In this document: piece by piece, positions 1-32,000 of the stretch | Layout: each line of letters starts with the position of its first letter | Numbering within the stretch: the stretch's first letter is position 1 | NCBI RefSeq assembly: GCF_003324675.1 | Contig: NZ_CP030918.1 | Location: 120,001-152,000, forward strand | Direction of reading: 5' to 3' | DNA: 32,000 nucleotides | Origin: Paracoccus suum | GTDB lineage: Bacteria; Pseudomonadota; Alphaproteobacteria; Rhodobacterales; Rhodobacteraceae | The notes under the pieces: model-generated | Database searches by the model: none | Told to the model about the DNA's origin: nothing | What the model saw: the letters and a program-made list of their open reading frames with translations, nothing else | Made by a program: the position numbers and the translations under genes

Positions 1-1
1 G

Positions 2-457
2 GTGGGCATCTGCTTTGGCCACCAGATCATCGCCCATGCGCTGGGCGGCAAGGTCGAGAAATTTGCCGGCGGCTGGGCCGTGGGGGCGCAGGACTACCAG
101 TTCGAGGGCCAGCCAGTCACGCTGAACGCCTGGCATCAGGACCAGGTCACGACCCGGCCGCCGGGGGCAGAGATCGCCGCCAGCAACGCATTTTGCGAAA
201 ACGCGGCCCTGGTCTATGGCGATCGCGCCTTTACGGTCCAGGCCCACCCCGAGTTCGGCGAGGGGTTCATCGAGGCGCTGATGACCCACCGCGCCCCCGG
301 CGTTGTGCCCGAGCCGCTGCTCGACACCGCCCGTGACCGGCTGGGCCCGGCCAAGGACCAGGCGCTGATCGCTGACCGGATCGAGGCCTTCCTGCGCCAG
401 CCCCGCACTGCCCTTGGCAACAAGGCTACGGAGCATGCCACGCGGGGAGCCGCCTGA
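2..457 (+). CDS. class I (triad) glutamine amidotransferase, GuaA-like GATase1 domain protein; 5' end cut by window edge
   Basis: ORF-track protein has the nucleophile-elbow motif GICFGHQ and the downstream VQAHPEF His/Glu triad region typical of GATase1. It lies just upstream of a GS-like ligase and an FAD oxidase on the same strand. Confidence 0.8.
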   Translation: MGICFGHQIIAHALGGKVEKFAGGWAVGAQDYQFEGQPVTLNAWHQDQVTTRPPGAEIAASNAFCENAALVYGDRAFTVQAHPEFGEGFIEALMTHRAPGVVPEPLLDTARDRLGPAKDQALIADRIEAFLRQPRTALGNKATEHATRGAA

Positions 458-686
458 TGTCTATCCTGTCCGCCGCCGGCAAATGGAAGGCCGGCCGGAA
501 CCGCTCGGAAGCGGCCGGCCCGGACACGGTGCCGGCCCCGATCCGGCCCTGAAGCCAAAGGCGCGCGCAGTCCCGCGCCATTCCTGAAACCGAACGCTGA
601 ACCGAAGGGCCGCGCGCCCGGAAAGCGACCCCCATGACCGCCCGCATCGCCCCGAACTGCCCCCACCACGACCGGAGGGCCGTGTG

Positions 687-2042
687 ATGGCTGACTGGCT
701 GAAACAATCCCCCGCCGCTGCCCGCGAGTATGTCGAGGGCCGCCGTCTCGATGAGGTCGAGTGCATCGTCCCCGACATCGCCGGCGTCGCCCGCGGCAAG
801 GCCATGCCTGCCAGCAAGTTCGCCCGGCAGGAAAGCTTTTACCTGCCCAACAGCATCTTCCTGCAGACCATCACCGGGGAATGGGCCGACAACCCCCAGG
901 GCGCCTTTACCGAACCGGACATGGTCTGCGTGCCGGATTTCTCGACCACCAGTGCCTCGCCCTGGACCAATGACGTCACCCTGCAGGTGATCCATGATGT
1001 CTTCGACCAGCAGGGCGAGCCGGTGCCCGCTGCGCCCCGCAACGTGCTGCGCCGCATCGTCGGCCTTTATGAGGCGCGCGGCTGGCAGCCGATCGTCGCG
1101 CCGGAGATGGAGTTCTTTCTGGTCGCCCGCAACATCGACCCGAACCAGCCGATCCAGCCGCCGATGGGCCGCAGCGGCCGCCGCGCCGCCGCCAAGCAGG
1201 CCTATTCGGTCAGCGCGGTCGACGAGTACGGCCGGGTGATCGACGACATCTACGATTTCGCCGAAGCGCAGGGGTTCGAGATCGACGGCATCCTGCAGGA
1301 GGGCGGCGCCGGACAGGTCGAGATCAACCTGGCCCATGGCGATCCGGTCCACCTGGCCGACCAGATCTTCTTCTTCAAGCGTATGATCCGCGAGGCGGCG
1401 CTGCGCCACGACTGCTTTGCCACCTTCATGGCCAAGCCGATCGAGGGTGAGCCGGGCAGCGCGATGCACATCCACCACTCGGTGATCGACCGGGCGAGCG
1501 GGGCCAACATCTTCAGCGATCCCCAAGGGGCCGAGACGCCAGAGTTCCTGCATTTCATCGCCGGGATGCAGACGCACCTGCCCGCGGCGGTCGCGCTGCT
1601 GGCACCCTATGTCAACAGCTATCGCCGCTATGTCCCTGATTTTGCAGCGCCCATCAACTTGGAATGGGGCCGCGACAACCGCACCACAGGACTGCGCGTG
1701 CCGATCAGCGGGCCCGAGGCGCGGCGTATCGAAAACCGCCTCGTGGGGATGGACTGCAACCCCTACCTCGGCTTTGCCGCCAGCCTCGCCTGCGGTTATC
1801 TCGGCCTGACCGAAGGCAAAATGCCGCGTGCCGAATGCCTTGGCGACGCCTACATCTCCGAGGACGAGTTGCCCACGAACCTGGGCGATGCCCTCGACAC
1901 CATGGTCGACAGCCAGCCCATGCGCGAGGTGCTGGGCAGCGGCTTTGTCGATGTCTACGATTCGGTGAAGCGCAACGAATACAAGGAGTTCCTGCAGGTC
2001 ATCAGCCCGTGGGAGCGCGAGCACCTGCTGCTGAACGTATGA
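687..2042 (+). CDS. glutamine synthetase family protein, gamma-glutamyl-amine (PuuA/GlnA3-like) synthetase
   Basis: 451 aa with a GS catalytic-domain-like sequence (EMEFF, HIHHS, NSYRRY, NRTTGLRVP, ENRLVG). GGAGGG at 674-679 lies 7 nt before the ATG at 687; the ORF track starts at an in-frame GTG at 684. Confidence 0.85.
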   Translation: MADWLKQSPAAAREYVEGRRLDEVECIVPDIAGVARGKAMPASKFARQESFYLPNSIFLQTITGEWADNPQGAFTEPDMVCVPDFSTTSASPWTNDVTLQVIHDVFDQQGEPVPAAPRNVLRRIVGLYEARGWQPIVAPEMEFFLVARNIDPNQPIQPPMGRSGRRAAAKQAYSVSAVDEYGRVIDDIYDFAEAQGFEIDGILQEGGAGQVEINLAHGDPVHLADQIFFFKRMIREAALRHDCFATFMAKPIEGEPGSAMHIHHSVIDRASGANIFSDPQGAETPEFLHFIAGMQTHLPAAVALLAPYVNSYRRYVPDFAAPINLEWGRDNRTTGLRVPISGPEARRIENRLVGMDCNPYLGFAASLACGYLGLTEGKMPRAECLGDAYISEDELPTNLGDALDTMVDSQPMREVLGSGFVDVYDSVKRNEYKEFLQVISPWEREHLLLNV

Positions 2043-3346
2043 ATCTGCTGCACGCCAACGATCGTCAGGGCCAGTATCCGGACAGCTGGTATGCGGCGAC
2101 CCGCCGCCCGCTTGACCCGTTCCCCCCATTGCGCGGCGAGGTTCGGGCCGATGTTTGCGTCATCGGCGGCGGCTACACCGGGCTCTCTGCTGCGCTGCAT
2201 CTGGCGCGGGCAGGCCGCCATGTGACCCTCCTAGAGGCACACCGGGTCGGCTTTGGCGCCTCGGGCCGCAATGGCGGGCAGCTCGGCAGCGGCCAGCGGC
2301 TCGAGGTTGATGAACTGGAAAAGCTGGCCGGCAAGACACGCGCCCACGCCCTATGGGACATGGCCGAAGAGGCCAAGGCGCTGACCCTCGCCCTCGCGCG
2401 CGACGCTGGTGTGTCCGTCCGTCGCGGCATTGCCCATTGCGCCCGCACCCCGGCTGAGGTGGCCCATGCCGCGGCCAATGCCGAACGGCTGGACCGCGAT
2501 TATGGCTATGACCAGATCGAGCCGCTGGACCGCGAGGGCCTCCGCGCCCATGTGCCGGCAGAGATTTATGCCGGCGGCGACCTCGACCATGGCGGCGCGC
2601 ATCTTCATCCGCTGAACCTGGCGCTGGGCATCGCGGCAGCCGCGCGCGATGCTGGCGCCGATCTGCGCGAGGGCAGCGAGGTCCATCACATCACCCATGG
2701 CAGCGCCAGCCGGCCGAGCGTGGTCCAGACCGCGACAGGGCGTGTGCTTTGCGATCAGGTGATTCTGGCCGGCAACGGCTATCTGGGCGGCCTCGACGGA
2801 CGGGTCGCGGCGCGGGTCATGCCGATCAACAACTATATCATCGCGACCGAACCACTGGGCGAGCGGGCGCAGGAGGTGCTGCGCGGCGGCATCGGGGCGC
2901 ATGACACCCGATTCGTGGTGAACTACTGGCGCCTCAGCGACGATGACCGGCTGCTGTTCGGCGGCGGCGAGACAGTCACCTATCGCTTTCCCACTGACAT
3001 CAAGGCGTTGGTGCGCACACCGATGTTGCGCATCTATCCGCAACTGCACGACGTGGCGATCACCCATGCCTGGGGCGGAACGCTGGCGATCACCATGTCG
3101 CGCATGCCCTATTTCGCCCGCCCGGCGCCCAACTGCCTGTCGGCAAGCGGCTTTTCCGGGCATGGCGTCGCATTGGCGAACCTAGCGGGGAAGCTGATGG
3201 CGCAGGCAGTGATGGGCCAGTCCGAAGGGTTCGACACGATGGCCGCCCTTCCCGCGCGCCCCTTCCCTGGCGGCGCCACGTTGCGGTGGCCGCTGCTGGT
3301 TGCGGGCATGTCCTGGTTCGGCCTGCGCGACCGTCTGGGAGTCTGA
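2039..3346 (+). CDS. FAD-dependent oxidoreductase, gamma-glutamylputrescine oxidase-like (PuuB/OrdL family)
   Basis: Rossmann dinucleotide motif VCVIGGGYTGLSAALHLA near the N-terminus of MNLLHAND.... The ATG at 2039 overlaps the upstream stop (ATGA at 2039-2042). The track ORF from 1664 is an upstream extension that overlaps the GS gene. Confidence 0.8.
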   Translation: MNLLHANDRQGQYPDSWYAATRRPLDPFPPLRGEVRADVCVIGGGYTGLSAALHLARAGRHVTLLEAHRVGFGASGRNGGQLGSGQRLEVDELEKLAGKTRAHALWDMAEEAKALTLALARDAGVSVRRGIAHCARTPAEVAHAAANAERLDRDYGYDQIEPLDREGLRAHVPAEIYAGGDLDHGGAHLHPLNLALGIAAAARDAGADLREGSEVHHITHGSASRPSVVQTATGRVLCDQVILAGNGYLGGLDGRVAARVMPINNYIIATEPLGERAQEVLRGGIGAHDTRFVVNYWRLSDDDRLLFGGGETVTYRFPTDIKALVRTPMLRIYPQLHDVAITHAWGGTLAITMSRMPYFARPAPNCLSASGFSGHGVALANLAGKLMAQAVMGQSEGFDTMAALPARPFPGGATLRWPLLVAGMSWFGLRDRLGV

Positions 3347-3421
3347 CGCGCTTTAATCGCCGATTCAGGAATCCGTGTCACGCCTTGGGGCATTGCGTGC
3401 CACGGCCGGCGCGGATCCGAA

Positions 3422-3838
3422 TCAAAGGTAGCGCGGAAAATCGATCTTGGGGCAGCGATTCTCGATCACGGTAATTCCCGCGTCTCGCGCCTTGGCCGCC
3501 GCCGCGGCATGCGCCACACCGATCTGCATCCAGATCACCCGCAGACTGGGCAGGCTTGCCAAGGCCTCGTCGACGATCTGCGGCACGGCCTCCGGCCGGC
3601 GAAAGATGTCGACCATGTCAACCGTACCGGAATCGGGAATCGCTGAAAGGTCCTGCTGGCAGACCTCACCCAGAATCAGCTCGCCGGCATGGCCAGGATT
3701 GACAGGGATGATGCGAAAGCCCGCAGATTGCAGGTACCGCGCCACGCTGAACGATGGTCGGTCAGCCTTGGGCGACAAGCCTACGACGGCAATCGTGCGC
3801 GTCTCACGGGCGATTCGGCCGATCTGGTCCTCGCTCAT
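3422..3838 (-). CDS. CoA-binding domain protein (YccU-like)
   Basis: IAVVGLSPKADRPSFSVARYLQSAGFRIIPVNP matches the CoA-binding Rossmann-like fold family. Start chosen at MSEDQ (ATG complement at 3836-3838) because GGAGG lies 5 nt upstream on the minus strand; the track ORF extends to 3865. Confidence 0.8.
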   Translation of the reverse strand: MSEDQIGRIARETRTIAVVGLSPKADRPSFSVARYLQSAGFRIIPVNPGHAGELILGEVCQQDLSAIPDSGTVDMVDIFRRPEAVPQIVDEALASLPSLRVIWMQIGVAHAAAAAKARDAGITVIENRCPKIDFPRYL

Positions 3839-3863
3839 GCAGTCCTCCATCCGGGGAAGTCCC

Positions 3864-3895
3864 AAAGAAAAAGCGCCCGGTCATGGACCGGGCGC
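3864..3895 (-). terminator. rho-independent terminator: 10-bp perfect GC-rich stem, 3-nt loop, U-tract
   Basis: Minus strand reads GCGCCCGGTC-CAT-GACCGGGCGC followed by TTTTTCTTT. Stem is 3873-3882 / 3886-3895, and the A-run 3864-3872 on the plus strand is the U-tract. Confidence 0.8.
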
Positions 3896-4011
3896 AAGTA
3901 GCGGAACGAGGGACAGTGATCTGAACATGACCGTTCCGAGGTCGTGTTCCGAAACCATAATGCCACAGCTTTACGTAAAGTTCCATCTTGCCGAAAAAAA
4001 ACATTTTGTGG

Positions 4012-4428
4012 TCACTGCGCCAGCTTCACGAAGGCCGCCTTCGCCTCCATCAGCCAGCGACGTGGATCGGCGGCGAACTGGCCCCGTGCCTCGTTCGACC
4101 GGAAGAAATAAAGTCGCTGCCCAACGATTGCGAAGTAGCGCGGGTTCCCCTCGCGCAGCTGCCCCTCGGCCAACGACACCGGGCAATGGCCGTCAAAACC
4201 GGGTGCATAGGCGCGGGGGTTGGCCTCGAACAGGGCGCGATGATCTTCGCTGGAAAAATGCCATTCCTGGCCGCCCCAACGGGTCGCGATCGTGGCCTGT
4301 CCCGGCACCGCGGCGTTCTGCGTGCGATAGGCGACCGCATCCATGCCGCCAAGCGCCCAACTGGCCGCAAGCGCCAGCGAGGGAAGCAGCCCCGCAATCA
4401 GGGTGGCAAGGATGGCAGGTTTCAGCAT
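4012..4428 (-). CDS. secreted YHS-domain protein (YHS domain-containing (seleno)protein family, Cys form)
   Basis: N-terminal signal peptide MLKPAILATLIAGLLPSLALA. The body (GGMDAVAY...WHFSSEDHRALFEANPRAYAPGFDGHCP...YFFRSNEARGQF) resembles the YHS/TRASH-like periplasmic family. Confidence 0.7.
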   Translation of the reverse strand: MLKPAILATLIAGLLPSLALAASWALGGMDAVAYRTQNAAVPGQATIATRWGGQEWHFSSEDHRALFEANPRAYAPGFDGHCPVSLAEGQLREGNPRYFAIVGQRLYFFRSNEARGQFAADPRRWLMEAKAAFVKLAQ

Positions 4429-4523
4429 AAGGGGCCTTTTCGCGACTTACCCTGCGGATGTGGCCTGCTTGTCCCAACTGCGCAATCCCGCACAGCCCGC
4501 CCTTGCGCGCTTGTGAACGTATT

Positions 4524-5327
4524 CTACCGCCCGGCATTGCCGGCATAGAGCGCCACCGCAGCCGCATTCGAGACGTTGAGCGAGCCAAAAGCCCCGGGGT
4601 GATCGATCCGCGCAAGGTGATCGCAGACCGCGCGCGTTCCCTCACGCAAGCCCGGTCCCTCGGCGCCAAGGACCAGGCAAACCGCAGCGCCGGCGGGCCC
4701 CGAGGCCAGCACCTCGGCCAGCGTCGGCTCGGCCGCACCGTCGAGGCCGATCACAGTGAATCCCATGTTCTGCATCTCGCGCAGGGCATCGTTGAGGTTC
4801 GGCACGCGCAGGTAGGGCTGTCGCTCCAGCGCGCCCGAGGCGGTCTTGGCCAATGCCCCAGTCTCGGGCGCGGCATGACGCGCAGGGGCGATGACGGCCC
4901 GCGCGCCGAACACCTCGGCCGAGCGCAGGATGGCACCAACGTTATGCGGGTCAGTTACCCGGTCGAGGGCGACAACCAGCGGTCGCGCGCCTGCCGGCCC
5001 CTCGCGCAAACAGACCTCGCTGAGGCTGCCCCAGCGCAGCGGCCGCACCTCCAGCGCGGCGCCCTGGTGGACGCTGTCGGGCGCCAGCGGCACGGTCTTG
5101 TCGAACACCCTCGGGTCGATGATCTCTGGCGTCATCGCCAGCTCGCCCAGCCGGTCGGCGGCATTTCGGGTCAGCACGAGGCGCAGTTTCTCGCGCGCCG
5201 GGTTCGTCAGCGCATCGCGCACGGCGTGCAGTCCGAACAGCCAGATCGTCTCGGCCGCCGAGGCGCGGCGTGCGCGTTCCTTGTCGATCACCCAGGTGGG
5301 CTTTTTCGCCTTCTTGCCTTCGCTCAT
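4524..5327 (-). CDS. rlmB: TrmH/SpoU-family RNA 2'-O-methyltransferase, RlmB-like (23S rRNA Gm2251)
   Basis: MSEGKKAKKPTWVIDKER... followed by the substrate-binding region LFGLHAVRDAL. The C-terminal SpoU methylase region contains DRVTDPHNVGAILRSAE, LVLGAEGPGL and SLNVSNAAAVALY. Start moved to M48 of the track ORF (CAT at 5325-5327). Confidence 0.8.
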   Translation of the reverse strand: MSEGKKAKKPTWVIDKERARRASAAETIWLFGLHAVRDALTNPAREKLRLVLTRNAADRLGELAMTPEIIDPRVFDKTVPLAPDSVHQGAALEVRPLRWGSLSEVCLREGPAGARPLVVALDRVTDPHNVGAILRSAEVFGARAVIAPARHAAPETGALAKTASGALERQPYLRVPNLNDALREMQNMGFTVIGLDGAAEPTLAEVLASGPAGAAVCLVLGAEGPGLREGTRAVCDHLARIDHPGAFGSLNVSNAAAVALYAGNAGR

Positions 5328-5468
5328 CGCAGTTCCGCCCTGCCTTCCGCCGGATATCCCACCCGTCCGCCGCCGCACCGCGCGGCAGACCGTCATCACC
5401 CCGATTGCCCGCTTGACGCCCCCGACGCCAGCCCTTAATCCCGCGCTGTGCCGCAGCAATGCGGGCAC

Positions 5469-5552
5469 GGGCGACGAGCTGCAAGGTGCGGCAGCGGACT
5501 GTAACTCCGCCGGGGAGACCCACGCCTGGTTCGATTCCAGGGTCGCCCACCA
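5469..5552 (+). tRNA. tRNA-Tyr(GUA), class II with long variable arm, CCA encoded; atypical D-arm
   Basis: Hand-folded cloverleaf. Acceptor GGGCGAC/GTCGCCC plus A-CCA; anticodon stem GCGGA/TCCGC with loop CTGTAAC (GTA); variable arm CGGGGAGACCCACG; T-arm CCTGG-TTCGATT-CCAGG. The D-arm is GCTG-CAAGGTG-CGGC, with G rather than U at position 8. Confidence 0.75.
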
Positions 5553-5603
5553 TTCCCCCTCATGTTGTGCAAGATCGGCCGCGGGGTCGTCTGGTCGACG
5601 GCT

Positions 5604-5831
5604 CTACTGCGCGCCGGAATCGTCGCGCGACAGACGCAATCGGATCGGTCCGACCGCGGTGCGCGGGTCGGCCGGAACGCCCTTCTGTGAGGCCTCGATC
5701 ATACCCTCATCCTGAAGCGCGCCGGCCTCATACCGCACGGCATCCATCAACGGACGCCAGTCATCTGCGAGGCGGCGCGCAACCTCCGATGGGCAGAACG
5801 TCTGCGGTGCCCGCCCTTGGGCGAGCACCAT
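5604..5831 (-). CDS. DUF3253 domain protein (start uncertain)
   Basis: ...GRAPQTFCPSEVARRLADDWRPLMDAVRYEAGALQDEGMIEASQKGVPADP... matches the small DUF3253 family. The minimal start is at M43 of the track ORF (CAT at 5829-5831). Homology probably begins a few codons earlier, near or overlapping the ileS stop. Confidence 0.6.
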   Translation of the reverse strand: MVLAQGRAPQTFCPSEVARRLADDWRPLMDAVRYEAGALQDEGMIEASQKGVPADPRTAVGPIRLRLSRDDSGAQ

Positions 5832-5857
5832 GATTTCGCCACGGATCGCCTCCGGCT

Positions 5858-8800
5858 TCAGCGGCCGAGCGCCGTCAGCGCCTCGTCGCAGCGGGCGCAG
5901 ACACCAGGGTGCGCGTGGCTGCCGACGTCGGGCAGGATCTGCCAGCAACGCTGGCATTTCTGCCCTTCAGCCAGGGCGAAGATCACCCCTACGCCCAGGA
6001 CGTCAGCCAGTAGGAATGCGCCCTCCGGTGCCGGGGCCGGCGTCAGGGTCAGGTCCGAGGTGATGCACATGTCGGCGAAATCGACGTTCTCCAGCACCGC
6101 GAACATGTCCGGATCCTCGACATGGACGACGGGCGCCGCCTCGAGGCTGGCGCCGATGGTCTTGTCGCTGCGTTTGACCTCCAGCGCGGCGGTGACCACG
6201 CGGCGGGCGCGGCGCACCATGTCCCAGCGGGCGGCGAGGGCATCGTTGCGCCAATCAGCCGGCGTCGGCGGGAAGTCGTGCAGATGCACGCTGTCGGTGT
6301 CCGAAGGCCAGCGCGACAGCCACACATCCTCGGCCGTGAAGGGCAGGATCGGCGCCAGCCACAGCGTCAGGCGGCGGAAGACCGCGTCGAGGACGGTACG
6401 GACGGCCCGACGCCGCAGGCTGCCGGGCGCGTCGCAATAGAGCGCATCCTTGCGGATATCGAACCAGAAGGCCGACAGATCGCTGGTCGCAAAGTTGAAC
6501 AGCGACTGGAATACGCCCTGGAAGTCGTAGGCTTCGAAGCCCTGGCTGACCTCGGCATCCAGTTGCGCGAGGCGGTGCAGGACCCAACGCTCAAGCTCGG
6601 GCATCTGTGCGGGCTCGACCCGCTCGGCCTCGTCGAAGTCAGCCAGCGCGCCCAGCAAGAAGCGCAGCGTGTTGCGCAGGCGGCGATAGCTGTCGGCGGT
6701 GCCCTTGAGGATCTCGGGCCCGATCCGCTGGTCAGCGGTGTAGTCGGCCTGCGCGACCCAGAGGCGCAGGATATCGGCGCCGTATTGCTCGATCACCTTG
6801 GCAGGAACGATGGTGTTGCCGAGCGATTTGGACATCTTCATGCCCTTCTCGTCCAGCGTGAAGCCATGCGTCAGCACCCCGCGATAGGGCGCGCGGCCCT
6901 GCGTCGCACAGGCCTGCAGCAACGAGGATTGGAACCAGCCGCGATGCTGGTCCGTGCCCTCGAGATAGAGGTCGGCGATCCCGTCAGGCGCGCCGTCCGC
7001 GCGGTCGCGCAGCACGAAAGCGTGGGTGGAGCCGCTGTCGAACCACACGTCCAGCACGTCCATGACCTGGTCCCATTCGGCCGGGTCATGGAGGCCTTCC
7101 AGCATCCGATCCTTGAAACCCTCGGTGTACCAGACGTCGGCGCCGTGGATCGCGAAGGCCTCGCGGATGCGGGCGTTCACCGCCTCGTCGCGCAGTAGGA
7201 AGTTGGGCGCATCCGGGCGTGCGTTGGCGCGGGTAAAGCAGGTCAGCGGCACGCCCCAGGCCCGTTGGCGTGAAAGCACCCAGTCGGGCCGATTCTCGAC
7301 CATGCTGTGGATGCGGTTGCGCCCCGTGCGGGGGGTCCATTTGACCAGCTCGTCGATCGACGCCAGCGCACGCGCGCGGATTGTTTGGCCATATTCGCCC
7401 ATGCCATCGTCCAGCGGCTTGTCGATGGCGGCGAACCACTGCGGCGTGTTTCGAAAGATGACCGGGGCCTTGGACCGCCAGCTGTGCGGATAACTGTGCT
7501 TCACTTTGCCCTTGGCCAGCAGCGCCCCTTGCCCCGCCAGCGCCTTGATGTTGCTGACGTTGGCAGGACCTTCCTTGCCCTCGGGCGTCAGGATGGCTTG
7601 ACCGCCAAAGACCGGCAGGTCCCCGCGGTAGCTGCCGTCGGGCCCGACGTTATGCGTCATCGGCAGGCCATGGCGCAGGCCCATCTGATAGTCGTCCTCG
7701 CCGTGGCTGGGGGCGGTGTGGACAAAGCCCGTGCCGGCGTCCTCAGTGACATGATCCCCGGGAAGGAGAGGGACAGGGAAGTCCCACTCCCTGCTACCTC
7801 CATCAAGTCCGCGGTAGGGATGAGAAAGTAAAATATTGCTTAGAAGATCACCCTTGAACGCCTCACCAATCTCATAGCGTTCAATTTTGGCTGCTCGAGC
7901 AATATCTTCAATCTGAGAGGACGCAACGAGAAGTTGTTCGCCAACTTTGGCGGTGCTCCCTTCAGTAACTGCATTCACGCGCAAAACTGCATAATCAATT
8001 TCAGGATTGTAAGCGACCGCACGGTTCTGCGGGATAGTCCAGGGTGTAGTTGTCCAGATCACCACCGACACGTTATTCCGCACCAGCGCGTCCTGCAGGT
8101 TCATCCGATCATCAACAATGGGCACGCCAGGCGAACTCCGCGAGACCAATGGAGCCAAAACTCGAGCAGCCTCAATCACAGGAAATCTCACCCACACCTG
8201 ATGACTGGTATGATCGTGATACTCGACCTCGGCCTCGGCCAGCGCGGTCTTCTCGACGGGCGACCACATGACCGGCTTGCTGCCCTGATAAAGGCTGCCG
8301 TTCATCACCAGCTTCATGAACTCGGCCGCGATGACTGACTCGGCGTGGAAGTTCATGGTCAGGTAGGGATCGGCCCAGTTGCCAATGACGCCTAGCCGCT
8401 CGAACTCCGCCCGCTGGGTGTCCACCCAACCGGCGGCGAAGGCGCGGCATTCCTGGCGGAACTCGATCATGTCGACCGCGTCCTTGTCCTGACCGCGGGC
8501 GCGATACTGCTCCTCGATCTTCCATTCGATCGGCAGGCCGTGGCAGTCCCAACCGGGGACATAGCGCGCATCGCGGCCCATCATCTGCTGGCTGCGGGTT
8601 ACGATGTCCTTGAGGACCTTGTTCAGCGCGTGGCCGATGTGCAGGTGGCCGTTGGCGTAGGGCGGGCCGTCATGCAGGATGAACGGCCGGCGCCCCGCCG
8701 CATTGGCGCGCAACTGGTCGTAGATGCGGAGACGCGCCCAGCGGGCCAGCCATTCGGGCTCGCGCTGCGGCAGGCCGGCGCGCATGGGAAATTCGGTTTC

Positions 8801-8884
8801 AGGCAGAAAGACGGTGTCGCGATAGTCGGCGGCATCGGCATTGTCAGATTGGACCGCGGGCGGGGCGGACGTGTCGGCGCACAT
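5858..8884 (-). CDS. ileS: isoleucine--tRNA ligase
   Basis: 1008 aa. HIGH motif (PYANGHLHIGHALN), KMSKS motif (KMSKSLGN), CP1 editing motif WTTTPWT, and a C-terminal Zn-finger-like CQRCW...CARC. Confidence 0.97.
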   Translation of the reverse strand: MCADTSAPPAVQSDNADAADYRDTVFLPETEFPMRAGLPQREPEWLARWARLRIYDQLRANAAGRRPFILHDGPPYANGHLHIGHALNKVLKDIVTRSQQMMGRDARYVPGWDCHGLPIEWKIEEQYRARGQDKDAVDMIEFRQECRAFAAGWVDTQRAEFERLGVIGNWADPYLTMNFHAESVIAAEFMKLVMNGSLYQGSKPVMWSPVEKTALAEAEVEYHDHTSHQVWVRFPVIEAARVLAPLVSRSSPGVPIVDDRMNLQDALVRNNVSVVIWTTTPWTIPQNRAVAYNPEIDYAVLRVNAVTEGSTAKVGEQLLVASSQIEDIARAAKIERYEIGEAFKGDLLSNILLSHPYRGLDGGSREWDFPVPLLPGDHVTEDAGTGFVHTAPSHGEDDYQMGLRHGLPMTHNVGPDGSYRGDLPVFGGQAILTPEGKEGPANVSNIKALAGQGALLAKGKVKHSYPHSWRSKAPVIFRNTPQWFAAIDKPLDDGMGEYGQTIRARALASIDELVKWTPRTGRNRIHSMVENRPDWVLSRQRAWGVPLTCFTRANARPDAPNFLLRDEAVNARIREAFAIHGADVWYTEGFKDRMLEGLHDPAEWDQVMDVLDVWFDSGSTHAFVLRDRADGAPDGIADLYLEGTDQHRGWFQSSLLQACATQGRAPYRGVLTHGFTLDEKGMKMSKSLGNTIVPAKVIEQYGADILRLWVAQADYTADQRIGPEILKGTADSYRRLRNTLRFLLGALADFDEAERVEPAQMPELERWVLHRLAQLDAEVSQGFEAYDFQGVFQSLFNFATSDLSAFWFDIRKDALYCDAPGSLRRRAVRTVLDAVFRRLTLWLAPILPFTAEDVWLSRWPSDTDSVHLHDFPPTPADWRNDALAARWDMVRRARRVVTAALEVKRSDKTIGASLEAAPVVHVEDPDMFAVLENVDFADMCITSDLTLTPAPAPEGAFLLADVLGVGVIFALAEGQKCQRCWQILPDVGSHAHPGVCARCDEALTALGR

Positions 8885-9082
8885 CGAGGCTATCCTTGCA
8901 GGCGTTCAGGGTTGGGCAAGCGGCAACGACCCGGCAGCGCGGCCCGCAAGGGCTCAGGCCGCCGGGCGGATAATTCGATGTATCGCGCCCGTCATCAGCA
9001 TGCGGTGGTTATAGGCAGCGCGGATTGCCGCCACAAGACGCGGGGACGAGGGGCACTGCCTGGGCCGCGCCTTTGCGCGGTG

Positions 9083-9604
9083 TCAGTTGGCCGGCTTCGC
9101 GTCGGCCGTGGCGGGGGCGCCATGGTGATGGCCCGCGGCCGGCGCCATGTCGTGACCGGCATGGGACATGGGCGCACCCGAGGCGCGCTCGTTGTCGACC
9201 GGGACATCGGCCGGGACCTGACCGCAGGGGCCGAAGTCGAGTGTCAGGGCGACAGTCTCGCCCGCCTTCAGCGGCTTTTCGAGGCCCATCAGCATGACGT
9301 GATTGCCGCCACGCTCCAGCTTCAGATCGCCGCCGGCTGGAACGGTCAGGCTCTCGACCTTGACCATCTTCATCACGCCGCCCTCTTCCTTGTGGCCGTG
9401 CAGCTCGGTCCGCTCGGCGACCGTGCTTTGCGCGCCCTGCAAGGTGCAGTCCGCGGCGCCGGGGTTGTGGATGGTCATGAAGGCGGCGCCCGCGTGGGCA
9501 TTGGCGCTGCGCGCATAGGCGTCGGCCACGGTCGGCGCGGGCTCGGCCGCGGCGGCGATCAGGGGCAGGCAGGCGGCGGCGAGGGTCAGTGCAGTCGTTT
9601 TCAT
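9083..9604 (-). CDS. periplasmic copper chaperone PCu(A)C (DUF461) with His/Met-rich C-terminal tail
   Basis: Signal peptide MKTTALTLAAACLPLIAAAA. Has H(M)X10MX21HXM-type ligand spacing (HGHKEEGGVMKM ... GGNHVMLMG). The tail MSHAGHDMAPAAGHHHG is His/Met-rich. Confidence 0.85.
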   Translation of the reverse strand: MKTTALTLAAACLPLIAAAAEPAPTVADAYARSANAHAGAAFMTIHNPGAADCTLQGAQSTVAERTELHGHKEEGGVMKMVKVESLTVPAGGDLKLERGGNHVMLMGLEKPLKAGETVALTLDFGPCGQVPADVPVDNERASGAPMSHAGHDMAPAAGHHHGAPATADAKPAN

Positions 9605-9640
9605 GTCGGTGTGTCCTGTGTGCGTTGCTTTCGGTTCGGG

Positions 9641-9991
9641 TCAGGCGGGCACTACAGGCGGGGCGCGGGCCCGCGGCGGCATCGGCGCGGGCAAGACGAG
9701 GTGAAGGGCGGCCTGCTGCGCTGCCAGGAGGCGTGCAGTCGGGGTCGGCCCGACGAACTGAACCGGCGGCGCGCCGATCGCGGCCATCAGCCCCAGCGCC
9801 ATGTCGGGACAGATTTCTGCATGTCCTGAGACCGGCCCCCCGTCCGGGCCAGGCAGGACCGCAACGCGCAAAGCCTCGCCCGAGCACAGGATGACCGTGC
9901 CACCCGCCAGCACCCGCCCCCGCGCATGCCCCAAGGCGATGCCGGTCAGCAAGGTCACGATCAAGAGGGCGAGGCTGGCGGCGTTGCGCAT
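9641..9991 (-). CDS. hypothetical small membrane-anchored protein with Cys/His/Met motif, upstream of PCu(A)C
   Basis: 116-aa ORF with a strong G/C bias at third codon positions in this frame and an N-terminal hydrophobic segment ASLALLIVTLLTGIALG. Contains ILCSGE ... GHAEICPDM. It ends 36 nt before the PCu(A)C start. No convincing SD and no family recognised. Confidence 0.5.
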   Translation of the reverse strand: MRNAASLALLIVTLLTGIALGHARGRVLAGGTVILCSGEALRVAVLPGPDGGPVSGHAEICPDMALGLMAAIGAPPVQFVGPTPTARLLAAQQAALHLVLPAPMPPRARAPPVVPA

Positions 9992-10065
9992 ATCGGGGTC
10001 AGTGCTACCCGATCAGGGCAATGGTTGCACAGGGGCGATGCGTCGCGTTGGCGGCAACGTCAGAA

Positions 10066-10095
10066 CGCAAAAGGCCCCGCCATTGGGGCGAGGCC
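10066..10095 (-). terminator. rho-independent terminator downstream of rpmB
   Basis: Minus strand reads GGCCTCGCC-CCAAT-GGCGGGGCC (9 bp including one G-U) followed by TTTTGCG. It begins 23 nt after the rpmB stop. Confidence 0.75.
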
Positions 10096-10118
10096 TTGAT
10101 ACAGCAATCCGGGACGGT

Positions 10119-10406
10119 TCAGGCGGTGGCCTGGCCCTTGGCGATCTCGCGCTTGATCTTCAGCGCGCGGTCCGACAGCTCGTCGTCCTTGGCTTTCGCC
10201 AGGAACGCGTCAAGGCCGCCGCGGTGGTCGACCGAGCGAAGGCCAGCGGCCGAGATGCGCAGCGCGTAGCTCTTGCCAGTCGATTCGCTCAGCAGCGTGA
10301 CGTCGTTGAGATTCGGCAGGAACCGGCGACGGCTCTTGTTGTTGGCGTGGCTGACATTGTTGCCCGACATCGGGCCTTTGCCGGTCAGTTCGCAGACGCG
10401 CGACAT
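10119..10406 (-). CDS. rpmB: 50S ribosomal protein L28
   Basis: [33 protein letters not shown] is the hallmark L28 N-terminus. Start at M20 of the track ORF (CAT at 10404-10406), with GAAGGA upstream. Confidence 0.95.
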
Positions 10407-10461
10407 GGGCGTAATCCTTCGTGTCCTCGAGGCGGCGCGGGTCTGACGGGCAGCCTGCCGC

Positions 10462-10491
10462 AATATGAAAGGGCGCCGCGAGGCAGCGCCC
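10462..10491 (-). terminator. rho-independent terminator downstream of yciB
   Basis: Minus strand reads GGGCGCTGC-CTC-GCGGCGCCC (9 bp including one G-U) followed by TTTCATATT. It lies between the yciB stop (10533) and the rpmB start. Confidence 0.6.
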
Positions 10492-10532
10492 GAAAAACTG
10501 TTTGGCGTCCTTAAACGGACCGGACCTGCCCG

Positions 10533-11171
10533 TCAAGCCTGCCCGTCGGGGTTCTCGCCATCGCGGGGGCTGTCCGGATGCAGCGCATAGCGGCGCAGCA
10601 GGCCAACCTGCGCCATGAAGAAGATGAATAGGATCGCGGTCATGCCGAAGATCTTGAAGTTAACCCAGGTGCCCTCGGACATCGTGCGCCAGACGACCTC
10701 GTTCAGGACGGCGAGGCCGGCGAACATCAGCGCCATGCGGCCGGTCAGGATGCGCCAGCCCTCCTCGCGCATGGGCATCGCCTCGCCCATCAGTCGCGCC
10801 AGCCAGTTGCGCCGCAGTGCCAGGCTGACGCCCAGCACGGACGCAAACAGAAGGTACAGCAAGGTCGGCTTCATCTTGAAGAATCGCGGGTCGTTCAGCC
10901 AGAGGCTGAGGCCGCCGAACACCACCAGCAGGACCACGGTCGCGATCTGCATTACCGACAGCTTGCCAGTCAGCCGCCACAGGATCAGCGTGGCCAGCAC
11001 TGTGACCGGCACGAAGATCATCGTTGCAACCATCAGACCGGAATAGCCGGTGCCGCCCAACATCACCGTTTCGGCCTTTAGCCGGCTGTAAACGACGAAG
11101 AACAGGATTAGCGGCCCGTATTCCAGCGCGGCCTTCAGGACGGGGCTGACCTTGCGGGGTTGGGGTTGCAT
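10533..11171 (-). CDS. yciB: intracellular septation protein A (YciB/IspZ family inner-membrane protein)
   Basis: MQPQPRKVSPVLKAALEYGPLILFFVVY... with about 5 hydrophobic helices, typical length (212 aa) and the typical family N-terminus. Start at M57 of the track ORF (CAT at 11169-11171), preceded by GAGAGGA. Confidence 0.8.
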   Translation of the reverse strand: MQPQPRKVSPVLKAALEYGPLILFFVVYSRLKAETVMLGGTGYSGLMVATMIFVPVTVLATLILWRLTGKLSVMQIATVVLLVVFGGLSLWLNDPRFFKMKPTLLYLLFASVLGVSLALRRNWLARLMGEAMPMREEGWRILTGRMALMFAGLAVLNEVVWRTMSEGTWVNFKIFGMTAILFIFFMAQVGLLRRYALHPDSPRDGENPDGQA

Positions 11172-11232
11172 CGGCGTCCTCTCGGGTAGTGGCCCTGCTC
11201 TGTGGCCGCTGGCGGCGGGGCGCGCAAGCCGG

Positions 11233-12675
11233 TCAGTCGAACGGCACGGCGGCGATGATCTGCCCCAGGCTGCGGCGCGCGGCGATCTGCTGGACCAGGA
11301 CGGCGTGGCGGGTGTCGGCGGGAAGCGCCTCTCTGCCACCGCCGCGCGGCACCACGGTCAGGCGCAGCGGCCCGCGTCCGTCCCAGACCGCCAGGCGGTC
11401 CAGCGAGACGACGACATTGCGGTAAGCCACCGTGCGGCCGCGATTCTCGCCCGCGCCGATGCGCACCTCGCGGCGAGGGACGAACCGCACCAGATCGACG
11501 CTGAAGGCGCCGGACAGCTTGGCGCCGGGGGTCAGGTCGACCCGGATGCGCTCGCCCTCGTCGGCGACGGCGACCTGCGCGGGGCTACCCTCGGCCTCAT
11601 GCATGTCGACCAGCATCTCGAGGCTGGCCGGCCCGAGGTCGAGCGGCGTGTCGAGACCGCCAACCACGAATTGCGGGGTATAGGTCGCGCGCTCGCCGGT
11701 GCGGCGGCCATAGGCGCGCTGCCGGGCGGTGAACTCGGGCCGGGCAAAATCATCAACCCAGCCGAGATAATCCCAGTAATCGACGTGAAAAGTCAGGGCG
11801 AGCACGTCAGGGCGCGAGGTCAACTCGCCCAGCAGCGCATCCGCCGGCGGACAGGAGGAGCATCCCTGCGAGGTGAACAGTTCGACCACGACCGGCGAGG
11901 CGGTGACCGCCGGGACAGATTTCGTTCGGCCGGCCGGTTGGGCCGGGGCAGCGGCGTTGGGGGCAACACCCGGGGCAGTGGCATTTGAAAGGGGCGGGAT
12001 AAGCTTTCCGGTTGGCACGGGGGCGCCGGCGGGAGGCGGGGCCGCGGCCGGGTCGGCGGCAGGCGGGGCCAGGGACATCGACTGGCTGTCCAGCGATCCC
12101 CAGGATGATTCGGCCGAGGCAGGTTCGGACGGCCCGTCCAACACCATATCCCCGATCCCGGAATCGTCGGGCGAGATGACGGGCGTGTCGTCCTCCGGAG
12201 GCTCGTCGCCGGGACCTACATTACCGGTGCCCTTGCCTTGCCCGCCGTTGCCGTCAGCTTGAGGTTCATCGGACTTGGGCTCTGCCGTCGTGTCGTCGCT
12301 CTCGTCCTGGCTTTGGCTGTCATCCTGCTGCGCGCCTTGGCCATTTCCGGAGTTCTGGCCTCGGTCGCCCTTGCCTTGCTGCGCCCCGTTACCCTTGTCG
12401 TCGGCGTCGTCCTGGCCTTGGCCCTCGTCCTGACCCTGATCGCTACTATCGCCTTTCTCCTGGGCGCCCTTGCCATGCTCGCCAGACTTGCCGCTATCGT
12501 CGGACTTGCCCTCGCCTTGGCCAGCCTCGCTGTGGCTGCCGCCCGCGTCGTCGGGCCCCTTCGCCGCCAGCGGCAGCGCAGTCCCGCCGAGCAAAAGCGC
12601 CGCCAGCAGCAGTGCCCTGGCGGCAGGACGGCGGGTGCCGCGGGTGATCGGAAACAAGGGGCCAAGGGCGATCAT
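11233..12675 (-). CDS. DUF1223 (thioredoxin-like CxxC) protein with a long N-terminal acidic low-complexity extension
   Basis: The C-terminal 220 aa carry the DUF1223 signature ([16 protein letters not shown] ... [10 protein letters not shown] ... YTPQFVVGG). The N-terminus has an RR-containing signal/anchor ([18 protein letters not shown]), followed by about 220 aa rich in G/Q/D/S/E/K/P. Confidence 0.8.
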
Positions 12676-12874
12676 GGCATGGTCATACCCGATCCCTGTT
12701 CACATTGCCCAATCAACGCTTCGTCAAGGCCAACGCGAGCCGGGCCTGCTTGCAAATCAGCCACATTCGGTATACCGTCGCATACAATTCAAACGCAATG
12801 GTTGCCAGCCTCGCCATCGTCGGGCAGACGCAGCGCATCCAACGCCCCATTCGCCAGCCAGGAGCAGGTCAGCC

Positions 12875-15664
<2,790 letters not shown>

Positions 15665-15687
15665 CAGCTTTTTGCCTGGCCTGGTGA

Positions 15688-15722
15688 CCGGCCCGTCTGC
15701 ATCGCAGGCGGGCCGGTTTCGT
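15688..15722 (+). terminator. rho-independent terminator of acnA
   Basis: CCGGCCCGTCTGC-ATC-GCAGGCGGGCCGG (13 bp including one G-U) followed by TTTCGTG, 24 nt after the acnA stop. Confidence 0.8.
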
Positions 15723-15830
15723 GACAGTGCGCGCGGGCCGGGCAGTCCTGCGCCCAAGGCCAACTGATCCACTTGGCGGCCCGCCGCCGAGGCGCTAGGC
15801 AGGGGCGCCCAGCGCCGAGGAGGTGACGCC

Positions 15831-16775
15831 GTGACCCTTGCCACCCCGATCACCCCCTGCCCTCCCCGTGGCGCACTGACGGCGGGGCGGGTGCTGGCCG
15901 ATCTGACATGGCTTCGGGTCGGCGGCCCGGCGGACTGGCTGTTCCAGCCGGCGGACGAGGCTGACCTGACGCAGTTCCTGGCCCAACTGCCGGCGGACGT
16001 GCCCGTGTTCCCGATCGGCGTCGGAAGCAACCTGATCGTTCGCGACGGCGGCATCCGCGGCGTGGTCATCCGCCTCGGGCGCGGCTTCAACGGCATCGAG
16101 GTTGACCCGGAAAGCGGCATCGTGACCGCTGGTGCAGCGGCGCTGGACGCCCATGTCGCCCGCCGCGCTGCCGAGGCGGGACGCGATCTGACCTTCCTGC
16201 GCACCATTCCCGGCAGCATCGGCGGCGCGGTGCGGATGAACGCCGGCTGCTATGGCAGCTACGTCGCCGATCATCTGATCGACATCCGCGCGGTCACCCG
16301 CGACGGCCGCCCCGTCACCATCCCGGCCGGGGATCTGGCCCTCGCCTATCGCAGCAGCAGCCTGCCCGACGGTTGGATCGTCACCGGCGCGCGCCTGCGC
16401 GCCGACGCGGCTGATCCGGCCCAGTTGGCACAACGGATGGACGAGCAACTGGCCCGCCGCGACGCCAGTCAGCCGGTCAAGGAACGCAGCGCGGGTTCGA
16501 CCTTTCGCAACCCGGCCGGCTTTTCGTCGACCGGGCGCGCCGATGACCGCCACGACCTCAAGGCCTGGACCCTGATCGACGCCGCAGGCCTGCGCGGCCA
16601 CCGCCTCGGAGGCGCGCAGATGAGCGAAAAGCACCCGAACTTCCTGCTGAACACCGGGGACGCTTCCGCCGCCGATCTCGAGGCACTGGGCGAGTTGGTT
16701 CGCGCCCGCGTGCGCGAGACCTCCGGCCACGCCTTGCAGTGGGAGGTGATCCGGATCGGCGAGCCGGCCCCTTGA
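15831..16775 (+). CDS. murB: UDP-N-acetylenolpyruvoylglucosamine reductase
   Basis: FAD-binding PCMH-type N-terminal region ([14 protein letters not shown]...[25 protein letters not shown]) and a MurB C-terminal region (SAGSTFRNP...LIDAAGLRG...[15 protein letters not shown]). GTG start preceded by GAGGAGG. Confidence 0.92.
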
Positions 16776-16839
16776 AGGTGCCCCCTCCGTCAAAGCGGCC
16801 CCCGTTGAAACCCCAGCCGTTGGCGGGCGTTTCCTCTCG

Positions 16840-16857
16840 GACACCACCTCTGGTGTC
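16840..16857. promoter_or_regulatory. inverted repeat GACACCA-N4-TGGTGTC, candidate TetR operator
   Basis: Perfect 7-bp arms, 22 nt upstream of the TetR-family start codon, in the murB-tetR spacer. Confidence 0.35.
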
Positions 16858-16878
16858 GGGCACAGACGGAGCAAGCTG

Positions 16879-17499
16879 ATGGTCCGTGCCAAGGGCAGCC
16901 GGAACACCGGCTACGACGAACGACGGGCCGAACTGCTGGAATGCCTGCGTCATCGCATCCGGCAACCCGGAGCCTCGAACCCCACGCTGCGCGAATTGTC
17001 GATCGCCTGCGGTTGCAGTGTCTCGACCCTCAAGCATTATTTCGGCCGCCGCCAGGACATCGTGCTGGCCATCTTCGAGGATACTCACGCCCGCGCGCGG
17101 CGCCATCTGGAGCGGGTGCGCGAGCCCACCGGCCCCCTCGACCAGTCGATCCGCGATGCTGTCCACGAGGCGTGGATGGTGCTGTCCGACCTCGGCGCGG
17201 CGCGGACGCTGGGGATCGGGCTCAGCGAGGGACTGGGCCACGCCGCCCTCGGGCCGGGCTATCTGAACGACGTATTCGACCCCTATATCCGCGCCCTCTG
17301 CGACCGCCTGGCGACGCATATCCTGCGCGGCGAGATGCGGGACGTGGAGCCGCGGATGGCGGCGCTTGCGCTCGCCTCGCCACTGCTGCTGGCTGCGCTT
17401 CACCAGGAGCATCTCGACGGTGCTCGCGTCTGGCCGCTAGACCGCGAAAAGATGCTGGACCACACCGTCGAGAGCTTTCTACGCGCCTACGCCCTCTGA
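16879..17499 (+). CDS. TetR/AcrR family transcriptional regulator
   Basis: N-terminal HTH region RRAELLECL...NPTLRELSIACGCSVSTLKHYFGRRQDIVLAIFE. 206 aa. ACGGAG lies upstream of the ATG. Confidence 0.85.
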   Translation: MVRAKGSRNTGYDERRAELLECLRHRIRQPGASNPTLRELSIACGCSVSTLKHYFGRRQDIVLAIFEDTHARARRHLERVREPTGPLDQSIRDAVHEAWMVLSDLGAARTLGIGLSEGLGHAALGPGYLNDVFDPYIRALCDRLATHILRGEMRDVEPRMAALALASPLLLAALHQEHLDGARVWPLDREKMLDHTVESFLRAYAL

Positions 17500-18176
17500 C
17501 GCGCAGGGCCAAGCTGCCGGCCGCGCGCGAGCTCCGGCGTCGCCAGATGGCGCAGCCCCTGGGTCACGTCGGCGCGGACCGCCAGCCGCAGCCCCGGCTC
17601 GTCGCCCGCCCGCAGCGCGGCGAGGATCAGGCGGTGGTGGCGCGGCGGCTCGTGGCGCTGCACCCGGCCGTAGAGGGCGCGCATGGTCGGCCCCAGTTGC
17701 AGCCAGACCGTCTCCAGCACCGCCAGCATCGCCGGGGCCTGGGCACGCAGGTAGAGCGTGCGGTGAAACTCCAGATTGGTGCGGATATAGGCAACGGCAT
17801 CGTGACGCTCGACAGCCTCGGCGATAGCCGTGTTGATCGCCGCCAGCCGATCGATCAGCGCGAAATGTGCGCGCGGCAGGGCGCGGCTGGCCAGCTCTGG
17901 CTCGATCAGTGCCCGCAGCGCGGCCAATTCCTCGATCCGCTCGTCAGACAAGGCCGGGGTGGCGACGCGCCCGGACGAGGACAGCGTCAATGCCCCCTCA
18001 GCCACCAGGCGCCGCACCGCCTCGCGGGCGGGGGTCATAGATACGCCGTATTCCGTGGCGATCCCGCGCAGCGTCAGGGCTTGGCCGGGGGCGAGTTCGC
18101 CCAGCATGATGCGGGCGCGCAGGGTGCGATACAGGCGCTCGTGCTGGGTTGGCTCAATGGGACGGCTGGTGGGCAT
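17487..18176 (-). CDS. GntR family transcriptional regulator (FadR/FCD subfamily)
   Basis: Winged-HTH region LYRTLRARIMLGELAPGQALTLRGIATEYGVSMTPAREAVRRLVAEGAL, followed by a helical FCD-like C-terminal domain. The 3' end overlaps the convergent TetR gene by 13 nt. Confidence 0.88.
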   Translation of the reverse strand: MPTSRPIEPTQHERLYRTLRARIMLGELAPGQALTLRGIATEYGVSMTPAREAVRRLVAEGALTLSSSGRVATPALSDERIEELAALRALIEPELASRALPRAHFALIDRLAAINTAIAEAVERHDAVAYIRTNLEFHRTLYLRAQAPAMLAVLETVWLQLGPTMRALYGRVQRHEPPRHHRLILAALRAGDEPGLRLAVRADVTQGLRHLATPELARGRQLGPARQRA

Positions 18177-18206
18177 GGGATGTGATCACACCGCTAAGGG
18201 TCGGCG

Positions 18207-18905
18207 TCAATCCCGTCGAAAGCGCCATGCCTGCAGGGCTGGCCCATGCCGGCGCAACCAGGCGCGGCTGCCCTCATGCTCCGGGCAAAGATGCGCGACC
18301 ACCGCCCAGAAAGCTGGCGAGTGGTCCATCCGCGCCAGATGTGCGACTTCATGCGCGGCGACATAATCCAGCACGGCAGGCGGGGCCATCGCCAGCCGCC
18401 AGTTGAACATCAGCTTGCCCTGAGCGGTGCAACTGCCCCAGCGCGAGCGGGTATCGCGCAGGCTGATGCCAGTCAGCTTGCGCACGCCACTGGGCAGCCG
18501 GCGCGCATGGGCCGTGCAGGCCGGCTCCAGTACGGTCCGCGCCCGCTCGCGCAGCCAAGCCGCCAGTACCGGCCCGGGCTCTCGCCCTGCGGGCACCAGC
18601 AGCGCCTCGCCCTCGATCCGCGGCAGGCGCAGGGCGGCAGGCGTGATCACCAGCGGCGTGCCGTCCACCGGAAGCCTGGCCCCATGGGCCACCACTGCCG
18701 GCGCGGGCATGGAGGCCACCGCCCGGCCCAGCCAATCGGCGCGCGATTGCACGAACCGGGCGCCCTCCGCCTCGGTCGCGCCGGGTGGCAATGTCAGCAC
18801 CGCCTGCCCGTCGCGACGGCTGACCCGCAGGATCATGCGCCGCGCCCGCGCCGAGCGCCGCACCACAACCTCCTGCCCCGTCGCCAGCGTGATCGAGCCC
18901 ATCAA
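18207..18905 (-). CDS. YgjP-like (DUF45 / M48-related) zinc metallopeptidase
   Basis: WGSCTAQGKLMFNWRLAMAPPAVLDYVAAHEVAHLARMDHSPAFW carries the HExxH motif and the family-typical context. Confidence 0.8.
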   Translation of the reverse strand: MMGSITLATGQEVVVRRSARARRMILRVSRRDGQAVLTLPPGATEAEGARFVQSRADWLGRAVASMPAPAVVAHGARLPVDGTPLVITPAALRLPRIEGEALLVPAGREPGPVLAAWLRERARTVLEPACTAHARRLPSGVRKLTGISLRDTRSRWGSCTAQGKLMFNWRLAMAPPAVLDYVAAHEVAHLARMDHSPAFWAVVAHLCPEHEGSRAWLRRHGPALQAWRFRRD

Positions 18906-19011
18906 CCCCCAGCGCGTCCCGGCGCGCCGCCCTTTTTCCCGAAAGGTTTTGACACCCCGCAGGGGCTGTGGCAGGGGGACGCCGATTTGCCAACCCTACC
19001 CGGAGATCCCC

Positions 19012-19341
19012 ATGCCTAAAGAAGAGTGGGGCACCAAACGGATGTGCCCCCATTGCGGTTCGCGTTTCTACGATCTGCAGGCCGATCCGATGACTTGCCC
19101 GGTCTGCAGCGAGACCTTTACTGCGGAAAGCCTGGTCGCCGGCCGCGGCCGCGCCATTGTCCGCGAAAAGGCGGCTGCGGTCGATACCAGCGATGACGAT
19201 GACGTGATCGAGACGGACAGCGAACTGGACGCCAACGAGGCCGAGGCGGACCTGGACGACGACCTGCTGGAAGACGACGATGATGGCGACGTTTCGCTCG
19301 ATGAAATCGCCGACGTGCCCGCGGACGAAGACGAAAACTGA
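19012..19341 (+). CDS. FYDLN-acid (TIGR02300-like) zinc-ribbon protein with acidic tail
   Basis: MPKEEWGTKRMCPHCGSRFYDLQADPMTCPVCSETF (CxxC...CxxC ribbon plus an FYDL motif), followed by a D/E-rich C-terminus. The ATG at 19012 is in frame with the longer track ORF. Confidence 0.75.
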   Translation: MPKEEWGTKRMCPHCGSRFYDLQADPMTCPVCSETFTAESLVAGRGRAIVREKAAAVDTSDDDDVIETDSELDANEAEADLDDDLLEDDDDGDVSLDEIADVPADEDEN

Positions 19342-19463
19342 GGCCTGTTGAAGGCCCTATCATGAAAGGGGGCGCGGGCCGGAAATACCGCTTGCGCCCC
19401 CCGAGACCACCCCATATACGACGCCGCACGCAGCAGGGCACAGACCTGATGCGGACCTCCGGT

Positions 19464-19539
<76 letters not shown>

Positions 19540-19814
19540 TAGACCTATATTGTTTATTTGCATTAAGTTGGCAGGAACTCCCCTGTCAAATGTTTCGGGC
19601 ATGGATTGGCCGAAATCTAGTGGGTCATCGATAGATTCGAGTGGTCGATAAATTGCTTCACTTCCACCCGCAAACGGGCGTTTGCTAAGCGCCGGGTTTA
19701 GGCTTTAGATAACCATTGTCAGGTTGCGTAATGTTTAAGGCCGCCCCGCGTTCGGGAGCCCGGGCTCTCTCGTATCAATCGGGCCGACCAACTTGCCACC
19801 AAGCGGCCGGCGGT

Positions 19815-19963
19815 CCATCCACCGCTTCGCCCGCAAAGTCGCAAACCGGGTGGTGTTCATGGATGCGGGGGTCATTGTCGAGGACCGCAGAACGGAGGAG
19901 TTCTTTGGCGATCCGCGCAGCGACCGGGCCAAGGAATTCCTTTCAAAGATCCTCGGACATTAG
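19815..19963 (+). pseudogene. 3'-terminal remnant (~48 codons) of a polar amino-acid-type ABC transporter ATP-binding gene
   Basis: The frame starting at 19820 translates to HRFARKVANRVVFMDAGVIVEDRRTEEFFGDPRSDRAKEFLSKILGH*. This matches the conserved C-terminus of GlnQ/HisP-like ATPases (FAREVADRVVFMD...FF..P...R.K.FLSKIL). No Walker A/B or signature motif is present upstream in any frame. Confidence 0.7.
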
Positions 19964-20122
19964 GGGAAAGATCCGCGCGGACTTTGCAAGATAGGCGCGC
20001 GGGGCGGCGTGGGCCCACAGGCGACCTTCCCGCTGCGGGAGCGTCTGACGTCGCTGGAGGGCCGACGATGACGGCGCTAATGTTCGCGTGCGAGGGCGCC
20101 TGTCAGGGTGACGCGAGGATGC

Positions 20123-20160
20123 GCTCAGGTCAAAATCCCTGCAAATAGCCTGAGCAGGGA
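20123..20160 (+). other. nested/overlapping perfect 7-bp inverted repeats (pseudoknot-like arrangement), function unknown
   Basis: GCTCAGG (20123-20129) pairs with CCTGAGC (20149-20155). TCCCTGC (20136-20142) pairs with GCAGGGA (20154-20160). The order S1-5', S2-5', S1-3', S2-3' is that of an H-type pseudoknot, about 210 nt upstream of the M20 hydrolase start. Confidence 0.35.
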
Positions 20161-20372
20161 CCGGAATATGGGCCGTTGCCCTAAGCCTCACGTGATCGGG
20201 TTCGGCAAGCCGCGCTCAACCGAAAATCCCTCACCCGCCTGAAGTGATAGCGCCGCGGCCCTAGGTCGCTCATGGCCTCGCAGGTATAACCCCGCCGGTT
20301 TGCTATTTCCGCGCCAAGTTGTTTCAGTCGAAGAAGCTCGCCGTCTTTCGCGTCCAATCAAGACAAGAGGTT

Positions 20373-21617
20373 ATGATGATCCCTTCCGCCGACGCCCGCG
20401 TAGACCTCAATCGCTTCTGGACGACGATCGAGCGCTCGGCAGAGATCGGCGCAGGACGGCCGGGAGGGCTTGCGCGCCTGGCTTTGAGCGACAGCGATCG
20501 CGAGATGCGCGATCAGTTCGTCGACTGGTGCCGGGAGGCGGGGCTGACTGTTACCGTAGACCGCGTGGGCTCGGTCTTCGCGCGGCGGGCGGGCCGCGAC
20601 GACGGGTTGGCCCCCGTCATGATCGGATCGCATCTGGACACTCAGATCAACGGCGGTCGTTTCGACGGGATTGCGGGTGTCCTGGCGGGACTGGAAGTTG
20701 TCCACACGCTGAACGATTCCGGCCACATCACGCGACGGCCCATCGTCGTCGCGAACTGGACGAACGAGGAGGGCGCGCGCTTTTCGCCCCCGATGATCGC
20801 CTCGGGGGCCTATGTCGGGCGCTATCCGCTGGAATGGTGCCACGACCTTATTGGCGACGACGGGGCGAGGTTCGGGGATGAACTGGAGCGGATCGGCTAT
20901 GCCGGAAATGCTCCTCTCGGCGGCGAGATCGACGCTTACTTCGAATTGCATATCGAGCAGGGACCGATTCTTCACGCAGAGGGCCGCGAAGTCGGGGTCG
21001 TGACGACCGGGTATCCGAGTCACGGAATCCGCGTACGCTTTGGTGGGGAAACGGCCCATACCGGGCCGACGCCGATGGACATGCGCCACAACGCGTTGAT
21101 CGCGGGCGCGCGTTTCCTGACGGCGGTGGACGACATTGGGTGGGAGTTCGCAGTGCTTGATGGCAAGGCGACGGGCTCGCGCCTTGCGGCTTGGCCGAAC
21201 ATGCCCAGCATCCTGTCCGAAACCGCCGAATGCGTGGCCGACGTGCGTCACCCGGATCGGGTGACAGCCCGCGTCATGGCCGAGAAGATGCGCCGTGCCG
21301 CGCGAGAGGCCGCTGCCCGTGCCGGCTGCACCATGACTATCGAGGACGAGTGGTCATTCGGGGGCGACATCTTCGACCGCGATCTGGTCGACCTTATCCG
21401 GGCCGAGGCGATCCGCCAGGGCCATGACTGGCGCGACATCGCCAGCCAGGCGGGCCACGACGCCTATCACATTGCCACCCGCTATCCGACGGCGATGATC
21501 TTTACGCCCTGCAAGGACGGAATCACGCACAACAACATGGAATATTGCGAGCCAGGCGACTTCCAGGCGGGGTTGAATATCCTGCTGCACGCTGTCGGCC
21601 AGCGCGCCGACCGCTAG
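20373..21617 (+). CDS. M20-family Zn-dependent amidohydrolase (N-carbamoyl-L-amino-acid hydrolase / allantoate amidohydrolase / AmaB-HyuC type)
   Basis: MIGSHLDTQINGGRFDGIAGVLAGLEV, NWTNEEGARF, ELHIEQGP and SQAGHDA are characteristic of the AmaB/AllC branch of peptidase M20. AAGAGG lies upstream of the tandem ATG ATG at 20373 and 20376; spacing slightly favours 20376. Confidence 0.85.
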   Translation: MMIPSADARVDLNRFWTTIERSAEIGAGRPGGLARLALSDSDREMRDQFVDWCREAGLTVTVDRVGSVFARRAGRDDGLAPVMIGSHLDTQINGGRFDGIAGVLAGLEVVHTLNDSGHITRRPIVVANWTNEEGARFSPPMIASGAYVGRYPLEWCHDLIGDDGARFGDELERIGYAGNAPLGGEIDAYFELHIEQGPILHAEGREVGVVTTGYPSHGIRVRFGGETAHTGPTPMDMRHNALIAGARFLTAVDDIGWEFAVLDGKATGSRLAAWPNMPSILSETAECVADVRHPDRVTARVMAEKMRRAAREAAARAGCTMTIEDEWSFGGDIFDRDLVDLIRAEAIRQGHDWRDIASQAGHDAYHIATRYPTAMIFTPCKDGITHNNMEYCEPGDFQAGLNILLHAVGQRADR

Positions 21618-21737
21618 CCCTTTCTTGGGCAGTCCTCCCGGCGATCAGGAATTGGTGCAAGCCCAAGAATACCGCTTGACCCCCCGCGCGCCGCCAGCGC
21701 ACTCTTTTCCCAAATAGCGCGATGCGCATGGCATGAG

Positions 21738-21779
21738 GGCCTTACACCTGTTGTTGCGGGGGTAGGGCCTTTTTCTTTT
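21738..21779 (+). terminator. strong intrinsic terminator directly upstream of the amiC-like RBS; candidate antitermination target or attenuator
   Basis: GGCCTTAC (21738-21745) pairs with GTAGGGCC (21762-21769), with possible extra inner C-G pairs. It is followed by TTTTTCTTTT (21770-21779). The GTG start of the next gene is at 21791. Confidence 0.7.
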
Positions 21780-21790
21780 GGGGATGACGG

Positions 21791-22843
21791 GTGAGGCGGA
21801 GAGTTGAGATCGGGATCCTGCATTCGTCCTCGGGCGATTACTGCGCCATTGCAGCGGCAAGCCGCGCGGGCGCACTTGCGGGCGTGTCCGATGTTAACGC
21901 AAGCGCGCAGTCCTTTATCGAAATGATGCCGGTGCTGCGCGACCCTCGGGGGCAGGTCGACCTCTATGCGCCGCTCTGCCACGACATCCTCACCACAAGC
22001 CGCGCTCGCCACGTCATCGGTTGTGCGACCTCTTCCAGCCGCAAGGAAGTCCTGCCGGTGATCGAGCGCCACGGGGCGACGCTGTGGTATGCCCTGCCCT
22101 ACGAGGGGTTCGAAGCGTCCGATCATGCCGTTTACATGCACGCCTGCCCGAACCAGCATCTGCTGCCCCTGTTGGACTGGGCGCTGCCGCGGTTCGGCAC
22201 GCGGGTGCATCTGGTCGGCTCGAATTATATCTGGGGCTGGGAGATCAACAGGTTGGCGCGCGAAGTTGTAGCCAACGCGGGCGGCTCGATCACGGCAGAA
22301 CGGCACTTGCCAATGGGCGAGATCGCCGTTGCCTCGATGGTCGAGGAGATCGCCGATCTTCGGCCAGATTTCGTGCTGAACTCACTGGTAGGCACCACGC
22401 AATATGCCTTCGTCGCGGCGCTGAGGGCCGTCAGGCCAGACCTGCCGGTCCTGTCCTGCAACCTCACGGAGTGCGAACTGCCGCGGATGGGCGGGGCCGC
22501 CGAGGGGCTGATCGCAGCGGGCCCCTATTTCGCGGAAACCGGCACCGGCTTCGCCAATTCACACGCGGCTGCCGCCCATGCCTCTGTGATCGAGATGGCG
22601 CGGCTGTTCGAGCGGCACGAAGGTGGCGAAGATATGCCGCTGGCCGAATTGCTGGCACTGGACCAAGGCGCGGGCCCGATCGATTTTGAAACCCACCACA
22701 CCGCCCTGCCGGTGCTGATCGCCGAGGTCCGGGACGGTGCCTTCCAGGTGCTCCGCCGTCTGCCGCCGGTGCCGGGCGACCCGTATCTTGCGCGGCACGA
22801 CCGGCGAGCGCCCGCGCGCGCGCAACTGCGGCTCGTGCCGTGA
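21791..22843 (+). CDS. amiC: AmiC-like cytoplasmic amide-sensor (type-I periplasmic-binding-protein fold, no signal peptide), negative regulator partner of AmiR
   Basis: 350 aa with no signal peptide. Begins VEIGILHSSSGDY, has LVGSNYIWGWEINR..., and shows overall LivK/AmiC-like organisation. The stop overlaps the start of an ANTAR protein (GTGA at 22840-22843), as in amiC-amiR pairs. Confidence 0.75.
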   Translation: MRRRVEIGILHSSSGDYCAIAAASRAGALAGVSDVNASAQSFIEMMPVLRDPRGQVDLYAPLCHDILTTSRARHVIGCATSSSRKEVLPVIERHGATLWYALPYEGFEASDHAVYMHACPNQHLLPLLDWALPRFGTRVHLVGSNYIWGWEINRLAREVVANAGGSITAERHLPMGEIAVASMVEEIADLRPDFVLNSLVGTTQYAFVAALRAVRPDLPVLSCNLTECELPRMGGAAEGLIAAGPYFAETGTGFANSHAAAAHASVIEMARLFERHEGGEDMPLAELLALDQGAGPIDFETHHTALPVLIAEVRDGAFQVLRRLPPVPGDPYLARHDRRAPARAQLRLVP

Positions 22844-23436
22844 GCCGGGCCCTGAACATCCTCGGGCTGGCCGGCGCCCGGGCTGCCATCCTGCACCGGC
22901 CACACCCGACGGTCGCCGCCATCGAACGCCAACTGGCCGCGATCGGGTTGTCGGCCAACGCCAGCTGGCCAGAGCTGGTCCCCGGGATGGCCGCGGATTT
23001 CCTGTTCTTTGACGTCGACATGGGGTTCGACGCCCAGTTCCCCTGGTTGCCGGGGCAAAGTCCCATACCACTCATCGCCCTGATCGGGTCCGAGGCGCCG
23101 GGGCGGATCGAATGGTCTCTGGCGCGCGGCGCGCATGCGCAGTTGCTGAAGCCGGTGGGCGATCACGGCGTCTATTCGGCGCTGCTGATCGCGCAGGCGA
23201 CCTTTGCCGCCCAGCAAAGCCTGTCGGCCGAGATTGGCGATCTTCGCGACCGCCTGGCGGGGCGCGAGACTGTGGTGCGCGCGGTGATGGCACTGGTGAG
23301 CCAAGGGCTGACCGATGAGGAGGCGTTTGCCCGGCTGCGTCGCCTCGCGACCGACCGTCGCGAGAGTTTCGAGGCTGCAGCCAAGCGGGTGCTCGCCCGC
23401 ACCGACAGCCTGCCAGTCCGAAAGGGGCCCCGATGA
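22840..23436 (+). CDS. amiR: AmiR-like transcription antiterminator (pseudo-receiver plus coiled coil plus ANTAR RNA-binding domain)
   Basis: 198 aa, similar in size to AmiR. The C-terminal ANTAR-like helices are RETVVRAVMALVSQGLTDEEAFARLRRLATDRRESFEAAAKRVL. It is immediately downstream of, and overlapping, the amiC-like gene. Confidence 0.8.
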   Translation: MSRALNILGLAGARAAILHRPHPTVAAIERQLAAIGLSANASWPELVPGMAADFLFFDVDMGFDAQFPWLPGQSPIPLIALIGSEAPGRIEWSLARGAHAQLLKPVGDHGVYSALLIAQATFAAQQSLSAEIGDLRDRLAGRETVVRAVMALVSQGLTDEEAFARLRRLATDRRESFEAAAKRVLARTDSLPVRKGPR

Positions 23437-24338
23437 CATCACCGCTGACCCCTGCTGCGGGAACGACCGTCACCGCTGCGCCGCCCGAGCGGGGGGTGCT
23501 GGCACGACTGCTGCGCAGGCCGCTGGCCCTGCTGGGCATCGTCCTGATCGTGCTGGTGGTAGCGGGCGCGGTGGGTGCGCCGTGGCTCACCTCCTATCCG
23601 CCGGATCAGCAGAACTTCGACGGCCTGACGCTGGAGGGGGCGCCGATGCCGCCGGGCGGACCGTGGCTGATGGGTACCGACCTGCTGGGCCGTGACCTGT
23701 GGTCGCGGCTGCTTTACGGCGCGCGCACATCGCTAATGATCGGCGTCCTCGCCAACGGCATCGCGGTCGCCTTGGGAACGGCGGTGGGACTGACCGCGGG
23801 ATGGGTCCGCGGCTGGACCGGCACGATCCTGATGCGGCTGACGGACCTGATGATGGCCTTTCCCGCGCTGCTGCTGGCCATCTGCCTTGCCGCGGTCTTT
23901 CGCCCCTCGCTCTGGATCGTGGCGCTGGTGATCGCGCTGGTGAACTGGGTCCAGACCGCCCGCGTGATCTATACCGAAACCACGGGTCTGGCCGAGCGCG
24001 ACTTTGTCGCCGCCGAACGCACGCTCGGCGCGTCCGGCGCGCGCATCCTGTGGCACCATATCCTGCCGCATCTGGTGCCGACGATCATCGTCTGGGCGAC
24101 CTTGGGCATTTCGACCACCGTGCTGCTGGAGGCGACGCTGTCCTACCTGGGCGTGGGCGTGCAGCCGCCGACGCCCAGCTGGGGAAACATCATCTTCGAG
24201 AACCAGACCTATTTCCAGTCGGCGCCCTGGCTCGTCTTTATCCCGGGTGCGGCGATCCTGATCCTCGCACTGGCCTTCAACCTCGTGGGCGATGCGCTGC
24301 GCGACGTGCTGGACCCGACGCAAAGGGGGGCGCGCTGA
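23433..24338 (+). CDS. ABC transporter permease, OppC/DppC-like
   Basis: An N-terminal TM segment followed by the motif SYPPDQQNF. Contains the BPD-transporter EAA-like region (YTETTGLAERDFVAAERTLGASGARILWHHILPHL) and six hydrophobic segments. The ATGA start overlaps the amiR stop. Confidence 0.88.
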   Translation: MTSPLTPAAGTTVTAAPPERGVLARLLRRPLALLGIVLIVLVVAGAVGAPWLTSYPPDQQNFDGLTLEGAPMPPGGPWLMGTDLLGRDLWSRLLYGARTSLMIGVLANGIAVALGTAVGLTAGWVRGWTGTILMRLTDLMMAFPALLLAICLAAVFRPSLWIVALVIALVNWVQTARVIYTETTGLAERDFVAAERTLGASGARILWHHILPHLVPTIIVWATLGISTTVLLEATLSYLGVGVQPPTPSWGNIIFENQTYFQSAPWLVFIPGAAILILALAFNLVGDALRDVLDPTQRGAR

Positions 24339-25264
24339 TGGCGGCCTATCTGCTGCGGCGGCTGTTTCAGGCTGCGCTGATCCTGCTCGGGGTCAGCATC
24401 ATCACCTTTGGCCTGCTCTATGTGCTTCCGGCCGATCCGGTGCGCCAGATCGCCGGCCGCTCGGCAACGGCCGAGGTGGTCGAGAACATCCGCCGCCAAC
24501 TGGGCCTCGATCAGCCGGTGTGGGTGCAATACGGCCGCTACCTGTGGGGGCTGCTGCATGGCGACATGGGGCGCAGCTACCTGCAGCGAACCGAGGTGGC
24601 GACCCTGATCGCCGCCCGCCTGCCCGCGACGCTGCAGCTGATGGTCGGCGCGATCCTGGCCGAGCTGACGATCGGCCTGACGCTGGGTGTCATCGCAGCG
24701 CTGAACCGGGGGCGCCCGCTCGACACCGGGCTGATGGTGTCCTCCTTCGTCGCCGTTTCGGCGCCGCAGTTCGTCGTCGCACTGCTGCTGCTCTACGTTT
24801 TTGCGGTCAAGCTGGGCTGGTTTCCCATCGGCGGCTATGGAACGCTTGACCATCTGGTGCTGCCCTCCGTCACGCTCGGGATCATGGGCGCGGGCTGGTA
24901 TTCGCGGATGATGCGATCCTCGATGCTGGACGTGCTGCGTGCCGACTATATCCGCACAGCCCGCGCCAAGGGCCTGTCGCGCATGCGCGTGATCCTGCGC
25001 CATGCGCTGCCGAACGCGATCCTGCCCATCGTCGCCATGATCGGCATGGACATCGGCATCTTCATGGGCGGCGTGGTCGTCGTCGAAAGCGTCTTTGGCT
25101 GGCCCGGCATCGGGCAACTGGCCTGGCAGGCGATCCAGCGCGTCGACATTCCGATCATCATGGGAGTGACCATTACCTCGGCCGTGGCCATCGTCCTGGG
25201 CAATCTGCTGGCCGACCTGATCGCGCCATTCATCGATCCGCGCATCAAGCTGCGCTTGAACTAA
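24338..25264 (+). CDS. ABC transporter permease, OppB/DppB-like
   Basis: MAAYLLRRLFQAALILLGVSIITFGLLYVLPADPV is the classic DppB/OppB N-terminus. Contains the EAA region DYIRTARAKGLSRMRVILRHALPNA. The start overlaps the upstream stop (TGATG). The track ORF from 23699 is an upstream extension. Confidence 0.9.
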   Translation: MAAYLLRRLFQAALILLGVSIITFGLLYVLPADPVRQIAGRSATAEVVENIRRQLGLDQPVWVQYGRYLWGLLHGDMGRSYLQRTEVATLIAARLPATLQLMVGAILAELTIGLTLGVIAALNRGRPLDTGLMVSSFVAVSAPQFVVALLLLYVFAVKLGWFPIGGYGTLDHLVLPSVTLGIMGAGWYSRMMRSSMLDVLRADYIRTARAKGLSRMRVILRHALPNAILPIVAMIGMDIGIFMGGVVVVESVFGWPGIGQLAWQAIQRVDIPIIMGVTITSAVAIVLGNLLADLIAPFIDPRIKLRLN

Positions 25265-25283
25265 CAGGGAGAGGGAAACGAAA

Positions 25284-26912
25284 ATGAAAACCTGGCTCAT
25301 GTCCTCCGCGCTGGCGCTTTCGCTGGCTGCCTTTGCGGCGCCTGCCCTGGCGCAGAGCGCGCCGGATCCCGACGCCAAGCCCGGCGGCGACATCGTCATC
25401 ACCTACAAGGATGACGTGGCGACGCTGGACCCCGCGATCGGCTATGACTGGCAGAACTGGTCGATGATCAAGTCAATCTTCGACGGGCTGATGGACTATG
25501 TCCCCGGCACCACCGACCTGCGTCCCGGCCTCGCCGAAAGTTACGAGATGTCGGACGACGGGCTGGCCTACACCTTCCACCTGCGCCCGGGCGTCAAGTT
25601 CCACAACGGGCGCGAGATGACCGCGGACGATGTGAAGTATTCGCTTGACCGCGTGACCGACCCGGCGACGCAATCGCCCGGCGCCGGCTTCTTTGGCTCG
25701 ATCAAGGGGTATGACGAAGCCGCCTCGGGCGCTGCCAAGGGGCTGGCCGGCGTCACGGCGGTCGATCCCAAGACGGTCAAGATCGAACTGACGCGCCCGG
25801 ACGCCACCTTCCTCCACGTCATGGCGTTGAACTTCAGCTATGTGGTGCCGAAAGAGGCGGTTGAGGAGCATGGCGCCGACTTCGGCAAGCACCCGGTCGG
25901 CACGGGCGCGTTCCGCATGGCGGAATGGACTATCGGCCAGCGTCTGGTGCTGGAAAAGAACCCCGATTTCTGGACCCCCGGCATCCCCTATCTGGACCGC
26001 GTGACCTTCGAGATCGGGCAGGAGCCGGTCGTCGCCCTGCTGCGCCTGCAGAAGGGCGAGGTGGACATTCCCGGCGACGGCATTCCGCCCGCGAAGTTCC
26101 AGGAAGTGATGAACGACCCCGAGCAGAAGGCCCGCGTGGTCGAAGGCGGCCAGCTGCAGACCGGCTATGTCACCATGAACGTGACCACCCCGCCCTTCGA
26201 CAAGCCCGAGGTCCGGCGCGCGGTGAACATGGCGCTGAACAAAGACCGGATCGTGCAGATGATCAACAATCGCGCGGTGCCTGCGAACCAGCCGCTGCCG
26301 CCCTCGATGCCGGGCTACACCACCGACTACAAGGGCTATGGCTATGACGTCGAAGGCGCCAAGAAGCTGATGGCGGATGCCGGCCTTTCGGGCGGTGTCG
26401 ATACCCAGCTGTTCGCCATGAACACCGACCCCAACCCGCGGATCGCGCAGGCAATCCAGCAGGACCTCGCGGCGATCGGAATCCGGGCCGAGATCAAGGC
26501 ACTGGCGCAGGCCAACGTGATCGAGGCCGGCGGCAATGGCAGCGCGCCGATGATCTGGTCGGGCGGCATGGCGTGGATCGCGGATTTCCCGGACCCGTCG
26601 AACTTTTACGGTCCGATCCTGAGCTGCAGCGGCGCCGAGGCGGGCGGCTGGAACTGGGCGAAATACTGCAATGCCGAACTGGACGCGGCCGCTGCCAAGG
26701 CCGACAGCATGGTCGGCGAGGCCGCGAAGGACGCGCGACTGAAGGCCTGGTCCGACGTCTACATGAAGGTGATGGAGGACGCCCCCTGGGCGCCGGTCTT
26801 CAACGAGCAGCGCTTCACCATGAAATCCCCCCGCATGGGCGGCGCCGATGCGCTGTATGTCGATCCCGTCTCGATTCCGATCAACTATGATTATGTATAT
26901 GTGAACCAGTAA
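25284..26912 (+). CDS. ABC transporter substrate-binding protein, family 5 (peptide/nickel/opine type)
   Basis: Signal peptide MKTWLMSSALALSLAAFAAPALA. Contains DPAIGYDW, GLMDY, YTFHLRPGVKFHNG and DVKYSLDR, typical of the SBP_bac_5 family. The RBS GGGAGAGGGAAA precedes the ATG. Confidence 0.9.
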   Translation: MKTWLMSSALALSLAAFAAPALAQSAPDPDAKPGGDIVITYKDDVATLDPAIGYDWQNWSMIKSIFDGLMDYVPGTTDLRPGLAESYEMSDDGLAYTFHLRPGVKFHNGREMTADDVKYSLDRVTDPATQSPGAGFFGSIKGYDEAASGAAKGLAGVTAVDPKTVKIELTRPDATFLHVMALNFSYVVPKEAVEEHGADFGKHPVGTGAFRMAEWTIGQRLVLEKNPDFWTPGIPYLDRVTFEIGQEPVVALLRLQKGEVDIPGDGIPPAKFQEVMNDPEQKARVVEGGQLQTGYVTMNVTTPPFDKPEVRRAVNMALNKDRIVQMINNRAVPANQPLPPSMPGYTTDYKGYGYDVEGAKKLMADAGLSGGVDTQLFAMNTDPNPRIAQAIQQDLAAIGIRAEIKALAQANVIEAGGNGSAPMIWSGGMAWIADFPDPSNFYGPILSCSGAEAGGWNWAKYCNAELDAAAAKADSMVGEAAKDARLKAWSDVYMKVMEDAPWAPVFNEQRFTMKSPRMGGADALYVDPVSIPINYDYVYVNQ

Positions 26913-26913
26913 C

Positions 26914-27873
26914 ATGTGCAGAAACTGCGACCACACTATCCACCGCGCGCAGCATCACTTTGGCTGGGACAACAGCATCCCCCCTGCCCTGCGCGTCGAA
27001 CCGGGCCAGTCGGTCCATTTCGAATGTGTCGATTCCTCGGCGGGCCAGCTTGGCCCGTCATCCACCGTGGCCGATGTGGCGGCACTGGATTTCGCCAGGA
27101 TCAACCCCGTCACCGGCCCGGTCTGGGTCGAGGGCGCTAAGCCGGGCGATGCACTGAAGATCACCATCGACGGCTTCACCCCGCAGGTCGCCGAGGGCAG
27201 CGCCTGGGGCTGGACGGCGAACATCCCGGGCTTCGGCCTGCTTGCCGACCAGTTTACCGATCCGGCCCTGACGATCTGGAAATATGATGCTGCGAACCCG
27301 CAGATGTCGCTGTTCGGGCGCGAAGGCAAGGTCCCCCTCAAGCCCTTTGCCGGCACCATAGGCTGCGCGATGGCCGAGGACGGGCCGCATTCCATCGTTC
27401 CCCCGCGCCGCGTGGGCGGCAACCTCGATATCCGGGATCTGGCAGCGGGGACGGTCCTTTATCTGCCGGTCGAGGTCGAGGGCGCGCTGTTCAGCGTCGG
27501 CGATACTCATGCCGCGCAGGGCGACGGCGAGATCTGCGGCACCGCCATCGAAAGCCCGATGGACGTGTCGCTGCGGTTCGATCTGGTCAAGGACGCGCGG
27601 CTCAAGACGCCGCGCTTCACGACGCCGGGTCCCGTGTCGCGGCATCTGGACGCCAAGGGCTACGAGGTGACGACCGGGCTCGCACCGGACCTGATGCAGG
27701 CCTCACGGGATGCCGTCGCGGGGATGGTGGATCTGCTGTGCGCGCAGCGGGGCATGGCCCCGGTCGATGCCTACATGCTGATGTCCACCTGTGGTGATCT
27801 GCGGATATCGGAGATCGTCGACATGCCCAACTGGGTCGTCAGCTTCTACTTCCCGCGTATCGTCTTCGAATGA
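26914..27873 (+). CDS. acetamidase/formamidase (FmdA/AmdA) family amidohydrolase
   Basis: HHFGWDN, INPVTGPVWVEGAKPGDAL, PPRRVGGNLDIRDLAAGTVLYLPVEVEGALFSVGDTHAAQGDGEICGTAIE and MLMSTCGDLRISEIVD are family-typical motifs. The ATG is 1 nt after the SBP stop. Confidence 0.88.
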   Translation: MCRNCDHTIHRAQHHFGWDNSIPPALRVEPGQSVHFECVDSSAGQLGPSSTVADVAALDFARINPVTGPVWVEGAKPGDALKITIDGFTPQVAEGSAWGWTANIPGFGLLADQFTDPALTIWKYDAANPQMSLFGREGKVPLKPFAGTIGCAMAEDGPHSIVPPRRVGGNLDIRDLAAGTVLYLPVEVEGALFSVGDTHAAQGDGEICGTAIESPMDVSLRFDLVKDARLKTPRFTTPGPVSRHLDAKGYEVTTGLAPDLMQASRDAVAGMVDLLCAQRGMAPVDAYMLMSTCGDLRISEIVDMPNWVVSFYFPRIVFE

Positions 27874-29594
27874 CCGGCCCGGTGCTCTCGGTACAGGGGC
27901 TGACACTGGCGGCAGGTGCGCAGCCGCTGGTCGAGGACCTGTCCTTCGATCTGTTCCCCGGCGAGACCTTGTGCATCGCCGGGGAAAGCGGCTCGGGCAA
28001 GTCGCTGACCTCGCTGGCGCTGATGGGGCTTTTGCCACCCGGCGTGAAGCGGCGCGCCGGAAAGATCAGCCTTGCCGGACAGGACGTGACGGCGCTGCCC
28101 GAACGGCGCATGCGCCGGCTGCGGGGCGACAGCATCGCGATGATCTTTCAAGAGCCGATGACCTCGCTCAACCCGGTGCTGACCATCGGCACGCAGCTGG
28201 TCGAGGCGATTCGCAGCCACGACCCCGACGCCGATGCGCCCGCCGCGGCCCTCGCCGCCCTTCGGGCTGTCCGCTTGTCCCAGCCAGACCGGCGGATGCG
28301 CCAATACCCGCATGAACTCTCGGGCGGGATGCGGCAGCGCGTGATGATCGCGATGGCACTGGCGCTGCGCCCTCAAGTGCTGATCGCAGACGAGCCGACC
28401 ACGGCGCTGGACGTGACGGTGCAGCGCGAGGTGCTGGACCTGCTGCGCGATCTTCAGCGCGAGACGGGGACGGCCATCATCCTGATCACCCATGACATGG
28501 GCGTCGTCGCCGAAATGGCCGACCGGGTGATCGTAATGCAGAACGGCCGCATGGTCGAGGCCAGCCCGGTTGCGGAATTGTTCGCACGACCGTCGCAGCC
28601 CTACACGCAAGCACTGCTTGCCGCGGTGCCGCGCATGGGTGACGGCGGCCCCCCAGTCGCGCTCCCCCTAGCCGAGCCGATCGCCCGGCTGACCGAAGTT
28701 TCGGTCAACTATGACGTTCAGGGTGGCCTGCTGGGCCGCGTCACCCATCGTGTGCACGCGGTCGAGCAGGTCAGCTTCGACATCGCCGCAGGCGAGACGT
28801 TCTCGCTCGTGGGCGAATCCGGCTGCGGCAAATCCACCATCGCCCGTGCCATGACAGGACTTGTCCCGCATCGTGGACGCATCGAAATCGCCGGGCATCT
28901 GGTCCCGCCCGACGGCCAAAGCGCGCCCCGCGCGCTTCGCCGAGAGGTCCAGCTGGTTTTCCAGGACCCCGCGGCGGCGCTTAATCCACGCAAACCAGTC
29001 GGTGAACTCGTGGCCGAACCTCTGGTCATCCACGGGATCGGTGACCGCGTGCAGCGCCGTGCCCGCGCGGCCGAGCTTTTCGACCGGGTCGGCCTGTCCC
29101 GGAGTCAACTGGATCGGTATCCCCACGAGTTTTCCGGCGGCCAACGCCAGCGTATCTGCATCGCCCGTGCACTGGCGCTGAACCCCAAGCTGATCATCGC
29201 GGATGAAAGCGTAAGCGCGCTGGACGTGTCCGTGCAGGCCCGGGTGCTGGCGCTGCTGGCCGAGCTGAAGTCCGAGCTGGGGGTCAGCTACCTGTTCATC
29301 AGCCACGACATGGCGGTGGTCGAGAACATCAGCGACCGCATCGGCATCATGTATCTGGGCCAGATGGTCGAGATGGGCACCCGCGCGCAGATCTTCGGCA
29401 ATCCGCGCCATCCTTACACGCGCCGCCTGATCGACGCCGTCCCGATCCCCGATCCCGCCTACGTCCGCCCCCCCGCGCCACGAATGGCGAGCGACGTTCC
29501 AAGCCCCGTCTGGCCAGTCGGGCAAGCGCCGGAGCGCATCCGGCTGGAGGACATCGGGGCGGGCCATCTTGTAGCGGCCGGAGCGAACGGATGA
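27870..29594 (+). CDS. ABC transporter ATP-binding protein, fused double ATPase (DppD-DppF/OppD-OppF type)
   Basis: Two Walker A motifs (GESGSGKS, GESGCGKS), two signature motifs (LSGGMRQR, FSGGQRQR) and two Walker B motifs (VLIADEPTTALD, LIIADESVSALD). The ATGA start overlaps the amidase stop. Confidence 0.93.
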   Translation: MTGPVLSVQGLTLAAGAQPLVEDLSFDLFPGETLCIAGESGSGKSLTSLALMGLLPPGVKRRAGKISLAGQDVTALPERRMRRLRGDSIAMIFQEPMTSLNPVLTIGTQLVEAIRSHDPDADAPAAALAALRAVRLSQPDRRMRQYPHELSGGMRQRVMIAMALALRPQVLIADEPTTALDVTVQREVLDLLRDLQRETGTAIILITHDMGVVAEMADRVIVMQNGRMVEASPVAELFARPSQPYTQALLAAVPRMGDGGPPVALPLAEPIARLTEVSVNYDVQGGLLGRVTHRVHAVEQVSFDIAAGETFSLVGESGCGKSTIARAMTGLVPHRGRIEIAGHLVPPDGQSAPRALRREVQLVFQDPAAALNPRKPVGELVAEPLVIHGIGDRVQRRARAAELFDRVGLSRSQLDRYPHEFSGGQRQRICIARALALNPKLIIADESVSALDVSVQARVLALLAELKSELGVSYLFISHDMAVVENISDRIGIMYLGQMVEMGTRAQIFGNPRHPYTRRLIDAVPIPDPAYVRPPAPRMASDVPSPVWPVGQAPERIRLEDIGAGHLVAAGANG

Positions 29595-29791
29595 GCTGAA
29601 ACTCTCCCAAGGACCGGAGTGGAGGACGAGAACACCTGCGAGGCTCTCATGGTACCCTCGGAGAGGCGGGCTCCTGAGCGACTTTGACGGTAGTGTGCGG
29701 GCTGGCGCTTAGACACTGCCGCTACTGAGGCCAGGGCGGAACGACTGGGATGCGGAGGGTTATCGCGCGTTTTGTCGCCCCATCCGCTGGA

Positions 29792-30655
29792 TCAAACCCC
29801 TGAGCGAAGCTCCGCGCGCCTTATGACTCGCGCATCCGCGCCCGGCGTCGCACCAAAAGCCTGCCGATAAGCCCGCGTGAAATGCGAGCGTGATGCGTAG
29901 CCGGCCGCAACGGCCGCTTCCGTCACGCTTGCCCCGTCGGCCAACGTCCGGCGCGCGGCCTGCATGCGGGCCTCGGCCAGGATCTTGCGGAAGGGCCTCC
30001 CCAGCCGGTCGAGCGCGCGGCGCAGGGATGACGCACCCATGCCGAGTTCACGGGCGAGTTGGGCCACCGTCCAATGCGCATCCGGCTGCGCCGCGATCAG
30101 CCACTGCGCGCGCTGGGCGATGTCGCCCGCCAGCAGTATCTGCCCGGCAGAATCCTCCGCCAGCAGCATCAGCAGTTCGGTCAACCGCACCTTGCCGACC
30201 GCCGCATGGTTGTTGCCGATGGCGGCGGCGGTGTGGACCAAGGTTTCGACCAGTTCAGCGGTCAGCCTGATGGCCAGACGCTCAATCCGCCGCGGCCCGG
30301 CGATCGGTTGGATCGGGGCGGGCAGATTCTCGATGCTGAGGATCAGGGATTCGTACAGCCCACGAGCGTCAGGAATGTTAACCACGTCGACCGGCGCCCC
30401 GCCAGGCAGCGCGAAAACGGTACCGGCGGGCAAGACCTCGTTAAACGTGCCGGTCCAGACCTCCTTGGTGCCGCGCAGGACAATGCCGAGCAGGGGCGTC
30501 TCGGGCGTCACCGAGGCCAGCCGCTCGCGTTCAAGCGCGCAGTAGCAGAACAGCCGCCCGGCAATGCGCTGCTCGCCGGTGGCGCCGGAGGTGACGACGA
30601 AATGGTCGAGGCGCGCGAGCAATTCGGCACTCAGGTCATGGGTCATCTGGTTCAT
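29792..30655 (-). CDS. AraC family transcriptional regulator
   Basis: C-terminal double HTH (WTVAQLARELGMGASSLRRAL...SVTEAAVAAGYASRSHFTRAYRQAFGATP) with an N-terminal cupin-like sensor part. Start placed at MNQMTHDL (CAT at 30653-30655; an alternative ATG at 30646). The longer track ORF runs into the divergent promoter region. Confidence 0.85.
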   Translation of the reverse strand: MNQMTHDLSAELLARLDHFVVTSGATGEQRIAGRLFCYCALERERLASVTPETPLLGIVLRGTKEVWTGTFNEVLPAGTVFALPGGAPVDVVNIPDARGLYESLILSIENLPAPIQPIAGPRRIERLAIRLTAELVETLVHTAAAIGNNHAAVGKVRLTELLMLLAEDSAGQILLAGDIAQRAQWLIAAQPDAHWTVAQLARELGMGASSLRRALDRLGRPFRKILAEARMQAARRTLADGASVTEAAVAAGYASRSHFTRAYRQAFGATPGADARVIRRAELRSGV

Positions 30656-30663
30656 GGGGCACA

Positions 30664-30693
30664 GTCTGACATGCAGCAGCCTCCATGTCTGAC
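30664..30693. promoter_or_regulatory. direct repeat GTCTGAC x2 (23 nt start-to-start) in the araC/MBL divergent spacer; candidate AraC-type site
   Basis: caGTCTGACatg at 30664-30670 and catGTCTGACgcg at 30687-30693, between the divergent starts at 30655 and 30794. Confidence 0.25.
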
Positions 30694-30793
30694 GCGATTT
30701 GAGCGTTTCAGGCCCATTTTGGTGAACTTCGGGCGCATGCGAAGGCCGCTGGAAGGGCACGGTCCGGGCATCTATCCACTTAAGGAACGCGCA

Positions 30794-31624
30794 ATGAAAT
30801 CGTCCCTTCTGACCCTCATTCTGCTGTCGCTGCCGGCCATGGCAACGGCGCAAACCGCACCACCAGCGAAGCCGCAAGTCGAATTATGGCGGCTCGATTG
30901 CGGGTCGATCGATGTCAGCAACATCAACTTCTTTTCGGACACCGAGGCGTATCCGGACCACCCGCTGCAGATGACCGACAGTTGCTATCTGATCCGGCAT
31001 GGCGAGGAATATCTGCTCTGGGACGCCGGCCTGCCGCTCGACGCCGCGCCGCAGGGGCCCGGGCCGCAGCCCAAGCCGGGACCGGCGATCACGAAGCAGC
31101 TGGCCGAGATTGGCGTGATGCCCGAACAGGTCACCCGCGTTGGCATCAGTCACGCGCATTTCGACCATATGGGGCAGGCCGCCGACTTTCCCGCAGCGAC
31201 GCTGCTGATTGGGGCAGGCGACTGGGCCGAGCTGACTTCCGACAAGCCCGGTTTCGGCATTGATCCCAAGCTGGCACAGCCGTGGCGCGACGGCGGCAAG
31301 GTCGAGGCGGTGGAAGGCGATCTGGACGTGTTCGGCGACAGCAGCGTGACGATGCTGAAGATGCCCGGCCACACACCAGGCGAGACGGCGCTGCTGGTCC
31401 GGCTGGCCGACTTCGGACCGGTCCTTCTGTCAGGTGACGTGGTGCACTTCGCCCAGCAGCTTCTCACCGGCAGCGTGCCGCCTTTCAATGTCAACCGTGC
31501 CGACAGCCTCGCCTCGATGGCGCGACTTGAGGGGCTTGCAAAAGCCCAGGGCGCGCGACTGGTAATCCAGCATGATCCAGACCACATCGGCCGCCTGCCG
31601 GCCTTCCCGGCGAGTGCGCAATAA
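30794..31624 (+). CDS. secreted MBL-fold metallo-hydrolase (N-acyl-homoserine-lactonase-like)
   Basis: Signal peptide MKSSLLTLILLSLPAMATA. HxHxDH motif (ISHAHFDHMG), then downstream PGHTPGE and GDVVHF metal-ligand regions. AAGGAA precedes the ATG at 30794. The track ORF from 30059 is an upstream extension. Confidence 0.82.
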   Translation: MKSSLLTLILLSLPAMATAQTAPPAKPQVELWRLDCGSIDVSNINFFSDTEAYPDHPLQMTDSCYLIRHGEEYLLWDAGLPLDAAPQGPGPQPKPGPAITKQLAEIGVMPEQVTRVGISHAHFDHMGQAADFPAATLLIGAGDWAELTSDKPGFGIDPKLAQPWRDGGKVEAVEGDLDVFGDSSVTMLKMPGHTPGETALLVRLADFGPVLLSGDVVHFAQQLLTGSVPPFNVNRADSLASMARLEGLAKAQGARLVIQHDPDHIGRLPAFPASAQ

Positions 31625-31821
31625 GCGGGCGCATGCGCCCTGTCGGACGCCGCCAGATCCTCACGCCGCCCCACACGGGGCGGCAAGAGGCGCGGCGACG
31701 GGTCCTGGTGGGGGCAACGGCAACAATAAGGAGGGGTCGCCGATTGCAACTGCCTGTTGGGCCCAGCTAACAGGTTCGAGTGCGACGCGCATGTTATTCG
31801 GGTTTGCAACGCGGCGCCGAC

Positions 31822-32000
31822 CTAGATTATTTCTAACAGCTCGATCCGGTTTCCGAACGGATCGTCGACATAGATCCTTCGGATCTTGGGCAAATCGACA
31901 TCCCTATGAAACTCCAGGCCCAAATTCGCCAAATGTTGTTCGGTTTGCTGCAGCGAGGCCACTTGGAACGCGGGGTGGGCCTTCCTGGCGGGACTGAAAG
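31822..32000 (-). CDS. VOC (glyoxalase/bleomycin-resistance/dioxygenase) family protein, C-terminal part; 5' end beyond window
   Basis: My minus-strand translation gives ...AHPAFQVASLQQTEQHLANLGLEFHRDVDLPKIRRIYVDDPFGNRIELLEII*. The motif Y-DDPFGN-IEL is typical of VOC C-termini. Not in the ORF track because it is truncated and below 60 aa. Confidence 0.6.
   Translation of the reverse strand, partial: FSPARKAHPAFQVASLQQTEQHLANLGLEFHRDVDLPKIRRIYVDDPFGNRIELLEII

Follow-up and report, generated by a model that had tools for sequence, protein, structure and literature searches.

Why should an essential enzyme of a GC-rich bacterium be encoded, over one short tract only, by AT-rich codons? The question is raised by the isoleucyl-tRNA synthetase (IleRS) gene, ileS, of Paracoccus suum, which was analysed in a 32,000-nucleotide stretch of DNA (the window). 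The first-pass annotation of this DNA had noticed the low-GC tract and proposed that it was imported by homologous recombination from a lower-GC donor. The gene and its signatures were located at the following positions.

5858..8884, minus strand: ileS, type 1 isoleucyl-tRNA synthetase (1008-codon open reading frame and its translation; Pfam tRNA-synt_1, Anticodon_1 and zf-FPG_IleRS)
8630..8641, minus strand: HIGH signature of the synthetic site (residues 82-85, beyond the tract; HLHIGH at 80-85)
8036..8056, minus strand: Thr-rich editing motif WTTTPWT (residues 277-283, within the tract), followed by N287
6824..6838, minus strand: KMSKS signature (residues 683-687, beyond the tract)
5885..5965, minus strand: C-terminal zinc finger, typical of bacterial type 1 IleRS (PF06827 match, residues 974-1000)

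The ileS gene was present in one copy in the P. suum genome, and its product matched PF00133 with an E-value of 1e-120. The best-matching solved relatives were the type 1 enzymes (IleRS1) 8c9e and 1ffy. The bit score was 753 (E = 4e-225) for 8c9e, compared with 283-286 (E = 4e-84 to 5e-83) for the type 2 enzymes (IleRS2) 8c9d and 8c8u. Furthermore, the protein possessed the class I signatures HIGH and KMSKS in the Rossmann-fold catalytic domain, an editing domain (CP1) in which both the Thr-rich peptide and the conserved His/Asp motif were present, and a zinc-binding C-terminal domain, and was nearer to IleRS1 than to IleRS2. The motif WTTTPWT was invariant across 53 homologues. The tract lay in CP1 and outside the synthetic site, with both HIGH and KMSKS beyond it, in agreement with the first-pass annotation. 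Since all catalytic and editing signatures were intact, the enzyme with the swapped tract should work normally. The ileS of P. suum is regarded as an intact gene and not as a resistance variant, which is mostly reassuring for its genome.

The G+C content over 7791-8080 was 141 in 290 (48.6%), exactly the figure that had been counted by hand. It was 51.8% over 7745-8225, compared with 70.8% and 62.5% in the flanks at 7621-7740 and 8221-8340, both above 60% as had been described. The third-position G+C (GC3) was 0.48 in codons 222-380 and 0.86 in the remaining ileS, and codons ending in A or T made up 52% of the tract compared with 14% of the rest, so the reported switch in codon choice was reproduced. 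A two-breakpoint maximum-likelihood fit on third-position G+C placed the tract at codons 222-380 of the minus strand (7745-8221, 477 bases), the strand to which the codon numbers of the first-pass annotation also correspond. The support intervals spanned codons 219-224 at its start and 363-383 at its end. The change-point statistic (2*dlnL) was 101, whereas none of 200 codon shuffles gave a value above 22.9, and the boundaries were as sharp as had been claimed. The frame remained open throughout. GC3 within the tract was 0.39-0.49, with a partial recovery to 0.7-0.8 around the conserved Thr-rich block (codons 251-290), and GC1 was also lowered (0.62 vs 0.67-0.68).

The rarity of such a dip was evaluated over the whole genome. 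In 80-codon windows the mean GC3 was 0.841 (sd 0.063), and only 0.15% of the windows fell below 0.5. Ten other low-GC3 windows away from an ORF start were inspected; eight of them were in the non-coding upstream part of stop-to-stop ORFs, and the remaining two were in L046, which had no Pfam hit, and in L051, downstream of its Band 7 domain. With these ten inspected, the ileS tract was the only clear GC3 dip of its kind found in the P. suum genome within the coding sequence of a long gene. A mobile insertion (IS, intein or intron) was ruled out, because the CP1 domains of other IleRS proteins aligned with the tract residue by residue and no repeats were found at its boundaries.

The tract encoded about 60% of the CP1 proofreading domain, namely its front part, including the Thr-rich motif. 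The tract, its parts and the conserved blocks on either side were as follows.

8207..8272, minus strand: upstream conserved anchor, a likely crossover zone (codons 205-226, ending ALAEAEVEYHDH)
7745..8221, minus strand: low-GC3 tract, the putatively swapped segment (codons 222-380; front part of the CP1 editing domain), delimited by the GC3 change-point, the identity drop and the site-pattern switch
8075..8179, minus strand: long variable loop (about codons 236-270), in alignments about 25 inserted residues that are absent from short-loop alleles and solved IleRS1
7775..8014, minus strand: hypervariable tract core, codons 291-370, with a GC3 of about 0.39
7685..7774, minus strand: downstream conserved anchor, a likely crossover zone (codons 371-400)

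None of 253 homologues exceeded 55% amino-acid identity to the hypervariable core, which was nevertheless confidently predicted to fold as an IleRS editing domain. The AF2 model (pLDDT 83.5) matched the IleRS editing domains 1ue0, 1wny and 1udz with a probability of 1.0; in the long loop, the pLDDT was 60-75 and one short helix was modelled. In the upstream anchor, codons 205-224 formed the fifth most conserved 20-codon window of ileS, with a mean nucleotide identity of 0.899 over 30 genes of the family. In this anchor the query shared exact runs of 16-36 nt with eight relatives, and those shared with P0002, P0003 and P0004 were 23-26 nt. The downstream anchor contained GTGFVHTAPSHGEDDY (384-399), which includes the editing His and Asp; the nucleotide identity of the anchor was 0.82-0.87 across the family, and the exact runs were 11-20 nt. 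The region of codons 222-380 between them was intrinsically the least conserved portion of ileS.

The nearest relatives of the flanks and of the tract were different. Residues 381-1008 matched Paracoccus only, with 77-83% identity, and in the flank analysis the query grouped inside Paracoccus with P0121 and P0122 (SH-aLRT 96). The tract was not shared by these close relatives, which carried other versions. Its best matches were P0002 (62%), which belongs to a strain of Rhodobacter capsulatus, and P0003 (59%) and P0004 (58%), both on metagenome contigs; over the nearest relatives of the tract in general, identity was 54-62%. The long loop was recognisable in P0002, P0003 and P0004, and the motifs FKGDLLxN and (D/N)FPVP were common to them and the query. 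A triplet site-pattern test linked the flanks to P0121 at 291 of their 433 informative sites, whereas the tract sided with P0002 at 78 of 128 (Fisher p = 1.8e-8; p = 6e-7 with codon positions 1+2). The best segment of this switch was residues 238-403 (2dlnL 45.5; null maximum 21.3), although the switch was weak (p = 0.04) when P0067, the other R. capsulatus allele, was used. Third-position identity to P0121 was about 0.6-0.83 in the flanks and 0.11-0.48 in the tract, with 0.44-0.48 in the Thr-rich block. The tract tree placed the query with P0002, P0003 and P0057 (SH-aLRT 89), but an AU test on the tract protein alignment did not reject its flank clade (p = 0.336).

The history of the tract was thus unlike that of the rest of the gene, which supports the view that ileS is a recombination mosaic. 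Like a typical mosaic gene, it had significant breakpoints in composition and divergence, and a tract and flanks with different nearest relatives; a parental (donor) sequence was sought but not found. The search covered 5.8 billion proteins, near-full-length and fragmentary, a set of 1.84 billion cluster representatives, and contigs from genomes, metagenomes and viruses; nothing above 62% identity was obtained, and no viral sequence matched. The recombination part of the first-pass proposal was thus supported, while its lower-GC donor was not, since none was found and GC-rich hosts exchange AT-rich tracts.

The same segment, with the same boundaries, was hypervariable across Paracoccaceae. For instance, the R. 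capsulatus-like genes P0002, P0067 and P0057 had flanks with mostly 0.83-1.0 nucleotide identity, whereas their tracts were only 0.26-0.6 identical over about 228-365 and represented three unrelated versions. Among 254 proteins, 89 tract classes (75% identity) were distinguished, and many classes occurred inside single genera and inside near-identical backgrounds. More than one class was found in 13 of 30 flank groups (flank amino-acid identity at least 93%). In the pairs L072/L074 and L065/L069, the AT-rich tract was 0.93-1.0 identical and the GC-rich flanks 0.78-0.98 identical, and same-class AT-rich tracts were also found in lineages whose flanks were 0.54-0.67 identical at four-fold sites. 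The two pairs show AT-rich tracts passing between GC-rich hosts.

The low GC3 was likewise a recurrent property. A dGC3 below -0.10 was found in 76 of 183 ileS genes and above +0.10 in none, and the significant low-GC3 segments detected in 37 ileS genes all mapped to the tract site. In 178 GC-rich genes, dGC3 fell as loops became longer (rho -0.67) and as the excess divergence of the tract increased (rho -0.68), and it rose with the number of species carrying the same allele class (rho +0.56). These correlations are descriptive and partly a lineage effect, because the loci were collected by similarity to the P. suum query and the genera differed strongly (dips in 9 of 10 Tabrizicola genes and 4 of 32 Paracoccus genes). 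In an unbiased set of 29 relatives, the correlation with loop length was not significant (rho -0.26, p = 0.18). The AT-rich codon usage was regional and was shared by rare, divergent, long-loop versions in GC-rich hosts, so a low-GC donor genome is not required, and the AT-richness is more plausibly a trait of the allele class than the fingerprint of a donor genome.

The tract is probably a rare long-loop allele of a hypervariable ileS segment that was swapped by homologous recombination, and it could have become AT-rich without any low-GC donor. The segment exists in Paracoccaceae as dozens of very different versions, which probably move from one species to another by homologous recombination, the likely crossovers lying in the conserved blocks at codons ~205-226 and 371-400. 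P. suum carries a rare long-loop version in an otherwise ordinary Paracoccus gene. The favoured cause of the AT-richness, although considered less likely than not, is that a version with no similar partner would form no heteroduplex inside the tract; the tract would then escape GC-biased gene conversion and drift to the AT-biased mutational equilibrium, with a GC3 of about 0.4-0.5. The recovery of GC3 at codons 251-290 might be because pairing with other alleles is possible there. The allele could also be an old resident of the lineage, its relatives having since been replaced.

Recent import from a bacterium with a lower whole-genome G+C, whose codon usage has not yet been ameliorated, seems unlikely to us. 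In its favour, the boundaries are sharp, and the low GC3 together with the lowered GC1 would fit a long stay in an AT-richer setting. In L016, L027 and P0067 the GC1 was below the expectation for the GC3, which could signal ongoing amelioration, although the comparison of GC1 and GC2 with GC3, intended to separate import from in-place decay, had a thin baseline. However, beyond the 62% ceiling on tract identity, a long-loop version was found in none of the 183 ileS genes as part of a uniformly low-GC3 gene, GC-rich hosts trade AT-rich tracts among themselves, and same-class tracts sit in well-diverged backgrounds. A low-GC donor would also be expected to share few of the exact anchor-block runs needed for recombination. 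Divergence in place, by AT-biased mutation at a locally raised rate or by relaxed constraint in this part of the editing domain, would dispense with transfer altogether. We consider it quite improbable, even though the segment is the intrinsically least conserved part of ileS and the AU test on the 145-column tract protein alignment did not reject a grouping of the query's tract with the flank clade (p = 0.336). The affinity of the site patterns to the P0002, P0003 and P0004 alleles, codon positions 1+2 included, the loop and motifs common to several genera, and the unrelated tracts in near-identical R. capsulatus-like backgrounds all speak against it. Moreover, flank GC3 was independent of residue conservation (0.84-0.88) and tract GC3 was low even at invariant residues (0.60), so relaxed constraint or translational accuracy was ruled out; with variable flank residues GC-rich and invariant tract residues AT-enriched, relaxed constraint at single sites is not the cause.

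It was also considered whether the AT-rich codons were selected for a function, either slow translation aiding the folding of the long-loop CP1 or an embedded DNA or RNA element. In favour of this, the dips accompany long loops and recur at one site. Against it, several long-loop alleles (L002, L005 and L013) had no dip, tract sequences were not conserved from allele to allele, and the search of the tract gave no Rfam family (E up to 1), no promoter-like site and no family match for its antisense ORFs, which makes selection of this kind very improbable. An assembly chimera or contamination is hardly credible, because the genome is one 3.25-Mb contig, the tract is in frame with every motif intact, and like tracts occur in many independent assemblies, isolates among them.

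On the explanation by a swapped rare allele, an essential and slowly evolving enzyme would hold a short segment that acts as a freely exchanged, highly polymorphic cassette of the whole family, and the codon composition of this cassette would follow the rarity of the version. In practice, the front part of CP1 should be masked when ileS is used as a phylogenetic marker, and low-GC patches need not indicate a low-GC donor. It is conceivable, although we hold it to be doubtful, that rare CP1 versions are natural zones free of GC-biased gene conversion, with flanks only a few codons away at 0.85-0.9. If this were true, the locus would serve as a within-gene control for the effect of gene conversion, and recombination-linked conversion, rather than selection on codons or G+C, would keep third positions GC-rich in these alphaproteobacteria. 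A clean internal control would thereby be offered to the debate on what holds bacterial genomes GC-rich, together with a general reason for the AT-richness of rare or accessory DNA.

In Streptococcus and Neisseria, mosaic genes for penicillin-binding proteins arose through homologous recombination between species. Like these genes, ileS appears to carry a sharp-edged foreign block in a native essential gene, with crossovers in conserved stretches. Unlike them, the ileS tract has no drug-target link, as it avoids the synthetic site, and no identifiable donor species, and the same block was apparently replaced repeatedly across a whole family. Horizontal transfer affecting IleRS is also common to type 2 IleRS and mupA-type mupirocin resistance (PDB 8c8u, 8c8v); however, the P. 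suum protein is type 1, it bears a zinc finger at its C-terminus, and the mupirocin site is not the part that was transferred. The aminoacyl-tRNA synthetase homeoalleles (PMC3191353; LeuRS in Halobacteriales, PMC3436685) are divergent forms with the same function that coexist in a higher taxon, one per genome. They are replaced by recombination in conserved flanks within the same gene neighbourhood, and their distribution conflicts with organismal kinship (PMC3191353; PMC3436685). The ileS tract likewise occurs within a higher taxon as divergent but functionally identical forms, of which each genome has one. However, homeoalleles comprise the whole gene and two ancient types, whereas the ileS unit is about 0.45 kb (codons ~222-380) with dozens of classes, the rare ones being AT-rich in GC-rich hosts, a trait not described in the homeoallele literature searched. 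The ileS tract is therefore a sub-genic "homeoallele".

The ileS gene was recognised as a long ORF and from its translation:
5858-8884, minus strand: ileS, encoding a 1008-residue IleRS

The query IleRS possessed the signatures HIGH (82-85) and KMSKS (683-687), the Thr-rich editing motif (277-283), N287, GTGFVHTAPSHGEDDY (384-399) and a C-terminal zinc finger. Its closest solved structures were the type 1 enzymes 8c9e and 1ffy, with type 2 enzymes far lower in score. The AlphaFold model of residues 195-420 (pLDDT 83.5) matched solved IleRS editing domains, and lower confidence was confined to the loop at about 236-258. The low-GC3 tract started just past EAEVEYHDH and ended just short of GTGFVH. 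Based on the motif positions and the AlphaFold match, the tract codes for the front part of the editing domain. Directly downstream of ileS was a SpoU-family methylase gene (4524-5468, minus strand); this order is kept in L038 and L039, the query's closest two relatives within Paracoccus, indicating that the ileS neighbourhood is native. Just upstream (8540-9887, both strands), the overlapping ORFs 8540-9829 (plus) and 9009-9887 (minus) had no Pfam match.

In sliding windows, GC3 was 0.8-0.93 along ileS, except for 0.33-0.47 at codons ~215-375, with a partial recovery to 0.7-0.8 at codons ~251-290. The drop seen in the first-pass annotation was thereby reproduced. A two-breakpoint likelihood fit placed the segment at codons 222-380 (7745-8221), with a 2dlnL of 101 compared with at most 22.9 in 200 shuffles. 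The codon numbers first assigned agreed with the minus-strand ORF, the hand count of G+C (141/290) was recovered exactly, and the described shift to A/T-ending codons amounted to 52% in the tract versus 14% elsewhere in ileS. Over the whole 3.25-Mb genome, the mean GC3 of 80-codon windows was 0.841 (sd 0.063). The ileS tract was the sole clear intragenic dip found in the genome when ten other low-GC3 windows, none at the start of its ORF, were examined; eight of these ten lay upstream of the true coding region in stop-to-stop ORFs. Among L042 (G000:C1:1094089-1096851) and the loci L043-L051, several stop-to-stop ORFs, including those of recQ, murJ, a radical-SAM gene and an aldehyde dehydrogenase gene, had strongly AT-rich stretches (GC3 0.28-0.45) just before the first recognised domain. 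These stretches are probably intergenic or leader regions.

The tract and the flanks, searched separately as the first-pass annotation had proposed, showed different relatives. Residues 381-1008 matched exclusively Paracoccus proteins (77-83% identity), and in the flank tree the query was nested within Paracoccus, beside P0121 (Paracoccus sp. S-4012) and P0122. For residues 222-380, the top matches were P0002 from an R. capsulatus strain (62%) and the metagenomic P0003 (59%) and P0004 (Rhodobacteraceae MAG, 58%), followed by P0005 (54%) and mixed taxa at about 50%. The query shared with P0002, P0003 and P0004 an extra loop of ~25 residues as well as two motifs, FKGDLLxN and (D/N)FPVP. Against P0121, nucleotide identity was 0.78-0.94 across the flanks but 0.33-0.51 across the tract; at third positions it dropped from ~0.6-0.83 to 0.11-0.48, with 0.44-0.48 over the conserved Thr-rich block. 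In the protein tree of the tract, the query grouped with P0002, P0003 and P0057 (SH-aLRT 89). The two formal tests diverged: the AU test on the tract did not reject the query's flank clade (p = 0.336), whereas the site-pattern test was clear. In the latter, the query sided with P0121 over P0002 at 291/433 informative sites in the flanks and with P0002 at 78/128 in the tract (p = 1.8e-8; 6e-7 on positions 1+2). This switch was almost gone when the other R. capsulatus allele, P0067, replaced P0002.

The same segment was swapped among relatives. In P0002, P0067 and P0057, from R. capsulatus-like genomes, the flanks were mostly 0.83-1.0 identical in nucleotides, and identity over residues ~228-365 was just 0.26-0.6 in all three pairs. 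Among 254 proteins, more than one tract class occurred in 13 of 30 flank groups (flanks at least 93% identical), and the core was less than 60% identical in 75 of 610 pairs with flanks at least 95% identical. Furthermore, L072/L074 and L065/L069 are recent swaps between GC-rich hosts, sharing an AT-rich tract 0.93-1.0 identical with flanks merely 0.78-0.98 identical and edges near 225 and 365. The mosaic suggested at first reading and the exchange of the CP1 segment are well supported. The upstream anchor (codons 205-224) was within the top five most conserved stretches of ileS; its exact runs were 16-36 nt between the query and eight relatives and 23-26 nt with P0002, P0003 and P0004 of other genera, and those of the downstream anchor were 11-20 nt. 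Exchange probably proceeds by crossovers within these two blocks.

In the R. capsulatus-like ileS loci L034:3001-5997, L040:1501-4449 and L041:1501-4449, the flanks were nearly identical and the CP1 front segments mutually unrelated, with GC3 lowered in all three (0.56-0.72 vs 0.84-0.85). In L016 (G011:C23, genus Paracoccus), the AT-rich tract was far longer, at 230 codons (~226-458 in query numbering, GC3 0.42 vs 0.86); it carried an insertion of its own near HPWHNQTWAKFKG, and its similarity to every other tract was very low. L124 (CP059262.1), titled an Exiguobacterium profundum MAG chromosome, carried a Paracoccaceae-type ileS that fitted the anchor pattern and was 45% identical to the tract; the assembly was probably mislabelled or mixed. 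The same probably applies to P0166, named Stutzerimonas stutzeri and 79% identical to the Paracoccus flank.

In a set of 37 ileS genes, each significant low-GC3 segment fell at the site of the query tract. For the 183 unique ileS genes with DNA, tract GC3 was more than 0.10 under the flanks in 76 and more than 0.20 under in 47, and in none was it more than 0.10 above. Among 178 GC-rich genes, the dip deepened with loop length (rho -0.67), with excess tract divergence relative to the closest kin by flank (rho -0.68) and with allele rarity, its frequency being 75% for alleles in no other species and 5% for those in at least 10; these correlations are descriptive, as the loci were collected using this query and genera are unequal (dips in 9/10 Tabrizicola and 4/32 Paracoccus genes). 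In 29 unbiased relatives, only four strong dips stood out, all in long-loop genes. L002 (G016), the closest GTDB relative, carried a 44-residue loop insertion of its own at the corresponding site, with GC-rich codons; thus, long loops are not invariably AT-rich.

The lower-GC donor first proposed was not supported. No closer source was found in any collection searched, fragments, metagenomes and viral contigs included, and the few uniformly lower-GC3 genes among the 183 had short loops without a dip, none being donor-like. Rival explanations are an unsampled low-GC reservoir and divergence of the tract in place. At equal flank divergence, AT-rich tracts also diverged more among themselves (median 0.51 vs 0.64). 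Within the same class, four-fold sites of AT-rich tracts were more diverged than the flanks in 8/10 pairs, indicating that these tracts remain AT-rich for long periods in GC-rich hosts.

The dip is regional rather than site-wise: variable residues of the flanks were as GC-rich as invariant ones, and invariant residues of the tract were AT-enriched. Codon-level selection on the tract is a further rival. Searches at the tract for an RNA family, a promoter-like site, repeats at the boundaries and an antisense gene were all negative. Our favoured reading draws on the hypothesis of GC-biased gene conversion proposed by Lassalle et al. 2015 (PMC4450053). We infer that rare CP1 versions may miss such conversion because they would be unable to pair with the surrounding versions, and without pairing would escape it. 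The partial return of GC3 to higher values over the conserved block of the tract would also fit the gene-conversion reading.

In the literature search, no paper was found on a sub-genic homeoallele of this kind in ileS. The nearest concept to the swapped segment is the aaRS homeoallele (PMC3191353). Compared with it, the exchanged unit shrinks to 0.45 kb within the gene, and there are many classes in place of two.

Follow-up and report, generated by a model that had tools for sequence, protein, structure and literature searches.

The closest described relatives of the gene cluster analysed here form a family of 610 operons from Rhizobiales and Rhodobacteraceae, the MeAmi operon of Mesorhizobium sp. 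AP09 and 609 relatives, which open at the 5′ end with genes for a cytosolic AmiC-like binding protein and for an ANTAR protein and continue with those for an ABC importer of the Opp/Dpp type, an FmdA_AmdA amidase gene lying among them (Smith, Frkic, Rahman, Jackson and Kaczmarski 2024, bioRxiv 10.1101/2024.02.22.581678; hereafter Smith et al. 2024). The periplasmic binding protein (SBP) of the MeAmi operon, MeAmi_SBP (PDB 8UPI), binds L-amino acid amides, and a canonical ANTAR target was not found by these authors (Smith et al. 2024). The operon family imports L-amino acid amides, and it probably also hydrolyses them. The canonical ANTAR target is a dual-hexaloop RNA whose loops both have A at position 1 (A1) and G at position 4 (G4) (Ramesh et al. 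2012, PMC3369931).

The 32,000-nucleotide stretch of Paracoccus suum DNA examined here (the window) contains seven plus-strand genes, whose domains and junctions were all confirmed. The first, with a GTG start, encodes a cytosolic AmiC-like ligand sensor (cPBP; 21791–22843; 350 residues without a signal peptide) and is followed by the gene for an AmiR-like antiterminator composed of an AmiR_N pseudo-receiver and an ANTAR domain (22840–23436; 198 residues). Next come a DppC/OppC-type ABC permease (23433–24338; Pfam BPD_transp_1 and OppC_N), a DppB/OppB-type ABC permease (24338–25264; BPD_transp_1 and BPD_transp_1_N), a family-5 periplasmic SBP orthologous to MeAmi_SBP (25284–26912), a cytoplasmic FmdA_AmdA-family amidase (26914–27873; 319 residues) and a fused DppD/DppF-type double ATPase (27870–29594; 574 residues, with two ABC_tran domains and oligo_HPY). 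The ATPase resembles GsiA and YejF, scoring under the NCBIfam cut-offs for both. Genes overlap at GTGA (22840–22843) and at ATGA (23433–23436 and 27870–27873), the in-frame ATG of the second permease gene at 24338 lies inside the TGATG junction at 24336–24340, and gaps of 19 nt and 1 nt precede the SBP and amidase genes, respectively. The junction strings of the original prediction match the sequence exactly, and profile-HMM analysis with Pfam bore out the domain types that it had described for all seven proteins and for an M20 neighbour, among them the Opp/Dpp-type importer, the family-5 binding protein and the embedded FmdA_AmdA enzyme. As it argued, the genes make up one compact, probably single-transcript unit. 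Its start, placed at 21618, needs correction: this base directly follows the stop codon of the M20 gene, the GTG at 21791 opens the first gene, and 21618–21790 is a non-coding leader of 173 nt.

Judged by its sequence, the cluster belongs to the operon family described in 2024. It has the same seven gene types, with the regulators at the 5′ end and FmdA_AmdA between the SBP and ATPase genes; the taxonomic range agrees (Rhizobiales and Rhodobacteraceae), the host species differs, and the best locus is 87% identical. The order cPBP, ANTAR, permease C, permease B, SBP, amidase, ATPase is found at 72 of 76 informative related loci. Two claims made earlier for this DNA are thereby overturned. The arrangement permease C, permease B, SBP, amidase, fused ATPase had been called unusual and is in fact standard in the family; and the architecture had been taken to be uncharacterised, a claim that fails on its author's own terms, since Smith et al. 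2024 gave the operon family, its gene content and the SBP ligand. What does stand is the broader proposal that a sensor controls the import and deamidation of an amide bigger than acetamide. The sole new result is a conserved RNA leader with a terminator and an overlapping small hairpin, an attenuator unreported in the MeAmi paper (Smith et al. 2024).

The SBP matches Pfam SBP_bac_5 with E = 4.6e-100 and PDB 8UPI_A with E = 7e-280 (78% identity over 517 positions), and it carries a Sec-type signal peptide, MKTWLMSSALALSLAAFAAPALA. Every one of the seven residues through which 8UPI contacts its ligand recurs unchanged in the window protein; Tyr32, Trp34, Met408, Trp410, Ile411, Asp413, Trp435, Asp45 and Asp49 are kept, and Tyr207 of the MeAmi_SBP Ca2+ site is replaced by Phe. 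The first two genes encode an AmiC/AmiR-type pair, as had been supposed, with Pfam and the best solved-structure matches in agreement. The sensor matches Peripla_BP_5 (E = 1.5e-70) and, distantly and below the NCBIfam cut-off, UrtA-type binding proteins; its best solved structure is AmiC (1PEA/1QO0; E = 1.5e-38, aligned from residue 4). The ANTAR protein passes the Pfam cut-offs for both ANTAR (2.2e-8) and AmiR_N (2.5e-7), and its best solved structure is AmiR (1QO0_D; E = 4.7e-9), matched at full length over residues 10–187. Equivalents of AmiC Ser85, Arg88, Tyr104, Pro107, Tyr108, Glu109 and Tyr150 are kept in 70–71 of 71 sensor orthologues. At the position of AmiC Tyr83 there is always a small or aliphatic residue: the orthologues carry V, I, T or M and the window sensor carries A. 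Two residues of the window sensor, A79 and S82, are unusually small, their counterparts in orthologues being V/I and W. In independent work, an engineered AmiC variant, Y83H, became responsive to (S)-2-aminobutyramide, an alpha-amino acid amide (PMC13531289). The ligand of the cytosolic sensor is predicted to be an alpha-amino acid amide.

The 319-residue amidase (FmdA_AmdA, E = 1.5e-63) is predicted to be an L-amino-acid-amide hydrolase. Its nearest solved structures, 5UBU, 2II1, 2F4L and 3TKK, are uncharacterised short acetamidase/formamidase proteins, and its homologues, at least 7998 in number, all bear generic names. LamA of Ochrobactrum anthropi is said to be an FmdA_AmdA-family enzyme of ~314 residues, strictly L-selective on alpha-amino acid amides. 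LamA and the operon amidase would share a family, the LamA host is likewise an alphaproteobacterium, and the LamA activity is the one predicted for the operon amidase. In PMC7431475 an L-selective alpha-amino-acid amidase of O. anthropi is described as "from the formamidase family", citing Sonke 2005.

The features of the leader all lie on the plus strand. A −35-like box, TTGACC (21676–21681), marks the putative operon promoter by virtue of TTGAC conservation: TTGAC occurs 52–63 nt upstream of a hairpin termed P2 in 59 of 70 leaders (mode 58; 54 nt in the window) and within 90 nt in 62 of 70. With a weak −10 around 21699–21705, transcription would start near 21711–21713, placing an AAAUA box (21712–21716), a conserved consensus in alignment A1 and covariance model R1, at or near the 5′ end of the leader RNA. 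The P1 hairpin follows (GCGC-GAU-GCGC, 21717–21727). Its stem is paired in 76.6% of cells across 61 distinct leaders and is supported by covariation, with two-sided changes in 33 cells against 13.8 ± 2.9 after shuffling, the observed value being reached in 0 of 500 shuffles. The P1 loop, a triloop in the window, ranges from 3 to 7 nt across the family, and S. meliloti, R. rosettiformans and P. liaowanqingii have no P1; in leaders without P1 the AAAUA box is kept, directly adjoining P2.

P2 itself (GGC-AUGAGG-GCC, 21730–21741) is, on the basis of family conservation, a candidate antiterminator and ANTAR binding site. GGC-N6-GCC stands 62–92 nt ahead of the cPBP start in all 70 leaders and in all 70 overlaps the base of the terminator. 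The consensus is GGC-ANNNRN-GCC with an invariant stem; among 61 leaders, 60 begin the loop with A, none has G at its position 4, and position 5 is always a purine. This purine may serve the terminator and not protein binding, because the RNAalifold consensus pairs it with the U that opens the U-run. The three P2 pairs never vary, and covariation therefore cannot demonstrate that P2 is paired. The intrinsic-terminator hairpin (21739–21768), identified by folding and compensatory changes, begins with GCC, the 3′ strand of P2; in the window it is a strong one, with a free energy of −17.8 kcal/mol (z = −3.4), and RNAalifold finds two-sided changes in 7 of its 11 pairs. The U-run UUUUUCUUUU (21770–21779) and a GGGGA ribosome-binding site (21780–21784), both read from the sequence, follow. 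A hairpin of −16.7 to −36.9 kcal/mol runs from the P2 GCC in 67 of 70 leaders and ends no more than 3 nt from a U-run; across the family this U-run begins 6–35 nt (median 22) ahead of the start codon of cPBP. P2 is absent from the minimum-free-energy fold of the window leader, as expected of a protein-stabilised antiterminator, though this is not proof.

The distribution of the element follows that of the regulators. Model R1 gives one match per locus, in every case a short way upstream of the cPBP gene, and its matches take in two loci outside the seed and four independent replicons. In the window the P2 site is the only significant match (25.7 bits, E = 1.4e-4; the next scores 12 bits). At two loci without both regulators (L011 and L026) and one where no ANTAR gene was found (L021), there is no R1 match at E ≤ 1; where the ANTAR gene alone is lost (L024), the terminator is the weakest and the A at loop position 1 is absent. 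The conserved leader is probably, from these comparisons, the long-sought target of the operon's AmiR-like antiterminator.

We consider it likely that the cluster is a MeAmi-type operon for the uptake and hydrolysis of L-amino acid amides, autoregulated by AmiC/AmiR-style antitermination at its own leader. The promoter, with its −35 box at 21676–21681, would start the leader RNA near the AAAUA box (21712). In the absence of inducer the AmiC-like sensor would sequester the AmiR-like ANTAR protein, the terminator (21739–21768 plus the U-run) would fold and most transcripts would end ~15 nt before the first gene, basal read-through yielding a little transporter and regulator. L-amino acid amides captured by the periplasmic SBP would be imported through the Opp/Dpp-type permeases and the fused ATPase, and binding of cytoplasmic amide to the sensor would free an ANTAR dimer. 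This dimer is envisaged to bind the nascent leader and stabilise the 3-bp P2 (21730–21741), which would take the terminator's basal GCC so that RNA polymerase reads through all seven genes. The FmdA_AmdA amidase would then convert the amide to L-amino acid and ammonium, removing the inducer and feeding nitrogen and carbon metabolism.

The same genes might serve another substrate, either a compound with a group resembling an alpha-amino carboxamide or, with the M20 enzyme taking part in its processing, a ureido or N-carbamoyl compound, and we regard this as unlikely. MeAmi_SBP may bind further compounds with amino-acid-amide-like motifs (Smith et al. 2024), and the small residues at positions 79 and 82 set the window sensor apart from its orthologues; nevertheless, the identity of all seven ligand contacts in the SBP argues against a different ligand, as does the finding that MeAmi_SBP bound none of ~100 di- and tripeptides, nor glutathione, octopine, acetamide or free amino acids (Smith et al. 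2024). The ureido variant draws on the gene immediately upstream (20319–21617, plus strand), which encodes an M20 amidohydrolase (Pfam Peptidase_M20) that scores above the NCBIfam cut-offs of both the hydantoinase/carbamoylase family and an allantoate amidohydrolase subfamily and probably starts ~54 nt further downstream, at the residues MMIPS.... An M20 homologue within 7 kb of the SBP gene was found at none of 80 related loci, and the ureido or N-acyl substrate originally proposed from this neighbour is therefore unsupported. Nor does M20 favour a ureido or N-carbamoyl compound, because the operon's own putative promoter and leader separate it from the operon; R1 has no significant match upstream of the M20 gene, which lies outside the leader-controlled unit and is not part of the seven-gene system.

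It is more doubtful still that GGC-N6-GCC is a DNA operator, or the leader a constitutive attenuator free of ANTAR control, with AmiC/AmiR acting elsewhere. The element is indeed a DNA palindrome, its pairing as RNA lacks covariation support, its loops break the canonical A1/G4 rule and the 2024 authors did not find a canonical motif. Its conservation is, however, asymmetric: the A that opens the loop in 60 of 61 leaders has no matching U at position 6, and position 2 (mostly U or A) is not complementary to position 5 (G or A). Moreover, the element is always in sense orientation, placed precisely at the terminator's 5′ base; it co-occurs with the ANTAR gene, and loci missing that gene have lost it or carry a degenerate form; and the window offers no other significant R1 match on which the regulator could act.

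Antitermination at the leader, the reading we prefer, invites comparison with known ANTAR systems. In its sequence and predicted folding the layout resembles an ANTAR target but is non-canonical. Like the canonical target (PMC3369931), it has a short hairpin (minimum 3 bp) with an A-first hexaloop overlapping the 5′ base of the terminator and, in most family leaders, a second hairpin 1–3 nt upstream; unlike it, G4 is never present in P2 (0 of 61), the P1 loops of 3–7 nt lack the A1/G4 signature, and P1 is wholly missing in several lineages. The amiEBCRS operon of Pseudomonas aeruginosa, under AmiC/AmiR antitermination, likewise has an amide sensor of PBP fold in the cytosol and, paired with it, an AmiR-type ANTAR protein, and in the amiE leader, too, the 5′ base of an intrinsic terminator overlaps a small hexaloop hairpin, whose loop, AAAUGG, fits the A-W-N-H-R-N pattern of the window family. 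The P2 stem has 3 bp in the window family and 5 bp in amiE, and P1 of the window family is variable or absent. The regulators come first in the window operon but after amiE in P. aeruginosa, the enzyme is FmdA_AmdA whereas AmiE belongs to the nitrilase superfamily, and a full Opp/Dpp-type ABC importer replaces AmiB/AmiS. The pocket is remodelled relative to AmiC (Tyr83 to a small residue, Tyr152 to Trp and Arg154 to Trp), and the predicted inducer is an alpha-amino acid amide in place of acetamide. FmdA-family amide hydrolysis is also coupled to binding-protein-dependent uptake in the FmdABCDEF (Methylophilus methylotrophus) and UrtABCDE systems, which have Liv/Urt-type (cluster B) transporters and a long formamidase of 400 residues; against this general background, the window operon is distinguished by a PepT/Opp-type transporter and a short, 319-residue amidase.

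The seven plus-strand genes and their domains are as had been proposed, according to ORF calls and Pfam searches. The gene for an AmiC-like cytosolic sensor, cPBP (21791–22843; Peripla_BP_5, 1.5e-70), is followed by an ANTAR gene (22840–23436; ANTAR and AmiR_N), the permease genes permC (23433–24338; BPD_transp_1, OppC type) and permB (24338–25264; BPD_transp_1, OppB type), a binding-protein (SBP) gene (25284–26912; SBP_bac_5, 4.6e-100), an amidase gene (26914–27873; FmdA_AmdA PF03069, E = 1.5e-63) and an ATPase gene (27870–29594; double ABC_tran with oligo_HPY). All of the junctions named in the original prediction are found in the sequence, namely GTGA, ATGA, TGATG, a 19-nt gap, a 1-nt gap and a further ATGA, so that the amidase gene is flanked by the SBP gene, across the 1-nt gap, and by the ATPase gene, which it overlaps. 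The operon had been taken to begin at 21618; the gene packing stands but this start does not, since 21618–21790 is a non-coding leader of 173 nt that holds no gene.

The B- and C-type BPD_transp_1 permeases, the family-5 SBP and the oligo_HPY-containing ATPase bear out the assignment of an Opp/Dpp (PepT-type) importer. No part of the transporter reaches the NCBIfam equivalog cut-offs for Dpp, Opp, Gsi, Nik or Cnt, and the importer therefore lies outside all of these named specificities. An internal terminator splitting the operon is unsupported: a consensus terminator scan found fewer sites than in shuffled sequences, and missed the leader terminator because of a mismatch within its stem. Beyond the ATPase gene, the 3′ flank is not significantly structured (z = +0.4). 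An AraC-family regulator gene on the minus strand (29792–30877) converges on the 3′ end of the operon. It is overlapped by a long plus-strand ORF (30059–31624) whose C-terminal part has a metallo-beta-lactamase fold, and this last gene probably starts considerably downstream of 30059.

No characterised system with this architecture had been known to the original prediction; one has in fact been published, with a known substrate. Smith, Frkic, Rahman, Jackson and Kaczmarski (2024; bioRxiv 10.1101/2024.02.22.581678) described 610 SBP_bac_5 proteins in conserved operons of Rhizobiales, Mesorhizobium and Rhodobacteraceae that combine ABC transporter genes with an FmdA_AmdA amidase and that always open, at the 5′ end, with genes for a Peripla_BP_5 protein that lacks a signal peptide and for an ANTAR protein. 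Their crystallised representative, MeAmi_SBP (PDB 8UPI), binds glycinamide (50 μM), L-alaninamide (1.5 μM) and L-tyrosinamide (0.19 μM), and no binding was found for free amino acids, for glutathione, octopine or acetamide, or for about 100 di- and tripeptides. In the crystal it holds L-serinamide through Tyr32, Trp34, Met408, Trp410, Ile411, Asp413 and Trp435, with a Ca2+ site formed by Asp45, Asp49 and Tyr207 (same source). The window SBP matches 8UPI chain A with E = 7e-280 and 78% identity over 517 positions, which places it in the MeAmi_SBP cluster, whose members share more than 35% identity in that study. All seven ligand-contact residues are identical. Asp45 and Asp49 of the Ca2+ site are also kept, and only Tyr207 differs, being replaced by Phe229 (codon at 25968–25970). 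On the strength of this residue conservation, the window SBP would be expected to bind L-amino-acid amides.

Our SBP scan, with one genome per GTDB species, returned at least 588 relatives, and 80 of their loci were retrieved and examined. The gene order had been called unusual; among the 76 loci whose contigs extend far enough, however, 72 share the order cPBP-ANTAR-permC-permB-SBP-amidase-ATPase, which is therefore the family norm. The gene architecture is thus already known, and the leader element is what is added here. Annotation as an L-amino-acid-amide importer with an amidase under AmiC/AmiR-type control can be transferred from this published, partly characterised family, in place of the current generic names, 'peptide ABC transporter' and 'acetamidase/formamidase family protein'. 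Among the loci fetched, the best relative is from an uncultured Paracoccus (87% identity). The operon is also found on chromids or megaplasmids of Rhodobacter, Paracoccus, Rhizobium, Neorhizobium and Pseudochrobactrum and in Sinorhizobium meliloti, and these replicon copies too carry only generic names. The S. meliloti copy (L081, CP090106.1) is flanked by cobN/cobO and cobA; its PLSDB record is labelled pSymB, but at 3.7 Mb it has the size of a chromosome. In locus L021, the 752 nt of upstream sequence (L021:1–752) contain no ANTAR gene, and neither an AmiC/AmiR pair nor a leader motif is present; this contig is binned as Anaerolineae, probably wrongly.

The M20 gene directly upstream of the leader (ORF 20319–21617), assigned by Pfam and NCBIfam to the hydantoinase/carbamoylase or allantoate-amidohydrolase family, had been read as a clue to the substrate. 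It proves uninformative, being specific to this genome: none of the 80 related loci has a homologue within 7 kb of its SBP gene, and no copy of the leader motif was found upstream of it. A role for M20 in the pathway was rejected on these grounds. The lowest-GC kilobase of the window (19001–20000; 0.59 against about 0.67), which contains a tRNA-Ala(GGC) gene (19464–19539), lies just before M20 and may mark an insertion boundary for this gene, which in other genomes is not found in synteny with the operon. Past the M20 stop codon, and before the −35-like box, there is a 9-bp inverted repeat, TTCTTGGGC (21622–21630) and GCCCAAGAA (21661–21669), with no U-run; it could be a 3′ structure of M20 or a protein-binding site.

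The leader itself has a compact and conserved anatomy. A −35-like TTGACC (21676–21681) would belong to the operon's promoter, with transcription presumably starting a short distance downstream. It is followed by an AAAUA box (21712–21716), the small hairpin P1 (GCGC-GAU-GCGC, 21717–21727), a second small hairpin, P2 (GGC-AUGAGG-GCC, 21730–21741), a terminator hairpin (21739–21768; −17.8 kcal/mol, z = −3.4) and, after it, the U-run UUUUUCUUUU (21770–21779). A GGGGA ribosome-binding site then precedes the GTG start codon at 21791. In relatives, GGC-N6-GCC lies 62–92 nt before the start codon in all 70 leaders compared, and in 67 of these the terminator stem opens with the GCC of P2 as its first three bases. 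The hairpin that begins at this GCC has an energy of −16.7 to −36.9 kcal/mol (median −26.5) and ends no more than 3 nt from the U-run (67/70). TTGAC occurs within 90 nt 5′ of P2 in 62 of the 70 leaders, at a distance of 52–63 nt in 59.

Comparative analysis supports the hairpins. Unguided RNAalifold on 33 full leaders recovered the terminator base, in which 7 of the 11 pairs show compensatory changes. In a plain MAFFT alignment of 61 distinct P1–P2 segments, P1 is paired in 76.6% of cells, and its 33 double-change cells compare with 13.8 ± 2.9 after shuffling, a count reached in none of 500 shuffles. The whole P1 + P2 structure is 85% paired, against 30–52% in slid controls. The three pairs of P2 never vary, so its pairing is unprovable by covariation. 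Within the window alone there is no thermodynamic support for P1 and P2 (z = −0.6), and the support for both is comparative only. In the P2 loop of the 61 segments, position 1 is A in 60, position 2 is U or A in 55, position 4 is never G (C in 39, U in 12, A in 10) and position 5 is a purine in all. In the RNAalifold consensus this purine is the pairing partner of the U-run's first U, and it may for that reason serve the terminator rather than a protein contact. Two other readings of the motif were considered. A sigma-54 promoter (GGCA...GC) was rejected, as the spacing is GG-N7-GC and not the consensus GG-N10-GC, and a DNA palindrome or operator at GGC-N6-GCC was judged unlikely because conservation of the loop is asymmetric.

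A covariance model of the leader motif, R1, has a single significant match in the 32-kb window, at the leader (25.7 bits; next best 12 bits). It finds one match per locus, just 5′ of the sensor gene, including at two loci outside the seed, and it also matches four independent replicons, from S. meliloti, Rhodobacter sp. CZR27, P. liaowanqingii and R. rosettiformans. P1 is missing from three of these, and the AAAUA box adjoins P2 or nearly so, at L083:1549–1578 (P. liaowanqingii), L084:1373–1401 (R. rosettiformans) and L081:2000–2032 (S. meliloti); L065, L043 and L052 likewise have P1-less leaders. One of the two hairpins is therefore optional in the family. Mesorhizobium marinum (L046) has two equal-scoring motifs 5′ of its sensor gene, at 958–1003 and 1203–1248, 245 nt apart, which look like a tandem duplication of the attenuator. 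Weak R1 matches (17–22 bits) recur at one place inside the SBP coding sequence, some 575 nt from its start, in L013, L024, L032, L048, L063, L069 and others; these are most likely a coincidence arising from a conserved coding segment with GGCA...GCC. A search of the whole window against Rfam (E ≤ 1) gave nothing in the leader, only two tRNAs and chance matches, and we conclude that no curated family covers the element. A sub-threshold tRNA-Sec match at the tRNA-Tyr(GTA) gene (5469–5552) is spurious and stems from the long variable arm.

Taken together, we regard an operon for uptake and hydrolysis of L-amino-acid amides, which would regulate itself by AmiC/AmiR-type antitermination at its own leader, as the best-supported model and a likely one. 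The ANTAR protein would bind P2, and L-amino-acid amides would be both the sensor ligand and the amidase substrate. Two rival explanations were considered. That the leader lies outside ANTAR control would account for the poor fit of P2 to the canonical ANTAR target discussed below, and we consider it improbable. Loci that lack the regulators or the ANTAR gene speak against it, in that the leader motif co-occurs with the ANTAR gene. L011 and L026, in which the transporter-amidase module lacks the regulator pair, have no R1 match at E ≤ 1; L026 has a divergent GntR/FCD gene instead (within 3863–4798), and an Amidohydro_2 gene is found upstream in L011 (L011:1–5300). In L024, from an uncultured Paracoccus, the sensor gene is kept and the ANTAR gene is absent (L024:3937–5013 and the leader upstream). 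Here the terminator is the weakest of the set (−10.6 kcal/mol) and A1 of the loop is missing, which looks like decay of an antitermination switch. A Crp-family regulator gene lies divergently upstream in this locus.

The other rival, that the physiological substrate is a different compound, is only marginally less improbable; the amide-binding residues kept in the SBP speak for amino-acid amides. The nearest solved structures to the amidase are uncharacterised short acetamidase/formamidase proteins, and its homologues, at least 7998 in number, are all generically named. An L-selective α-amino-acid amidase of Ochrobactrum anthropi is described as 'from the formamidase family' (Sonke 2005, as cited in PMC7431475). 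The operon amidase is likely to be linked to this industrial enzyme, judging from membership of the same Pfam family; the O. anthropi amidase is uncited in Smith et al. (2024; bioRxiv 10.1101/2024.02.22.581678), and the link is a lead absent from that study. In the sensor, 71 orthologues aligned to AmiC keep the equivalents of Ser85, Arg88, Tyr104, Pro107, Tyr108, Glu109 and Tyr150 in 70–71 cases, whereas Met84 is replaced by Thr, and Tyr152 and Arg154 by Trp. The position of Tyr83 is Val, Ile, Thr or Met in the orthologues and Ala in the window, and is never aromatic. Within residues 79–82 of the window protein (22025–22036), Ala79 and Ser82 stand where relatives have Val/Ile (67/71) and Trp (60/71), respectively, and the pocket may be larger than those of its relatives. 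An engineering study from 2026 found that AmiC Y83H gains a response to (S)-2-aminobutyramide in the P. aeruginosa sensor (PMC13531289), a result that would fit a natural α-amino-acid-amide sensor in the operon. Since the Tyr83 position is naturally small here, these sensors are a lead towards a natural counterpart of engineered AmiC amino-acid-amide biosensors.

Comparison with the AmiC/AmiR system of P. aeruginosa reveals similarity in the regulators, as had been proposed. AmiC (1PEA/1QO0) is the best PDB match to cPBP (E = 1.5e-38), and the alignment begins at residue 4, leaving no room for a signal peptide. The 198-residue ANTAR protein scores above the cut-offs for AmiR_N (31.1 bits; cut-off 27) and ANTAR (34.2 bits; cut-off 27.3), aligns end to end with AmiR (1QO0 chain D; 10–187 against 10–192) and has the AmiR architecture of pseudo-receiver, coiled coil and C-terminal ANTAR domain. 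By analogy, the sensor would sequester the ANTAR protein under the control of its ligand. An AlphaFold2 model of the Mesorhizobium pair is reported to resemble 1QO0 (Smith et al. 2024; bioRxiv 10.1101/2024.02.22.581678). As in the AmiC/AmiR system, a Rho-independent terminator stands 5′ of the regulated genes (67/70 relatives). The enzyme is of the FmdA_AmdA family, whereas that of the ami operon, which responds to acetamide and propionamide, is the nitrilase-superfamily aliphatic amidase AmiE. Because of this difference, and of the replacement of Tyr83 by Ala, Val or Ile and of Tyr152 by Trp, we conclude that the operon would work in an AmiC/AmiR-like way but is not an ami operon.

The canonical ANTAR target of Ramesh et al. 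(2012; PMC3369931) consists of two hairpins of at least 3 bp with hexaloops carrying A1 and G4, the second of which overlaps the 5′ base of the terminator. Smith et al. (2024; bioRxiv 10.1101/2024.02.22.581678) could not identify such dual-hexaloop targets in these operons, and our literature search found, among the papers it covered, no later work on the amidase or the ANTAR target. The leader shares with the canonical target A1 and a small hairpin that competes with the terminator base, but it fails the G4 rule (G4 in 0/61 P2 loops) and has no dual hexaloops: the loops of P1 span 3–7 nt, with the triloop GAU in the window. The hairpins are in tandem in the window, with 4 bp in P1 and 3 bp in P2; the leaders of S. 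meliloti, R. rosettiformans and P. liaowanqingii, together with those of a few other loci, have no P1. We tentatively suggest that the leader is the ANTAR target missed in the 2024 study and that it defines a distinct recognition mode of the AmiR clade. It is possible, if short of probable, that the only invariant determinants of this mode are the AAAUA box and a 3-bp A-W-N-H-R-N hairpin overlapping the terminator, with P1 optional. The leader offers a concrete and testable element of about 70 nt in Rhodobacterales and Rhizobiales for the missing target named as open in the 2024 paper, and natural variants exist in the P1-less leaders, the ANTAR-less loci and the duplicated leader. In the seed alignment of Ramesh et al. 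(2012; PMC3369931), the P. aeruginosa amiE leader reads GGG-ACCGAA-CCU ... AGAGC-AAAUGG-GCUCU, and its P2 loop (A1, U4, G5) fits the A-W-N-H-R-N pattern of the leaders described here. If our suggestion is correct, genome-wide searches based on the A1/G4 dual-hexaloop rule would miss a whole class of targets, comprising hundreds of alphaproteobacterial operons and, arguably, the P2 loop of amiE itself.
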